From assembly GCA_044356455.1 (NCBI GenBank), contig JBIKWF010000004.1, positions 31,648-95,647 of the forward strand: 64,000 nt of DNA, given 5' to 3'. Every line of letters begins with the position of its first letter. Position 1 is the first letter of the stretch. This document shows positions 1-64,000 of the stretch, piece after piece. Made by a program: the position numbers and the translations under genes. Below the pieces are notes generated by a model. The model made no database searches. It was not told the DNA's origin and saw nothing but the letters and a program-made list of their open reading frames with translations. The DNA is from Bdellovibrionota bacterium (GTDB lineage: Bacteria > Bdellovibrionota_C > UBA2361 > JBGSMV01).

Positions 1-53
1 TTAGACTAAGGACATGGAGGTCAATACGCGGGCAGCCTGGAAATAGTAGAGAC

Positions 54-1418
54 TTGGCATCGAGATTTCCTCTTGTTGCTAAGTTGTATGAGCTTCCTCA
101 CGCACTTTATCAAGATTCAAGTTCCTCTTACCGCTCAGCGCTTCCAGATTATTCAGAGGTTTCCTCTGCAAGGGAGCGAGACGGTAAGGACACGCTCTCG
201 CCGTATCATCCAGTCTGGAGCCCAATTCTCACCGAAACTACTCCCACGTTCCCAGTAAGGCGGTTTCAAGTAAAAGCAGCCGCGAATACTAAGGAGGCTA
301 CGAAAGATGAAAGCGACCTCGTCAATGCTATTTCAGAGGACGTGAGGTCAGCAGAGAGTCTCTCCCCGGGAGATAGTTTTTGGGTAAGGGATTATCTTCT
401 TGAAACGTTAACTTCTAGCATCGAAGGCTTAACGTATGCGCAGACTAAGAGTGGAGGAAAGGTAAACTTTGAAGAGCAGTGCCGGACCCTTGCTGCAAGA
501 AGGGAACTCGCCTCTCGTATTCTGAGCCCTGAAGATGCGCTGCCTCTTTTTGCGCCGCTTCACGGCTTTAAAGTGAGTGAAGGTGTCTTACGACGGCTCC
601 TTTTTTCAGGTCAGAATGATTCTGCGCGCGCTAGTTTTTATCTTGGAGCTGCAGAGGGTGGGAGGGCGTTCACAGAGCGCGTGAGCACTCTTTACGATAT
701 TCTTTCAAATGCACAGGAGCATTGGGAGAAGCGTCTAAAGAATATCCCTGAAAAGGATAGTATTCAGCCCCTCATTGAAAGAGCGTTTAAGCTTTCAAGG
801 CTTGAAGCGATTTATCGACGCCTTAGCTCCGGGGAATCTCAAGGTGGCTCAAGGGATATTAGTTTTTATCTTTGCCGTGGGTTCGAGCGTGGATATGCTG
901 GTTACCTAGCAGATACTTGCGCCACGGGAGCGAGAGGGCTTCCCTCTTCTTTGGCTACGCTTTGCTTTGCGGACGAAGAGGCGGCGCTAAGGGATCCGCT
1001 GCTTCAGGGGTGCTCAATGGTCTTTCACGCGGAAGACGAGTTCGGGCGGCCAGCCGTAATACTTAGAGGTTTTAACCCAACAAGCAGAGCGGCATCTAGT
1101 TTAGATGCAGCGGACCTTTTTGAGAAAGCAGTTCAATATTTGGAATCTCTTCGTGAGCGTCTGTCTTTTGAGAGTATTTTGGTCCCTGATGAGGATAAAG
1201 CGGGGAGGTCTCTAAGTAATAGGCTTCCAGTAGTTAATCACGTTGTTGCTACTTACGGGAAAGGTCCGCGTCTCGCTCTGAAAACACCGGAGGCAACTCT
1301 TATTCCTCATCGGTATCGAGGGCGTAACTCACCTCTGCCTATGAGGCCACCTGAGCCACTTGCGTACAATGGGCACGAGATAACGACGCCTTGTCTTGTC
1401 ATTCGGACCTACACCTAA
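54..1418 (+). CDS. Hypothetical protein (454 aa) with helical middle and alpha/beta C-terminal domain
   Basis: Long ORF with protein-like composition; C-terminal motifs GYLADTC, VILRGFNP, SLSNR. TTG start is uncertain. Confidence 0.65.
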   Translation: MASRFPLVAKLYELPHALYQDSSSSYRSALPDYSEVSSARERDGKDTLSPYHPVWSPILTETTPTFPVRRFQVKAAANTKEATKDESDLVNAISEDVRSAESLSPGDSFWVRDYLLETLTSSIEGLTYAQTKSGGKVNFEEQCRTLAARRELASRILSPEDALPLFAPLHGFKVSEGVLRRLLFSGQNDSARASFYLGAAEGGRAFTERVSTLYDILSNAQEHWEKRLKNIPEKDSIQPLIERAFKLSRLEAIYRRLSSGESQGGSRDISFYLCRGFERGYAGYLADTCATGARGLPSSLATLCFADEEAALRDPLLQGCSMVFHAEDEFGRPAVILRGFNPTSRAASSLDAADLFEKAVQYLESLRERLSFESILVPDEDKAGRSLSNRLPVVNHVVATYGKGPRLALKTPEATLIPHRYRGRNSPLPMRPPEPLAYNGHEITTPCLVIRTYT

Positions 1419-1527
1419 AACGAGTAGCCTGTTACAGTCCGGCTCTTGCCAGACTCATCAGTTAAGGTTCTAGAATCAAAGTGAAATAGCAGGAGCCATT
1501 CTTAGGCATCGCAGCCCTGTGAGCGTG

Positions 1528-2871
1528 CTAATTCCTTCCATCAAGAGAATGGAGCACGTTCTTATCGAGATACGCCCCCAAGTGTCTTAGTAGTGACAAC
1601 CCTAGATCGTTCACTCCTGAGAATGGTGCTTGAGAAAGGATGTGGAAACGATCGCACGCGTTCCAAAGTATTTCTGTGGCATCCTCATCCTTCATTGAGG
1701 CTGCAAGCCCCGAGGAGTAAATGGCCGCAGCATCACTTCTCTGGGATCGTTTGTGCCTACGCATTAGTTTCCCGAGTGTCTCTGACTCGGGCGATTTCGA
1801 ATGCGCATCAAGAATCAGAAGTCTGCCGAGCAGTGCCCGCGCAAGGTCTGCGGCCGAGAGGGGAGCTCCTGAGAGAGACTTGAGTATTTTTTGGTCCCAA
1901 GCTGTTGGGATATCCAAAGAACCGAATCCAGGAGGAAGGTGCTTCTGGATCTCTAGAGAGTTCGGATTAAAGAGAGAAAGCGAACCGGCAGCGACTTGCC
2001 TTCTTATCGCGCGATGGGCTGGAGCCTGGAGAACGACAAATAGGGTATCTTTTCCAGAGCCTGTAAGGTGCCTTTTAATCTCTTCTACAAGTACCTGCTC
2101 TCTCGCTTTGAGTAGCTCGGTATCCGCCGAGAGGGCAGTGCGGGTGGCGCTAAGTACCATTTCTGGTCTTACCGTGTCGACTGAAGCGGCAAGGAGTTCG
2201 GCTATTCGTTCATTGCATGAGGCCGAGCTTTTTCGAAGCGCTTCTACGCCTGGACTGTTAGTTTCAGACAATACAGCGAACGAGTAAGGGACTTTCAAGG
2301 CAGATACGAGCTGAGAGATGGCATCGGCAGACTGGGCGTGCTGAGGGTTTAGCCCCATTCCTCTACGACGGGTATTTATATAATCCGTAATATTCCAGAA
2401 GGCCTTCAATGCACGAGGAAGTAGGTTCTTACGAACGCTTCGTGCAAGCTCATGTTCTATTTGACCCTTGTCAGTCTCCGTAGCAGCAGATGATTCTACA
2501 AGAACGCGAACTTTCGAGAAAGCTGAGCCCTTGAGCTGCTCAAGTAACCCATTCACCTTAAAGGTGGTCTGAGCCTTTAGGCCGTTAAGGTTAAGGAAAA
2601 CAAGATTCTCAAAACTTCCGTGAAGGACGGGGGCTCGCTCACTAACCGGCGAAGTAGCATCTTTGGTGCTCGCTGCTTTTCGAAGAGTCTCTATCATTCT
2701 GGCAATTTGGGGGGCACGCGGAACCCCCACATGAAGCGGAGCTTGCAATCCGTAGCCACCACCACAAGCGTCGCCATGCATCATTCGCGATGCGAGCTCG
2801 GGGTGCAGCATCGTTGGAAGGTGTGTGATGGGGCCCCTAGCGGAATAAGAACTGTCATAAGGAGAGAACAT
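1528..2871 (-). CDS. Hypothetical protein (447 aa)
   Basis: Long ATG-started ORF, convergent with 54..1418; no recognisable motif. Confidence 0.65.
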   Translation of the reverse strand: MFSPYDSSYSARGPITHLPTMLHPELASRMMHGDACGGGYGLQAPLHVGVPRAPQIARMIETLRKAASTKDATSPVSERAPVLHGSFENLVFLNLNGLKAQTTFKVNGLLEQLKGSAFSKVRVLVESSAATETDKGQIEHELARSVRKNLLPRALKAFWNITDYINTRRRGMGLNPQHAQSADAISQLVSALKVPYSFAVLSETNSPGVEALRKSSASCNERIAELLAASVDTVRPEMVLSATRTALSADTELLKAREQVLVEEIKRHLTGSGKDTLFVVLQAPAHRAIRRQVAAGSLSLFNPNSLEIQKHLPPGFGSLDIPTAWDQKILKSLSGAPLSAADLARALLGRLLILDAHSKSPESETLGKLMRRHKRSQRSDAAAIYSSGLAASMKDEDATEILWNACDRFHILSQAPFSGVNDLGLSLLRHLGAYLDKNVLHSLDGRN

Positions 2872-3332
2872 AGCAGCGCCTCAGAGAAAACTCTTTGGCT
2901 GATAGTGCCTGAAGGGCGGAGTGCGCTCTATTTAAGGATTCAGAGTAGGAAGCAAGAGGATGATTTATCGAACGAGAGCGCTTAAGCTGCCCTGGTCTTC
3001 TAGAAATGGAGCAGCTCGTAAATGAATAGGCGAAGAGTGCAGAGCTCATTTTTTTCTCGGTCCGGGCGTAACCGCGAATTGGATGGGGTTGGCAACTTAA
3101 GCCCTATTCAGTTACATGAGGCACTCTCAAGACTATCTAGGATAAGATGCGATTAAGAGCAGACTCTTCGTGCAATAATTTCTAGATTGCGTTTGAAGAA
3201 ACTAGACATGGAAACCGTTTTTGAAATGCCTCCTAGAGAACGAGCTTCGGAGCGTCGCGAGGCAATTGAGCGCAGGGGAAGTCTGCTTGGAAACTCACTA
3301 CCTAAGATCATGAGATATAGAATTGCCAGCCT

Positions 3333-3689
3333 GTGCCTGGTCGTGGAATTAATGAGTGTCGCAGGATGAGTGGTGTGACCAGAGAGATTCCAAAGAAGAT
3401 ATTTCGTGAACTCATCGAATCCGGCACGGTGCCTCCTCGCAAGCGTGAAGGCTTTACTGAAAAGCCGATTCCCGTTTCTTTAGCGCGAAAAATTATAGAA
3501 GAAGCGCTAGGCATGCCAGAATCTCGGGCGGGAAATAGATTTGGAGGGACTGGAAAGCAACTTGAGCTCCTGGCGGATGGTAGGATTGCCTTCCATCAGT
3601 CATTTGAAGAGAGCCTCGGAAAAATGAGCGAGCACACGGACTTCTTTGCCAATTTGCGCGTGGCGATAGACGCTTATTTGGCTCAGTGA
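3333..3689 (+). CDS. Small hypothetical protein (start possibly MSGVTRE at 3366)
   Basis: 118-codon ORF with globular-looking composition; no motif. Confidence 0.4.
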   Translation: MPGRGINECRRMSGVTREIPKKIFRELIESGTVPPRKREGFTEKPIPVSLARKIIEEALGMPESRAGNRFGGTGKQLELLADGRIAFHQSFEESLGKMSEHTDFFANLRVAIDAYLAQ

Positions 3690-3794
3690 GAGAAAGATTT
3701 TCCTGAGCTGCCTGTGCGTGTTCGATTCGACTGGAATTCATGAAGTGAAATCGAAGGTCGGCGCCACTCCGCTATATGAAGCATTATTCCTCAA

Positions 3795-4345
3795 ATGAAA
3801 TACCAGCTTAGAAGTGCCTCCCCGAGTGACTTAGACCTTCTTATGAGGATTGGGCATGAAGGCATTCGGCCTTACGTTGAAAGTCTCTTCGGGTGGGACT
3901 CGGTGGAGCAAGAGAGGCGCTTTCGCGAAGATTTCCATCCGGAGCAAATTTCAGTCATTCAATTCGAGGGCGAAGACGTTGGTTATCTCAAGGTAGAAGA
4001 TAAAGGCGGTCACATTTTCCTTGCAGGAATATACCTTTTAAAGCGTGTGAGGTCGATTGGGCTAGGAGTGTGTCCCGTAGAAACATAAATCTGCATTTTG
4101 GACACAATCCGTAGGTAGGCTGTCCCGTTGCCACCACAACATGTAGTGGCAGGAATTTTCTACGGGACAGACTCCTAGGTAGTTCAGTCATGACAGATCT
4201 TATATCGGCTGCCCACAATTCTGGAAAATCGATACGCTTGCAAGTCTTGCGAACGAATCCGGCCCAGAGTCTATATCAGAGACTTGGCTTTAAGATTGTC
4301 GGAGACTCAGAGACGCATATCTTTATGGAATCATCCGGCACTTAG
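3795..4345 (+). pseudogene. GNAT N-acetyltransferase interrupted by a family A MITE
   Basis: ORF 3795..4088 stops inside the MITE. Removing 4066..4178 restores the frame: ...RVRSIGLGSSVMTDLISAAHNSGKSIRLQVLRTNPAQSLYQRLGFKIVGDSETHIFMESSGT*, a complete 145-aa GNAT with the RxxGxG motif and N-PA-LY-RLGF motif. Confidence 0.9.
4066..4174. mobile_element. MITE family A (109 bp) with CTAG target duplication
   Basis: Terminal inverted repeats GAGTGTGTCCCGTAGAAA / TTTCTACGGGACAGACTC (17/18 match); CTAG at 4062-4065 and 4175-4178; second copy at 44541. Confidence 0.9.
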
Positions 4346-4408
4346 GTTTTCTGGTTCCCGTGAGATATGGCGGGGAGTACTATCCAAACAGGAGAGCTAT
4401 AGAGAGGT

Positions 4409-4843
4409 ATGATTGTTCGACGTGCAGTACCTGAAGATGCGAAAGCGATATTTGACATTGGGATCAACTCTCAAGCATTTCAAGTAAGCGACGAGGTTCC
4501 CTTTTACGAATTTGACGAGGTTGTGGCATGGCTTCACAGTCCCATGGACAACCTATTTATTGTAGCGGAACAGGGCGAGTCGTTGACGGGATTTCTGTTC
4601 TGCAAAGTGATGTCAATTCATTGGGCATTGCTCGATAATTTCTTTGTAGTTCCGTCAGCTCGAGGCATGGGGACGGGAACCGCCTTACTGGGCTCATTGA
4701 AGCAAATACTGATGGAGCGAGAGATAAAATATCTTTCAGCACTGTTTCGCGAGCAGGATGGAGATACTCTCTCGTTTTTCCAGCAAAGTGGGTTCCGGCG
4801 TCAGCAGAAATACTTGTGGATGGATGTTTTCTTGGAGACCTAG
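4409..4843 (+). CDS. GNAT N-acetyltransferase
   Basis: IVRRAVPEDA start; FVVPSARGMGTGTALL acetyl-CoA motif; FFQQSGF; GAGG RBS. Confidence 0.9.
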   Translation: MIVRRAVPEDAKAIFDIGINSQAFQVSDEVPFYEFDEVVAWLHSPMDNLFIVAEQGESLTGFLFCKVMSIHWALLDNFFVVPSARGMGTGTALLGSLKQILMEREIKYLSALFREQDGDTLSFFQQSGFRRQQKYLWMDVFLET

Positions 4844-4986
4844 GGAGTCCTAGTTGGGACACCCAATTTTCGTTCCAGCTTGCCCCGGGCGGGCTGGAAC
4901 TTTACTTGCTAACCACTTGAAAGGATGGGCCTTAGAATTGCAGGCTTATGCCTGGTTGGGGAATCATTGGGTGTCCCAGAGAGTCC
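4844..4986 (+). repeat. Repeat family B, copy 1 (~140 bp)
   Basis: GGAGTCCTAGTTGGGACACCCA...CCACTTGAAAGGATGGGCCTT...GCTTATGCCTGG...TCATTGGGTGTCCCAGAGAG; starts right after the TAG of the GNAT gene; internal inverted repeat TGGGACACCCA/TGGGTGTCCCA. Confidence 0.85.
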
Positions 4987-5675
4987 TTTGATATTTCGGC
5001 AGCGTAAAGAATACTCATCCCTGCACTATCTTTAGGCACTCCATGAGCTATTCCCGCTTCAACATAGCTCCATCCAGATCTGTTTTGTTCTCGAATGGGC
5101 CACTAAAAGGCGCGAAATACTGGGTAGATGCCATGCGAGGATGAATGGCCACGGATGGTTACGTCGCGCGAGGTCTCAGAGAGAAGAAGGGGAGAAGGGG
5201 AAGTAGTCGTCAATTATGATTAGATGGACATCACAGACATTCAAGAAAGTATGCTGGTCTTGCTAGACCCCCGAGGTTCTTTGATGTGCGTTCGTCTTTG
5301 CGTAGCAAGTCAAAAAAAGTGGGTGGCACTAAAGCAGCAGCTCTCGATCACAAGCCAGCAAGAATACAGCCCTCAAACTACCTAAGCTTCATGCTCGCTA
5401 TACCAAATCCACAGGAGCTCGAGCTAACTCGCCGATATTATTAGCCTTCTCATCCGCGACCCTTCCGATACCGCTGCAACTGCTCAAGCTAATTGGCTGA
5501 TAAGCTTAGCAAAAAACATCTCTATGCTAGGCACTCCCGCCCTTTCGGGCAGCATAACAACGGAGTGAAATTTATGGATCCGTTACTCTAAGCAAACTTA
5601 CCCATTTATTTCGATTGCAGTGAATATTTCCAGGCTAGGCGCGGATATCGCGGCTACCTGACGAGAACAGGTGTC

Positions 5676-8600
5676 ATGCCGGACGATAGAGGGCAAGGAG
5701 GTACTCAGGTTCGTCCCATAAATGGGGAGGAAGCCATAGGTGTACCGTCAGCGCCGAGTCCTGATGCTGTTCAACTTGCTCCGGACGCGCCACTTGCAGC
5801 CAATGAACTTTTCAAAGCTTTGGCGCTGCCGATTACTGAAAAATCACTTGATTGCGCGGCCGCCATTTTAAAGGCATGCGCTGATCCGGCAGAGGTTCTT
5901 GCAATTCCCGAGGTTCAGGCCAGATATCTTTTGGCGCTGAGCGCCTCGCTGAAATTGTGCGCCACGAGCGAAGAGGGCATGGATCGTCTTGAAGCGTTTG
6001 CCAAGGCTGGGCAAAGAAGAATTGTAAGCCTTGGAGGTGAGTTTGACGCGGCAAGAAAGGATGCATATCTCGAAGCAGTAAAGACTGGTCACCTAGAATT
6101 GGTTCTACGGGTTGAGCAAACCATACTTGGTGACCTTCAGGCAGACCCTACCGCTCTTCAGGCCGCCGTTAGAATCTGTTGCCTCAATGCTCTTCGTATG
6201 GACGAGATGCAGAGTGAGGGTAGTCCTGTAGGCACATTCCTCCGTCTCTTCTCTTTTAGTCATGGCTTTGATGCTGAGACGATCCGTCATGACGCTTCGA
6301 TACTCCACGAAGTGGAGGAACAGCATCGTGCCGCAATTGTTGGCGGGTTTCCAAACAAGCTCAGAAAATTATCGGAGGCCTCCAATTCTGAAGATCCGCC
6401 AGAGAAAGCTTCACAATTTCAAAATGAACGGATAAAAGGCCTCGAAACCGCACTCACGAGAGGGGATGCCAGGAACGTTGAATTCATCCTTGACTGGTGG
6501 AATCTACCCCCTGACATTATCGACCGGACTCCGACGCTTGAGGCGGCACTTGCGGGACTAGAGCGCAGAGAGACACCATCACGATTCCAGCCGGCAACAA
6601 AACTATTGGCGCTCTTTCCGAGGCTCGTCACAAATACCGATCCCGCGTTTGAAGAGAAAGCAACACCCGTGATTGCAGAGGCGCTCGCTCGAACACTTGC
6701 TGCCAGTCCAGGTCGTGAAACGCTTGAGGCAGTGATTAGGCTCGGGCTTCCCGACAGAATTCTTGGCCAAACTGATCTTGCCCATGCGGTTCATAATTAT
6801 GTACTTCGACCCCTTCTCTTAGCGGGTGAGTTAGACGAGAGTCGCCAAATTTGTAAAGATTTTAGAATCCCCGAAACGCAACTCAAAGATCTTCTCACGC
6901 CGGATGAGAAGCTTTCCGCTCTTGTGGCAAGCTTAAAATCTAAACCTTTGAGCGAATTTCAAGACCTCGTAAAGATTTTCGAGATTGATCAAAAGCAGAT
7001 ACAGGAACCGCACCTTCTTGAAGTAGCGAAAGTACGTCTTACCAAGCAGTTCGCTCAAAACGCGGCTCTTGCATATCGATGGTTAGAGATCTTTCCTGTA
7101 TTGCGGTCGGCACTGACCGAAATCGGATTGGCATCTTATAGTGAAGCGCTTCTTGCGGGTAATTTCACCGCCGCAGAGGATGTTCGTCAAAGGCTTTTCG
7201 GTTCAGACTTTAGTGCGAAAGATGCTCGGATGCCCGAGCTGCCAAGAGCGTTGGCGCATACGCACGATCTTGAGACCTTGCAAAACCTTGCCGGGTTTGT
7301 TCTTAGCAATCAGACCTATGTATCCTATTTAGGTACCAGTAAGACACTTCCACTGCTCAAGAAGGACGAGTTCGCACGAGTAGGAAGGCTTGGAGTTGCA
7401 CCAGAGCATGTTGAGCCGTATCTGGCAGCCGGAAATTCGCTTGGTGATCTTAACAATGATGAAACGGCTAGACGGCTTGTCGATTATTTGATCCGTCATG
7501 ATTCGCGCTGGAGTTCGGCGATGCTGCGGTCAGCCTTTGAGCATGGAGCAGGCTATTTTGGCGCAGCCGCAATGCTGCGATTCGCTTCACATCCGGATTA
7601 TGCGCCGGACTATTGTCTGCAGAATATCCCGCAGATTGTTCGATTCGCGCAGGACTCCGGCGTCCCTGCATCTCGCTTTGCAGAGCAGATTCTGACACGC
7701 GTTCGACGTGATGGCGGCGAATACAGCGAAGGATCCTCCTACGAACTGCTTCGATCCATTGCCACGGCACTCACCGGTAAGTTTGAACTCGTAATTCAGA
7801 GTTTGTCTGGTGTCTCGGAACACTCACCACTGGCCGCAATGCGCGGAAGGTTTGAGACTAAAGCAGATTGCGTTGCTTCTTGGGACAGTCTCAAGCAACT
7901 CGTGGCAATTATTCCCATCCTTGAGCAGCCCATACTCCTGGCAAAACTCGCGCAATATAAAACAAACGGAAGGGAGTTAGAGGCAAATTATTTGCAAGCG
8001 ATTGCCTTAAGAGCCGACTCGCGAGTGAATCCACAAGATGCATTTCGATTCATTGAATCCCCCGAAACATTCTTCGCACAAGATGACTACGGGACTACGG
8101 GGCCCAGCCAGCTGATGAAGATTCCCTACCTACCGATTAGCGGAGACTCGCTTCGCGACGCCATTGTGAGAGGGGGTCTTGATCGCATAATGGCCTTTCC
8201 ACCCTGTTCCGCAGAGTGTGAAGTTCTTGTGCGTGGGGATAAGGTGTATCTCGGTATACGTGAATTGCTTTCCGATGCTCTCGGATCTCAGAGAAATAGA
8301 ATTCCAGGGCTTGCCAAGAATAGTAAGCAGCTCTTTGCCGCAACCCAAGCGCTCTTGAAGGATTCTGGAGTAACCGTTCCGGAGTATCTTAGCGGCAAAA
8401 AGGTTTCATCCGAGCTCGACATGAAGATTCGCGCTTTAGCCATCGATGGCACCTTTGGAATGAAGGTAGAGAAACTTAAACTTGTCGCTGCGGTTCATCG
8501 AAAAAGTGCCCCCGAAGCCGCCACTGCTGGCAACGAGACTCAGTGCTGTATGCCGTTTGGTGCATCAAATCAAAACGACTATATGCTCCAGCCAAATGTG

Positions 8601-9638
8601 GCGCATTTTACCGTTCAAACTCACGGTGACAATCGACGGCGAACTCTGGCGCAATCGGTATTGACGAAAGACTGTGACGTAAAAGCGAGGACGTCGTCGC
8701 GTTCGGTACCCGACTATTATCGTGATATACCGGAAGGTGAGCGGCTTGAACGCACAATTTCTGCTGATAATGTGGAAGTAAATCGCAACGCACGTGATCC
8801 TCGAAGCGTCGCAACACTCGTCGGCGTTTACACAGCGTTCTTTCAAGCCTATAACGAGCGCTTCTCGGCAGTAACAAAAGTCAACACTGAATTCGTAGCG
8901 GTAGGAAAGCAGTACTCAGACGCTCTTACTGCGCTTCAAGATGTTCCTAATACTTTTCAACCCCAGAACCGTCTTCTGTATTCCGATAAAATTGGGGGAA
9001 CGGTGGGAAAGCTTGACCTCAAAGTCGATACGTCGGCAATTCTGATAACACTTCAGCCGCATGATCTTCCTGAGCCTCGATCGGTTATAGAGCTGCCGAG
9101 AGCTGGATTGCGCTCACTTACCTACCACGACCTTCCCGAAGTAGTGCGTGTAGAAAGTATTAATTCAGAAAGTGGTCGCGCCGAGCACGAAATCGCGGCG
9201 AAATTTCAAATTCTGCTGCACGGTAAAGATTTACTGAACGCCGTGGAAAACCGCGCGAATTTATCATTGGGTTTTGGTTCGAAGCATGCTCTGACTGGCT
9301 ACCTTCTCGCGTTTGAAGGGGAAGTTCCGGCGGTGAAGGAGCCTGTGATAGTGATAAACAATGTCGCAACGCTGCGGGGCGCTTCGTTTGCTTTCGGATC
9401 TATCGTGCACGGCTTTGGAGCGCTCTATCAAGCCGAGTATGTGTCCAGCGGTAAGCTCTACCCAGTCATGATGGAAGTTAGAGGAGAGTCCGAGCGAGCG
9501 CGATTTATAAAGACAGCCGAACGTCTGGCACAACGACTTAATCTTTCCTGTGAAGTTGTCGACCTTGATGCAGCTGAAGAGCAATCTGTACGCCATAGAA
9601 TACTAGTTCGATTGGCATCGCGCCGGGTCCTGAAGTGA
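5676..9638 (+). CDS. Large hypothetical protein (1320 aa): helical N-terminal region, central GNETQCCMPFG domain, GNAT-like C-terminus
   Basis: Very long ORF with ATG start; the C-terminal LRSLTYHDLPEVVRVE...LTGYLLAF...VINNVA pattern resembles a GNAT fold (inference). Confidence 0.8.
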   Translation: MPDDRGQGGTQVRPINGEEAIGVPSAPSPDAVQLAPDAPLAANELFKALALPITEKSLDCAAAILKACADPAEVLAIPEVQARYLLALSASLKLCATSEEGMDRLEAFAKAGQRRIVSLGGEFDAARKDAYLEAVKTGHLELVLRVEQTILGDLQADPTALQAAVRICCLNALRMDEMQSEGSPVGTFLRLFSFSHGFDAETIRHDASILHEVEEQHRAAIVGGFPNKLRKLSEASNSEDPPEKASQFQNERIKGLETALTRGDARNVEFILDWWNLPPDIIDRTPTLEAALAGLERRETPSRFQPATKLLALFPRLVTNTDPAFEEKATPVIAEALARTLAASPGRETLEAVIRLGLPDRILGQTDLAHAVHNYVLRPLLLAGELDESRQICKDFRIPETQLKDLLTPDEKLSALVASLKSKPLSEFQDLVKIFEIDQKQIQEPHLLEVAKVRLTKQFAQNAALAYRWLEIFPVLRSALTEIGLASYSEALLAGNFTAAEDVRQRLFGSDFSAKDARMPELPRALAHTHDLETLQNLAGFVLSNQTYVSYLGTSKTLPLLKKDEFARVGRLGVAPEHVEPYLAAGNSLGDLNNDETARRLVDYLIRHDSRWSSAMLRSAFEHGAGYFGAAAMLRFASHPDYAPDYCLQNIPQIVRFAQDSGVPASRFAEQILTRVRRDGGEYSEGSSYELLRSIATALTGKFELVIQSLSGVSEHSPLAAMRGRFETKADCVASWDSLKQLVAIIPILEQPILLAKLAQYKTNGRELEANYLQAIALRADSRVNPQDAFRFIESPETFFAQDDYGTTGPSQLMKIPYLPISGDSLRDAIVRGGLDRIMAFPPCSAECEVLVRGDKVYLGIRELLSDALGSQRNRIPGLAKNSKQLFAATQALLKDSGVTVPEYLSGKKVSSELDMKIRALAIDGTFGMKVEKLKLVAAVHRKSAPEAATAGNETQCCMPFGASNQNDYMLQPNVAHFTVQTHGDNRRRTLAQSVLTKDCDVKARTSSRSVPDYYRDIPEGERLERTISADNVEVNRNARDPRSVATLVGVYTAFFQAYNERFSAVTKVNTEFVAVGKQYSDALTALQDVPNTFQPQNRLLYSDKIGGTVGKLDLKVDTSAILITLQPHDLPEPRSVIELPRAGLRSLTYHDLPEVVRVESINSESGRAEHEIAAKFQILLHGKDLLNAVENRANLSLGFGSKHALTGYLLAFEGEVPAVKEPVIVINNVATLRGASFAFGSIVHGFGALYQAEYVSSGKLYPVMMEVRGESERARFIKTAERLAQRLNLSCEVVDLDAAEEQSVRHRILVRLASRRVLK

Positions 9639-9674
9639 CATAGCGAGGAGTCTATCCGTAACAAGGCGCCAAGC

Positions 9675-9807
9675 GGGAGTCCTAGTTGGGACACCCAGTT
9701 TGGCCCGGGCGGGCTCGAACGTTACTTGCTTACCACTTGAAAGGATGGGCCTTGAAATTGCCCGCTTATGCCTGGGAGAAGAATCATTGGTTGCCCCGGA
9801 GAGACCC
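9675..9807 (+). repeat. Repeat family B, copy 2
   Basis: Same left end and CCACTTGAAAGGATGGGCCTT core as 4844; ~36 bp after the stop of 5676..9638. Confidence 0.85.
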
Positions 9808-10243
9808 AGAGAACCCTCTAAGGTGGTTTCGAGAAAAAAGGGCGAAAGAACGCTGCGCCGCGCCGCTACGATTAGAGGATGCTACTCCAATTCCAGGCCT
9901 GAAGATTCCATGCCTACCCGCCGAAAAGGCGTAAAGGGCAGAGCCTCGCGAAGAAGATCGAGTGTGTAAGCTCGAAAGAATCGCCCTTGGACCCCTTCTG
10001 TTGCCAATGTCCAATTCGAACTGAAGTAGGCGGGCAAGTAATTCCAGCGCGTTAGGGGCATGTTGGGAATCTCAGCCTCCCCGCATGGCTACGGAGATTG
10101 GGTGCCCCAAAGGACCTCTCTTACTGGAGCTGCGCCGCGACTTGACCGGGCGTTCCCTAAGCAACCGCTTCTAGAGCACAAATAATGAAATGTGCTAATA
10201 ACACGTACGAAGCATTTTGGTTGTAGAGGCACAAAAAGGGTGA

Positions 10244-12754
10244 TTGGCGATGAGAGATTTTAAAGAGATTACTCCTCCAAACGGTCCCATGGAGGGGGTC
10301 AACTCGCCCTCTCAGAGATTCGGCCCTAACGGTCTTGAGTCTCCCTTTGAGGAACTCATAATTGACGTGGGCATCGACAGTCCCTCTGAGCCATTGCCTG
10401 AGGGCCCAGCACAGGCGGGATCAAATGGCCTCGAGTCGCCCTTCGAGGAGGCCCCTCTAGATCCCCAAGAGCCAAGACCCTATGAGCTGTCAGCTATGGA
10501 TAGTTCCATGCGCCGCACACTACTAGGGGTTCCTCCATCGGAGAACTATGCTTACGCAAAAAATTCTGATCTGGCCGCTGTAAGTCATAGTTCACATGTG
10601 ACCGGCCAAACCCTCGGTGACACTCCAGCTATCTCCGAATTAGGAGTCGGGAGGGAGTTGAAGACCTATTTTGGCTACGAGGAATTTCGTCCTTTACAGC
10701 GCGAGATAGTGGAGCTGGTGTTGGAGGGGCGAGATGTATTGGGTGTTTTGCCTGTTGGCGGTGGAAAGCAGCTCTGCTTCGAGCTTCCAGCACTAATGCA
10801 CATAAACGACGGCATAACCCCGGTGATCTGCCCAACCATCTCGCTAATTAATGACCGTGTTCGCGCTTTAAAGAAATTTGGTATCGATGTCGCTGTGTTC
10901 CATTCTAACCAATCCGAGGCAGAGATTCGGAGAAATGAGGATCTGATCAGTTCTAGAAAGACCGCATTGGTGTATGTCTCTCCAGAACGCCTTCGGCGCG
11001 AAGATTTCTATAGATTGATTGACAGTGCAGGCCGCAAAGTCTGGCGATTGGTGGTAGATGAGGCTCATTGTGTGAGCCAATGGGGGCATGATTTTCGCCC
11101 GAGCTACTTGGCAATATCTGCTGCTCGTCGAAGGCTCGGTATGCCACCAATGGCGGCGTTTACCGCCACAGCATCTGAAGTTACGAGGGCAGACATCAAA
11201 GCAGTTTTGGGAATTGAAGGTGCTGTGGAGGTTATAGGGCCAGCCGTGCCTACTAATATCCGCTTTGAAAAGGATATTTTTCAGAATGAGACAGAACGTC
11301 AAGCGCAAGTTCTCGCGCTCATTGCTCGAATTCACAATGAAGGAAAGCGCTGGATTGCCTATAGCCTGACGATTAAAAACTGCCTTGAACTTCATTCCTT
11401 GTTGCAGAATGCAGGAATAATCTCTTCGGTATATCACGGAGAGTTGGAGCCCGCAGCACGGGAGCGGAGCCAGCAAGCATTCTCCAACGGCACTATCATT
11501 GGAATGTGCGCAACCAAAAGCTTCGGTATGGGCATAGATCTTCCCGTTGATCACATAATAATGACGCAACTACCAGAATCGGCGGAATCATTGTTGCAGG
11601 CTGCGGGTCGAGCTGGTCGTAGTCAGCAGCCCGCCGTCTGCACTGTCTACGGGCGTAGCTCAGATATAAGTATTCTCCAGGCTTTCGTGCGTGGATCTAA
11701 TCCGCAGCTCGGCACCATCGATTACACTGCCCGAGCACTGGCTAGATGGGTAAGCAAGGGCTCGCAGTGCGATCTGATGAATGATTCCGGTTTTCCTTTT
11801 CCAGAGAAGGCCTTCTTACTCTGGATAGCTCGTAACAATGAACGCCTCGAAGGACTTTTTGGTTCAGCTCTAGCTGCCCTTGAAGAGCATAAAATTATCG
11901 ATCGCTTTGATGGAAAGGTCAGGTTCTTAGTCAATCGAGACAGGCTAAATGCGGATGGATTGGTCAGTCAGGAGATTCTAGATCAGAAGCGAAGGATTGA
12001 TGAGGTTCGAATGAGCACCATCGTCAGCATGGTCTTTTCTGATTCTCCTTTAAGTTCGACCCTGGAAAGTTACTTTGATAGAAATGAGCAGCCGCCACCT
12101 CTGGAACCTGAAGAAATTGATGATTTACTTCGATTTAAGATTCCCGAAGATCGCTTAACGGTTTATCTGGGACTACTTGGACTTAACGACATCAGTAGCC
12201 TGACCTTTGCTGAGAGAGCGCATACTGGTGGGAGTGCCCCAAAAAATGAGTTCTCAGGTCGTTTAGGTACTATGTGCGACAGCACTGAGGGCTACCAGTC
12301 GGGGAGGGCGAGAATTAATGAGGAGATTAAAGAACTAATTAGAGCCAATCTAATCTCTGCATATCCGGCCCAAGGAAAGTCCATTTATGCACTGAGCATG
12401 GAAGGAATGATGGAAGCTGAGCGGCTAGGTGTGCTAGCTCCGAAATCGGAAGATTGGTCCGATCTAGTCCAGAGGTTTTTTAATCCGGTCAACTTTCAGC
12501 TGGTTATAGATTGTCTCGGTGGCTGGATCGCTAGTAATAAGCCTGCATCAGATCTCAACGTAAATGATGAGGATTTCGTTGATTTGTTTCTCAGGACCAA
12601 GTTTAAGTTCCCGGGCTCTGAGTCTACAAAAACTGGAAAGTCTATTTTTTGTGATGTGACTAAGAGAAAACCGTCCGAGCTAAAAACGGTTACGAAGGCG
12701 GAGGTTATTGGTTTTCTGCGAATCTTTTTTCCGGAGCTTCCAGTTGCTAGATAG
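10244..12754 (+). CDS. recQ: RecQ-family DEAH helicase-like protein with degenerate motifs and long extensions
   Basis: FGYEEFRPLQ (motif 0), LPVGGGKQ (Walker A), VDEAHCVSQWGHDFRPSY, TATA, YHG, ATKSFGMGID, QAAGRAGR; no RQC Zn-binding cysteine cluster seen. Confidence 0.85.
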   Translation: MAMRDFKEITPPNGPMEGVNSPSQRFGPNGLESPFEELIIDVGIDSPSEPLPEGPAQAGSNGLESPFEEAPLDPQEPRPYELSAMDSSMRRTLLGVPPSENYAYAKNSDLAAVSHSSHVTGQTLGDTPAISELGVGRELKTYFGYEEFRPLQREIVELVLEGRDVLGVLPVGGGKQLCFELPALMHINDGITPVICPTISLINDRVRALKKFGIDVAVFHSNQSEAEIRRNEDLISSRKTALVYVSPERLRREDFYRLIDSAGRKVWRLVVDEAHCVSQWGHDFRPSYLAISAARRRLGMPPMAAFTATASEVTRADIKAVLGIEGAVEVIGPAVPTNIRFEKDIFQNETERQAQVLALIARIHNEGKRWIAYSLTIKNCLELHSLLQNAGIISSVYHGELEPAARERSQQAFSNGTIIGMCATKSFGMGIDLPVDHIIMTQLPESAESLLQAAGRAGRSQQPAVCTVYGRSSDISILQAFVRGSNPQLGTIDYTARALARWVSKGSQCDLMNDSGFPFPEKAFLLWIARNNERLEGLFGSALAALEEHKIIDRFDGKVRFLVNRDRLNADGLVSQEILDQKRRIDEVRMSTIVSMVFSDSPLSSTLESYFDRNEQPPPLEPEEIDDLLRFKIPEDRLTVYLGLLGLNDISSLTFAERAHTGGSAPKNEFSGRLGTMCDSTEGYQSGRARINEEIKELIRANLISAYPAQGKSIYALSMEGMMEAERLGVLAPKSEDWSDLVQRFFNPVNFQLVIDCLGGWIASNKPASDLNVNDEDFVDLFLRTKFKFPGSESTKTGKSIFCDVTKRKPSELKTVTKAEVIGFLRIFFPELPVAR

Positions 12755-12760
12755 TGAAGG

Positions 12761-12903
12761 AGAGTCCTAGTTGGGACACCCACTTTTCGTTCCCGCAGGA
12801 CCGGGAGAGCTGGAGCTTTACTAGCTAACCACTTGAAAGGATGGGCCTTAGAACTGCCGACTTATGCCTGGTAAGGGAATCATTGGGTGTCCCAGAGAGC
12901 CCC
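12761..12903 (+). repeat. Repeat family B, copy 3
   Basis: AGAGTCCTAGTTGGGACACCCA...TCATTGGGTGTCCCAGAGAGCCC, a few bp after the recQ stop. Confidence 0.85.
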
Positions 12904-13390
12904 TCGGACCGAGTTAGTAAAGCTGCGAGCAGGCGACCCGGATGCTCTTGTTATCGTGCACCTCGCGTCTACCTTAGGAATTGCGATTAAGCAGGCTCGG
13001 GAGACGGGACATACTGGGCAGCTTTTTGGCACATCTGACGGCGAGGAGGCGAGCGTGATAGACCAAGGTGGCGCGAGTGCGGAGGGGCTGCAGCTCCTTG
13101 CGCCTGAGCCAAAAGAAGAGTCAGAACAGATGAAGATGTTTCAGAAGGCCTTCGTGGTGCGATATGGGCACGAGCCACATCCTTTGTCGCGGCACTCCTA
13201 TGATGCAACGATGCTTGCGACAACCGCACTATCCGAATGCAAAATGGATCGGGAATGCGCCAAAGAACGCATATACCGGGTGCGGGACTATCAGGGGGCG
13301 AGTGGCTCCTTCTCCATCAATTCAGATGGCGGCACAAGTCGTTCCTTTGTAGTGAAAGTTGTTCGGGATGGGAGATTCGTCCGCGAATGA
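12904..13390 (+). pseudogene. 5'-truncated LivJ/LivK-type ABC substrate-binding protein (C-terminal half only)
   Basis: RTELVKLRAGDPDALVI...SYDATML...YQGASGSFSINSDG...VVRDGRFV is the C-terminal lobe of this family. The frame begins at the right end of repeat B3; no signal peptide. Confidence 0.8.
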
Positions 13391-13525
13391 TTTTTTGCTT
13401 CAATCTTTAGTTGCACCAAAACAAGGAATCGTACGCGCCTTTCGAGTCTGACGATTGGAGACGCAGAAGTTTCTTGAAAGACGCCTAAAGTGCAAGGTAA
13501 CGTGGTGTGTCTTATAGGAGCTTAC

Positions 13526-14602
13526 ATGAAGGCACTTTTCAATCGCATGCTCATTACCCTGATCGGTGTGTTCATAACCGGCTCCTTGTCTGGTGCCTGT
13601 TTCGGACAGGTTACCAAAATTGGCGTGATTACTGACCTTAGTGGCTACGGAGCCTTTTGGGGAAAACAAACGCGGCTAGGCATAGAACTCTTAGAGGAGG
13701 ACCTAAAGCGAGAAGGTCTTAACGTGAGCTTTGTTTTTGGAGATTCTGCGTTTAAACCGGCCCAAGCTGTCAGCGAAGCGCAAAAGCTCATCTCGTCGGA
13801 TAACGTAGACGCCTTGTTTGTCGAGTTCAGTTCTATAGTAAACGCCGTCTCTCCTGTTGCCAAGAATTCCTCTCGACTGCTCTTGGCCACTTGTGGAGCA
13901 AGATCCTTTCTTGACAGTAATCCCTACGCGCTGAAGACCTTCCTCGATTATGAGCAAGGGTGCCAGGACATAGGGCGCTACTGGAAAAGACAGGGGCTGC
14001 ACTCCATAGGCCTTCTTCGGGTTGCATCCGAAATTGGAGAGCTTTGCTTTCGCGGAGTAAAAAAGGAATTTCCATCCTTGATCGAGGGGGCCTTCAACGC
14101 CGGTGAGGATGTTTCTTCGCAGCTCTTAAGAATGCGGGCCTCTGGCGTTCAAGCGATATTTAGCTCTGGATTCGAAGGGGACACGCTGAATTTGCTTAAG
14201 GCAAAGCAGACACTTAGGTGGAAGGTCCCTATCGGGGGGCCCGATTCAGATGTACTCACAGCCAAGGTAATTAAGGAGTACTCAAGTGAGATCGAGGAGA
14301 CGGTGACGTTCGGATATCCCCCTGTCAGCGAATCCTTCAAACAGCGCATTCTAATCAAGGACCCTTCGAATGATTTGACTGTGATTGAAGCTGCAGCGAA
14401 TGCGTATCTTTTTCTTGGACAGGTGGCGCGCTCCATTGCGCAATGCAAGAAAAGCGACGTCGAATGTCAACTTGCCAAGGTTACCTCGAATGGGCCAGAG
14501 GAGCTCTTAGCATTCAAGGGTTGGAAGGATCGGGTGGCGGATCACGGGTTTGTCTTGACCGTTTGGACGGACGGTAAGAGAGTGGTTATCAATGATGAAT
14601 AG
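13526..14602 (+). CDS. Periplasmic LivJ-type (branched-chain amino acid) ABC substrate-binding protein
   Basis: GGAG RBS before MKALFNR; signal peptide; KIGVITDLSGYGAFWG, FGDSAFKPAQAVSEAQKLI. Confidence 0.85.
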   Translation: MKALFNRMLITLIGVFITGSLSGACFGQVTKIGVITDLSGYGAFWGKQTRLGIELLEEDLKREGLNVSFVFGDSAFKPAQAVSEAQKLISSDNVDALFVEFSSIVNAVSPVAKNSSRLLLATCGARSFLDSNPYALKTFLDYEQGCQDIGRYWKRQGLHSIGLLRVASEIGELCFRGVKKEFPSLIEGAFNAGEDVSSQLLRMRASGVQAIFSSGFEGDTLNLLKAKQTLRWKVPIGGPDSDVLTAKVIKEYSSEIEETVTFGYPPVSESFKQRILIKDPSNDLTVIEAAANAYLFLGQVARSIAQCKKSDVECQLAKVTSNGPEELLAFKGWKDRVADHGFVLTVWTDGKRVVINDE

Positions 14603-14717
14603 GGCGCATGGCAAAGATCGAAACCGCCCACGCCTTTAGCAACAACCCAGAATTTTTTGCTGGGTCTCGTTATAAGCTAGTCGATATCTCAGACGAGGTT
14701 GGATCTCAGGCTCTTAC

Positions 14718-15533
14718 CTAAGAAGCGAGCAGGGCTGCCTCACGGTAGCGCTTTGATCGAGATATCCGATCCCACAGTGTGCTCTCCCGCAAGCCTCCAT
14801 TGGTTACTGATAAAGATCCGTTCGCTGCAGTGCAGCGGGTGGAGAATAACTTTTCTCCCCTTGCGAGAAAGTAGGCGGAATAAGCTGCGGCTAAGAGATA
14901 AACCGGGACTGACATGGCTCCGGGAGCCTCGATTCGATTGTCACGGCGTGAGAATGCTTCGATACCGACCTCTCCTATTTCCCGGTCACCGAATCGTGGA
15001 TTCTTCAGCCAGCGCTTCAGCTGCCGATGGTCAAAAACGGGTTTCCCAAAATGCCGTATGGCCAGCTCTTGGGACTCGGAAAGGAATTCTCTAAGATTAC
15101 CTCCACACTTAAATCGAACTATACTCGCTTCCAGCCACCTGTCTTCGGTCGTCACCCCGTGCTGAGTGAGAAAAGTGGCCACCGTTGATTGTGCGTGCTT
15201 CAACCTATCGAATAGATCCTTCTCAACTGCCTTGGTAGGCGAATCGTGTCTGGCGCGGCAGAGTTCTCGCAGAACCTCAGCTATGTCAGGTGCGGGAAGT
15301 GAGTCCACGACCTTTTGACGCTCGAGAACCACCCCTGGAGCTTCGCTGAACTGTCCAAGGATTTTTTCAAGCGATTTCTTAAGGCCACGGAGTTTTTCGT
15401 TGTCCGCCTCAGGAATAGCTGCTCTGACTAGCCTCACGAGCTCTTCGGAGCCCAACGATGGAAGAAGGGGGGACGCAGTTCCACCCCAGCGAGTGCTTTC
15501 AAACTTTCGTGTGTTTTCCTCAAGATTGCTCAT
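14718..15533 (-). CDS. Hypothetical protein (271 aa)
   Basis: ATG preceded by GAGGAG RBS; overlaps the end of a small upstream ORF. Confidence 0.65.
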   Translation of the reverse strand: MSNLEENTRKFESTRWGGTASPLLPSLGSEELVRLVRAAIPEADNEKLRGLKKSLEKILGQFSEAPGVVLERQKVVDSLPAPDIAEVLRELCRARHDSPTKAVEKDLFDRLKHAQSTVATFLTQHGVTTEDRWLEASIVRFKCGGNLREFLSESQELAIRHFGKPVFDHRQLKRWLKNPRFGDREIGEVGIEAFSRRDNRIEAPGAMSVPVYLLAAAYSAYFLARGEKLFSTRCTAANGSLSVTNGGLRESTLWDRISRSKRYREAALLAS

Positions 15534-15696
15534 TGGTATCTCCTCTCTGGTCTTCTGAATTCATGCCCGCAAGGATCTCCCTCAGGAGGTCGATTTTCAT
15601 CGACTCTGGGAGAGCGGTATTTTTTGCGAGTTCATCAAGCTGGGCTTCAATAGCTTGAATGAGCGCTTTCTTCGTGTCGTTTCCTTCCGAGCCCAT
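15520..15696 (-). CDS. Small helical hypothetical protein (MGSEGNDTKK..., 58 aa)
   Basis: GGAG upstream of the ATG; amphipathic helix; 14-bp overlap with the downstream gene suggests an operon. Confidence 0.45.
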   Translation of the reverse strand: MGSEGNDTKKALIQAIEAQLDELAKNTALPESMKIDLLREILAGMNSEDQRGDTNEQS

Positions 15697-16112
15697 ACAC
15701 TCCAGTTTTTGTCCGTTGCTTAGGGTCGGCGCCCCTCCAAAGTATAAATGGGTTATAGACACATTTAATGTGGGTGTTGCATAGCAGCGCCTGCTAACTC
15801 AAGAAGGCTGTAATTACAGACAGTTAGGCGAGAGCTGGTGAATAGGCAGGCGTAACCTGAATTCAACACTCGTTGAATAACCGGGCAGTTGTGCCAAAGA
15901 GTAGGACTTCCTTGCTAGGGGCGAGGGAAGTCTCGCTTCTGTGCGGCCGTACTTTTGAGTCAGCTTCTAGCCCTTATACCTCAGTGCGCCGTTCCTGGCG
16001 CACTCGTCTCGCGGATGTAAGTTCCAACGGTGGGAATTGGTTTTTCCGCTGTTCCAATCAACCACAGAGACCACCGCGCGGGCATTTTCCGAGCTTGCCT
16101 AGTGGAACCTTT

Positions 16113-16946
16113 TTACGCGGCGAGTAATTCTCGAACCGTCATTGAGAAAAGCGCGGCGGTTGGCCCAGACAGTACAATTTCGTTACCAAGCGAATCGACG
16201 TTGAGAATCCCTCCCCGGTTCATAAGCGTAATAGGGAATCTATGTCCCCCGAACTGGTTCAGGACTAAGGCGGCGGCACAGTTTCCGGTTCCGCAAGCCT
16301 CGGTAATCGCTTCTATATGTCGCTCGTAGGTACGTATTTGAATTTGCTCGCCGGACCGGCTCACAAAGTTCACGTACACTCCCTCACGTGGGTCAATGCC
16401 AAGCTGGTGGCAGAGCTGCGCATGGTGACACAGGGCTCGACCTTCCGCTTCGAGCATTGGATAGGCGTCAAAGTCTCCGTTGGGGTCCCAAACGACAAGG
16501 TGCGGGCAACCTGTGTCTACAAAGAAGAAATTTTCGAGCTTCTGAAATTGGCGAGGCCTGCTCATAGAAATAGCTGAATAGCCATTAAGCCAGAACCCCT
16601 CTTTGATGCCATCTTGTGTTTCAACCTGTACTCTCTCTTTGGCCATTGTCGACAAGAAATGAGCGACAACACAGCGGAGGCCATTGCCACACATGCGCTC
16701 TTCAGAACCATCACTATCGTATACCCTGAATGCGATATCTCCAATTGTGGAGGGTGTGACAAACAAGACTGAATCAACCTTAAAGCGGTATTGCGCAGCG
16801 CTCGCTACGAGGGTACGCACGAATGAAGGGCGATCTATATACTGGTATTGTCGCGCGTGTTCCTCAATCAGAAGAAAGCGATTATGACACCCGTGTAGTA
16901 AGTGTACGGTGGCATCAGCGTCAATTTCGTTCGTAAGGGATATCAT
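16113..16946 (-). CDS. dapF: Diaminopimelate epimerase (divergent)
   Basis: HGCHNRF, MCGNGLRC, VDTGCPH, VNFV, RTYER, TEACGTG; both catalytic cysteines present. Confidence 0.9.
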   Translation of the reverse strand: MISLTNEIDADATVHLLHGCHNRFLLIEEHARQYQYIDRPSFVRTLVASAAQYRFKVDSVLFVTPSTIGDIAFRVYDSDGSEERMCGNGLRCVVAHFLSTMAKERVQVETQDGIKEGFWLNGYSAISMSRPRQFQKLENFFFVDTGCPHLVVWDPNGDFDAYPMLEAEGRALCHHAQLCHQLGIDPREGVYVNFVSRSGEQIQIRTYERHIEAITEACGTGNCAAALVLNQFGGHRFPITLMNRGGILNVDSLGNEIVLSGPTAALFSMTVRELLAA

Positions 16947-17007
16947 CTCAGTTTCACCGGTAGGTAGGCACGAGGGCTCGTTCGTAGGAACTCACGCTGT
17001 CGGTAAG

Positions 17008-17577
17008 CTAAGCGGGCGGGACGCGGACTCTTGGTAGCACTAGTCCAGACCAGGGGGATTGCGATGTGATGGAGTTTGCGAGCTCAGCTGATTGCTGGGG
17101 GCTAAGCATCCTTCCCAGCCACTTCTCAATCGAATCAGCCATCTGCGTGTCCCCTTCCGCGAGTGCGGCAGCTACCGCCTTCTTAACAAGCTGCTGGTCG
17201 GCGATCGTCGGCCGTTGCTCGCTCGCTCCGAATGCGTGAGAAAGATAGGAGAGAAGGGCTCTCTGGACTTCAGCGAGAGGCTCTCGAGTTTGCGTCTCCT
17301 GACTAAGCGCCATGTGCATGGACAGATAACGAGAGATTTCCAGGCGCTCTTCCTTGGATCCGGTAAGCGCGATTTCCACTAAGCTATCCAGTTCTTCTTT
17401 TTTTCTTGGAGAAGGCGCTCGCTCGCGCATCGCCCCAATTACCCCCAGAGCGGCTCGAAATCCAAGCGGACGGGGTGGGAGGAGGGGGCTGGAAGCCGCG
17501 GGACATGGATGGGGTGTTAGTTTCCCACGGGGGATTCGGTCAAGCTGTGACATATAACTCTCCACATGGGGCAACAC
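17008..17577 (-). CDS. Hypothetical protein (likely start MSQLDR)
   Basis: ORF with a Pro-rich N-terminus and helical core; GGAG precedes the internal ATG. Confidence 0.5.
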   Translation of the reverse strand: MLPHVESYMSQLDRIPRGKLTPHPCPAASSPLLPPRPLGFRAALGVIGAMRERAPSPRKKEELDSLVEIALTGSKEERLEISRYLSMHMALSQETQTREPLAEVQRALLSYLSHAFGASEQRPTIADQQLVKKAVAAALAEGDTQMADSIEKWLGRMLSPQQSAELANSITSQSPWSGLVLPRVRVPPA

Positions 17578-17763
17578 TCTCGTGTCACCACTGCAAGACA
17601 GTTATCCCCCCCCGGGAAAGCGTTCAGCTCGTCGACATTCTGCCTCTGAAAGACTTGCTAAGCTAGGGTGATAGAACGGACCTTCTACAGATCGCCCGGC
17701 TCAACTATCTAGGAGGTTCAATTCACTGATGGTAATGCGGCAGTTACGTGCTACAGCCTCCTA

Positions 17764-17900
17764 CTAATTGGGACACCCACTTCTCGTTCCTGCTAGCCCG
17801 GACGAGCTGGAACTTAACGTGTCAACCACTTGAAAGGATGCGCCTTAGAATTTCCGGCTTATGCCTGGTAGAGGAGTCATTGGGTGTCCCGGAGAGACCC
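17764..17900 (+). repeat. Repeat family B, copy 4
   Basis: TTGGGACACCCA...CCACTTGAAAGGATGCGCCTT...TCATTGGGTGTCCCGGAGAGACCC. Confidence 0.85.
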
Positions 17901-17902
17901 AA

Positions 17903-17928
17903 TATCGGGGCTCGTGCGAGCCCCGATA
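17903..17928. terminator. Strong hairpin, possible terminator of 17946..18383
   Basis: TATCGGGGCTCG-TG-CGAGCCCCGATA, a perfect 12-bp inverted repeat just downstream of the minus-strand stop; weak U-tract. Confidence 0.4.
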
Positions 17929-17945
17929 CCTAGGAAACTCAAGAC

Positions 17946-18383
17946 TTACAGAGGCATCTTTGCCTTAACAGAGCAGTCGATGCCTTCGGGATCGATCCCA
18001 GGGCCGATGGCGGTGACTCCGACACCAAACTTTCTCTGCCATACTTGTCCCACGCGAGCCCCAACTACATTTGCAGGGTCGGTAGGGATGAAGACGATCT
18101 CGAGTGGCTGAAATCGAACACTTCGTCCTTTCCCATATAACTCAGCGTTTAGTCGAACTTGAATTTCTCCATTCCGAAGATTTCCAATTACCAGATTACT
18201 TACAGAAGCCAGCGCATTCTGTGAGTCGTAAGTGAACGCACTTGGCGGAACGACTGCCGTAAGTGAACCCTCATCTTCGCTTGCACACGTAATCTTTAGG
18301 GCTTGAGCCTGGGCGCTCGAGACTCCAAGAGTGGCGAGTACTGAAAGTGCGAACGTGAGTGCTACTGTCTTTGCCTTTTTCAT
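17946..18383 (-). CDS. Secreted hypothetical protein
   Basis: Signal peptide MKKAKTVALTFALSVLATLGVSSAQA; beta-rich mature part with one Cys near each end. Confidence 0.75.
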   Translation of the reverse strand: MKKAKTVALTFALSVLATLGVSSAQAQALKITCASEDEGSLTAVVPPSAFTYDSQNALASVSNLVIGNLRNGEIQVRLNAELYGKGRSVRFQPLEIVFIPTDPANVVGARVGQVWQRKFGVGVTAIGPGIDPEGIDCSVKAKMPL

Positions 18384-18510
18384 AGATATAACCATAAAAA
18401 TTACATGTGATTTAATCACATTTTTAAATTGATATAGGTTCATTTGCAAGCGATGTGACATAACACAGCTAACTACCTAACTATATGACAGAAAGTGATA
18501 ATTTGAGGCC

Positions 18511-18933
18511 TTAAGATTCTAACCCTACCCGCCGAGAAGGCGTAAAGGGCTGAGCCTCGTGAAGAAGTTCGAGTGCGTAAGCTCGAATGTTTTCGTCGAT
18601 GCCAATCGCTTGAAGCCAGGGTCCAACGGCAGCCTTATCCAAAACTGTGTAGCTCCGGACTTTGCCTGGTAGGTTCGGTCCTTCGTCTATTATCGAGCGA
18701 GATTGAATTGCTCGAACTGTCGCTGGAGCGGTAGACATGACCCGCAGGTCCTCATTGTCGGCATGTATATGAATCCGAGCTTGCCCGAGATCGCAGACAT
18801 CGCCCGTTTCTAATTTTTTTGCGGGACGAGGAAATCCCTCCGAGACGGTAATCCACACTCTACTAAATGTAGCGGATGCAGGTTGTGTGGGCTGGGAATA
18901 AGCTGGCCGAATTGCCCTTAAGAATGAAAACAT
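18511..18933 (-). CDS. Hypothetical protein (start MFSFLR)
   Basis: The upstream extension in the ORF track runs through a family C repeat and is probably spurious; the 3' end is duplicated at 9895..9976. Confidence 0.5.
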   Translation of the reverse strand: MFSFLRAIRPAYSQPTQPASATFSRVWITVSEGFPRPAKKLETGDVCDLGQARIHIHADNEDLRVMSTAPATVRAIQSRSIIDEGPNLPGKVRSYTVLDKAAVGPWLQAIGIDENIRAYALELLHEAQPFTPSRRVGLES

Positions 18934-18997
18934 ATGAACATCAGAGTTGCTTGGGAACAGGCACCATGCCGTTCGTAAAATAAAACTTGTTACTTCG

Positions 18998-19147
18998 GGA
19001 ATCTCTGAAAAACCTCCATTCTTAATACACCTCTGTGTACCTCTGTGTACCTCTGTGTACCTCCGTGTCCTCCGTGGTGAATTCCTTGATAAAAATTTCA
19101 CCACAGAGGACGCAGAGGTACACAGAGGTGAGTTCTTCAGAGGTTCC
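18998..19147. mobile_element. MITE family C copy (IS5-like ends, internal CTCTGTG/CACAGAG palindrome)
   Basis: GGAATCTCTGAAAA...TCTTCAGAGGTTCC followed by TTAG; three internal tandem CTCTGTGTAC units pair with CACAGAG units. Confidence 0.8.
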
Positions 19148-19255
19148 TTAGTAGCCCCGTGCGGGATCACTTAGGCAGAGCGCTGCCTCCTGGTAAAAAT
19201 GCCGAATTGGCGCACTAATGGTAGTAGGAGCCTGCACGCTAAGCAATGTCAGGTA

Positions 19256-19307
19256 GAGTGTGTCCCGTTACCACTACTCCATGTTGTGGTGGTTGCGGGA
19301 CGCGCTC
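19256..19307. repeat. Short internally deleted derivative of family A
   Basis: GAGTGTGTCCCG...CCACTAC..CATGTTGTGGTGG..CGGGACGCGCTC; shares the ends and the inverted core of 4066..4174. Confidence 0.55.
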
Positions 19308-19378
19308 CTCGTGTAGTTATTTCAGAGAGATACGTGCCTCGGGGACTGGGAAAAGCGAGAGAATTATAGGAGAGGCGA

Positions 19379-22300
19379 CTATATTACTTGGGTCGAGGGC
19401 CCGCGCTTTGCCGACCAGCGTGCAAGCACACTATAGACACAAGGCACGACAAAGAGTGTAAAGAACGTCGAAACGGCGACACCTCCCACAATCGTGATCG
19501 ACATTGGAATGCGGCTTTCAGCTCCTGGCCCAAGTGCAAGGGCAGGGGGGATGGCTGCTGCGATAGTGGCAGCTGAAGTCATTAAGATGGGGCGCAGACG
19601 AATCGGAGAAGCGGTGACGATTGCCTCGCGAAGCGACATTCCTTCATCTCGGCAATGGTTGATGAACTCCACCAGCATAATCGAATTCTTTTTTACAATT
19701 CCCATCAGAAGCACAATTCCAATCACGCTGTAGAGGTTTATAGATTGGTTTGAAAGCCAAAGCGCCGCTAATGCGCCAGTGAGGCTAAAGGGAAGCGCGA
19801 TGAGTACCGTGATCGGATCGAGATAGCTGTTAAATTGTGAGGCCAGCACCATATAAGCGACCACCACACCAATCCAGAGCACGAAATATAAGCTTTCGAA
19901 GGATTCCTTAAAGGTTTGAGCTCCTCCTCCCAGAAAAACTCGGTAGCCAGCAGGGAGTATCTTTCGGGCTTCGCTTTCAACGAGCGCAAGTGCTGCTGCT
20001 TGAGACTTTCCAGGGGCGACGTTGCCAAAAATGGAAACGGACCGCTCGCGATTCCGACGCGTGATGCTCAGGAGCGTTGAGGTAGATTCGACTCGGACGA
20101 CTTCTTTAAGCGGAATCAGCTCCCCGAAGGTGTTCCTCACCTGAAGATTAAGAATGTCGTCTGGCGAGAGGCGCTCTTCGCCTCGAAGCCTGAGCCGAAC
20201 ATCATAACGCCTTCCATCCTGAGTGAACTTTCCTTGCCGTATGCCTCCCATCGCAGCATTTACGGCCTCGACAATCTCATCTACCGCGACGCCTCGAGCA
20301 GCCGCAGCGGCGCGATCCGGCCATACGCGCACTTCCGGCTGACCGAGGCGGTAGTCTGAATTCAGATCGACTACTAGTCCGCTCGCGGAAACTACCTTCA
20401 TGAGTTCCGCGCTTTTTTCTGAGAGAACTCGCCAATCAGGGCCACGGAGATTTACCTCCACAGGAAAACTGCGCTGAGCAGTAAAACCGCGGGTGGAGAG
20501 GTCTTGAATAAACACGCGCGCATTCGGAAGTTTCCCGAGCCCCGCGCGGACCTCATTCATAATTTGAGTTTGCCCTGCGCGCCCGGAACTTTTGTCCTTA
20601 AGCGTAACAAACGCAATCCCGGAATTCACCTCGCCCCCTCCAAATCCTCCCACTGCGATGAAGCTGCGCGCCACGTCTGGGCGGGATCGTAAATACTCAT
20701 CAGCTTTTTCGAGCACCTCAGAAGTGAAGGCGAGAGAAGATCCCACCGGAGTCTCGATTCGTACAATAAAGGTGCCTTGATCCTGCGGGGGAATAAATTC
20801 CTGCCGGAGAAGAGGCAGGAGCTTTAGGGAGCCAGCAAAGAGAAGCCCAGAAAATAAAATTACAAGCCAGCGGGCGCGCAAAGCCCCAGAAAGTAAGGCT
20901 CCATAGGCCCTTCCGATAACTGCAAAAATTTTATCAAGGACGCGCTCCATACGGCCGCGGCTTTCCGAATCGCGCATTTGTGAGGCTCGCATCGGCATGA
21001 GAGTCACCGCCTCAAGAAGAGAGAGAAGGACGGCAACGGAGATGGTGATTCCAAATTGAAAGAAGAACTTGCCTATGACGCCTTCCATAAAGGCGACGGG
21101 AAGAAAAATGGCAACAACCGCTATCGATGCGGCAACTGCGGCAAAGGATATCTCTGTGGCGCCGTCGCGAGCGGCGGCGACCATTGACTTGCCCATGGCG
21201 CGGTGCCGATAGATATTTTCAAGAACCATGATGGCGTCATCGACTACAATTCCGATGGCGAGGGCTAGCCCTAGAATCGTGAAGAGATTGAGCGTGAAGC
21301 CCATGAAGTAAATGACCGTGAAGGTTCCAACTATCGAGGTGGGAATGGATAGTAAGATATTAAAGGTTGGGCGAAGTGATCCAAGAAAGAGCCAGCACAC
21401 AAGTCCTGTGACCAAGGCTGAAAGCAGAAGCGTGAATTCCGTTTCTTCGACTGCTTCTCGGACAAAAATCGTGCTGTCAAAATTCACTCTTAGAAAAATA
21501 TCTTGGGGAAGCTGGCCTTGTAGTTCTTTGATGCGCTGCTTCACAAGGTCGCCGACGGCGACCGCATTTGCTCCGCGCTGTTTTTTAATTCCTAGGGCAA
21601 CTGCGGGTTTTCCCTCAATAAGAGAAACACGACGGATATCGGCCAGCCCGTCTTCAACCCTCGCGACGTCTTTCAGACGCAGCTGAGGGCCGAAAATTGG
21701 TTTCCCGCCTCGGGTAGTGATGAGAATCTCAGCGACTTCTTCGGGCGAGCTGCCTTCGCCCATCACTCGAAGGTTTATTTCTTGTTTATCATTCTCAATA
21801 ATGCCGGCCGCCGCTTCAATGTGTCCCCGTGCGAGTGCATCTTTCACGTCTAAGATCGAAAGTTGGTTCTTGATGAGCCTCTTGTTTTCGACCCACACGC
21901 GAAGACTGCGGTCTGTGAAGCCACCTAGCTGCACTTCTCCAACCCCAGGGAGTATCTGAAACTGGTCTCGCACCGAGAGGTCGACGAAGGTGATGAGCTC
22001 GTGTAAAGAGCGGGTGGTTGAACCTACCCCAACCCAGATAATAGGTTGGTCGTCGGGGTTTGATTTGCGAATGGTTGGCGGGTCGACGCCTGTCGGTAGC
22101 CGTACACGACTGATGGCGGACTGGGTTTCTTGAAGGGCAGCGTCGACATCACGGCTAAGGTTGAATTCGAGAGTGAGAGTTGCTTGTCCTTGGCGAATAG
22201 AAGAGGCTACCTCTCGGATTCCCTCAACCGTGGTTACGGCTTGTTCGAGCCTATCGACAATCTCAGCTTCGAGAACCTCTGGCGCGGCTCCCTCCCATAT

Positions 22301-22447
22301 CACCGAAACGTTGAGTACGGGGAAATCAACATCGGGCATTTGGCTAATGCCTAAACGCTGTAAGCTTATCCATCCAAAGAAGATAAGACCGAGCATGAGC
22401 ATCCAGGAAAATACTGGCCTGCGAATTGCAATTTCTGGCAGGCTCAT
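19379..22447 (-). CDS. RND efflux permease (AcrB/AcrD/AcrF family)
   Basis: AIRRPVF start, GIVVDDAIMVLENI, GIVKKNSIMLVEF, RLRPILMTS; two-repeat multi-TM architecture. Confidence 0.95.
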   Translation of the reverse strand: MSLPEIAIRRPVFSWMLMLGLIFFGWISLQRLGISQMPDVDFPVLNVSVIWEGAAPEVLEAEIVDRLEQAVTTVEGIREVASSIRQGQATLTLEFNLSRDVDAALQETQSAISRVRLPTGVDPPTIRKSNPDDQPIIWVGVGSTTRSLHELITFVDLSVRDQFQILPGVGEVQLGGFTDRSLRVWVENKRLIKNQLSILDVKDALARGHIEAAAGIIENDKQEINLRVMGEGSSPEEVAEILITTRGGKPIFGPQLRLKDVARVEDGLADIRRVSLIEGKPAVALGIKKQRGANAVAVGDLVKQRIKELQGQLPQDIFLRVNFDSTIFVREAVEETEFTLLLSALVTGLVCWLFLGSLRPTFNILLSIPTSIVGTFTVIYFMGFTLNLFTILGLALAIGIVVDDAIMVLENIYRHRAMGKSMVAAARDGATEISFAAVAASIAVVAIFLPVAFMEGVIGKFFFQFGITISVAVLLSLLEAVTLMPMRASQMRDSESRGRMERVLDKIFAVIGRAYGALLSGALRARWLVILFSGLLFAGSLKLLPLLRQEFIPPQDQGTFIVRIETPVGSSLAFTSEVLEKADEYLRSRPDVARSFIAVGGFGGGEVNSGIAFVTLKDKSSGRAGQTQIMNEVRAGLGKLPNARVFIQDLSTRGFTAQRSFPVEVNLRGPDWRVLSEKSAELMKVVSASGLVVDLNSDYRLGQPEVRVWPDRAAAAARGVAVDEIVEAVNAAMGGIRQGKFTQDGRRYDVRLRLRGEERLSPDDILNLQVRNTFGELIPLKEVVRVESTSTLLSITRRNRERSVSIFGNVAPGKSQAAALALVESEARKILPAGYRVFLGGGAQTFKESFESLYFVLWIGVVVAYMVLASQFNSYLDPITVLIALPFSLTGALAALWLSNQSINLYSVIGIVLLMGIVKKNSIMLVEFINHCRDEGMSLREAIVTASPIRLRPILMTSAATIAAAIPPALALGPGAESRIPMSITIVGGVAVSTFFTLFVVPCVYSVLARWSAKRGPSTQVI

Positions 22448-23766
22448 AGCGGGATATCTCCTGCTGCCACCGCCAGATTCGCCTCTTCGATCGCGACGCG
22501 GGCTTTGGCTTCGCGCAGTTGACGCTCGCTCTCATAGAGGAGGCGGATGGCGTTCAGAACATCGAGGTTTGTCACTACGCCGAGGGCATAGTCTTCACGC
22601 TGAAGCGTATGATTCTTCTTGCGCGAGGCAACTAATGATTCGAGAGCCTTATATTCGGCGATGGCACTGGCAAGCCTCGTCGAAGACTCCTTTACTTCAA
22701 AGCGAACTTGCCGGGCAATTCTCTGACGCGCGAGTGCTGCTCTGCGGGCCGCCAGGTCTGCTTCGGAGGCTTTGGCGTCAACCCTACCAAAATCAAAGAG
22801 AGGAACGTCGAGACGAAGCAGGATTTCCCAGTCGCGGCTTCTATCCGGATCGTCAAGAGCATAGGCGGTGCCGTCAAGATTGGCCTCTGGCCAAAGCTCA
22901 CGCCGGATTGAGGTGGCGCGAAGGAGCGCCGCGCGGTGAGCCGCATCTGCTGAAAGACTATCGGAGCGTTTTTCGGCCCGGGCCAGAAGTCCTCCAAGAG
23001 GGGGGATGTTAAAGCTTGGGTTTTCTCCGTGTAGGGTGAACTCCTCCGCGGGGAGATTGACGAGAAACGCCAGGTACTCTTTCGTTGCGCGCTCTAGCCC
23101 TCCGACCGCTTCTTTGGTTACTGCAATCGCCGCCAGGTCTGATTCCGCCGCAACTACTTCACTTTCCCGCGTTCTTCCGAGGGCTGCGAAGGAGCGCAGC
23201 TCCTTAATGCGATCAAGAAAAACTGATTTAGAGCGAGCGAGAATATCGAGATCGTCGTGGTACAAGAGCACTTGCTGGAATGTGGCGGCTACTTCTTGGT
23301 AGAGAAGTTCTTGGTTTCTCTTCTCCGTCGCACTCAGACTCTCACGCTCTTCTGTTGCCGCGTCTGCGAGAAGAAACTCCCTGAACCCCCGAAAGAGAGG
23401 TTGGTGAACGGTAAATGCGGCTTCAAACTGGGTGGCGCCAAGCCCTCGCGAGCGGCGGCCGGCAGGATCTGAACTTACGTCGCTCCCGGTTGAGGCAAGC
23501 ACACCAAAATTCGAGGGACCGCGAATTCTTTGTTGAAGAGATAGTCCAAGCTCTGGATAAAGTTCGCTAAGCGCTTGGCGGTAGCGTTCGCGGGCTTGCT
23601 CAATTTCTATGCGTCTTTCGGAGAGAGATTCAGAAATAAGGAGTGCTCTTTGCGCGCATTCCTTAAGAGTGAGAGCAACTGAGGTGCGAGGAGTGGGAGT
23701 AGTAGGCGGCGCCGCAGAGATTGCGTCGGGAGTGCCGCAAAGGAGTGTCATGAGAATAACCTTCAT
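22444..23766 (-). CDS. TolC-family outer membrane efflux protein
   Basis: LTLKECAQRAL, QPLFRGF, VPLFDFG, YALGVVTNLDVLNA; 4-bp overlap with the RND gene. Start uncertain (23766 or 23796). Confidence 0.9.
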   Translation of the reverse strand: MKVILMTLLCGTPDAISAAPPTTPTPRTSVALTLKECAQRALLISESLSERRIEIEQARERYRQALSELYPELGLSLQQRIRGPSNFGVLASTGSDVSSDPAGRRSRGLGATQFEAAFTVHQPLFRGFREFLLADAATEERESLSATEKRNQELLYQEVAATFQQVLLYHDDLDILARSKSVFLDRIKELRSFAALGRTRESEVVAAESDLAAIAVTKEAVGGLERATKEYLAFLVNLPAEEFTLHGENPSFNIPPLGGLLARAEKRSDSLSADAAHRAALLRATSIRRELWPEANLDGTAYALDDPDRSRDWEILLRLDVPLFDFGRVDAKASEADLAARRAALARQRIARQVRFEVKESSTRLASAIAEYKALESLVASRKKNHTLQREDYALGVVTNLDVLNAIRLLYESERQLREAKARVAIEEANLAVAAGDIPL

Positions 23767-23986
23767 GAGCAGGAAGGCGCAGTTTCTTAGGGGCATGCCA
23801 CGCAGCTTACGCCATGGCGCCCTCTCTGGGGGAGGCCATTGGAGTGGAGGCGATTGAGGCATGGCTTGCCGCATGGCTGGATTGCTCAATGAGATTCGCA
23901 TGTAAGGAAGATACCTTGTGGGGTCAAGGTTAGTAGATTTAGGCGGCGCGGACAAATGCAGGCGTGCGCATATGGCAGCTGCTATG

Positions 23987-24174
23987 AGGTGCAGAGATCT
24001 AGACCTGATCTTCCAGTCAATGTAGGGGCGTTTCGAGAGGGAAGCTTATAACGCGAAGGACGCGATGGGCACGAAGGTATTGAATTCTCTTCCCTTCGTA
24101 TCCATCGCGTTACAATCGGTAGCTCACAAAACCTCGGACACTGGAGGTAAGTTCAAGTCGCGCCTTTCGCATAT
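23987..24174 (+). repeat. Repeat family D (~190 bp), copy 1
   Basis: Aligns in inverted orientation with 60636..60823; internal palindrome AACGCGAAGGACGCGATGG...CCATCGCGTT. Confidence 0.8.
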
Positions 24175-24180
24175 GAGGGA

Positions 24181-24302
24181 GGGGGAGTTTTTCAAAACCT
24201 CGATATTCTATTTCATCGCTCTGTGATCTCTGTGTCCTCTGTGGTTTTTCAACAATTTAAACTAACCACAGAGTTCACAGAGTGGACTTTTTCAGAGCTT
24301 CC
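24181..24302. mobile_element. MITE family C copy
   Basis: Degenerate left end; CTCTGTG/CACAGAG palindrome; right end TTTTCAGAGCTTCC abuts the TAA of 24303..25100. Confidence 0.75.
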
Positions 24303-25100
24303 TTAAAGCGGCAGAAACCCATTCGCGAGGCTGCTGCGCGCCATGGCACTATAGCGATAATGCCTTGGGAGAAACCATGCCAACGACTGCATGACCCCTT
24401 GATAATGTTCCTCGCTTTGAAAACGCTCAAGTGTAGCGTCAAAAACGATAGATTGATCTGGGCCGGAGGGGGTCATCCGCGACATGAGACATATCTGTAT
24501 GTCAGGAACCCCATGCTGCGAAAAGTAGTTTCGGAGCACGTTCCTCGTGGCCAAGGGAAGCAAGCTTTCCGAAGGCTGGCCGACCAGGACCTGTTCTGCG
24601 GCGCTAAGCTGCTCACGGCCGCTACTTTGAACTGACGCTGTCTGCGGCTCTAGGGAGCCGAGAAGCGCGAGCTGCACGATGTCGCCATGACTCAGCACCC
24701 ATTGCGGCTGACCACCTCCAGGCTCAATAACAACACCGAGGCCTTGGGCCAGCAAAAAATCCCTCGCCATATGAGTAAGCACATAACACTGGAAGCTTTT
24801 GCCTGGCTCAGGAAGGAGGAGAACAAAGTAGGGGAAACCGTCGGGGCCCACATGAACCTGGGGGTCTCCCGCCCGAAAGCTTGCCATGGGAGCGGCCGCG
24901 TAAAAGGCAGCAAGCCAGCGCTCGTCTCGCTGCTCTCGCGGGATGGCGAAGAGCTGAAACAACACGCCAGTCTTTTCCAGGTCTCCTAAATAGGGCTCGT
25001 TTCCGCCTCCAGCGCTTTGAGGGGTGTCTGCAGGAGCCGCAGGCGAAATAGTGGGTGCTGATGCGGGGGGCTTCGAAAAGAGTTTTTTGAGCCAGCTCAT
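24303..25100 (-). CDS. Hypothetical protein
   Basis: MSWLKKLF start; GPDGFPYF and AWFLPRHY motifs; function unknown. Confidence 0.75.
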   Translation of the reverse strand: MSWLKKLFSKPPASAPTISPAAPADTPQSAGGGNEPYLGDLEKTGVLFQLFAIPREQRDERWLAAFYAAAPMASFRAGDPQVHVGPDGFPYFVLLLPEPGKSFQCYVLTHMARDFLLAQGLGVVIEPGGGQPQWVLSHGDIVQLALLGSLEPQTASVQSSGREQLSAAEQVLVGQPSESLLPLATRNVLRNYFSQHGVPDIQICLMSRMTPSGPDQSIVFDATLERFQSEEHYQGVMQSLAWFLPRHYRYSAMARSSLANGFLPL

Positions 25101-25105
25101 CTTAG

Positions 25106-25234
25106 GGATTCTCTTAAAAAGTCCGCTCTGTGAGCTCTGTGCCCTCTGTGGTTGATTTAAATTGTTGAAAAACCACAGAGGACACAGAGCTCACAGAGGG
25201 AAAAAATAAAATAGCGATGTTTTTCAGAGGTTCC
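25106..25234. mobile_element. MITE family C copy with TTAG target duplication
   Basis: TTAG|GGATTCTCTTAAAAA...TTTTCAGAGGTTCC|TTAG; the right TTA is the stop codon of the GT2 gene. Confidence 0.85.
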
Positions 25235-26035
25235 TTAGCTCTCCTTGCCGCCAGTATTCTCAAAGGGGCTAAGGAAGACTTCATTAGTGGGAGGACCGCC
25301 CCATTTTCTAATATAGCGCTGCAGATTGTCTTCAATCATCTGGTCTAGTTTTCTTACTTCTTCCACGGGAGTGGAAAGTATGAGTCCTTTGATGGTGCCG
25401 CGCTCCAAATGAAAGAATAGGGCGCTCTCCGTGCGAAGCGCCGGTAGGCCCGCACGTTTTATGCGGTACAGCATGTCGCTGTCTTCGTGATAGGCGGGCA
25501 CAAACTTCTCATCGAACTCCCCAACCTGCTCAAAGAGCTTTCGATCAACGAGGAAACACGAGCAATGCGGATGTTCAGATACGGCGTTGCTTAAAGGAGC
25601 TTCCTCAAGGGTCTTCACATCGCCCCAAGGAGAGGCGGACCAAAGTACTGCCTCGGGATGAGACTCGGCGAATGCAACGAGTTCATCGATGCAGCGTGAA
25701 TGCAGCACGAGATCGAGATTGGTAAGCAGCACGTAGCGTGCGCCGCGTGCGAGCGCGAGCCGAATTCCCTTGTTCCATGCCCGTGCCAGAATGTTGTGGT
25801 CGTTGTGCTCGACATGAGCCGCAACGCTTTTTAGCCAGGCTTCGTCATCGCTTTCGGGGCGTACGCGGTTAATAATTGCAATCTTATCGATCGGGTGGGA
25901 GCTTCGGACTGAGCGCAGGCTTACTTCAGAAAGTGAGCGGTGTAGATCGGATGTGATAAAGGGCACCACCACGAGGCCAATAGCAATTTCGGCGTGTGAG
26001 GGCGTGCGGTTACTTGGTGGCGGTGTCGTTGGCAC
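25235..26035 (-). CDS. Glycosyltransferase family 2
   Basis: ARAWNKGI, YVLLTNLD, VGEFDEKF, YHEDSDMLYR, FFHLE, RKWG. Confidence 0.9.
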   Translation of the reverse strand: MPTTPPPSNRTPSHAEIAIGLVVVPFITSDLHRSLSEVSLRSVRSSHPIDKIAIINRVRPESDDEAWLKSVAAHVEHNDHNILARAWNKGIRLALARGARYVLLTNLDLVLHSRCIDELVAFAESHPEAVLWSASPWGDVKTLEEAPLSNAVSEHPHCSCFLVDRKLFEQVGEFDEKFVPAYHEDSDMLYRIKRAGLPALRTESALFFHLERGTIKGLILSTPVEEVRKLDQMIEDNLQRYIRKWGGPPTNEVFLSPFENTGGKES

Positions 26036-26057
26036 AGAAAATTACCGAGTATGTTAG

Positions 26058-26187
26058 GGAACCTCTGAAAAGCCACGATATTTTATTTTTCTCACTCTGT
26101 GATCTCTGTGTCCTCTGTGGTTTTTCAACAATTTAAATCAACCACAGAGGGCACAGAGTTCACAGAGTGGACTTTTTCATAGGTTCC
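26058..26187. mobile_element. MITE family C copy
   Basis: TTAG|GGAACCTCTGAAAA...TTTTCATAGGTTCC|TAAG; three CTCTGTG units pair with three CACAGAG units. Confidence 0.85.
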
Positions 26188-26318
26188 TAAGCGTAGAGCT
26201 TAGCTGGGATGCCCCAGGGAAACCAGACCAAGGAGTGGCCCCTTCTCCACTAAAAAGAGGTGAGGATCTGCGATATTCTAACTCGGCGCTCCCCTAAACT
26301 TTCCTTACAATGACTTCC

Positions 26319-27656
26319 TTACAGCGCCTTTAGTAAGTTCCCACACGCGGTGGTGAAGAGCTCAGGCTGGAAGGCCGCAGGGGTAGCGAGCGCACTATAG
26401 ATTTGGTCAACCTCGCGCTTGTGGAGGCTGCCGTCGGTGCTTAACGAGGCGGCGAGGCCAGAGATTCCCATCGCGAGCTGCTCGGCTACTTCAAAGGGCG
26501 GATGCTGAGCAGATGCTCCGTATTCCGTGAGCTTCTTGAGGAGCTTCTTTGAGGTGGCTTGATCATAGGAAGCGGAAGCATATTTCTTAGAAGCATCAGA
26601 AAGGAGAGTGCTTAAAGCCGCGGCTGCAGCCGCCGTTTCCTTGCCGTCATGCAGGCGTAGCACTTGTTCCCCAAAACGCTGACCAAAGGCGGAGTCAAGG
26701 GCGAGTAGCGCTTGCTCGGCAACAATGAGGGAGGAGATGTTGAGACGAAGTTCTCCTGGCTTTCCATCGTAGCTTCTTGTTTTCCATTGCTCCTCGGTGA
26801 GGCTGTGATGGCATGAGTAGCAATATAAGAGAGTGAGCTCAGGGCCAGCCATGAGTCCTTCGCCGGCTCGCGATCGTTTCTCGGATACCATCGCTGAAAT
26901 AAGTTCTTGAGAGCGGCTTAGCTGACCGATGAGCCACGCTCTCGCCGGGACGTACGCTTCTTTTCGACTGCGGTAATCATCATCAACATCCCAGTGAGCG
27001 GGCTGGATGGCTGAGAAGGTATCTAATTCAAAGGTAAGGCGGGGATGTCCGGCGCCAATGAGGCGATGGTCAACAGTTTTGTCGTCGGATCCTAAATGGC
27101 AAGAGAGGCAGAAGGATGCGCGAGTTGAAGGAGAAACGAGATCCGCCATGCCATTTTTAAGGTTAGCTTCGTGGGTTGCTCCCTGTTCTGTGTGTGTAGA
27201 GATGTAGTGCTCCGCTGCTCCATGGCAAGACTCGCAGCCCACTCCGTCTTCAATTCGGAACTTATCGTCCTGTAAAGCTTGGTCTTTGACATAGGTTGCG
27301 TGGCATTTCAGACACAGAGGCTCTTGCTCGGGGTTCTCGATGCCTAAATGTTCACCTATTTTCTTTGAGTCAGCACTCGTTAGCGAGAGCCAGGACTTGG
27401 CGTGGGCGTCATGTTTCGTCCATGTGCTGTATTCATTTTGAAGGACGTTCGAAGCGTTTCGAGGAGCGACGCTGCCGTGGCAGTTTGAGGAAGAGCATGA
27501 GGCAACGCCGAGGTACTTCGCATGGGCGGTTCCGCTGCGCCCCGGGCTCCCCTCGGCGTGAGCAGCTACGGGCGAAAAAAAGGAGAGAAGGGCGCTCAGC
27601 GCGAGAGATAGCGAGACTGCCGAAATACTTCGGAGCGAACGTGAATGCAGCGTCAT
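26319..27656 (-). CDS. Periplasmic multiheme cytochrome c (c554-like; 4 CxxCH + 1 CX4CH)
   Basis: Signal peptide ending AHA; CSSSNCH, CLKCH, GVGCESCHG, CLSCH, CYSCH; helical C-terminus. Confidence 0.9.
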   Translation of the reverse strand: MTLHSRSLRSISAVSLSLALSALLSFFSPVAAHAEGSPGRSGTAHAKYLGVASCSSSNCHGSVAPRNASNVLQNEYSTWTKHDAHAKSWLSLTSADSKKIGEHLGIENPEQEPLCLKCHATYVKDQALQDDKFRIEDGVGCESCHGAAEHYISTHTEQGATHEANLKNGMADLVSPSTRASFCLSCHLGSDDKTVDHRLIGAGHPRLTFELDTFSAIQPAHWDVDDDYRSRKEAYVPARAWLIGQLSRSQELISAMVSEKRSRAGEGLMAGPELTLLYCYSCHHSLTEEQWKTRSYDGKPGELRLNISSLIVAEQALLALDSAFGQRFGEQVLRLHDGKETAAAAAALSTLLSDASKKYASASYDQATSKKLLKKLTEYGASAQHPPFEVAEQLAMGISGLAASLSTDGSLHKREVDQIYSALATPAAFQPELFTTACGNLLKAL

Positions 27657-27708
27657 GATAATCAGTCGTCCTTACAGTCAAGAGTTAAGACAGTCTTCGG
27701 CAAAAAAA

Positions 27709-27790
27709 GGCAAAGCCGAAAAGCCCCAAACGGCAAAGCTCAAAAGCCCAAGGGCAAAGCTCAAAAGCCCAAGGGCAAAGCTCAAAAGAC
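27709..27790. repeat. 21-bp tandem repeat (about 4 units)
   Basis: GGCAAAGCTCAAAAGCCCAAG at 27732 and 27753; partial or degenerate units at 27709 and 27774. Confidence 0.85.
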
Positions 27791-28033
27791 AGACATCCCG
27801 TTTGTTCGCCCCCCGCACATCGACCCTGAATGCAAGACAATGTTACGAGCCATCCCCGCGATTTGAGGGATGATTTACCCAATAATTTCTTGAGTGTCAC
27901 GGAATTGTATGGTCTATTTCAGCGCGTTGCAATTTAAATTTCGGCACAAGTCGCTTTAAAATTCCTATGGAAGGCTGCTTCCTTTGGGTGGCTGTGGTCT
28001 TTACTGGGGATTGGGGTGCTCTTGTTTGGGCGT

Positions 28034-28084
28034 GCTTTCGTGCAGTGTTGGCTTTCGTGCAGTGTGGGCCTTCGTGCGGTGTTG
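28034..28084. repeat. 17-bp tandem repeat (3 units)
   Basis: GCTTTCGTGCAGTGTTG / GCTTTCGTGCAGTGTGG / GCCTTCGTGCGGTGTTG. Confidence 0.8.
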
Positions 28085-28315
28085 TCGAAAGGAGCCTCTG
28101 CCCGCATGAGTCGAGAATGCTGATGCAGGCTGGCGTTTGAAGAACGCTGGCCGCAAGCGCGTAGGTGATTTGTTTTTGTAACCTGGTCTCGCCTTAGTTT
28201 TCTAGAGAGTGGGAGCGCCAGAGTGGGGGAGTTGTTCTTTGACCTTTGGTGAGTGTGGCCTGCCGGTGATGTTTGTCCCGGTAGAGTTTTATCCCGCGGT
28301 GTTTGAAGTTTCTCT

Positions 28316-30715
28316 ATGAGTGAAGCAGCGTCATCCTCTGTGTCTTTCTCTGGAGGGGGCTTAGATCACGTTGAGGTAGCTGTTATCGGTGCAGGTCCCG
28401 CTGGGCTTGGCGCAGCTACCAACGCAGCCCACCACAAGCTTTCGCATGTGCTGATCGAGCGCAGGGAGCTTGGTAATACCGTGTTTGATTATCAGCTTGG
28501 AAAGCTGGTAATGGCGGAGCCCGCCAAACTACCTCTTCGTTCTCATGTTCCTTTTAAACAAGGAAGCCGAGAAGAGATTCTCGAGGGCTGGGCAAAGGCC
28601 GTTCAGGGCCTTGGTGTGAATGTCGTGCGCGCCGAGGTTACTAAAATTGAGCGTAAGGACGATAAATTCTACATTACGACGAACGGCGGCTCACTTACGG
28701 CGACGAACGTTGTTCTCGCTATTGGTGTTCAGGGGACTCCCCGAAAATTGGGCGTGCCTGGTGAGGACTTGCCCCACGTTGCCTACACGCTTGCCGATCC
28801 CGGCGCGTTTAAGGGCTATGACGTCATGGTGGTTGGCGCGGGTGATGCGGCGATTGAGAACGCCCTGGCACTTGCTGATAAAAATACCGTCTCTCTTCTT
28901 AACCGCGGCGCGGAGTTCCCTAGAGCGAAGGAGGCAAATGGCGCCAAAATAATGGACGCCATACGCGCAGGGAAAGTCCGTCATTTTATGAACTCCTCGG
29001 TAGCGAGAGTTGAAAGTGACGTTGCCTACATTGACACCCCGGACGGCGAAGTTGCTCTTAAGTGCAATCATATTATCGCTCGCCTAGGCGGAATTCTTCC
29101 GCGAGGCTTTCTCGAAGGGATTGGAATTCAGTTCTCGAGCAAAGATCCCAACGCGGTTCCCATTGTTAATGGGCGCTACGAGTCGAGTGTTCCTAACCTT
29201 TTCGTTTTGGGCGCGCTCATTGGTTACCCGCTCATTAAGCACGCGATTAACCAGGGACATGAAGTTATCGAGCACATACTCGGTAATAAGGTAGAGCCCG
29301 CCGATCAGGTGCTCATCGACGAGAAGCTCAAAGTTCTTCCCGGATCACCGAACGACAATCTCGCGATGATGCGAGCCAAGCTTCCTCTCTTTAAAGATCT
29401 CTCCGATGCGCAGTTCCGCGAGCTTGTGATTGACTCGACCGTTCATCAGCTTGCGCCAGGTTCTGTGGTATTTAAGCGCAACGATTACACCGACAGCTTC
29501 TTTAGCATTGTGTCGGGAGAGGTAACTGTTCAGATTTCTCCTGAGCGCGGCATCCCAATTGGTGAAAGCAATTTCTTCGGAGAAATGGGACTTCTCTCGG
29601 GACGAAGGCGTGTTGCGACGATTGTTGTTTCTAAATCAGCGGTACTGCTTGAGTCTCCTCGAAAACAGCTTCTTAAGCTTACCAACTCTGTCCCTAGCGT
29701 AAAACGCTCGCTTGACGAAGTTTTCATGCTGCGCGCGCTTGAGACTTCTGTATTTCCCGATGCAGATCCGGCTTTCTTGCGTGAGCTCGTCAAGAAGGCC
29801 CGCATGAAGAACTTCAAGAAGGGCGACGTGCTCTTTAAAGAAGGTGATATTGGCGATGTGCTTTACGTGATCCGAAAGGGTTCACTTAAGGTCTCGCGCA
29901 AGAATAAGCGTGGGGCGGATGTCACCCAGACGTACGTACCGGCCGGGCACATTGTAGGTGAAATGGCGCTGCTTTCAGCCGCAGATGCTCCGCGCTCCGC
30001 CACGGTTACCGCGGCGGTTGCCTGTGAGACCATTATCTTAGGCAAGGAAGAATTCCTGCATTTACTTGATGAGAACCCCCGCGTTCGTAAGCGCGTAGAG
30101 GAACTTGCGCGCATGCGCCAAGTAGAGAACGTGGTGTCTGAAAAGGGTGAGCAGACCGGACAGCTGCTCGACTTCATGATGACCGAAGGCGTCACGGACG
30201 CTGACAATATCTTGCTTATCGATTCTGACCTCTGCGTAGGGTGTGATAACTGCGAGAAGGCCTGTGAGGCTACTCATCATGGATTCAGCCGATTGGATCG
30301 TAAAGGAGGCAAGTCGCTCGCAAATATCCAAATTCCTATCTCCTGCAGGCATTGCGAGAACCCTTTGTGCATGACCGATTGTCCACCGGATGCGCTAACA
30401 CGCCTTCCTGACGGAGAGGTCATTATTCGAGACTCCTGTATCGGGTGTGGCAACTGTGTGCGGAGTTGCCCGTACGGGGTAATTCAGCTGGTACATGATC
30501 ATCCCGATCATGGCGGATTCTCTTTGCTTAGGCTTTTTGGGCTTGGCAAAAAATCTACTGAAGAAGGCCCTGCAAAGGCAGCGAAGTGCGATCAATGTGA
30601 ATCGCTTAAAGGTGGGCCTGCCTGTGTGCGTGCATGTCCAACGGGCGCCGCTATGCGCGTGAACCCACGGCGACTTCTAGAGCTCGTGGGTAAGAATCGT
30701 GGGAAGGAGGGCTGA
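28316..30715 (+). CDS. FAD/NAD(P)H oxidoreductase (TrxB/YpdA-like) fused to two cNMP-binding domains and a 4x[4Fe-4S] DmsB/NrfC-like domain
   Basis: VIGAGPAG, VVGAGDAA; FFGEMGLL...RVATI and VGEMALL...PRSATV; CVGCDNCEKAC, CRHCENPLCMTDCP, CIGCGNCVRSCP, CDQC...ACVRACP. Confidence 0.92.
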   Translation: MSEAASSSVSFSGGGLDHVEVAVIGAGPAGLGAATNAAHHKLSHVLIERRELGNTVFDYQLGKLVMAEPAKLPLRSHVPFKQGSREEILEGWAKAVQGLGVNVVRAEVTKIERKDDKFYITTNGGSLTATNVVLAIGVQGTPRKLGVPGEDLPHVAYTLADPGAFKGYDVMVVGAGDAAIENALALADKNTVSLLNRGAEFPRAKEANGAKIMDAIRAGKVRHFMNSSVARVESDVAYIDTPDGEVALKCNHIIARLGGILPRGFLEGIGIQFSSKDPNAVPIVNGRYESSVPNLFVLGALIGYPLIKHAINQGHEVIEHILGNKVEPADQVLIDEKLKVLPGSPNDNLAMMRAKLPLFKDLSDAQFRELVIDSTVHQLAPGSVVFKRNDYTDSFFSIVSGEVTVQISPERGIPIGESNFFGEMGLLSGRRRVATIVVSKSAVLLESPRKQLLKLTNSVPSVKRSLDEVFMLRALETSVFPDADPAFLRELVKKARMKNFKKGDVLFKEGDIGDVLYVIRKGSLKVSRKNKRGADVTQTYVPAGHIVGEMALLSAADAPRSATVTAAVACETIILGKEEFLHLLDENPRVRKRVEELARMRQVENVVSEKGEQTGQLLDFMMTEGVTDADNILLIDSDLCVGCDNCEKACEATHHGFSRLDRKGGKSLANIQIPISCRHCENPLCMTDCPPDALTRLPDGEVIIRDSCIGCGNCVRSCPYGVIQLVHDHPDHGGFSLLRLFGLGKKSTEEGPAKAAKCDQCESLKGGPACVRACPTGAAMRVNPRRLLELVGKNRGKEG

Positions 30716-30721
30716 GCAGGC

Positions 30722-31549
30722 GTGTCGAACGAAACTTTTTTCAGCTATCGGGGTTATCGGTGGTTCTGGGCGAACGTAGGGCTCGTTGCGCTCTTGACCC
30801 TGATTTACTACTGGAACGACCCTCTCGGCGTTCCAAGTGGGGGCACCGTTTTCGGCTATACTGTCGGAGGTATAGCAACGGCGGGGATTCTCTACTTGAT
30901 GTGGTACGGAATTCGGAAGCGTTCTTACCATGCGCACACTACCACACTTAAAGGCTGTCTCTCTGCACACGTTTGGCATGGGCTCGCGCTCTCTTTCATT
31001 GTGCCGCTCCACGCGGGTTTCCAGTTTGGCTGGAACGTTCATACCTTGGCCTATGTGATTATGATGCTCGTCATTGCGAGTGGGCTATGGGGGGCCGTTA
31101 ATTACGGGAGCCTGGCGCCTAATATTCAGTCACACCGAGGCGGCGGAACGGTTAAGAATCTTGTCGAACAAATACATATCGCCGAGCAGAACATCGAGGC
31201 TCTGGGATCCTCTCGCAGTGACCATTTTATTGCATTTGGAAAATCGATTGATGCTCCCTTTCGGCCGAGCTTTTGGCCGATGGTACTTGGAGCCTCCGGT
31301 GGCGGAGCCCCTCTTAATGCCAACAAGGTAGGCGCTCTTATTGCCGAGCTGCCTCCTGAGGAGAAAGAGGAGGGAGTAAAGCTGGTAAAGCTCATAGAGA
31401 GAAAACGAGCCTTGATTGCTCAAGTGCATCGAGAAGTGCGTACCGTCGCGATGCTTAAACTTTGGCTGTACTTACATTTGCCGCTCTCTTTGGCGCTGGT
31501 CGCAGCATTGGCAGTGCATATTTTTTCTGTTTTCTTCTTTCGGGGTTAG
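30722..31549 (+). CDS. Integral membrane protein with His in TM segments (possible cytochrome b)
   Basis: About 5 hydrophobic segments; HVWHG, PLHAG, VHTLA, LYLHLP, VHIFS; 6 bp downstream of the oxidoreductase. Confidence 0.8.
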   Translation: MSNETFFSYRGYRWFWANVGLVALLTLIYYWNDPLGVPSGGTVFGYTVGGIATAGILYLMWYGIRKRSYHAHTTTLKGCLSAHVWHGLALSFIVPLHAGFQFGWNVHTLAYVIMMLVIASGLWGAVNYGSLAPNIQSHRGGGTVKNLVEQIHIAEQNIEALGSSRSDHFIAFGKSIDAPFRPSFWPMVLGASGGGAPLNANKVGALIAELPPEEKEEGVKLVKLIERKRALIAQVHREVRTVAMLKLWLYLHLPLSLALVAALAVHIFSVFFFRG

Positions 31550-31555
31550 TGGCAG

Positions 31556-33340
31556 ATGAAGCTTACCGTCACGATAGAAACGATTAGTCCGAATGGCACG
31601 CGCGATGTGCATTCGGAGGTAGTCGAAAAGGATACCATAATCCTTGGCCGTGGCGCGGGCAGCGACATACGCTTGGATAGCCCGGCAGCAGCATTGGCGC
31701 ATGCACAGTTGTCGGTCGGCCCCTCAGGCCAAATAGTCATTGAAGACCTCGGGTCTTTGAGTGGCGTCCTGCTTAATGATGCGGCTATTACTCGGCAGGC
31801 TCTGCGCGTGGGGGACAAGCTTGTCCTTGCCGATGTGCAATTTCAGGTGCGCGCACGCCCCGACAGCCTTGAGCTCTATAGGGAGAAGCGTCTTGAGGAG
31901 AAGCTCGACCTGGACGCCAAGATCCGCCGGGATCTTATGGCAGTTCACGTGCCTAATCGTATCCCATCCTTCCTGCTTCTCTCCCTAATCTCTATTGCCG
32001 TCGTCTTACTTGGGTTCTTTGTGTGGCCGGTAGCTACGCCGCACAAAGGTAGCTGGTCTAGTGGCCCGATTGCGCCTCCGCATCAGATGGTGGGCCATGA
32101 TTGCACGGCATGTCATGACGGGAATTTCAAAACGATTTCCGATCAAAAATGTTTGTCTTGTCATCAGCTGACCGCGCATGCGGCACCTTTTTCTCACGGC
32201 GTTCTTACAACGGGGACCACCTCAGGTGGTGGGGGAACTGCTCCTATGAGCGCGTCTTCCAACTCTGGCGAGCCTTCATGTTCGAGCTGCCATATGGACC
32301 ACAATGGTCCGCACGGGATAATTGTGCGCCAAGCGGCTCTCTGTACCTCTTGTCACGCGAATATCGACACGTTCATGCAAGGGCTTGGTAAACAAACAAC
32401 TCTTCGGAACATTCCAAATTTTGATGGGCATCCACAATTTGCAGTTACGCTACAGCCTGAAATAGCAGGCGGTGTGGGCAGGCGTGTAAGTCTCGATGAG
32501 CCTGGGAAGCTTAAAGATGTTTCGAATATCAAGCTCAATCACAAAGTCCACTTGCAACCAAACCTGCGCACCAAAACTGGGCGGCGCACGATGCAGTGCG
32601 GAGACTGCCACGAGCTCTCTGAGAATTTCAGAACAATTAAGCCAATTGAATTCGAGAAGCATTGCCAAAGTTGCCACACTCTTGAATTCGACGAGCGTTT
32701 ACCCAAGCGCGAAGTTCCGCATGGCGACCCTGATGTCGTGTACCGCTTCCTCTATGCGGAGTACGCAAAACTTCTCTTAGGCTCCACTTCTGTCCCGTCG
32801 CCCACGCGCACCGAGTTCCAGCAGCGTGGCGGACGAATACCAGGGCGCACCTCCGCCGCTGAGGTTGAGGCGGCGAAGGCTCCGGATGATTTCTCTCGTT
32901 CCTTTGTTGAACAAGAAAGCCGGGGCGCGGAGAAAATTCTCTTCACCAAGACTGCTTGTTATCTGTGCCATAGCGTTGGCAACAACAAGACTCCCGTGCC
33001 AGACATTAAGGACAGAGCCCTTAGCTTCTTCACGATTTTGAAGCCTCAAATCCCCGACCGCTGGATGCCGAAATCTATCTTTAGTCACGGTGGACACGAG
33101 GAAGTGAGCTGCGACGACTGCCACTCCGGGGTGCGCCAGTCAGAATTCACTGCCGATGTGCTGCTTCCGAAGATTGAGAGCTGCCGTGACTGTCATGCGG
33201 AGATTTCCCGCACAGGGCATCCCGACAAGGGTAAGGTGAGTGGGGATTGTGTGACTTGCCACTCCTATCATGACTCTCGGCCGATTCCTCCTGAGAGAAA
33301 ACGCCCTGTGAAAGATATTATTTCAGATCTTAAACTTTGA
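31556..33340 (+). CDS. FHA domain - TM helix - decaheme cytochrome c
   Basis: FHA: ILGRG..SDIRL...HAQL...DLGS; TM FLLLSLISIAVVLLGFFVW; 10 CxxCH (CTACH, CLSCH, CSSCH, CTSCH, CGDCH, CQSCH, CYLCH, CDDCH, CRDCH, CVTCH). Confidence 0.92.
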   Translation: MKLTVTIETISPNGTRDVHSEVVEKDTIILGRGAGSDIRLDSPAAALAHAQLSVGPSGQIVIEDLGSLSGVLLNDAAITRQALRVGDKLVLADVQFQVRARPDSLELYREKRLEEKLDLDAKIRRDLMAVHVPNRIPSFLLLSLISIAVVLLGFFVWPVATPHKGSWSSGPIAPPHQMVGHDCTACHDGNFKTISDQKCLSCHQLTAHAAPFSHGVLTTGTTSGGGGTAPMSASSNSGEPSCSSCHMDHNGPHGIIVRQAALCTSCHANIDTFMQGLGKQTTLRNIPNFDGHPQFAVTLQPEIAGGVGRRVSLDEPGKLKDVSNIKLNHKVHLQPNLRTKTGRRTMQCGDCHELSENFRTIKPIEFEKHCQSCHTLEFDERLPKREVPHGDPDVVYRFLYAEYAKLLLGSTSVPSPTRTEFQQRGGRIPGRTSAAEVEAAKAPDDFSRSFVEQESRGAEKILFTKTACYLCHSVGNNKTPVPDIKDRALSFFTILKPQIPDRWMPKSIFSHGGHEEVSCDDCHSGVRQSEFTADVLLPKIESCRDCHAEISRTGHPDKGKVSGDCVTCHSYHDSRPIPPERKRPVKDIISDLKL

Positions 33341-35397
33341 TGAATTCACGAGTTGGAAAGGGACTCTCCATGGTTACCACTGGTAGGACAATTGGTTGGC
33401 GTTCACTAAGGCCCTTGCGCTCTCGGCCTTCTCTTCTTGCCCTGGGAGCGGGAGTGTTGGTAGTTGCGGCAGTGGGCGGTCTCTTGTCTGCGTGCTCGGG
33501 CGGCGGGGGAGGAGGAGGGGACGGCGGACGTCCTGAAGGGAGCTCGTCTGCTGATTTTGATTGTGACGGATCATGCGCTCATCAAAGTATCTCCGATGCA
33601 GAGGTACGAACGGTTCTCTCCCAGGCGGTGCGCGGGGCTCAGTCGCTCGGAGTGGCGGCTACCTTTGCGGTAGTAGATCGCGTAGGAAACGTACTCTCCG
33701 TGTATCGTATGGCCGGAGCGCCGGCCACCACCCGTATCGATGGCCAAGTGGGAGCGGTCGGAGGTCTCGAGGGCCTAGTGGTTCCCTCGACACTTGCTGC
33801 GATTTCGAAGGCGGGAACAGGCGCTTATCTCAGCAGCCAAGGCAACGCCTTTTCTACCCGCACTGCCAGTCAGATTGTTCAGGAGCATTTTAATCCCGGT
33901 GAGCGCAACCAGCCGGGGGGCCCACTCTTTGGTGTGCAGTTTTCTCAGTTGATGTGCGGAGATGTGACCGTGCGTAATTCCGACATCACCGATGGCAGAC
34001 CACTTGGCGGCAATAAGTTCTCCTTTGGAGGCTCAATTGGTCCCCGTCCTATGCCGCTAGGTCTTTCCGCCGATCCGGGTGGTATTCCTCTTTATAAGCA
34101 GGGGGATGTGGTAGGCGGGCTAGGAGTTGAGTTCGATGGCCTCTATCGATTGGACCGCGTGATAATTGATTTCGACAACGACCCGGAAGAGCGTATTGCA
34201 CTTTACGGTTCGCTTGGATTCGAGGCCCCCTCAGAACGCGTGGCGCCAAATATCAATGTGGGCAAGTCTCTTCGCTACACTGACATTTCTTACGATGACC
34301 TTGAGCCTCTTCCAGAAATAGCAGTCGAGCTTGCGGCGAGTGGTTTTGTCGCCATACCAGAATTCACTTCAGGCGTGGTGAGATCCGGAGTGCAATACGG
34401 GAGCGTTGCCTCTGGTATTGCGCTCACTACGCGCGCGGGAGTTCCTGCGGCAACACTGGTTAAGCCCGATGGTTCTCCACGTTACCCGACACGTTCCGCC
34501 GCTTCGCCGGGGGGCGCCGCGCTGTCTGCGAGCGAAGTTGATGCAATTCTCGATAGCGCCATCTTCACCGCCTTTCGAGCAAGAGCCGCTATTCGACGTC
34601 CCCTTGATGCGCCTGCCCAAGTTTCGATTTGGGTTGTCGATGATAAAGGGTCAGTGCTTGGTATGACACGCACTTCAGACGGTCCGATCTTCGGGGTCGA
34701 TGTAGCGCTTCAAAAAGCGCGTGCTGCTGCCCTTCTAAGCTCACGCGACGCAGGAGCCGCTCTTAGTGCTGCAGGGATGGGTAGTTACGTGAATGCAGCG
34801 GCGCAAGTACTAGGGGCTTCAACCTTGTCGAGCGGCACTGCTTTTGCAAATCGTTCAATTGGTAATCTTGCTCGCCCGTTTTTCCCCGATGGAATCGAAG
34901 GAAAACCAAACGGCCCCTTCTCACTTCCTTTCCCAGGTACCGTTTCTGGGGGAGCAACGTGGAGCCCGCTCAATGATGGGCTTCAGCTCGATCTTGTCTT
35001 TGGTGGGATTGCGACCGCGCTACAGCTCGCGCCGTCTGCTACGTTCCCCGCTTCGTGTACTTCCGCGAGTCTTGGTGGCCGCGCGGCGAATGGAATCCAG
35101 ATCTTCCCAGGTGCGGTGCCGCTCTACCGCGGCGCCACTCTGGTGGGAGCTATTGGAATCAGTGGTGACGGCGTGGATCAAGACGATCTCATTGCGTTCT
35201 ACGGAGTAAGTCGCCGTGGGCTTGATGCGGTGGGCCACCTTGGGGTTGGCGATCCGGTGCTTGGGTTTAATGCGCCTGTAGAAATGCGAGCTGACACCTT
35301 GGTCCTCTCGCAAGATAATTTAAGGCTTCGTTACGTAAATTGTCCTGAAGGCCCCTTCCGCGGCGATGATGATCAAAACGTGTGTGACGGATTGTGA
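33340..35397 (+). CDS. Lipoprotein with two GlcG/HbpS (DUF336) heme-binding domains
   Basis: Lipobox LLSAC then a Gly linker; AVVDRVGNVL...GGIPLYKQGDVVGGLGV and WVVDDKG...QKARAA...GAVPLYRGATLVGAIGISG; TGATG overlap with the upstream gene. Confidence 0.88.
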   Translation: MNSRVGKGLSMVTTGRTIGWRSLRPLRSRPSLLALGAGVLVVAAVGGLLSACSGGGGGGGDGGRPEGSSSADFDCDGSCAHQSISDAEVRTVLSQAVRGAQSLGVAATFAVVDRVGNVLSVYRMAGAPATTRIDGQVGAVGGLEGLVVPSTLAAISKAGTGAYLSSQGNAFSTRTASQIVQEHFNPGERNQPGGPLFGVQFSQLMCGDVTVRNSDITDGRPLGGNKFSFGGSIGPRPMPLGLSADPGGIPLYKQGDVVGGLGVEFDGLYRLDRVIIDFDNDPEERIALYGSLGFEAPSERVAPNINVGKSLRYTDISYDDLEPLPEIAVELAASGFVAIPEFTSGVVRSGVQYGSVASGIALTTRAGVPAATLVKPDGSPRYPTRSAASPGGAALSASEVDAILDSAIFTAFRARAAIRRPLDAPAQVSIWVVDDKGSVLGMTRTSDGPIFGVDVALQKARAAALLSSRDAGAALSAAGMGSYVNAAAQVLGASTLSSGTAFANRSIGNLARPFFPDGIEGKPNGPFSLPFPGTVSGGATWSPLNDGLQLDLVFGGIATALQLAPSATFPASCTSASLGGRAANGIQIFPGAVPLYRGATLVGAIGISGDGVDQDDLIAFYGVSRRGLDAVGHLGVGDPVLGFNAPVEMRADTLVLSQDNLRLRYVNCPEGPFRGDDDQNVCDGL

Positions 35398-37268
35398 GTA
35401 TGAAAAGATCGGCTCGAATAAGATCCGCAGCTTCTGGCGTAGCGCAGGCCACCTTTCTCACAGCGTTCATGGCGCTGGTTCCTGCACTTGTGCATGCCGA
35501 AGCAGTTCCTGGGGAGAATGCCTCGAAAGAGGAGAGCGCCGCCTCGGAGCCATCAACCTCTAAGGCGGGGGAGCCCGCTAAGGCTGAAGAAGTGTCAGCT
35601 CAGGGCTTGAAAGAATCCCCGATGCGCCAGCGCCCCGGAGAGGAACCCCGTCCTACGCGCTATTCACCTTTTCTTTTCGAATCAATCCCTGACATTAATT
35701 CTTCGGCCTCCGAATTTGTCCCTGTGCCCGATCGCTGGCGTCAGCTGTATGCCGGCAAATGGTACGACCCCTACAATCAGAATGTGCTTAAAGCTGATAT
35801 TCCCGTCTTTGGCACGCAGGCGCATCCTTGGTTTATTGAGCTCGGGCTGACATCAGATTCTCTCTTTGAAGGTAGAAACTTACCCACGCCGGTAGTTCCT
35901 TCATCGAGCAATAGCTCAGGGAGTACGGATACGTTCGGTCGAAGCGAGCAATTCGTCTATAACCAGAACTTTATTTTTCTCTTCTCGCTCTATCAAGGTA
36001 ATACCACCTTTAAGCCCCAGGATATTGAGTTCCGGTTCGTTCCTATTTTCAATGTGAACTACGCCGATATTGGGGAAGATGGATTGCTGCGGGTTGATGC
36101 AACCAAAGGCGATAGACGCTACGACAATCATTTTGGACCGCTTGAATTGTTCGCCGATATCCATATCGCGAACTTGACTGATAGATACGATTTCATTTCC
36201 ACTCGCATCGGTATCCAGCCTTTTAATTCTGACTTCCGGGGCTTCATCTACAACGTATCAGAACCTGGCGTGAGACTATTTGGAAACTGGAATAATAATA
36301 TCTGGCAATACAACTTGGCGTATTTTCGGCGTCTCGATAAGGACACAAACTCAGGAATCAACACCTGGTTTGAAGATCGTTACGAGGACGTGGTTATTGC
36401 CAACGTCTATCACCAGGATACTCCCGTTCTTGGGCATACCATTCAGGGCAGTATTATTTACCGCGCCGATCAAGCGGGTGAGCACCCCGATGATTACGAC
36501 AATAATGGTTTCCTCGTTCGCCCTGCGTCTATAGGTGATGAGAGGCCAAAGAATATCTATACCACCTACTTCGGTCTTACAGGGGACGGGCACATCGGCC
36601 GCGTCAATCTGACAGAAGCGCTCTACTATGTTCGGGGCTCGGAAAGTCACAATCCGATCGCAGGTCGTCAGGTAGACATCAATGCGGGGATGGCAGCAAT
36701 TGAAGCCTCGTATGACATTGATTGGGTTCGCGTGAGGACCTCGGCTTTTTGGGCATCGGGAGATAAGGATCCTTTTGATGGTGACGCTGAGGGCTTTGAT
36801 GCCATCTTTGATAATCCCAATTTTGCGGGTGGCGATATCTCTTTCTGGCAGCGTCAAGGAATTCCGTTCATTGGCGGCGGCATTGTCAACCTTGTGAATC
36901 GCAACAGCCTACTCGCGAATCTGCGTCCGGGGAAAGAAGAGGGGCAATCCAATTTTGTGAATCCGGGCGTGCGCTTGGTCAATGTGGGAGTTGATTTTGA
37001 ACTCACGCCCAAGCTGAAGCTCATCAATAACGTTTCCTATTTGCAGTTTGATAACACCTCTTCACTGGAGGCCTTGCGGCAAGATGGATCGGTGAGCCGA
37101 GATATTGGTTTCGATCTTTCCTCGGGCCTGCTCTATCGGCCCTTCCTCAATAACAACGTGCAATTTCGATTGGGAGGAGCAGTGCTTCTTCCCTCAGCGG
37201 GTACGAAAAACTTGTTCGGGAATGAGACGCTTTACAGCGCTTTCTCGAATATCATCCTGGTGTACTAA
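35394..37268 (+). CDS. Outer-membrane beta-barrel (porin-like) protein
   Basis: Signal peptide (LVHA); many amphipathic beta strands, aromatic- and Asn/Asp-rich; C-terminal aromatic residue (NIILVY); GTGA overlap with the upstream stop. Confidence 0.8.
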   Translation: MSMKRSARIRSAASGVAQATFLTAFMALVPALVHAEAVPGENASKEESAASEPSTSKAGEPAKAEEVSAQGLKESPMRQRPGEEPRPTRYSPFLFESIPDINSSASEFVPVPDRWRQLYAGKWYDPYNQNVLKADIPVFGTQAHPWFIELGLTSDSLFEGRNLPTPVVPSSSNSSGSTDTFGRSEQFVYNQNFIFLFSLYQGNTTFKPQDIEFRFVPIFNVNYADIGEDGLLRVDATKGDRRYDNHFGPLELFADIHIANLTDRYDFISTRIGIQPFNSDFRGFIYNVSEPGVRLFGNWNNNIWQYNLAYFRRLDKDTNSGINTWFEDRYEDVVIANVYHQDTPVLGHTIQGSIIYRADQAGEHPDDYDNNGFLVRPASIGDERPKNIYTTYFGLTGDGHIGRVNLTEALYYVRGSESHNPIAGRQVDINAGMAAIEASYDIDWVRVRTSAFWASGDKDPFDGDAEGFDAIFDNPNFAGGDISFWQRQGIPFIGGGIVNLVNRNSLLANLRPGKEEGQSNFVNPGVRLVNVGVDFELTPKLKLINNVSYLQFDNTSSLEALRQDGSVSRDIGFDLSSGLLYRPFLNNNVQFRLGGAVLLPSAGTKNLFGNETLYSAFSNIILVY

Positions 37269-37270
37269 CA

Positions 37271-40200
37271 ATGCGTAACGAGCGGAATCGGCTGGAGGGG
37301 ATGATGAAGATGAGGCACTACGCACTGAAATTAAGTCTCGTGGCGGGTCTTTGTGCGGGCAGTCTTTGTTCCTGGGGAATCGCTTCTAGCAGCGCAGAAG
37401 CTGAGAGGGTTGATCCTATATTGCCAGGACTTACTGCGGCTCAGGTAGAGGAAGCCAGTAAGGGATGTTTCGACTGTCACTCAAAGACTGATGCGCCGAG
37501 CATGCACACGAATCCAGGGGTGATGATCGGGTGTACGGATTGCCATGGTGGCGACGCAAAGGTGCGGGCGCAGAACCTTGTCGAGAAATCCGATGCGTGG
37601 GAGGCGGCGAAACACGCTGCTCACGTACAGCCAAAATATCCTGAGCTTTGGCCTTCCTCCGCGAATCCTCAGAACCCCTACACGAGTACGCTCAAAGAGT
37701 CGGCAGAGTACGTAAAGTTTATTAACCCAGGTGACCTTCGTGTGGCGCGGGAAACCTGCGGTGGATGCCATTCTAAGATCACGCACGCGGTTGAACGCAG
37801 CATCATGACTACGTCGGCCATGCTGTGGGGCGGCGCATCGTATAACAATAATATCCTGCCCTATAAGCGCTATATCCTAGGCGAAAGTTACGGAAGAGAT
37901 GGAATTGCCCGAGAGATTCATGCCGCAACACCGCCCTCTCCTGAGCTTATGGCGCGAGGAGCGCTTGAAAAGCTTATTCCGCTTCCACAATGGGAAGTCC
38001 TTCCTCCTGGAGACGTTTTTAGAGTGTTCGAGCGAGGCGGCATTAACATTCGCACCACCTTCCCAGAAATTGGAAATCCTAACCCTCTTGAGGACAGTGG
38101 CCGCCCCGACATTAGACAGTCGAATAGAGGACCAGGAACAGGAAGCCGCATTGCGGTGCCTGTAATCAATATCCATAAGACGCGCCTTAACGATCCGCAT
38201 CTTTCGCTGATGGGCACGAATGATCATCCAGGAGACTACCGCAGCTCGGGCTGTACGGCGTGCCACACAATCTACGCCAACGACAGAGACCCGCGGCATT
38301 CTGGTCCCTACGGCAAGTTGGGCAACGATGGGAAAACCCAGACTATCGATCCAATGATCCCCAAGGATGAAGAGGGGCACCCCATCAAGCATGAATTCAC
38401 GCGTTCCATTCCCACAAGCCAATGCATGATCTGCCATATGCATCAGCCCAACATGTTCGTGAATACTTACCTTGGGTACACGATGTGGGATTACGAAAGT
38501 GACGCCAAGGCCATGTGGCCCGAGAAGCAGAAGTATCCAACCATTGAGGAGACGTATCAGGCTCTCAAGCACAATCCGGAAGAAGCAGTAATTAGAGGTA
38601 AGTGGTCTGATCCTAAATTCCTCAAAGCAGTGTCTGAGCTTAATCCTACCCTCAAGGATACACAGTTTGCTGACTATCACGGCCATGGCTGGAACTTCCG
38701 CGCGATCTTTAAGAAGGATCGTAAGGGACACTTGCTCGACAAGGACGGAAAAATCGTCAAGTTCGACGATCCGCAGAAGTTTAAGAAGGCCGTTCACATG
38801 GCGGATATCCATGTGGACTACGGCATGCACTGCGTAGATTGCCACTTTAATCAGGATGGCCACGGAGACGGAAACATTTACGGAGAAGTAGCGCAGCAAG
38901 TCGAAATCCAGTGCCAGGATTGCCATGGGACGGCAGCGGCCAAGGCGTCGCTAAAGACTTCAGGGCCTGCAGCCCAGACCGGTGGGCGCGATCTTAGTTT
39001 GATGCGTACCCCGTTTGGTGATTCGAGATTCATCTGGAAGAATGGGGATCTCTACCAGCGATCGACGCTGACCAAGGGGCTCGAATGGAAGGTCAGCCAA
39101 GTACGTGACTCGGTGGATCCTTCAAGCAGCGAGTACAATCAGAAATCTGCGCGCGCGAAAACCATGCAGCGCTTAGGGCAAGACGGAGAGCAGCGCTGGG
39201 GCGATCTGTCAGTCATCGACCAAAGCGACAATCTGCGGAAGACCCTTGCGCATTCCGACGAGAGCATGACCTGCTTCTCCTGCCATAGTTCTTGGATCAC
39301 CAGTTGCGGCGGCTGCCATTTGCCCATTCAGGCGAATTGGAAGACCGAGAGTAAGCACTATGACGGAAAGACCACAAGAAACTGGGCAACCTACAATCCT
39401 CAGGTGGTTCGGGATGATATCTACCAGCTAGGTCTGCATGGCCCCGCCAAGGGCTTTAAAGTTGCGCCGGTGCGATCGTCAAGTGCGCTCATCTTGAGTT
39501 CCACCGACATTAGTCGAAATAAGATCTACATTCAGCAGCCCCCAACGGCAGCGTCTGGGCACAGCTCTCAAGCCTTTGCCCCGCACTTCCCGCACACTGT
39601 GCGTAAGACAGAGACGAAGTCCTGCGAGGATTGCCACGTTTCAAAGAAGAATGACAACAATGCCATCATGGCGCAGCTCCTTCTTCATGGCACTAATTTC
39701 ATGAGTTTCATGGGATATAACGCCTGGGTTGCCACAGGCGAAGAAGGACTTGAAGCGGTGAAGGTAACTGAGTGGGATGAACCTCAGTCGGTAATTGGTA
39801 GTTTCCTTCAGAAGTACGCTTACCCTGATCACTTTGAAGCGCATCAGGCGCATGGCAAGGAACTCGAAGAATCTCATCGTCATCATGGTGCGGGGGGTGC
39901 AACCAACACCGTCCAGCTTCGAGGTGAGTATCTTTATACTACCGCAGGGGAGGGAGGCTTTAGAGTTTACGATGTTGCGAATATCGCGAATAAAAATTTC
40001 TCTGAGCGTATCGTGACGTCTCCTGTTTCGCCTCTTGGCCAGGACACTCATGTGGCGACAGAGAATGCGACTTCGTTTGTTATTCCATCATCCTCTCAGA
40101 CTATTGCGCCATCTCGCAAACAGTTGCCAGAGAACATGGAGAACCCACTCCATGAGATCTACCACTATGCCTTTGTCGCAGACGCAGTCGAAGGCCTCAT

Positions 40201-41014
40201 CGTTATTAATGTCGATACCCTTAATGATGGAGATCCGACCAACAACTTTATCAAACGCGCGCTTACATGGAATGAGGGCGGAATCTTGACGGGCGCCAAG
40301 TATATCACCATGGCGGGGTCTACCACGTACGTGCTCACGCACGATAAACTCGTGGTGCTTGACCTTGATAAGCCCATGGAACCCAAGGTCATTGCGACGC
40401 TGCCATTCGATGAGGCAACCGCGGTTGCGATTCAATTCCGCTACGCGTTCGTTACGGACAAGAAGGGACTACACGTAGTCGATATTACTCATACTGCGGA
40501 GCCGAGAATCGTGAAGGGAGCATTTGTGCCCCTTGAAGATGCACGGGGTGTCTACGTGGCACGTACCTATGCCTACGTAGCGGGCGGCAAGCAGGGAGTA
40601 GTCATTGTTGATGTAGAGCGTCCGGAATCTCCGAAGATCTATCAGGTCTTTAACGACGGAGGCCGCATCAACGACACCTACGACATAAAGGTAGCGGCAA
40701 CGAACGCCTCAGCCTTTGCCTATGTGGCCGATGGCGTGAACGGTCTTGTGGTGCTGCAACTCACGGATCCTGATCGCGTGCCGACGTACTACGGCTTCTC
40801 GCCTGAAGTGAAGCCTGAAGTGATTGCGTGGAAGAAGACTGCGGGCCCAGCCCTGAATATTTCAGAAGCGCTCGAGCGTGATAGAGCGGTCGATGAGACA
40901 GGTAACCAAATTGCGGTATTTGGACGCATAGGTTCTCGGCCATTCAACCTCAAGGAGCAGCAGCACTTCTACCTTACTCGCCAGGGCAAGCTGTACACCG
41001 TGCAGGATAAGTAA
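37271..41014 (+). CDS. Secreted decaheme cytochrome c with C-terminal LVIVD-repeat beta-propeller
   Basis: Signal peptide (AEA); 10 CxxCH (CFDCH, CTDCH, CGGCH, CTACH, CMICH, CVDCH, CQDCH, CFSCH, CGGCH, CEDCH); repeats GFRVYDV, GLIVINV, KLVVLDL, GLHVVDI, GVVIVDV, GLVVLQL. Confidence 0.92.
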   Translation: MRNERNRLEGMMKMRHYALKLSLVAGLCAGSLCSWGIASSSAEAERVDPILPGLTAAQVEEASKGCFDCHSKTDAPSMHTNPGVMIGCTDCHGGDAKVRAQNLVEKSDAWEAAKHAAHVQPKYPELWPSSANPQNPYTSTLKESAEYVKFINPGDLRVARETCGGCHSKITHAVERSIMTTSAMLWGGASYNNNILPYKRYILGESYGRDGIAREIHAATPPSPELMARGALEKLIPLPQWEVLPPGDVFRVFERGGINIRTTFPEIGNPNPLEDSGRPDIRQSNRGPGTGSRIAVPVINIHKTRLNDPHLSLMGTNDHPGDYRSSGCTACHTIYANDRDPRHSGPYGKLGNDGKTQTIDPMIPKDEEGHPIKHEFTRSIPTSQCMICHMHQPNMFVNTYLGYTMWDYESDAKAMWPEKQKYPTIEETYQALKHNPEEAVIRGKWSDPKFLKAVSELNPTLKDTQFADYHGHGWNFRAIFKKDRKGHLLDKDGKIVKFDDPQKFKKAVHMADIHVDYGMHCVDCHFNQDGHGDGNIYGEVAQQVEIQCQDCHGTAAAKASLKTSGPAAQTGGRDLSLMRTPFGDSRFIWKNGDLYQRSTLTKGLEWKVSQVRDSVDPSSSEYNQKSARAKTMQRLGQDGEQRWGDLSVIDQSDNLRKTLAHSDESMTCFSCHSSWITSCGGCHLPIQANWKTESKHYDGKTTRNWATYNPQVVRDDIYQLGLHGPAKGFKVAPVRSSSALILSSTDISRNKIYIQQPPTAASGHSSQAFAPHFPHTVRKTETKSCEDCHVSKKNDNNAIMAQLLLHGTNFMSFMGYNAWVATGEEGLEAVKVTEWDEPQSVIGSFLQKYAYPDHFEAHQAHGKELEESHRHHGAGGATNTVQLRGEYLYTTAGEGGFRVYDVANIANKNFSERIVTSPVSPLGQDTHVATENATSFVIPSSSQTIAPSRKQLPENMENPLHEIYHYAFVADAVEGLIVINVDTLNDGDPTNNFIKRALTWNEGGILTGAKYITMAGSTTYVLTHDKLVVLDLDKPMEPKVIATLPFDEATAVAIQFRYAFVTDKKGLHVVDITHTAEPRIVKGAFVPLEDARGVYVARTYAYVAGGKQGVVIVDVERPESPKIYQVFNDGGRINDTYDIKVAATNASAFAYVADGVNGLVVLQLTDPDRVPTYYGFSPEVKPEVIAWKKTAGPALNISEALERDRAVDETGNQIAVFGRIGSRPFNLKEQQHFYLTRQGKLYTVQDK

Positions 41015-41046
41015 GGAGTAGAGGGCCCTAGGGCACCTCAGGCGCT

Positions 41047-41646
41047 ATGCTTGCTCACTGCCGCATCTGCCGTATGCGCTTAGACCACTGTCTTTGCGCA
41101 CTCATTCCTCATTTGCCGACCTCGACGCGAGTTGTGGTCCTTATGCATAGCCACGAGCGCTATAAGACAAGCAGCACCGTGCAGCTTATGGCGCAGGCAC
41201 TTCCTAACTGTGAAGTACGTATGCAGGGGCGTCCGCAGCAGCCGCTCAATTTTGAAGATCTTGCAGACCCCGAGCGCGAAGTGCTTCTCCTGTATCCAGA
41301 AACGTCTGCCGCGCCGCTCACCAAAGAAACTGCCGCAAGCTTTGCGCGCCCTGTGACTCTCGTGGTTCCCGACGGCACCTGGAATCAGGCGCGTAAAATT
41401 GCCGCGCATGCGTCGGCGGTGCCTGGGGTGAGAAGGGTAAAGGTGGCAAGTGAGGTGCCTTCGCGCTACTACCTTCGAACTCCCGATCGTGCCGCTCGAT
41501 TGTGCACTCTTGAAGCAGTCGCGCGCGCTCTGGGAGCACTTGAATCAGAGACCGTTCAGCGCTCTCTCGAGGAGCTTTTAGATCAGATGGTGAAACGGGT
41601 ACTCATGACGCGTTCTTCACCGCTGGCGAAGAGACTTTTCCCCTAG
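41047..41646 (+). CDS. DTW-domain tRNA-uridine aminocarboxypropyltransferase (TapT-like)
   Basis: N-terminal CRIC..HCLC, HSHE, LLYP, PDGTWNQA, LCTLEA. Confidence 0.9.
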   Translation: MLAHCRICRMRLDHCLCALIPHLPTSTRVVVLMHSHERYKTSSTVQLMAQALPNCEVRMQGRPQQPLNFEDLADPEREVLLLYPETSAAPLTKETAASFARPVTLVVPDGTWNQARKIAAHASAVPGVRRVKVASEVPSRYYLRTPDRAARLCTLEAVARALGALESETVQRSLEELLDQMVKRVLMTRSSPLAKRLFP

Positions 41647-41735
41647 CCTAGCCACCTTCGCCCAACGGCAGTCTCACGCGCCCGCTCAATCTCAACGCGT
41701 GGAGATGCGGAACGGTGGCCGTGTGTGTCTCTCTC

Positions 41736-42782
41736 TCAGAAGGGGATGCTGAACATAAGTCCAATTGTGGGCTCGTCCTTAACTTCAGTAAGAATTCTTA
41801 CACTTCCACCCCACAGTGTTGCACCAGCCTCTAGACTGATTCCAGGTTCGTCTTGAATCAAATTTTGAAATGCACCTACTGCGACCCACGCTTGCTTGGC
41901 GGCCCCGAGGTCGCCCATTCGAAGAGCGGCGCGACCGGAGATTCGAATATTCTCCTGTATCTGAAAATCGAGCACGAAACTGCCCGTTTCTTCAGCAAGA
42001 AAAGCATGCGGAGACGCAGCTAACAGCCCAAAGGACGGATTCGCGCCTATTGATGGGCGAATCGTCTGGTCAGGGTAGAGTGAAATATCATTGGCCCCTG
42101 GCGAGGTGAATTCTCCCGCGAGTTCACTCCGATTTTTAGGAATATCTCCAAATACTAAGCGGCACTGAGCTCCGCGAGCGGTTCCGTACGAACCTGATAG
42201 CCACGCCCGCTCTGTATGAGCTGAAAAATTTGCGATTGTTTCCTCCCCTGTTCTCCCTCCTCCAAGACTGAGCCCACAGCCAGACCCTTCGAGCAGCAGG
42301 CGCGCGCGGAAATTGCCAGAATCGTCAACCGCAGCCTGCGCAGCAAGCTGCTCACTCAACTTGACTCGTCCATCAAAGAGAATCTGATCTTGTGTTGGGG
42401 TTTGCATGAGAGAAATTCGAGCGCGATGTCCTTCGTCGCTTTTATAGGCGAAGGCAATCCGCGAGAACTCCATTTCGCTCTCTCTCACGCCCGCGCCAAG
42501 ATTAATCGAGAATCCGCTCAAGGCTAGGTCAAGGCCAAGGTTCGACGCCTCGGAGACAGACCCAGCGAGAGATGGCTTTTCAATCAGCGCGTGTAGACGT
42601 AGCTCGGACCCGCTACTCATCTTGAGCTCGGCAAAACCGCCAAGATTGCCATCCGCGTTGAGGTAGGTAGTGAGATTTCCATTTGTCTTAAGTTCTGGGG
42701 TAGCTGCAGGAGGGGTTTGAGCAAGTGCGCTTCCACATCCAACACCTAATCCAGCAACTAAAGAGGTAAGCGAGCGACCCAT
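41736..42782 (-). CDS. Secreted beta-rich hypothetical protein (possible outer-membrane protein)
   Basis: GGAG RBS before MGRSLTSLVAG; signal peptide ending ALA; Gly-rich short beta strands; ends in Phe. Confidence 0.7.
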   Translation of the reverse strand: MGRSLTSLVAGLGVGCGSALAQTPPAATPELKTNGNLTTYLNADGNLGGFAELKMSSGSELRLHALIEKPSLAGSVSEASNLGLDLALSGFSINLGAGVRESEMEFSRIAFAYKSDEGHRARISLMQTPTQDQILFDGRVKLSEQLAAQAAVDDSGNFRARLLLEGSGCGLSLGGGRTGEETIANFSAHTERAWLSGSYGTARGAQCRLVFGDIPKNRSELAGEFTSPGANDISLYPDQTIRPSIGANPSFGLLAASPHAFLAEETGSFVLDFQIQENIRISGRAALRMGDLGAAKQAWVAVGAFQNLIQDEPGISLEAGATLWGGSVRILTEVKDEPTIGLMFSIPF

Positions 42783-42962
42783 ACTGTTCTCCTTGAAATT
42801 GCGGCTTCCGCATGAGGCACGCCGTAGGGTCGAAGGTATCGATCTCCAGAGTGTTAAGTAGGGTGTTGATTCCGTTGCTGTTTTCCGCGCAGATTTGGTT
42901 CGGCACCATTTTCGAGGAATTCTCCATAACAAAACTAGCTGTTTAGCGTTCGAGGATTCCGC

Positions 42963-44540
42963 ATGAATCGGATTGCTCTATATTTCGGAAATAACAAACT
43001 CTACCGCGTGGAGCTGCAGCATCATCTGCTGTCTTCCCCTGTGGTAAGTATGCGAGGCAAGACTCCGCGTGGTAGGGGAGCGTCCGCAAGCTTCCAATGG
43101 ACGAGAGCGGTGCACGCGCTCTCCGTTCTTCTTTTGAAAGGTGCCTTACGTCAGGTGACCACCGAAGAAGGTCAGTTGGAGGCCGCGATAGAAGGAGAGC
43201 GAAATAGTTTTGCCGCGAGTCTTGATTACGCGCTCGGGAGGCGCCCAGCTTGGTTGACTGAAATGTTTGGATTCACTCACACCAAGCGATCGATCTTGAA
43301 CCTTCTCTTTGTACGTTCGAACCCGGAGCAGAGAGTCCCAGGGCCCGTCTCAGTGGCTCTTCGGCCTCGAGCATGGAGCGAGATGAAGATCGAGGTCTTC
43401 GAGTACAGCCGGCAATTGAGAGAGCGTGGGGAGTTGACTGCCCTCCTTGCTCGACTTGACCCTGAGTTGAACAGTGCGTTGGAGATTAGGGACCGTGAGG
43501 TGCCGCGCACTCCATGTGCTGAGATGTATGAATCTCTTCGCGAGATCCTCCGTCCTGCCTATCGGGCAGAGGTGTTGCGGAGCCTCACCGCCACCAATCC
43601 TCTAAGTCCAGATTGCTTAAAGAGTTGTGTTCGCAACTTTATGGCGAATCCAAGCCTCACACGTAGGCTTGGCCGAAAGGTGAACGAATTTGGGATGCTC
43701 CTGAGGAGCGTCGATACCACAACACGGCTCGGATTAGATGCGTATCGGAAGGATGTCGTCGAAAGAATTCATGAGGCAGGAGAGATACAAGTAGTTGCTC
43801 CAGTAGTATTCGCGGCCTCTCAGGCGCTCTTTACTTATTTGAAGCACTGGCGCGGGTTACCGCTTCAGATTCTTGATCAGTATCCACATGCGGTTGAGTC
43901 AAGTGCACAACTAGCGAAGGGAAATTTTGCGGTCCCTCCCGATTTCGTGATGCAGGGGCTTGGTCCCGCGATTACCGTAATGAAATCATCCGTCGGATCC
44001 GAGTATTCACCATTCATGATGATGCCCGAGGGGCGGATCACACTCCTTACCGCGGGCAGGGAAGACGTGCCACTGAATGGTCTTAGGCATCTCTACCTTC
44101 TTAACGATGAGCCCTCGAGTCCTTTATTTCTGCTAGAAAATCTGATCCGTGACTTCGGGTACCGTGGCGATGCGTCGCATGAGGAGTTGGATGCGAGCAT
44201 TCAACGCCTTAGAAGTGCCGAGAAGGGAGAAGCTTCTATCCTTATGTTCCCGTTCAACTATCTTGTTCGACGTTACTCAGAGTCCTTTGAATGTAACGCG
44301 CCACGGGGAAGCGTCACGGCAGATTACCTACTGTTTGCTTCCAAAAGAATCACGTCTCAACCCAAACTCGCAAACGCCTTTGAAATAGTGATACGTGATG
44401 CCTGGCTTGAGTTAATCTCGAATACTGCGCTTCGAAATGCAGTCGTAGATAAACTTCTCTCGAGCGAACAGCATCTTCGTGTGATTAGCCGCGGATCGGG
44501 ACTTGTTGGCGAATCGGGCGCATTGCCTGTCGCGGCCTAG
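42963..44540 (+). CDS. Hypothetical protein (525 aa), possible one-component regulator
   Basis: GAGG RBS; basic N-terminal domain (SLDYALGRRPAWLTEMFG); the C-terminal alpha/beta region resembles a ligand-binding fold (inference). Confidence 0.7.
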   Translation: MNRIALYFGNNKLYRVELQHHLLSSPVVSMRGKTPRGRGASASFQWTRAVHALSVLLLKGALRQVTTEEGQLEAAIEGERNSFAASLDYALGRRPAWLTEMFGFTHTKRSILNLLFVRSNPEQRVPGPVSVALRPRAWSEMKIEVFEYSRQLRERGELTALLARLDPELNSALEIRDREVPRTPCAEMYESLREILRPAYRAEVLRSLTATNPLSPDCLKSCVRNFMANPSLTRRLGRKVNEFGMLLRSVDTTTRLGLDAYRKDVVERIHEAGEIQVVAPVVFAASQALFTYLKHWRGLPLQILDQYPHAVESSAQLAKGNFAVPPDFVMQGLGPAITVMKSSVGSEYSPFMMMPEGRITLLTAGREDVPLNGLRHLYLLNDEPSSPLFLLENLIRDFGYRGDASHEELDASIQRLRSAEKGEASILMFPFNYLVRRYSESFECNAPRGSVTADYLLFASKRITSQPKLANAFEIVIRDAWLELISNTALRNAVVDKLLSSEQHLRVISRGSGLVGESGALPVAA

Positions 44541-44649
44541 GAGTGTGTCCCCTAGAAATATAAATCCTCATTTTGGACACAATCCGTAGGTAGGCAGTCC
44601 CGCTGCCACCACAACATGTAGTGGTAGAACTTTTCTACGGGACAGACTC
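44541..44649. mobile_element. MITE family A, second copy
   Basis: 9 mismatches over 109 bp versus 4066..4174; flanks CTAG (containing the upstream gene's TAG) and CTGG. Confidence 0.9.
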
Positions 44650-44869
44650 CTGGCGCTTCCTGTTCACGGAGTCGGGATTCGCAGACTATCCGGATCTCGG
44701 CTTGCAGGGACGTTGAGCACGACGAGATTTCTCATGGACATCTAAGAGAGCAACATTTGCAGAGGGAGGAACTCGTCATGGCGCGGGTCTTGCTTGTTAG
44801 GACAATGCTCTTCTCAGGACTTACATTCTCTAGTGCGCGCTAAGTATCTTAAGGCCCAAAGCTAGGGTG

Positions 44870-45265
44870 CTACTTGTGAGAACTCATCGCGGCCGGGGGA
44901 AGATTCATCCCCGCAAATGGATCCGACCCGCCACCCCCGCCTCCACGAAGAGAGGGGAAATGGTGCATAGCAGTAGTGGAAATTCCTGCAACGGGAACAG
45001 CGAGAACCTGACCCGCGCCCGAAGCTACTTCAGCGGCAGCAAGACCAGCCGCCTGAGCAGATGCTCCGCCGGTTGTGGTAAGAGCTTTTGCGCCTCCGGC
45101 CACGAGGCCGTTCATTGCGGTTCGAGCGGGAAAGCTCGCCGCAGCAAGGGCTGACGAACCAAGCGCCATGCTCGCCGCTGCTGCGGCTACGCGCGCAGTT
45201 TGGCCAGTAGCGCTTCCAATAACGCCAGTGACCGCGCGAGTAAGTAATTTCCCAATTCCAAGCAT
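44870..45265 (-). CDS. Ala/Gly-rich low-complexity hypothetical protein
   Basis: MLGIGKLLTRAVTGVIGS...; repeated Ala-rich amphipathic segments; could be spurious. Confidence 0.4.
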   Translation of the reverse strand: MLGIGKLLTRAVTGVIGSATGQTARVAAAAASMALGSSALAAASFPARTAMNGLVAGGAKALTTTGGASAQAAGLAAAEVASGAGQVLAVPVAGISTTAMHHFPSLRGGGGGGSDPFAGMNLPPAAMSSHK

Positions 45266-45437
45266 AGGGCTCAACGGTTCTAAGAGAAGGGGAGTCTACT
45301 AGAATTTTCCTTGGTTAATCTAGTCCAATCCTTAGGTGAAAGTGCGCTCTCTCTAGGTGCCGAATCGAGCGCGCACTTTGCCCAGGCGGCGCCTCTAACC
45401 ATCTAATATCATTGACGAGTTGCCGAGGTGGCCTCGC

Positions 45438-45745
45438 GGCATTTGGTTCGGCACGCCGGGCGCGCGTCGCGCCGTCGCCTACTGGCAGAGGCGGAACGGC
45501 GCGCCCTACCTACTGGTGCGGCCGTCTGGTAGGGCGCCGCGTCCCCGCGGTGCCGCAAGATCTCACGTCCCGGAACGTGGCAGGTAGTTATCCAACACGC
45601 TGATTGTAGAATCGGTACCAACGGTGGATGTCCCCCGGCATTTGGTTCGGCACGCCAGGAACGGCGTGCCCTACCTAGGGGTGCGTTCGTCCGGTAGGGC
45701 GCCGCGTCCCCGCGGTGCCGCGTGATCTCACGCCCCGGCATGCGG
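45438..45745. repeat. Two tandem GTAG-type REP doublets (BIME-like)
   Basis: Each unit: GCATTTGGTTCGGCACGCC...GCCCTAC, spacer, then GTAGGGCGCCGCGTCCCCGCGGTGCCGC..GATCTCACG; palindromes with GTAG feet. Confidence 0.75.
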
Positions 45746-45830
45746 GCCCCTAAAAATCCCACCATGCTGCTGTCGTTTGGCAACCGTTCAAGATATAGGT
45801 CCCTCGGGGCGTTTCATACGGTAGTTTCAT

Positions 45831-47672
45831 ATGCACACCTTGCAGCATAAAGCTGATCTCTCTATACCCCTGTCGCCCCTTCTTCCCCCAATTGCTCCAC
45901 CTCTTGAAGATGCGCTTAGTAGCTCGCTTAGGCAGCTATTCTCCCCAATCTCTATAAAGGCTCACGAGCGAGAGTTCCTCTCTGAGGCCGAGCGGTGGCT
46001 GCCTGGTCCCGCGTGGGCAGGTTTTCTTGTCCGCTGGTCACGTGCGCTTGAGGCTCTAGGAACGCCCTCCACGTTTGTTAGTGGGCTCGCCATTCAGCCG
46101 GTTCTGGTTCAGGTCGGCGACAAGCAGTATGAAGGAACCGCAATCTCCGCCCCGGGTAACGCCCAGAGGCGCGAGCTCATGGCAAAACAACTTCCCTACT
46201 ATCCAAATCAGGGTAGGAGCAATTACCCGGAAGACTTTGATACTCTCGGATGTTTTTTATGCCAGAACATCGCGCAGGCGATGGATGCAGATGTTTCAGG
46301 TACTCCTTCAAATGCGCTGGCCGATCTTGGTACGCACGTTCTTCTCCCCAATCGTTATCCAGCGGTTCCTGGGCACTCGCTGCTTCTTAGAAAATCTCAC
46401 GATTCCCCGCGTAGCACCCGTGGGGCCATTCTTTCCCCTGAGGAGCTCCATACTTGGATGATTGTTGCCGATGAGCTTGAATGCGCCGCCACGCATAATC
46501 ATGTGCATGATGCGATGAGTATTCCAAGTCATGAGCACTGTCATTTAATGCCCCGGCGCTTCCCCTTGCTTGCGCCAATTGAGCAGCTCAGGCGCGACTA
46601 TGGAGCTTATACCCCGCACCTGAGAGCGATAGTTTTAAGTGGAACTCCCTTCGAGCATTTAGTGCTTTATGGTCCAAGTCGGGCGGAGCTCGCCGCGGCT
46701 GCGGCTCCCGTGCTCGAGGCGTTTGAGCGTGCGGGAATTGTCACTACGTTTGTTTACAGTGATCGAAAACTTCTTATCAGCCACCGTAAAGGGGACGCAG
46801 GGGCCAACCCACGCCTCAGTCTTGGGGCGGGGATTACGTTTTTGGGCTTTGGCGGAGCGCCAGCGGGCTTGACCCCAAGTGTAGAAGAAATTGCTCTAAA
46901 AATGCCGCTTCGCCCAGGCGCTCTTGGATCTATACTAGTCTCTATGTCTGACGGTGCTGTGAAAATGCCTGAAACCTATCATGCGCTTAATTACAAGAAG
47001 CTTATTCCGCTCGGAGAAGGGCATAATCTTCGATCGCGCCTCACTTCAAGCGAATGGCGTCTTTGGGAAGCCGCGCTACCTTATCAAGATAAGCGTCTCG
47101 ACAAGGGGCATGCCGAGATTGTTTCGCTTTTCTCGCTTCTTCTAAGTGACGCCGAGCACCTTGATTTGCGCGAAAGGAGAGTTGCGCTAGTTTCCTCTAT
47201 GCTCCACGACATCGGCTGGTCACAAATAGAGAGAGTCGACGAAAAATTTTGCTCGATTCAGCACCGGCTTCGTTCGGACGACCAGAGTGTGAGGGCGCAA
47301 GCGAAGAGTGACGACAGAGCGATTCGAGTTCTACACCAAGACCTGGGAGCCGAGCTTGCCCGGACTCTTCTCGCGAATTCTGAGTGGGACGATATTAGGG
47401 ACGAAGTGTGCGTCATCATCAGAGACCATGATACACGAGATGCAGAGCCACCGGGCCGAGCATGCGAAGTCATGTGGGATTCCGACATGTTGTGGAGAAC
47501 CACTCTCCCCCATGCGCACATGGTGCACGGGCAGTCGAGGCTCGAGGCGACCAAAATTCTCGAAGCGATGGAGCGTTGGGCGCAGCCGGTGCATTATAGG
47601 ACCGCGTTCGCGCGTCAAGTGGCTCTTGAAGAGTTACGCCATGCAAGAGCCAGCTACTCCAATGCCTCATGA
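45831..47672 (+). CDS. HIT/GalT-superfamily nucleotidyl domain fused to an HD-domain phosphohydrolase
   Basis: CFLC, LPNRYP..PGHSLL, HEHCHLMP (HxHxH); C-terminal HAEIV...MLHDIGW...HQDLGA...DHD...DSD. Confidence 0.8.
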   Translation: MHTLQHKADLSIPLSPLLPPIAPPLEDALSSSLRQLFSPISIKAHEREFLSEAERWLPGPAWAGFLVRWSRALEALGTPSTFVSGLAIQPVLVQVGDKQYEGTAISAPGNAQRRELMAKQLPYYPNQGRSNYPEDFDTLGCFLCQNIAQAMDADVSGTPSNALADLGTHVLLPNRYPAVPGHSLLLRKSHDSPRSTRGAILSPEELHTWMIVADELECAATHNHVHDAMSIPSHEHCHLMPRRFPLLAPIEQLRRDYGAYTPHLRAIVLSGTPFEHLVLYGPSRAELAAAAAPVLEAFERAGIVTTFVYSDRKLLISHRKGDAGANPRLSLGAGITFLGFGGAPAGLTPSVEEIALKMPLRPGALGSILVSMSDGAVKMPETYHALNYKKLIPLGEGHNLRSRLTSSEWRLWEAALPYQDKRLDKGHAEIVSLFSLLLSDAEHLDLRERRVALVSSMLHDIGWSQIERVDEKFCSIQHRLRSDDQSVRAQAKSDDRAIRVLHQDLGAELARTLLANSEWDDIRDEVCVIIRDHDTRDAEPPGRACEVMWDSDMLWRTTLPHAHMVHGQSRLEATKILEAMERWAQPVHYRTAFARQVALEELRHARASYSNAS

Positions 47673-47728
47673 GAGACGCATGGAGATGCGCGTAAGCCCG
47701 ATATGAATGAAGGCCTTTCAGTGCCTTT

Positions 47729-50653
47729 TTAGTAAAGGTCGATAAAGAGAACTTCTGAGGGAGCATCCAGCATAACTGCTAATTGTTGACCACCGTTAAT
47801 AGGTACCGCCTGCTTAAACTGAAACGCAACTTCGAGATCTGGATCTCGAACGAGGTACTCTTTTGGGGGAGACGTGCGAATATCTAAGAGCTTTATTTGA
47901 TGCGATGCCGATCCATTTTGGATCAACTCGCCATCAATCAGAAGAAAATCTCCCGTCGATCGGATTCCGTTAATCTGTGACCAGTTCCCGATGTCATGAG
48001 TGGAAGTAGAAACCGAATTCTCACCGATGCTAAGCAGCGCAAGATATACCCGAGGATCTTCCACTGAAAAGAAGCCCTGGTCGTACATCACTACTCCCAC
48101 TTTACTAGAGAAGGGCACGATTTTTGCGAGTTCGAGTGAGCTTGGACGTAAAGGGGTAAGGTCAACGGCATTCGTCGTTGCAGAGAGGCGTGCATGCCAC
48201 GAAGAGTAGTCCTTGCGTGCAGACGAAAAGATGGCATCGGTGAGTTCGCTCAGCATAATGCTGATTGAGGCTTCAATGCCCTTTTCCGCAGCAAACGAGA
48301 GTGACTCTTCCGCTGAAAGAAATAAGGGCGCCAGCCCAGCACCAAAAACAGAGCCCTCGGCGAGCGCCGCCGCAGCCTCAAGCGCAAGTTCCCATTGTGA
48401 GATGCAATCGCCCCGTGAAGCGAGCTGGACGCGGCCGAGAATGCCACGAAGTCTAAACGTGTCACCTGCGTCTTGCGATACGGCACTGAAGCCACTTTTA
48501 AGAAGACTGTTCAAAGTTTCTGAGACAAAATCACCCATGATAGAGGGGTCAAGCTTTTGAAGAAGTAGTCTCGTCGCGGCCTCCTTCAAGGTGGTGGTGG
48601 GGAGAATATCCCCAAAGACTGTGCGTGCATGATCTAACAAAAGAGCTTCTAGCGCGGACTCCAGAGCAACGGGCCGACGAGCCCCTGTTTTGTCCAGAAA
48701 TTCTTGCAGGGTAAGTGCTCCAACGCCAAGACGATCGAGTGTAAGTGCAAGATTTGCAATGGTCGCAGGTGAGGCGTCTAGGGGAGCGTCCAGCGAGGTG
48801 AGGTACAGACCCTTCGATTCAAGAACCTCCTTCACCGAGCTGTCAAAGTTAATGCCGCGGCGTTTCAGGAGCGTCTCAAGAGATCCAAGCAGGGGCGAGG
48901 TAACTAGGTCCACCACGTCAAAAGACGAGGCAAATTTCTTGGCAATAGTGAAGTTTTTCTGATTGAGATCCTCTATGGCGCCAAGACTGCCAAAGGTTGC
49001 ACGGACGAGGTCTGCCGACAGCTTTTCGTGCAGCGTGCGCACCGCGGCTGAAACTTCGCTCGAGAGTCCGCCTAGGTCCTCGCCTGAATAATAGAGCCCT
49101 AAGCGCATAAGTTCATAGGCTGCAAGTCCTTCGAGATTAAGACGCGGGCCGTTCTGAACAAAAGCCGTAGAGAGTAAGCCGCTTGTCGATTGCGGTATTT
49201 GAAAGCACTGGGGTGCAGAAAGAAAGTCACTTACGGGAAGAACCGCATGAAAAGTAGAAAGCAGTGCGTCTATTGTTGAGGCAAACCCTGAGGAGCTTAT
49301 GACTTGCAGCAGATCTTCAATCGAGTAGTTCAAATACGCAGGGTCTCCAAGGAGCGGGGCAAGCACGCGCTTGACGAAGTATTTCTGTGCCCCGGCTTCT
49401 GAGAGCTCCTCGTTCATTTTTGTTTGGATCGATGAGGCAATTCGGGAAAGTGGGATGTTGCGCACTGAAAAAATCTTCTGGTGCCATGCTTCGAGAGCAG
49501 CGGAATACGATATGCGTTCAAAGGTCTTGCGCGTAGCGTCTGCAATATGAGTTTCTAGTACGACACTTAAGGCTTTGCGCAGCGAGTCCTCTTCATTAAT
49601 GCCGTAACTCGCAAGCACAGATTCCAGGGAGGTGCTGGCTCCCCACTTTGCTCGAATGATTGCGCTTAGCTTGCGAGTGAGTGGTACTCGAAGCTTCTGC
49701 CCATACGTTTGAATAAGCCGGGTATGGAGCGCTGCGGGATCGAGACCACGAATTGCTGCTTTACTTAGATTCGAGATACTCTTGTTAAGGGAGCCTCCAG
49801 AAAATAGGTACGGCAATTTAGAATTCCAGAAACCCTGTAACTGCGAACTTGCTCCATCAGTGAACGTAGTGAGGGAGAGAGAGGTGTTATCGTTGCTAAG
49901 AGTTGCGATGAGAGGGTTCCCTTGGTAGCTGCCAGTGACTGGCTCGCCATATGATTGATAGCCGTAGCCGTAGGGTCGGCGGAGACGTTGAAGAAATGGA
50001 CTCTGCGGATTACGGAGATTAATGAAGACATGGGAAGTGAGATACTCGTCTAGTGTGGATGCAGGCACCCCAGGGTTTCCACTGATGGCATCTAGGTAGT
50101 CGCTATCGGAAATGGTGGTACGGAGAGTCGAGGCAAAATTTCCCCCGTGCCGTAGGACTATAATGTTTTGGTCAATCCCATCGGGAAAGGTGTACTCGCG
50201 TGCGGCGCCGAGAAGACCGTCGTCCTTCAAAGGGTAAACTACGAGGCTGTTTCTTACGTTCATCACCAAATGGCGGTTATGTACGTGAAGGCTTTTCGGC
50301 TCGTGCTGAAGGCTCGGTGTGTCTATCCCCTGACCAAAGTAAATTGAGACGATTTGCCGCGGGGCCCGCGTATTCTGGATGTCCCAGATATGGAGATAAT
50401 AATTTTGGTTAAGATCGTGCCAGGAGGCGTAAATAAAATTTCTCCAGCTCGCAATGCTTGTCACGAATCCGCGTGCACCTGAAACAGGGTCTTGGTTCCC
50501 GTCATAGAGCAGGCCTACTGTAGAGGGCGAGAGCGGCTTAGGATTCTGAGACTGCGCGCCTAAGGGGAGGATCGCCATTAGAAGTAGCAAGATAAGAGCG
50601 GTCCATTGAGCGATGCCTTTGGATAGACGCGCGCGGTTCTTTCTGCAGGCCAT
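47729..50653 (-). CDS. Large secreted hypothetical protein: beta-propeller-like ends around a long helical insert
   Basis: Signal peptide after MACRK; LHIWDIQNTRAPRQI and IKLLDIRTSPP blade-like motifs at both ends; long Leu/Ser/Ala-rich helical middle. Confidence 0.75.
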   Translation of the reverse strand: MACRKNRARLSKGIAQWTALILLLLMAILPLGAQSQNPKPLSPSTVGLLYDGNQDPVSGARGFVTSIASWRNFIYASWHDLNQNYYLHIWDIQNTRAPRQIVSIYFGQGIDTPSLQHEPKSLHVHNRHLVMNVRNSLVVYPLKDDGLLGAAREYTFPDGIDQNIIVLRHGGNFASTLRTTISDSDYLDAISGNPGVPASTLDEYLTSHVFINLRNPQSPFLQRLRRPYGYGYQSYGEPVTGSYQGNPLIATLSNDNTSLSLTTFTDGASSQLQGFWNSKLPYLFSGGSLNKSISNLSKAAIRGLDPAALHTRLIQTYGQKLRVPLTRKLSAIIRAKWGASTSLESVLASYGINEEDSLRKALSVVLETHIADATRKTFERISYSAALEAWHQKIFSVRNIPLSRIASSIQTKMNEELSEAGAQKYFVKRVLAPLLGDPAYLNYSIEDLLQVISSSGFASTIDALLSTFHAVLPVSDFLSAPQCFQIPQSTSGLLSTAFVQNGPRLNLEGLAAYELMRLGLYYSGEDLGGLSSEVSAAVRTLHEKLSADLVRATFGSLGAIEDLNQKNFTIAKKFASSFDVVDLVTSPLLGSLETLLKRRGINFDSSVKEVLESKGLYLTSLDAPLDASPATIANLALTLDRLGVGALTLQEFLDKTGARRPVALESALEALLLDHARTVFGDILPTTTLKEAATRLLLQKLDPSIMGDFVSETLNSLLKSGFSAVSQDAGDTFRLRGILGRVQLASRGDCISQWELALEAAAALAEGSVFGAGLAPLFLSAEESLSFAAEKGIEASISIMLSELTDAIFSSARKDYSSWHARLSATTNAVDLTPLRPSSLELAKIVPFSSKVGVVMYDQGFFSVEDPRVYLALLSIGENSVSTSTHDIGNWSQINGIRSTGDFLLIDGELIQNGSASHQIKLLDIRTSPPKEYLVRDPDLEVAFQFKQAVPINGGQQLAVMLDAPSEVLFIDLY

Positions 50654-50850
50654 AGAGTTCCCCTGAAAGGAGACATAAAAAGAGCAGAGAATAGAATCGG
50701 CAGAGCCGAGCTGATTCCCAAGTGCCATACTCGCCTGTAGATGCCCCCGGCGGTAAAGTGTGTAAACATTATTGGTTTCAGCCGGTTGCGGCTTTTTCGG
50801 GGTGCTGCGATTGTGGGGTGAGGGCCCGAAATCCCTAGGGATAAGATTTC

Positions 50851-52290
50851 ATGCATTCATCCATTGAACACATTCTGCTGATCGTTTCTATCTTACTCCT
50901 TGCAAGTGCTCTTGCGAGCCGGCTTTCGAGTCGTTCAGGCGTTCCCGCACTTATTCTCTTTATTTTCATCGGCATGGCATTCGGCTCCGAGGGGCCGGGC
51001 GGAATTTATTTTGATAACGCTGAAATCGCTCGGGACCTTGGCACGGTCGCCCTCGCGTTAATTCTCTTCTCAGGTGGCTTGGATACCAGCTGGAAAGCGA
51101 TTCGCCCCGTAGTTCTCCCGGGTATTCTACTTGCCACAATAGGTACCGTGCTTACGGGAGCAGTCGTAGGGGCCAGCGCCTATTACTTTCTTGATGTATC
51201 TTTAAAAGAGGGCCTGCTGCTTGGCGCTATCGTTTCCTCGACTGATGCTGCCGCGGTCTTTGGTATTTTACGCGCACGTGCCTTACGTCTTAAGCACCGA
51301 CTTGCGCCGCTTCTTGAGCTTGAAAGTGGTTCGAACGACCCCACCGCGGTATTTCTTACCCTTGCTCTGACGGGACTGATTCTCAATCCCGATCTCTCGC
51401 TAGGAAGTCTTGCGGTAGACTTTTTCTTTCAGATGGGAATTGGGTTGGCTGTGGGGCTTGCGGCAGGGCGAGTGGGGGCGTGGCTCATTAATCACATTCG
51501 CCTCAGTGAAGATGGTCTTTACCCTGCTTTGACCTTGAGTGTCGCATTTGCCTCATTTGGCGGCGCGCACGCCCTTGGCGGGAATGGCTTCCTCTCCGTA
51601 TATGTAGCTGGCGTGGCCCTAGGTAACAGAAATTTCGTGCACAGAATTGGTCTTCTGCAGTTCCATGACGGTATCGCCTGGCTCATGCAGATTGCGATGT
51701 TTCTCGTGCTTGGACTATTGGTATTTCCCTCGCATCTCATTGCCGTTGCTGCACCGGCAACTATTGTCGCACTTTCGCTTGTTTTTGTTGCGAGGCCGCT
51801 CGGGGTTTTCACTGCCCTTGCCTTTACCAAAGGCTTCACCGTTGCGGATCGCACGTTTCTTTCATGGGTAGGGCTACGAGGCGCAGTTCCTATTGTTCTC
51901 GCAACTATTCCCCTTACTTCTGGTGTTACCCATGCCCCACTCATTTTTAATGTAGTTTTTTTCGTCGTGATTCTTTCAGTTCTTCTTCAGGGGACTACGG
52001 CAGCTTCAGTCGCTAAGTGGCTCAAGGTAGGAAGCCCCCGAGAAACAGGTATCGTAGAACGTAAGGTTTCGAGCAGTATGCTCGAAGTAAAAATTCCCGC
52101 TTCTTCACCGGCAATTGGAAAACAGCTTGTCGAGTTAGAGCTCCCGATGGGCACGCTCGTGGTACTTGTGACACGAGAGGGAGAAAGCATGATCCCAAGG
52201 GGAGCAACTCAAATTGAAGCAGGAGATACTTTGCTTGTGGCAGCTCCGCAGGGGAATGCTGATACTTTGCGGCAGATTCTTGTGGGGTAG
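50851..52290 (+). CDS. cvrA: Potassium/proton antiporter (CPA1, NhaP2/CvrA) with C-terminal TrkA-C domain
   Basis: FGSEGPGGIYFD, ILFSGGL, SSTDAAAVF, LELESGSNDP, WVGLRGAVPIVLA, IPRGATQIEAGD. Confidence 0.92.
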   Translation: MHSSIEHILLIVSILLLASALASRLSSRSGVPALILFIFIGMAFGSEGPGGIYFDNAEIARDLGTVALALILFSGGLDTSWKAIRPVVLPGILLATIGTVLTGAVVGASAYYFLDVSLKEGLLLGAIVSSTDAAAVFGILRARALRLKHRLAPLLELESGSNDPTAVFLTLALTGLILNPDLSLGSLAVDFFFQMGIGLAVGLAAGRVGAWLINHIRLSEDGLYPALTLSVAFASFGGAHALGGNGFLSVYVAGVALGNRNFVHRIGLLQFHDGIAWLMQIAMFLVLGLLVFPSHLIAVAAPATIVALSLVFVARPLGVFTALAFTKGFTVADRTFLSWVGLRGAVPIVLATIPLTSGVTHAPLIFNVVFFVVILSVLLQGTTAASVAKWLKVGSPRETGIVERKVSSSMLEVKIPASSPAIGKQLVELELPMGTLVVLVTREGESMIPRGATQIEAGDTLLVAAPQGNADTLRQILVG

Positions 52291-52547
52291 TGGGATGTCC
52301 CCCTAGATACACCTACCACCGGACGAACCGCAAGCTGCCGTCTGAACTGCACGACGAGATTCTCGAAATCCGAAAAAGCCCCCGTGCACCCGGCTCTTTG
52401 GGACTCCCAAAGCTCAAGTGCCAAATGCATGCGAGCATTTCCAACGTAAATCGTATGGGCTCTTAGCCACTCGGTCCTTAAGCTGGCACAGCCAAGACGA
52501 GACAATCCAGGTCATCCCAAGAGATTCTCTCGTCACAGAAGGAACGG

Positions 52548-54041
52548 TTAAGTATGGCGCTGACTTTTTGCTATCTTATCAGCGGCCATTTGAGCAAATA
52601 CAATAGGAATGGGACTATGATTTTTAGGGTGGTCAATAATTCTCCTTAGTGCGGGGAGAGCAACCAACGCTTCGGCCCCGAGCTCTCCAAGTGCCATAGC
52701 CTTGTCCAGCTGAGATGTCTCAAGATTGACGAGTATTTCGGCAACCCTTGAGGGAATTATTTTAGATTTACCCGCTAGGTCTCTAAGGGCAATTCTTGCA
52801 TCAATTTCTCGGAGGCCAAAGCAGAGAAGTACGGATTCAATCAGAGCCTGCGCTCCAGAAAGCGCCAATTCGTGCTGCTTCGGGCCTGCTTTTGAAACGA
52901 GCGTAACGATAGCTCCACAGGCGCGCTGGAATGAGTCATTAACGCTCACAGGATGACGCAAGTGATCAATCAATATAGGGATGGCCTCAATAGGGGCGGG
53001 TTCGATGGAGCCAATCCTTGAAATCGCCGCTTCCCAATATGTCGATTCGGAGCTTTTCAATATCTTAATTAATGTTGGTAGATTCTCCTCGCGCTTGGAT
53101 AAAAGAGCCGGCACCGCCTCCATCTGTGTTTCGACGTCATCCAGTGCTTTTCGCAGCGCCGCCATAACCTCGGGCGTTCTACAACGAAGCTCGGCGAGAG
53201 TACTAATTGCGCCGCGGCGAATATCTGCACGTTCGTCATTGAGGGCTGCTAGCAAGTAGGGTACTGCACATGGTCCTATTCTTTTGATCGCGTTAACCCA
53301 TACTTCACCATCCCAACAGCCTGAAAATTGCTCAATGAGAGTTGGAATGGAAGATTCTTCTTTAGGAAGGATTCTGACAATTGCTCTTGCTATTTCTTTA
53401 TTCGAACGTTTTGCATCCCTTGAAGCGTGAATTAATGCGGGCAATGAGGTTTCGGCTGCGATTGGACCAATCTGACCCAGACACGTGGCAATCATTTCAT
53501 AAACGCTTGCTCCAGACTTATCGTTTTCAAGTAACGCTACCAGCTTTGGCACCGCAGGGCTCGCGGCCGGGCCGATCTCACCTAAAGACTGTATGGCTAT
53601 TTTGCGGATGTGTTCAATTGGATGGTCGAGCGCTTCAACTAGTATCGGTATGCTCGCGTCCCCAAATGCCCAGAGGGACTGCGCCGCCTTCTTTGCAAGG
53701 ATTGCAGTAGGTCCTTCGTCCTCTAGCTTGAAAATCGGGGGAAAGTTCGCTTTGAAGTTCGCTGTGAGGCGTATCGGCTCAGCAAGTACTTGAACTTCGT
53801 GAGGGTGAAATTGCTTTAATGCCTCTCTAATTTCTTCTGCGGGAAGATGGCGAGAGCCGGTAAACTGTAGACTTTCAAGGGAAGTCGCCAATGGAGCAAA
53901 TCTACGATCGAGAAACTCGATCACTACTGTGCGGTCACCTCGCCGAACTAGTTGCACCCGCTCAAAATCAAGAGGCAGGGGGCTAGGATTCCCTTCTGCT
54001 CCTTTCGTCTGATCTTTCTTCTGGTTCCGCTGATCCCACAT
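52548..54041 (-). CDS. HEAT (PBS lyase-type) repeat protein
   Basis: Repeats such as AIQSLGEIGPAASPAVPKLVALL, CLGQIGP, AVPYLLAALNDERADIRRGA, ALGELGAEA; likely start MWDQRN. Confidence 0.85.
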   Translation of the reverse strand: MWDQRNQKKDQTKGAEGNPSPLPLDFERVQLVRRGDRTVVIEFLDRRFAPLATSLESLQFTGSRHLPAEEIREALKQFHPHEVQVLAEPIRLTANFKANFPPIFKLEDEGPTAILAKKAAQSLWAFGDASIPILVEALDHPIEHIRKIAIQSLGEIGPAASPAVPKLVALLENDKSGASVYEMIATCLGQIGPIAAETSLPALIHASRDAKRSNKEIARAIVRILPKEESSIPTLIEQFSGCWDGEVWVNAIKRIGPCAVPYLLAALNDERADIRRGAISTLAELRCRTPEVMAALRKALDDVETQMEAVPALLSKREENLPTLIKILKSSESTYWEAAISRIGSIEPAPIEAIPILIDHLRHPVSVNDSFQRACGAIVTLVSKAGPKQHELALSGAQALIESVLLCFGLREIDARIALRDLAGKSKIIPSRVAEILVNLETSQLDKAMALGELGAEALVALPALRRIIDHPKNHSPIPIVFAQMAADKIAKSQRHT

Positions 54042-54533
54042 ACATAATTTCCTAAGCAGATCGTTTTGGTGGTAAGCCGCACATAATATTTTGGCGCTCA
54101 CCTTCGAAGAGCGGTCCGCCGTTGCAATCGGTGCGGTGAAAACTCTGCTCTTGATTATGCTGCTCGGCAAATGCAGGTGCCTTAAGGCGGCACTAAATTG
54201 CGGGGCGCTCTAAGTTTTATAGGTATCTGAAATAACAGTAGAAAAGTGGCTAGAAAGAAAGAAGACGAACTCCTGCGCGGAGGGATAAGGCCGATTTGAG
54301 GCCCCTTGTAAGTGCGCTGCCCCTATAGAACTGCATCTGAGTTCAAGCCCTTTGGTCGCCCCCATTAGCATCAAGACTGATTCATTAAGGGCAGTACTTT
54401 CGGTATGTTAGCTTCCGTCGAGCCACGATGGATACTCGGTGGCGCAGAGGGAATTGCTCCCTAGGGACCTTCGTTTGTATCGCTCGCTGCCTCGGCTGCA
54501 TCTAAACTTCCAGCTTATCAGAAGGTTGCGCCT

Positions 54534-54842
54534 ATGAACGGTTCTCCCATTAAACCAGTTTCTGCTCGAGTTGAAACTCCTACTACGCCGCCGCCCTCTA
54601 GCGTCTCGGGATCCCCTCGCGTGGGAGAGTCAGCACCATCTGCGGATGCGGATGCGGCTTCGGTTTCTGTGGCAAGTACGAAAAGCCGCGGCCTCTCATC
54701 AAACGATCCTTCCGAGGCAGTAGATTCTCTTCTTAAGGGCATCGAGAGCAGTTCCAGTCTAGCTGAAGCACATGGGCGGCTCGATCCGGCGCGGGTATTT
54801 GGACTACTTAATGACGAAGAGGAAGATTCTGAGACAAGGTAG
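54534..54842 (+). CDS. Small, mostly disordered hypothetical protein
   Basis: Ser/Pro-rich N-terminus; helical C-terminus AHGRLDPARVFGLL. Confidence 0.55.
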   Translation: MNGSPIKPVSARVETPTTPPPSSVSGSPRVGESAPSADADAASVSVASTKSRGLSSNDPSEAVDSLLKGIESSSSLAEAHGRLDPARVFGLLNDEEEDSETR

Positions 54843-54846
54843 TTCA

Positions 54847-54938
54847 GGAGCCTCTGAAAAGAGCAGCTTTCGTATCCTTGTGCCCCTTAAGGCGATGCCG
54901 CGGACGCGAAGAGGGAAATCAAAATTTTTAGGGGCTCT
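54847..54938. mobile_element. Degenerate MITE with family C-like (IS5-like) ends
   Basis: GGAGCCTCTGAAAA...TTTTTAGGGGCTC abutting the TAA of the hydrolase gene. Confidence 0.5.
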
Positions 54939-55957
54939 TAATCAAAAAGCACGGTTCCCCCTTCCGGCGAAACGTACATCTGTGCCGCCGAATGGCCAAC
55001 TCCCGAAACTATACTAAGGGTATGACGGGACAGCGACGAGGTTCCGAAGAAGTGACTGATAAACGCGAGATAGTTTTGAGCGCGTTCGAGACGGTGTGCT
55101 CCTTGCATCTTCGCAGAGCACGAGCTGTCGAGCGAGCTATCGTTAGGATCTACATCTAACTCTCCCATGAGGTAGACTACTCTTCGCTTTTGGTAGTTCC
55201 TTCGAAGCTCACGAGATCCTCGATTCCTGAGCAGAGAGGGGAGCTTATCGAGGCCGTACTGATAGTCGTTGAATGCGCGGCACTCCTCCTTGTCTCCGGC
55301 TCTAAAGCTAATCGTTTCACCACTGCGCACCGGGCGATCGTTGCTAAAGTAGAGATAGGAGGATGGATTTGAAACGACAAATTTTATTCCAGTGGGGAAT
55401 CTTGAAGAGCGAACACTTGCATAGGCTGCGAAGCGGTTCACGAACTGTCCTCCGGCGGAGTGCCCAGCGATAGTGAGGCGTTTAAGAGTGGGGCACTTGC
55501 TTCTAATTCGATTAATCAAGTTCTCAAGGGCCAAAAATGAGGAGTCGCGGCGCGAACGGCGCGCAGGGGCGGATGAGATTCCTCCATACTTCCAGTCTTC
55601 GTTATCCCAGGCGAGAATCGAGCCAATGCCCAGCTCCGCACTGGTCGTCGCTGATCCAAATAGTGGCGCTACGGCTAGCACGGATGACACTTCTCCGTGC
55701 TCAGCTGCAGAGTCTACAATAGCAGTCGCTGCCCCCAGTGCATTTCGAGATTGACCGTGCACTGCGATGACAAGATGCGAAACTTGAGGAGCGCATCTCG
55801 CCAGAGGATCTGCGCTCGCATACACTGCGAGTCCAGCCTTGCCCTGCTCGTAAGCTACTTTGTAAAGCGTTTGAGCATGGGCTATTTGGCTGATAAAACA
55901 TGAAGATAGGGCAAAAAATAGTTCCGCAAAACTTACTCTCACGTGCCTCAAGCTCAC
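54938..55957 (-). CDS. Secreted alpha/beta hydrolase
   Basis: Signal peptide (AHA); VHG, nucleophile elbow GHSAGGQF, catalytic His region GVGHS. Confidence 0.88.
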   Translation of the reverse strand: MSLRHVRVSFAELFFALSSCFISQIAHAQTLYKVAYEQGKAGLAVYASADPLARCAPQVSHLVIAVHGQSRNALGAATAIVDSAAEHGEVSSVLAVAPLFGSATTSAELGIGSILAWDNEDWKYGGISSAPARRSRRDSSFLALENLINRIRSKCPTLKRLTIAGHSAGGQFVNRFAAYASVRSSRFPTGIKFVVSNPSSYLYFSNDRPVRSGETISFRAGDKEECRAFNDYQYGLDKLPSLLRNRGSRELRRNYQKRRVVYLMGELDVDPNDSSLDSSCSAKMQGAHRLERAQNYLAFISHFFGTSSLSRHTLSIVSGVGHSAAQMYVSPEGGTVLFD

Positions 55958-56427
55958 TATCTGTAATATTTCACGGGATCCCTATCGAGTCCGTGAGCAT
56001 GGGCTTCAAATCCCCCACCCATTTGGACTCTACGCATAGCGCATCTATGAGCGCCGCATACACGGTAGTGCCGTCCGGTGCGGGCCAAATCGTTCCCGTT
56101 GTCGGGAATTGAACACGCCACCGCTATATTATCGACGGCACTGCGAGTGTCTTAACGACTTGGGTTGTTATTTGTCGAGGGGCATCAAATTCCCGCGCTT
56201 CCTACTCCAGGCTGTAGGTATATTGTGCCCCTCCTTCGCGTAACTATTTGAATAGTCAGTACTGGCGGAGTGCCAAATCGAATCTATTGGACAGGGCGGC
56301 GGGAGAACACACACCTCAAATAATCCGCATCTTCCGGAGTTGCCAGCGATTCTCCATCGATTCACTCCCGAGCCCCCCGCCCCCCCATGCATCCGTACAG
56401 GCGATGAGCCGGCTTGTAAAAGTTGTT

Positions 56428-56445
56428 TATCGTAGTTATACGATA
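56428..56445. promoter_or_regulatory. Probable ArsR operator
   Basis: Inverted repeat TATCGT-N6-ACGATA 3 bp upstream of the arsR ATG; TTGTAA (-35-like) at 56414. Confidence 0.55.
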
Positions 56446-56448
56446 GAC

Positions 56449-56811
56449 ATGAAAGCCGACGTATCCCGTACACGATCAGAAAAATTTGCGAAAAGTGCGA
56501 CTAAGCTTGCGAAAGCACTTAAGGCCCTTGCCCATCCCGCTCGCCTTGCAATTGTTGAGGCTCTCGCTTCTCGCGGGGAATGCGTCTGCGGAGAAATAGT
56601 GGAGGTCGTGCCTCTCGCTCAGGCCACTGTTTCTCAGCATCTTAAAGTTCTTCGTGAAGCCGGATTAATCAAGGGCGAAATTGAAGGCGTAACGTCCTGC
56701 TACTGCTTGGACTCTGCGGGGCTTACTGAACTAGAAACGAACCTTGGAACGCTCTTTAAGAAGCTTGGCAGAGGACCGCGTTCCTCGACGGGATGCTGTT
56801 CACCGAAGTAG
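56449..56811 (+). CDS. arsR: ArsR/SmtB transcriptional repressor
   Basis: KALAHPARLAIV, CVCGEIV, QATVSQHLKVLREAGLI, C-terminal CC. Confidence 0.92.
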   Translation: MKADVSRTRSEKFAKSATKLAKALKALAHPARLAIVEALASRGECVCGEIVEVVPLAQATVSQHLKVLREAGLIKGEIEGVTSCYCLDSAGLTELETNLGTLFKKLGRGPRSSTGCCSPK

Positions 56812-56824
56812 AGCGGGAAAGGTT

Positions 56825-57259
56825 ATGAAGGACGTGAAAAAAAGCATTCTCTTTCTTTGCACCGGCAACAGTTGCCGCAGTCAGATGGCAGAAGGCTGGG
56901 GCAAAGCGCTCCTTGGCGAATTGGTAGAAGTATATTCTGCAGGGACCTCGCCCCAGGGTGTGAATCCGACTGCGGTGAGGGTTATGAAGGAGGTGGGAGT
57001 AGATATTTCTTCTCAGCGCTCAAAGCATGTGGGTGAGTATCAAGGGCACACCTTTGATTTAGTAGTAACGGTTTGCGACGCGGCGGCAAAGGCCTGCCCC
57101 AGCTTTCACGGGGCAAGAGAAGTCCTCCATCATGAATTCGACGATCCGCCTCGTCTTGCGGCCCGCGAAGCATCGCCCGAGGAAGGAGTTCGGCATTTTC
57201 GCCGCGTGCGCGATGAAATAAAAGATTTTGTTGAATCTTTGCGCGCGAGATTTTTATAA
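56825..57259 (+). CDS. arsC: Arsenate reductase (thioredoxin-type, LMW-PTP fold)
   Basis: LFLCTGNSCRSQMAEG, VTVCD...CP, FDDP, FRRVRDEI. Confidence 0.92.
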   Translation: MKDVKKSILFLCTGNSCRSQMAEGWGKALLGELVEVYSAGTSPQGVNPTAVRVMKEVGVDISSQRSKHVGEYQGHTFDLVVTVCDAAAKACPSFHGAREVLHHEFDDPPRLAAREASPEEGVRHFRRVRDEIKDFVESLRARFL

Positions 57260-57270
57260 AGAGGTGACGT

Positions 57271-58140
57271 ATGAGCAATCAGAAATCTGGGGACCATGCA
57301 GTTCGCGAAAAGGTGCGAGAAGGGTATGCCGCAATTGCGAAGAAGGGCGTTTTTTCTGTCGTGAGTGAAGATGCTAGTTCGTGCTCGCCAGGCGGCGGGT
57401 GCTGTGGCCCGGTTACCTTTGATGTCGCTGAGCTCGTGGAAAAAATTGGATACAGTAAAGGAGAGTTATCCTCTGCACCAGAGTCCTCCAATATGGGACT
57501 TTCATGCGGAAATCCAACAGCAATTGCGTCTCTGCGTCCAGGGGAAGTGGTGCTTGATTTAGGGAGCGGGGGCGGATTCGATGTATTTATCGCCGGGCCA
57601 AAAGTTGGGCCATCGGGGAGAGTGATAGGAGTCGACATGACTCCCGAGATGCTCTCGAAAGCTAGGAAAAATGCCGTTGTTTATACGGAGCGAACGGGGC
57701 TGGATAATGTCGAGTTCCGCCTTGGCGAGATAGAGCATCTGCCGGTGGCTAATGCTTCGGTCGATGTCGTGATATCGAATTGCGTAATTAATCTTTCTCC
57801 GAACAAGAAGCAGGTCTGGGCAGAGATAGCTCGCGTCCTTAAAAGCGGCGGGCGAGTAGCGGTTTCAGACTTGGCGCTAAGACAACCGCTTCCCTCTACC
57901 GTGCTGGAGTCGGTTGAAGCTCTTGTTGGCTGCGTTGCGGGAGCTTCCCTGGTATCAGAGATACAACGCATGGCTCTCGAGGTGGGTTTAAAAGAGCTTA
58001 CCCTTATAGAGAAACCAGAATATGTAGAGGCTATGATCAGGTCTGACGATCCGCTTTACCAGAAGATCGTTGCCGAGTTGCCTAAGGGCAGTAAGGTAAG
58101 TGACTACGTGACGAGTTTAGATGTGAGCGCTCGGAAATAA
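57271..58140 (+). CDS. arsM: Arsenite S-adenosylmethionine methyltransferase
   Basis: CCG, GLSCGNP, VLDLGSGGGFD, GVDMTPEML, ISNCVINL, GCVAGA; GAGG RBS. Confidence 0.92.
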   Translation: MSNQKSGDHAVREKVREGYAAIAKKGVFSVVSEDASSCSPGGGCCGPVTFDVAELVEKIGYSKGELSSAPESSNMGLSCGNPTAIASLRPGEVVLDLGSGGGFDVFIAGPKVGPSGRVIGVDMTPEMLSKARKNAVVYTERTGLDNVEFRLGEIEHLPVANASVDVVISNCVINLSPNKKQVWAEIARVLKSGGRVAVSDLALRQPLPSTVLESVEALVGCVAGASLVSEIQRMALEVGLKELTLIEKPEYVEAMIRSDDPLYQKIVAELPKGSKVSDYVTSLDVSARK

Positions 58141-58153
58141 ATTTCTTTCCCGG

Positions 58154-58276
58154 AGAATCTCTGAAAAAGTCTGCTCTGTGAACTCTGTGGTTGATTTAAT
58201 TGTTGAAAAACCACAGAGGGCACAGAGAGCACGGAGGGAAGGAAATAAAATATCGAGGTTTTCTTTCGGAGGGCCC
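58154..58276. mobile_element. MITE family C copy
   Basis: AGAATCTCTGAAAAA...CTCTGTG/CACAGAG palindrome...TTTCGGAGGGCCC. Confidence 0.75.
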
Positions 58277-58303
58277 ATTTTTAAACGGTTCCCTTGCTCT
58301 ACG

Positions 58304-59935
58304 TTACTTCCGAACGAGAGCGAGTTCGGTAAGGAAGCTGCCTGCTTCTGCTTCGGTACTCCCTGTCGGCGGAAGTTCGGCTTTTGTGTCGATTCTGCTC
58401 GCGGAAAGCCCAAGTTTTATCAATTCTCGCTTGAGTCTCTCGGCGCGCAGCTGCGCAAGTCCCACCCGAGCTCTCTCAGGCCCCGTGTTCTCGCTAAATA
58501 CTTTGATTTGAATGCGTGATCGCGGGTGTTTTAGAAGAAGAGCCGTCGTTTCTCTAAGATCCGCTGAAATCGCGGACTGAAGTTCAGGTCTGCCAGGGAC
58601 AAACCGGATGTCCTCAAGAGCAAAAGAGGAGGGGCTTACCACCTGCTTTTCAGGAGAGGCAAGAAGCTGCTCAAAAGAAGTCCTTAGTCTGTTATCTGAT
58701 GTTTCCTGAGGAGTCTCTTTGACGGAAGGCTCGCTGTTAAGAGCGGCAGGAGGCGCCTCTTGCGCAGTTTCTGCGGCATTTTCGATTTGATTCTCTGCTG
58801 GTTTAGCGGAAGCTTCAAGCGACTCCGGATTAAGAGCGGCGCGCAGCTCTCCCGGGGAGCTTTCAATCGGCGCAGAGGCAATTCCGCCTAAATCATTGGT
58901 ATTTGAAAGAGCAAGTGCCAGAGCGGCGGTGTCCGGCTCTTGGCTTCCTTGCGGAGCAAGAGCTTCTTGGGCCGCAGCCTTTTCGGCAGTGCCCGCGAGC
59001 GCAGGTTCGGCTGAAGCAATCAAGGAGTTAGTCTCGGCTACCGGAGCCTCTGAAAGGGGAGCAGGTGCACTTTTAGAATTGGTTGGCTCTTCGGAGAGCG
59101 GAGCCTGCGCGCCCGTCGGTTGAGAGCCGGTTAACTGGGAGCTGCTCAATTCGGTAGGATTGTTCCGAGCGTAAGAGGCCGCGAGCAGATCTTCTCCCGC
59201 TTTTGTGGAAGTTACATACGCATAGCTTGCAACTCCAATCAGTCCAAGCGCAAGGCCAGCGACCATTGTTGAAGGGCTAAGTAGTGTGCGCGAAGTTGAG
59301 GTTGCTTCCGTTCTTGCTCCAGATCCCTTAAGGGGCAGCTCATTTAGCGACGGGCTGGTGAAGGGCTGGGCAAGTGGAGTTCGCGCGGCGCTACCAATCA
59401 CAGGAGTGCTAGGCGCTGCTTTTGGCGCGGCAGACGGCGAGGAAAGTCTTGGAGCCTTCGCTTCTTCGCTTAACAGCGCTTGGGCCGCCGCAAGAGTAAG
59501 CGGACGAAGCGGCGCCGCTTGACCAACAGCAGCAAAGAAAAATACCGAAGCTGCGCCAAGGAGTGCTCGGGCCGATTCAGGCTGAAGGCGGGTAATCGCC
59601 GCAAGCGCACCGCTTAGGCGCTCGGCTTCGCTCCCAAGAAGCGCCTGAGACAGCTCTTTACCAGAGGCAAGTAGCTCCGCGGAGTGGCGGGTAACATCCA
59701 TGCTCTTTAGTCGTGCGAGAGCATCGGCATCAAAGCCGCCTTCATTGATAATCTTAAGGAGCGTAGGCACATGCTTAGATTCAGCACTTGACGTGAAAAG
59801 TACACCTGAAATTGAGGAAAGTGCAGCCGTCAGAGCTGCAGAACACGGTGAGGGTTGCTCGTGTAAAATGTTCGCGAGTGTGGGTGCAAGGGAAGGGGGA
59901 AAAGCTGACAAGGCAGCGCTGATAATCCGACTCAT
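58304..59935 (-). CDS. DUF937-like N-terminus, TM helix, low-complexity linker and degenerate OmpA-like C-terminal domain
   Basis: LGSEAERLSGALA...SARALLG; TM MVAGLALGLIGVASYAYV; IRFVPG...LAQLRAERLKRELIKLGLSASRI. Confidence 0.8.
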   Translation of the reverse strand: MSRIISAALSAFPPSLAPTLANILHEQPSPCSAALTAALSSISGVLFTSSAESKHVPTLLKIINEGGFDADALARLKSMDVTRHSAELLASGKELSQALLGSEAERLSGALAAITRLQPESARALLGAASVFFFAAVGQAAPLRPLTLAAAQALLSEEAKAPRLSSPSAAPKAAPSTPVIGSAARTPLAQPFTSPSLNELPLKGSGARTEATSTSRTLLSPSTMVAGLALGLIGVASYAYVTSTKAGEDLLAASYARNNPTELSSSQLTGSQPTGAQAPLSEEPTNSKSAPAPLSEAPVAETNSLIASAEPALAGTAEKAAAQEALAPQGSQEPDTAALALALSNTNDLGGIASAPIESSPGELRAALNPESLEASAKPAENQIENAAETAQEAPPAALNSEPSVKETPQETSDNRLRTSFEQLLASPEKQVVSPSSFALEDIRFVPGRPELQSAISADLRETTALLLKHPRSRIQIKVFSENTGPERARVGLAQLRAERLKRELIKLGLSASRIDTKAELPPTGSTEAEAGSFLTELALVRK

Positions 59936-60307
59936 AGACGTACTGCAGAACCTCCGGCCATGCAGCCTAGAAACGCACCAGGCTGCCTTTACTACATAGT
60001 CAATTTCGGTAGCCCTATAAGGCCTATTAGAAAGCGCCCCTCATTCAATGAGGGCGCCCCGACTCCCTTGAGAGGGGGCCAAAGCCGCGTTTTCTTTCAA
60101 CTCGCGAAACCATAGCAAGAGCGCATCCTTCGGGGTAGGCAAAAGAATCTCTTAAAAAACGCGGTTATTTTGAGTTTTAGATCGGTAGTAGCGAGGCAAC
60201 CGATAGATAAATTGAATACTGGGTGGAGCGCCCCCGACTTTCGTGAATATTCGAACATCCTATGCGTCGAGGACTACAACATGACTAACTTCTTGTAGGA
60301 GTGAAGT

Positions 60308-60616
60308 ATGGAACTATCGATACGCTCGTCGAAGAGTCTTCTTTCGCCAGCCCTTGAAGGATACATTAGGCGGCGCTTTACCTTCGCCCTAGATAGACTA
60401 AAGGGGTCTATCAGAGAGATAGAGCTTCGGCTCGTAGATGCCAACGGTCCAAGGGGAGGACTCGATAAGCAGTGTTCAGTCCTTGTCGGATTTAACGAGG
60501 GTGAGCCCATAAGAATCGAGACAAAGGAGCGAGACGCGTATCAGGCAATAGACAGTATTGCAAAGAAGCTTAAAGAGACCTTGTCGCGCCGCAAACGTAT
60601 GGGACGAAGGGCATAG
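60308..60616 (+). CDS. HPF/RaiA (sigma-54 modulation / S30AE) family protein
   Basis: LSPALEGYIRRR, DANGPRGGLDKQC, DAYQAID; AGGAG RBS. Confidence 0.85.
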   Translation: MELSIRSSKSLLSPALEGYIRRRFTFALDRLKGSIREIELRLVDANGPRGGLDKQCSVLVGFNEGEPIRIETKERDAYQAIDSIAKKLKETLSRRKRMGRRA

Positions 60617-60635
60617 TCAGCTTGCCGGTTTCTTT

Positions 60636-60823
60636 AGGTGCAAGAGGTGCGACTTGGCCTTACTGCCAATGTCCGGGGCTTTGTGAGCTACCGCTTGAAA
60701 CGCGAAGGACACGAAGAGAAGAGAATTCAATACCTTCGTGTCCATCGCGTCCTTCGCGTTAGAATTTTCGCTCTCGAAGCGCCCCTATACTCACTGGAAG
60801 ATCAATTCTTAATTTCTGCGCTT
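60636..60823 (-). repeat. Repeat family D, copy 2 (inverted relative to 23987)
   Basis: The reverse complement aligns along its length with 23987..24174; outer flanks TTAG and TTAA. Confidence 0.8.
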
Positions 60824-60828
60824 AAGAG

Positions 60829-61413
60829 TCAATGAAGCTTCCTCATCTCTGTGACCGCGGGGAATCGGCAGAGTGAAACAATCAATATGCCGCTCGCAGC
60901 TCCAAGCGCATTGATCAAGATATCTCTCGGATCGGCAACCCTCTGAGGCGCAAAAAGCTGCACAAACTCATCAAGCGTGCCAACCCATGACGCGCCGAGG
61001 AAGCCCCCTACTGCCGCCGTGGTAACTCTGTTCGCTTTACTAAGATCTCGGTAAATGAGTGAGGCAAGGAGCCCATACTTTAAAAGGTGAATTCTCTCCT
61101 CTGCTATGGGGAGTAAAAGAGAACCAGCTGAAATTGCCGCGAGTGCTGCGAGCGCAGAGAGCCTTGCATAGCGCTTCTTTTTTACCGTGTCCCAAAGGAG
61201 CCAAAGAGCTCCCAGGAGTACAAGTATTCCAATAAACTCGACTGCAAAGGCTTTACCTAGCCAGTGCTTAGAGAGTTGCAATAGAGGCCGAAAGACTACC
61301 GCACCGATAAGGAGTCCCATCGCAAAAAGGGTCGGAAACAAGGATATCTTCCCTGCTGAAAGAAGCGTATGGCGACCACTTTTGGTTTGCGCGGGGTAGT
61401 TATTTGAGTCCAT
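60829..61413 (-). CDS. VanZ-family membrane protein
   Basis: EERIHLLKYGLL, GTLDEFVQLFAPQRVADPRDILINALG. Confidence 0.85.
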   Translation of the reverse strand: MDSNNYPAQTKSGRHTLLSAGKISLFPTLFAMGLLIGAVVFRPLLQLSKHWLGKAFAVEFIGILVLLGALWLLWDTVKKKRYARLSALAALAAISAGSLLLPIAEERIHLLKYGLLASLIYRDLSKANRVTTAAVGGFLGASWVGTLDEFVQLFAPQRVADPRDILINALGAASGILIVSLCRFPAVTEMRKLH

Positions 61414-62323
61414 CTCTCTCCCGCGCTATCGAAACTGCCCCATCTTCTCCTGCCTCAATTGAGATAGTTCCCTCATTGTCCGTTCGAAGCACCATTCCCC
61501 AAGCCTTGTAATTTTCAAGGGAGCTGGGCGATGGGTAGCCATAGGGGTTAGGGCTCCCGACGCTTACGACAGTGTACTTAGGGCGCGCCGCACGCACAAA
61601 TTCGGGGGAGGCAGTATGCTTTGAGCCATGATGGCCAGCCTTGAGCACGGTAAGAGGCTCTTGAAGAAATTCGCCTTTCAAAAGCTCAAGTTCGGTCTCG
61701 CGAAGTGCGTCGCCCATAAGAAGCGCGCGAAACTTTCCGCGTGTATACAAAAGAATGAGTGAGTTGTTATTCCAATCGCTCGAGAGCGGTCCCTTTGGAG
61801 GCCATAGAACCTTTAAGCTGCCTCCGCAGTTTAAAGAGATGTTATCGGGGGCACGTAGCTCCCTGTATTGAGCGCTCTTTCTCACGCTAGCCACATACCA
61901 GCGATTAATTCCCTCTTTGAGCTCGGCCTCTGAGAAGTTCTGGCCATTGTCACCAATCGCGCGGATAGCGTGCTGCGTGAGCAGAGAGAACACTCCTCCT
62001 ATGTGGTCAGGATGCGGGTGGGTGAGGATAAGGAGATCGAGATTCTTTTCGGTTCTGCTTAGTAGCTTTTGCGAGAGCTGAGGGCCGGACATGAAATTTC
62101 CCGAATCGACGAGAATGCGGTCAGCGCAGCGAGGTCCAAAATTTTCTATGAGCGCAGCGTCGCCCTCTCCTACGTCAAAAAAAGTCATGCGGAGGTCGGA
62201 CTCTGCGTATGCCTCCCTGGGGCTAAGCTCAAAGGGAAGTATCCGAAAAGGGCCCAGCAATGACGTGCTCAGGGAGGAAAGGAAGAGAAGAAAAATGAAG
62301 ATGCCTCGCATAGGCAGCAACAA
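61400..62323 (-). CDS. ComEC/Rec2-type metallo-beta-lactamase fold protein
   Basis: FFDVGEGDA, THPHPDHIGG, NNNSL, GD, GHHGS, NPYGYP, RTD. Confidence 0.9.
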   Translation of the reverse strand: MLLPMRGIFIFLLFLSSLSTSLLGPFRILPFELSPREAYAESDLRMTFFDVGEGDAALIENFGPRCADRILVDSGNFMSGPQLSQKLLSRTEKNLDLLILTHPHPDHIGGVFSLLTQHAIRAIGDNGQNFSEAELKEGINRWYVASVRKSAQYRELRAPDNISLNCGGSLKVLWPPKGPLSSDWNNNSLILLYTRGKFRALLMGDALRETELELLKGEFLQEPLTVLKAGHHGSKHTASPEFVRAARPKYTVVSVGSPNPYGYPSPSSLENYKAWGMVLRTDNEGTISIEAGEDGAVSIARERDGLK

Positions 62324-62388
62324 TTACGCACCTTTCTCGCGTCGGCAAGGGAGGGGGGGCAGGCTCGCGGGTCGTGCAGAAAACCAAG

Positions 62389-63249
62389 TTAAGCAATGAC
62401 GCTTGCTTTAAACTCCCAGAACCCTTGATGCGTCGCGCAGGCAGCGCCAATGGTGGGAGCCATTTCGGCGCAGGCGGAAAGAACTGAAGGAGATACATTT
62501 ATAAGAAGCATGCCGCTTCCATTGAGTCTATTCCGCTGCAACGTAAGTGGCGTGGTAATAAGATCAAGCGCCGTGGCAGAAATTCCTTGAGACTTAAAGT
62601 ATGCCAGCATCGTCGTGACACGGGTGTAGCTTTTGATCGGATACCAAAGGGCAAGCGATATTTGTGGAGCAGCCTTCAGTGATTCTGCAATGGCGCTCGG
62701 AATGCTCTTCCAGTCTTCTTTCTTGTTCCAGGGAGGATCGACGAGCGCAAAGAGTCGAGTAGAGGTTTCCGTCGCCAGCTTAAGAAGCCCCTTCATCCCG
62801 TCTTCTTGGCGCACGTGCGCAGTGGTTCCTGCGAGCGCGCGAGTAAGAGAGGCGACTGCCTCGGGATCTGTTTCGAAACAATAGAGGGCATCTTGCGGAC
62901 GAAGGAACGAGGCGAGTAGTGGAGGCGATCCTCGATAGCATTTGCTTTCTTCGAGTGGCGGTCGACAGAAAGCCAGAAATTGGTGAAGAGCGGAGGACAC
63001 AGCGGGAGAGGGGATTTGCCGCACGAGGGCGCCGATTCCCTCGGTCCATTCCCCGGTGGGGCCAAGCGAATAGGTTCCTTCACCGGCGAAGGCGTCGACA
63101 AGAGTGAGGGGGGAGGGATCTTGGAGCAGTGAGCGAAGAGCGGCTAAAAGGGCCGCGTGCTTCCAGACATCTCCCACGTTCCCGGCGTGAAAGCGGTGTT
63201 GGTAGTATGTAGGTAATGATTCCTTGGCGTAGGCTTTGTTGTCGCTCAT
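62389..63249 (-). CDS. rlmJ: 23S rRNA m6A2030 methyltransferase
   Basis: YQHRFHAGNVGDVWKH, DAFAGEG, YRGSP, VDPPW, LWYPI, LNGSGMLLIN. Confidence 0.92.
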   Translation of the reverse strand: MSDNKAYAKESLPTYYQHRFHAGNVGDVWKHAALLAALRSLLQDPSPLTLVDAFAGEGTYSLGPTGEWTEGIGALVRQIPSPAVSSALHQFLAFCRPPLEESKCYRGSPPLLASFLRPQDALYCFETDPEAVASLTRALAGTTAHVRQEDGMKGLLKLATETSTRLFALVDPPWNKKEDWKSIPSAIAESLKAAPQISLALWYPIKSYTRVTTMLAYFKSQGISATALDLITTPLTLQRNRLNGSGMLLINVSPSVLSACAEMAPTIGAACATHQGFWEFKASVIA

Positions 63250-63494
63250 GATTGGGGCTCGTAAGGGTTACTCGATTCATGTCCGAGGAAGGAACTCTAG
63301 CCCAGGAAGCTATATACGCCTAGTCGTGATGCCAGCAGATTAAGCCGTCGCCTGACGGGGGAGGTGTCCCGCAGCCTCATATCTCGCGCCGATGCTGCTC
63401 AGTGATTGCTTGAACTCGAGATTCCGAAGGCTTTGGCAGAGGATGTCAGTAGAGAATTGCTGAGCGGTAAAAGAGTATTTTCCTTAACCCACAA

Positions 63495-63764
63495 TTAGCT
63501 CAGCTGAGTCTGGCTCATCTTGGCTGCGTAAGCAGCTCGGGCTTTTTCCGCGCGCAATCGGCGATTGAGATGGCGCCAGCTTTTTGGGCCATCGTTGGAG
63601 TTGGCGAGAGGTGCACGAATAAGTAGAAAGAGTAATGATGCAATTGGGATGAGCGCGCATACGACCGACCACGCAGCGGCGTTCATTCCGCGCTTTTCTG
63701 CGCTTTGATAGACAAGAAATCCAAGGGATATCGAAATGGCGAGTGAGATGAATACGCTCAGCAT
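63495..63764 (-). CDS. Small membrane protein
   Basis: Two TM segments, AEKRGMNAAAW; AGGA upstream of the ATG. Confidence 0.6.
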   Translation of the reverse strand: MLSVFISLAISISLGFLVYQSAEKRGMNAAAWSVVCALIPIASLLFLLIRAPLANSNDGPKSWRHLNRRLRAEKARAAYAAKMSQTQLS

Positions 63765-63793
63765 GGCAGAGTTCCTTTAATGACGTCACCTAA

Positions 63794-63879
63794 GGACTCT
63801 CCGAAAATCTCACCTCTGTGAACCTCTGAGTCCTCTGTGGTGAAATTTTCATGAAGAAATTCACCACAGAGGACACGGA
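63794..63879. mobile_element. Partial MITE family C copy
   Basis: CTAA|GGACTCTCCGAAAA...CTCTGTGGTGAA...TTCACCACAGAG; the right end is missing. Confidence 0.65.
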
Positions 63880-64000
63880 TCGCGACAAGACTAAGCCGTA
63901 AGTGAAGGGAGATAAAGATGAAATAGACTTTGTTGTAAATTCACTGGAGTTATCGAGCTGGTGCGAATCCAGTCTGGGTAAGTCTGCCGACGCCTAGGAG

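Follow-up and report, generated by a model that had tools for sequence, protein, structure and literature searches.

What does a cluster of seven genes carrying 25 heme motifs do in the envelope of a Bdellovibrionota bacterium: does it conduct electrons through a porin in the manner of MtrCAB, or does it deliver them to an enzyme? The cluster lies within a window of 64,000 nucleotides, the whole stretch of DNA that was analysed. With a probability of about 0.5, we favour a two-module, cyclic-nucleotide-gated line that carries cytoplasmic reductant to an enzyme of the outer envelope, and not an Mtr-type wire. The first-pass annotation knew of no functional study of such a cluster, and our literature search likewise found none.

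Gene content and distribution of the cluster

All seven predicted genes were recovered as open reading frames at the positions first proposed. A periplasmic cytochrome c554-like protein (g0, 26319..27656, minus strand, 445 aa) is separated by a divergent intergenic region (27657..28315, 659 bp) from six co-oriented genes, g1 to g6, which are spaced by 6, 6, -4, -4 and 2 bp. The heme motifs comprise 24 CxxCH (4+10+10) and one CxxxxCH in the divergent g0, reproducing the earlier count of 25. Pfam identified Pyr_redox, two cNMP and Fer4 domains in g1, FHA and c3/c7 in g3, two HbpS/GlcG stretches in g4, LVIVD in g6 and c554 in g0, in agreement with the initial domain calls (FAD, two cNMP, FeS, FHA, two GlcG, LVIVD); g5 had no Pfam match. 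Only two ORFs with ten CxxCH motifs occur in the 4.7-Mb genome, and a chance assembly of genes was rejected because both sit in this cluster. The cluster consists of two modules, an inner one built from the parts of g1 to g3 and an outer one built from the parts of g4 to g6. The genome encodes two heme-copper oxidases, ccm genes and few multiheme proteins, and no MtrB/PioB (PF11854) match was found in this 93%-complete assembly. A DTW gene begins at 41047, 32 bp past g6; it is not recurrent among the conserved neighbours and was excluded from the cluster. The ESM Atlas search matched only clusters of the same family or generic cytochrome clusters.

The g5 family is very large, with matches in at least 598 species-level genomes of GTDB and 7,253 homologues among 8,000 candidates scored. 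By a hand tally over the host phylum (124 genomes), g1 and g5 were both present in 67, both absent in 51 and discordant in 6; the cluster thus occurs in over half of the host phylum and is conserved across several phyla, which bears out the expected co-occurrence of its genes. Even when the inner module was incomplete at the barrel locus, g2 was present in the genome (16 out of 16, compared with 24/151 and 50/201 in phylum samples), and the inner and outer modules travel together. The carriers include cultured, tractable bacteria (Sphingobium herbicidovorans and Limnobacter), and the host lineages are mostly known as aerobes. DNA of the cluster is also present in lake-water metagenomes.

The inner module and its relatives

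The cytoplasmic protein g1 (28316..30715, plus strand, 799 aa) combines a TrxR/FNR-type FAD-NAD(P)H domain with a DmsB/HydN-type [4Fe-4S] domain, whose sixteen conserved Cys form four Fe-S motifs in the alignment, and tandem cNMP domains sit between the two. In both cNMP cassettes, G-E and Arg are kept in 29-31 of 31 homologues; we take these residues to be the phosphate-binding cassette motif of cAMP/cGMP-binding (CAP/PKA-type) domains, and the predicted binding motifs of g1 are thus intact. The FAD domain is fused into g1 in Proteobacteria and Bdellovibrionota; four out of five acidobacterial regions contained a separate homologous FAD gene next to a cNMP-FeS-IMP fusion, and in three planctomycete regions the proteins encoded beside this module are NAD(P)H-type but unrelated (NuoEF-like, FNR-like and rubredoxin-reductase-like). 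Together with the domains of g1 itself, these varied flavoproteins support the suggestion that the cytoplasmic end is NAD(P)H-linked.

The next gene, g2 (30722..31549, plus strand), encodes an inner-membrane ferric-reductase-like protein with the motifs H83/H97, S120-G-x-x-G and W248/H252/H266. The His residues are conserved in 35-36 of 36 aligned rows, and g2 probably binds two b hemes via H83/H97 and H252/H266, as judged from these motifs. The Trp of the first motif is replaced by Cys in the present copy and kept in 33 of the 36 rows. Five helices were recognized by eye; a hydropathy scan gave only two. The third protein, g3 (31556..33340, plus strand), was resolved by Pfam and alignment into a cytoplasmic FHA domain, a transmembrane helix (residues 138-156) and a periplasmic decaheme domain. 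It is the least conserved gene, with a median identity of 28.5% to 36 distant homologues, and in this respect is wire-like. Its FHA domain retains G-R in 31/35 and His in 27/35 sequences, with Ser in 3/35 and Asn unconserved; phosphothreonine-binding FHA domains presumably require G-R, S-x-x-H and N-G, and a role as phospho-switch was rejected for this degenerate domain, in which the Ser and Asn of phosphothreonine binders are not conserved. At three loci (L027, L079 and L086) the heme-bearing region of g3 aligns without the FHA part.

Two described gene clusters contain the same inner parts. The ptdABCDEFG operon encodes a porin, a FAD/NAD(P) oxidoreductase, a cNMP/4Fe-4S protein, a ferric-reductase-like membrane protein and cytochromes with 5/4/10 hemes (bioRxiv 10.1101/2023.11.21.568154), and PCC4 has a five-helix inner membrane protein, marked by SGxxG and a pair of W-x3-H-x13-H motifs, and an upstream Fe-S gene (PMC5566968). 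Both papers give the function as unknown, and from the shared 4/5/10-heme content and the hosts, ptd and PCC4 are probably one system. As in PCC4/ptd, g2 has the motif set SGxxG and two HX13H, the Fe-S (PF13247)/cNMP protein g1 lies directly upstream of it and a decaheme gene, g3, downstream. It had been assumed that porin-cytochrome clusters lack cNMP modules; this does not hold, as the ptd operon carries a cNMP/4Fe-4S protein, and PCC4 has the same membrane-protein motifs and the upstream Fe-S gene. However, ptd has a pentaheme bearing a beta-sandwich at its C-terminus and a separate tetraheme, whereas the present cytochromes carry 5 (4+1), 10 and 10 hemes; its FAD/NAD(P) oxidoreductase is a separate protein, whereas FAD is here fused to the cNMP-FeS protein; and neither a GlcG lipoprotein nor a 1250-aa decaheme-propeller is described for ptd, a distinction drawn from the published description and not from sequences. 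A ptd-like planctomycete region (L167; ptd identity unproven) shares the inner module, and its porin-like gene and pentaheme have no profile match to g5, g4 or g6. Hyphomicrobium, Mariprofundus and Oceanospirillum beijerinckii have no rows in the MHCscan table (PMC11475568).

Homologues of the inner module extend to PCC3, whose inner membrane protein is related to g2 and shares its motif set, and whose cytochromes have a median of 21 (periplasmic) and 34 (extracellular) hemes (PMC5566968). In Nitrospirota regions of PCC3-like content, the g2 profile and a profile covering the beginning of the g3 heme block found matches, and a homologue of the g1 Fe-S/FAD part was identified in 7 out of 15 regions (E 1e-64 to 1e-75); none of the 15 had a cNMP domain or a match to g4, g5 or g6. 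These regions encode giant repeat cytochromes of 21-68 hemes and unrelated porin-like genes, whereas no protein of the present cluster has more than ten hemes. The inner module is therefore not new in kind, the same parts being known from PCC4/ptd and homologues from PCC3-type loci, and it would join PCC3, PCC4/ptd and the present cluster in one NAD(P)H-fed family with interchangeable outer ends. Since the PCC3-type giant-cytochrome clusters are proposed conduits, the presence there of proteins homologous to g1, g2 and a portion of g3 counts against the reading of our cluster as a line to an enzyme.

The outer module

The 35394 protein, g5 (35394..37268, plus strand), is modelled as the outer-membrane beta-barrel that had been anticipated, with 18 long strands in the AlphaFold2 model (mean pLDDT 69; residues 91-134 below 50). 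Its best fold matches were AlgE, Occ/OprD, MOMP and chitoporin (AlgE 4xnk: Z 23.9, rmsd 3.7, 371 residues aligned); MtrB was absent among the fold matches listed, which excludes nothing, and a profile search of PDB sequences was empty. At 80% conservation, 54 diverse homologues share 13 Asp, 7 Arg, 2 Lys, 1 Glu, 1 His and no Cys. As in MtrCAB, MtoAB and PioAB, decaheme genes adjoin the barrel gene; however, MtrB forms 26 strands that sheathe MtrA, and Mtr also has a surface cytochrome, whereas g5 has 18 strands and no PF11854 match. With a cut-off of 192, the DmsE/MtrA-family model TIGR03508 reached no more than 29.9 bits in g3 and 22.3 in g0. The predicted 18 strands and the AlgE/OprD-type folds thus speak against an Mtr-like wire that runs through the porin, and the data agree better with the fallback of the first-pass annotation, a redox enzyme or sensor.

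The lipoprotein g4 (33337..35397, plus strand) has a lipobox (LSAC, Cys53) and two GlcG/HbpS/DUF336 domains by Pfam. It belongs to the same fold family as EfgA, HbpS and PduOC but is, unlike them, an exported lipoprotein that has two domains in tandem and long inserts that are conserved. The second domain keeps the small-ligand pocket of EfgA, K57-S114-D121, as K460 (54/54), S609 (54/54) and D616 (51/54), on a residue mapping that assumes a 20-residue tag offset, which fits six published residue numbers. This K-S-D pocket is described as highly conserved across DUF336 proteins in general and therefore names no ligand for g4. PduOC needs its His18 for heme, and across the 54 g4 sequences no His reaches 60% conservation; for want of a conserved heme-ligating His such as that of PduOC/HbpS, heme storage or degradation was rejected, and g4 might still bind heme in another mode.

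The last gene, g6 (37271..41014, plus strand; start probably Met12), was assigned by Pfam and alignment as an exported protein in which a decaheme domain (about residues 56-810) is joined to a seven-blade LVIVD beta-propeller. It is the best-conserved gene, with a median identity of 56% to 58 distant homologues against 28.5% for g3 over the same loci. The non-heme motifs K303-T-R-L and H-G-W (472-474) are invariant, and the conserved His and Met exceed the need of ten hemes. The pattern across phyla resembles that of an enzyme, although a structural core could also cause such conservation. Proposed at first to be secreted, g6 has a Sec-type signal; its homologues have no lipobox Cys, and the periplasm is its default location. 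In two fold searches the propeller took all the matches listed; multiheme enzymes were absent among them, which excludes nothing. Its profile gave weak matches to octaheme and pentaheme nitrite reductases among PDB sequences (E 0.018 to 0.6), which serve as a lead only, and the single sequence gave chance-level matches. The heme domain had at least 120 matches to shorter proteins, mostly fragments labelled partial or hypothetical. With its 18-strand barrel, double-GlcG lipoprotein and decaheme-propeller, the outer module is distinct.

The combination of a solute-type porin, a conserved multiheme enzyme, other cytochromes and a cytochrome b/Fe-S part recurs in Geobacter extHIJKLMNOPQS (PMC5877670) with the polysulfide reductase MccSep (PMC13510729), and by analogy the logic that we propose resembles that of extHIJKLMNOPQS, not MtrCAB. 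The ExtM, ExtN and ExtO models matched g6 with E 3e-21 to 2e-7, in two short stretches only and far below the curated ExtM/ExtN cut-offs (75 versus 800 bits and 30 versus 200 bits). Geobacter Ext also has a Rieske/bc-type inner part, a rhodanese and a selenoprotein and, unlike the g1 cluster, no cNMP domain or NAD(P)H enzyme.

The cluster is listed without a name in one survey and was probably noted in another. Sphingobium herbicidovorans (462/658/612/1329 aa) and Limnobacter (449/1299/744/655/488 aa) have MHCscan rows (PMC11475568) that, as far as the available entries go, agree with it in gene order, size and heme number. The 'Group 1' complexes of the Sterkfontein karst, with a 4-5 kb decaheme gene beside a porin of about 20 strands and a ferredoxin-NADP reductase gene near in 7/11 (PMC13264449), are probably the same cluster, by description and not by sequences. 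In the available parts of both sources, the system is unnamed and the cNMP, FHA, GlcG and propeller parts are not described. From the accessible portions of their descriptions, the Tenderiales uet cluster and the systems of Arbour et al. were set aside as other systems.

Extracellular electron transfer of a non-Mtr kind is a tentative alternative, in which g5 would anchor g6 or admit a small shuttle (quinone, humic fragment or metal chelate) and NAD(P)H would be offloaded when cAMP signals. The 25 hemes could bridge the periplasm, g6 lies directly 3' of g5 in 66 of the 68 loci with room, the inner module also serves PCC3-type loci with their 21-68-heme cytochromes, and the lake-water occurrence and the probable identity with the karst porin-cytochrome complex (in the available part of PMC13264449) are in line with it. 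However, the 18 strands compared with 26, the lack of a lipoprotein or surface cytochrome, the low heme density of g6 (10 in 1247 aa), the mostly aerobic host lineages, and outward NAD(P)H flow that conserves no energy all argue against this. Surveys that score any porin beside a decaheme as extracellular electron transfer probably include the present cluster, and if it is instead a line to an enzyme, the numbers of electroactive bacteria estimated for lakes, soils and groundwater would be inflated.

Proposed cyclic-nucleotide gating and direction of electron flow

Class III cyclases were found within 10 kb in 9 out of 44 loci of at least 17 kb, whereas the 190 cyclase matches found across 200 Mb of these genomes would predict 0.9; the nine loci are not independent and represent roughly five to six lineages. 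The neighbouring cyclases include the CHASE2 and FHA types, and one genome (G011) has a stand-alone second g1-g2-g3 copy between two pairs of a FecR-TPR-barrel and a CHASE2-cyclase. No cyclase was found in the 64-kb window, and the four cyclases of this genome lie on other contigs. The intact cNMP motifs and the cyclase neighbours of other loci strengthen the original suggestion of cyclic-nucleotide control. If cAMP gates g1 directly, second-messenger signalling would be tied to envelope redox chemistry.

These neighbours could also point to a sensory device, in which the outer module detects an outside ligand or redox state and the hemes pass it on to cytoplasmic cNMP/FHA signalling, the net flux being small. 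Of the relatives of GlcG, those that have been studied (HbpS and EfgA) act as sensors, and cyclases, FHA proteins and FecR-TPR receptors cluster near; yet the seven conserved genes contain no output domain (kinase, DNA-binding or cyclase), cNMP domains are normally inputs, and 25 hemes with four Fe-S clusters are costly for a sensor. We hold this reading to be quite improbable.

We return to the gated line to an enzyme. For the inner module, whose anatomy is observed, we infer that NAD(P)H would reduce the FAD of g1. From there electrons would travel along the four [4Fe-4S] clusters and on to the pair of b hemes in g2, which would take them over the inner membrane to the anchored decaheme of g3. 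This decaheme would bridge the periplasm, where g0 would act as a soluble relay or partner. The path would open when the tandem cNMP domains of g1 bind cAMP or cGMP, the nucleotide often coming from a neighbouring CHASE2- or FHA-type cyclase. For the outer module we likewise infer the roles: g6, a multiheme protein with a propeller, would be the conserved enzyme at which the line ends; g5 would be a solute-type channel that lets a small polar substrate or product of g6 in or out; and g4 may bind this ligand or an intermediate on the inner side of the outer membrane. Electron export from NAD(P)H via a transmembrane diheme spends membrane potential, as NOX/FRE enzymes do, and spending instead of building it would explain tight gating. 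A doubtful extension is that the cluster would be to bacteria what a regulated NADPH oxidase is elsewhere, an electron exporter triggered by a signal. Here cAMP would rise through an outer-membrane FecR-TPR-barrel receptor together with a CHASE2 cyclase and would directly switch on g1; NADPH electrons would be driven across both compartments to g6, as a new class of multiheme-propeller enzyme, which would make or destroy a small reactive molecule that passes through its own channel. If true, hundreds of aerobic species would possess an electron chain allosterically gated by a second messenger.

The flow could also run inward, with g6 oxidising a periplasmic substrate and g3 passing electrons to g2 and on to the quinone pool, or uphill to NAD(P)+. 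He et al. 2017 proposed the PCC4-type membrane protein as a quinone-active cytochrome b and drew flow to the quinone pool (PMC5566968), and a quinone-active protein of the g2 type would make other directions possible. The host has terminal oxidases, and g0 resembles c554. Against this, the Fe-S domain always adjoins g2, and in Acidobacteria the two form one fused protein, which argues for a cytoplasmic partner and not for quinone alone; the module occurs with four different NAD(P)H-type flavoproteins; and ferric-reductase and NOX domains usually send electrons out. We consider inward flow improbable.

The likeness of g0 to c554 rests on a match to PF13435 (E 1.5e-13) and on its profile against the cytochrome c554 structure 1bvb (E 1.8e-7); c554 is the acceptor of hydroxylamine oxidoreductase electrons. 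The C-terminal half of g0 matches helical proteins only. The intergenic region upstream contains two short tandem arrays, a 21-bp unit repeated 3.7 times (27709-27788) and a 17-bp unit repeated 3 times (28034-28084), and no exact CRP-box half-site (TGTGA / TCACA) occurs in its 659 bp. Divergent at the present locus, g0 is co-oriented inside the cluster in many other loci, and both Cys and the His of its atypical CxxxxCH are invariant in 29/29 aligned homologues.

Architecture and distribution of the gene cluster

All seven open reading frames proposed by the first-pass annotation were recovered: g0 (26319..27656, minus strand) diverges from the plus-strand genes g1 (28316..30715), g2 (30722..31549), g3 (31556..33340), g4 (33337..35397), g5 (35394..37268) and g6 (37271..41014), which are separated by 6, 6, -4, -4 and 2 bp. 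The 25 heme motifs comprise 24 CxxCH (four in g0, ten in g3 and ten in g6) and one CxxxxCH in g0, unchanged across 29 aligned homologues. Pfam assigned c554 to g0 (a relationship also found by profile comparison), pyridine nucleotide-disulfide oxidoreductase, two cNMP and Fer4 domains to g1, FHA and c3/c7 to g3, two HbpS/GlcG stretches to g4 and LVIVD to g6; g5 had no Pfam match, and none of the NCBIfam models listed for the seven proteins reached its own cut-off. In open reading frames, gaps, heme motifs and domains, the overall architecture first described was thus confirmed. The only ten-heme open reading frames of the host genome are g3 and g6; the genome also contains ccm genes and two heme-copper oxidases, with no match to MtrB/PioB.

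The barrel g5 had 7,253 homologues among 8,000 scored candidates, and a GTDB scan gave at least 598 confirmed matches, of which the 80 listed carry record titles of Bdellovibrionales/Oligoflexia, Alpha-, Beta- and Gammaproteobacteria, Planctomycetota, Acidobacteriota and Nitrospirae. The genes were found together across phyla: where a locus extends far enough to show the next gene, g5 is immediately followed by g6 in 66 of 68 cases. The complete set of seven occurs in 21 of 44 loci of at least 17 kb, and at least six (g0 excepted) are present in 27 of them. One unpublished locus (L100, genome G145) is counted once among the 54 rows of alignment A4, the 44 loci and the 80 loci, and is the sole basis of no claim. 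Searches of 124 genomes of the host phylum with g5 and g1 (thresholds 1e-3 and 1e-100) matched 68 and 72, respectively; by hand tally, 67 had both, 51 neither and 6 only one, the latter being mostly incomplete assemblies. Seventeen long loci had no full inner module (g1-g2-g3) nearby, and a g2-type protein was encoded in all 16 of their genomes that were searched, versus 24/151 and 50/201 in phylum-wide samples. Sphingobium herbicidovorans has all seven genes, and the fetched stretch of a Sphingopyxis plasmid only g0, g4, g5 and g6. The cluster is real, widespread and uncharacterised; no functional study was found in the full-text literature, whose coverage leaves out most subscription journals. 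Of two surveys, the MHCscan table (Garber 2024, PMC11475568) includes the cluster unnamed, and a karst survey (PMC13264449) probably has it as 'group 1'.

Several observations concern the surroundings. The g0-g1 divergent promoter region contains tandem arrays at 27709-27788 (21 bp x3.7) and 28034-28084 (17 bp x3). Upstream, outside the conserved cluster, translations suggest genes for an RND-type efflux pump and a TolC-like protein (19379-23955). Elsewhere in the window, the long open reading frames 5676-9638 (1320 aa), 42963-44540 (525 aa), 45831-47672 (613 aa) and 47729-50728 (999 aa) matched no Pfam family at the cut-offs applied. In Sphingobium (L001:1-9674), a CHASE2 cyclase, a ShlB/FhaC-family transporter and a 2,092-aa hypothetical protein precede the cluster on the same strand, and in nine proteobacterial loci (L031, L032, L036, L044, L051, L055, L079, L081 and L086) ccm genes, recognized by eye, lie directly upstream. 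Apart from a possible source run, five sequencing runs, one from each of five studies labelled lake water, contained 50% or more of the words sampled from this DNA.

The inner module and its relatives

The g1 protein combines a TrxR/FNR-type FAD and NAD(P)H domain, in whose consensus no redox CxxC is conserved, with two cNMP domains and sixteen conserved cysteines. The ferric-reductase-like inner-membrane protein g2 carries SGxxG and two H-x13-H motifs, the identical set that, in He et al. (2017, PMC5566968), defines the PCC3/PCC4 inner membrane protein, related to the ferric reductase/NOX diheme domain. The least conserved protein of the cluster is g3 (median identity 28.5%), with a degenerate FHA domain, one helix and ten periplasmic hemes.

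The first-pass annotation took the known porin-cytochrome conduits to lack cNMP modules, a lack of precedent that did not survive comparison with ptdABCDEFG. According to Elbon et al. (bioRxiv 10.1101/2023.11.21.568154), who assign the operon no function, ptdEFG encode a decaheme, a protein with cNMP and 4Fe-4S parts and a membrane protein resembling ferric reductases. They are accompanied by a porin, a pentaheme, a tetraheme and an FAD/NAD(P) oxidoreductase that is separate, whereas it is fused in g1. The inner module is common to other systems (ptd, PCC3-like, planctomycete and acidobacterial regions); the kind of system is already known though unstudied, and the outer module (g4-g5-g6) is distinct.

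Of 15 Nitrospirota regions retrieved around matches to g2 (L137-L151), most are giant-cytochrome clusters of PCC3-like content with 21-68-heme cytochromes; none matched the g4, g5, g6 or cNMP profiles, and seven encode an Fe-S/FAD homologue of g1, which suggests an NAD(P)H link for PCC3-like clusters as well. A cNMP-FeS protein occurs in 15 of 20 planctomycete regions, never fused to a TrxR-type domain; in three (L164:13508-17921, L166:5899-9562, L170:10012-14949) the cNMP-FeS/membrane module lies beside NuoEF-like, FNR-like or rubredoxin-reductase-like flavoproteins, often with FHA domains. A ptd-like region (L167:3532-13992) encodes a porin-like protein, a 623-aa pentaheme, a 17-heme protein, a membrane protein, a cNMP-FeS protein and an FHA-15-heme protein. 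The acidobacterial version fuses the cNMP, Fe-S and membrane domains into one protein, and in four of five regions its neighbour is a separate gene for a g1-type FAD protein. This form (L173:3128-9102, L174:6888-12605, L175:8323-14011, L178:6494-12293) also has an FHA-heptaheme, a conserved tetraheme and two nonahemes, and its FAD protein begins with a hydrophobic stretch and carries a single heme motif. Because fused, separate and unrelated NAD(P)H-type partners accompany the module across lineages, the NAD(P)H link first proposed holds by several routes.

The probable cyclic-nucleotide link

In both nucleotide cassettes of g1, the G-E and Arg are retained in 29-31 of 31 homologues. Nine of the 44 loci of at least 17 kb include a class III cyclase, versus 0.9 such loci expected from the background of the same genomes (190 matches in 200 Mb); the nine are not independent, and even six would remain unlikely (p 4e-4). 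Pfam confirms five of these cyclases, four carrying CHASE2. A second g1-g2-g3 set, standing alone without the outer module, is present in genome G011 (L105:3748-19663 and L152:3-1712) and is flanked on each side by a FecR-TPR-barrel and CHASE2-cyclase gene pair; two acidobacterial genomes have two cyclases next to the inner module. Against the link, the window contains no cyclase, the four of the host genome all lying on other contigs. The intact cassettes and cyclase excess argue, at the level of sequence, for the control by cyclic nucleotides suggested initially. In Sinorhizobium, an outer-membrane barrel senses a signal and CHASE2 cyclases then raise cAMP. That the present cluster is itself a sensor is improbable.

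The outer module and the proposed electron line

The g5 model has 18 long strands (mean pLDDT 69). In fold searches with Foldseek and VIA-align, the top-ranked structure was AlgE, the alginate exporter (Z 23.9, rmsd 3.7, 371 aligned), ahead of Occ/OprD porins, MOMP and chitoporin, all of which we take to be solute channels. MtrB, by contrast, encloses MtrA in a barrel of 26 strands. An 18-strand barrel has too little room for a heme chain. The Mtr-like wire through the porin suggested at first is not supported by the model. An extracellular electron route of another, non-Mtr kind is a doubtful alternative. The likeness of g6 to Geobacter ExtM/N/O is limited to short matches.

The g6 model consists of an irregular heme domain and a propeller (pLDDT 78, pTM 0.83), the latter best matched by seven-bladed folds (Z about 29). 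It is the most conserved protein of the cluster (median 56% across phyla), and since it also has invariant non-heme motifs and spare His/Met residues, its sequence suggests a catalytic more than a wire-like protein. From the directly observed domains, motifs, gene linkage, cyclase enrichment and modelled barrel size, we propose, with a probability of about one half, a cyclic-nucleotide-gated outward line from cytoplasmic NAD(P)H to g6 as an outer-envelope enzyme. Electrons would pass from NAD(P)H through FAD, Fe-S and b hemes to g3 and g6, gated by cAMP or cGMP, and g6 would act on a small solute, with g5 as its channel and g4 as its binding protein. Moving electrons outward from cytoplasmic NAD(P)H via a membrane diheme dissipates membrane potential; the line would therefore serve to provide reductant and not to respire, a role that fits a gated system in aerobes. 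Inward or quinone-linked flow is unlikely.

In most lineages, g4 aligns as a lipoprotein. Its second GlcG domain retains the residues of the K57-S114-D121 pocket in which EfgA, as reported in Bazurto 2021, binds formaldehyde derivatives. The name 'heme-binding protein' that databases give to g4 lacks support, because its alignment has no conserved His comparable to His18 of PduOC. In two planctomycete homologues (L037:6181-9795, L059:5018-8101), an M10 peptidase domain is joined to the g4 part, and one of the two has RTX repeats as well, which hints at an extracellular g4 in planctomycetes.
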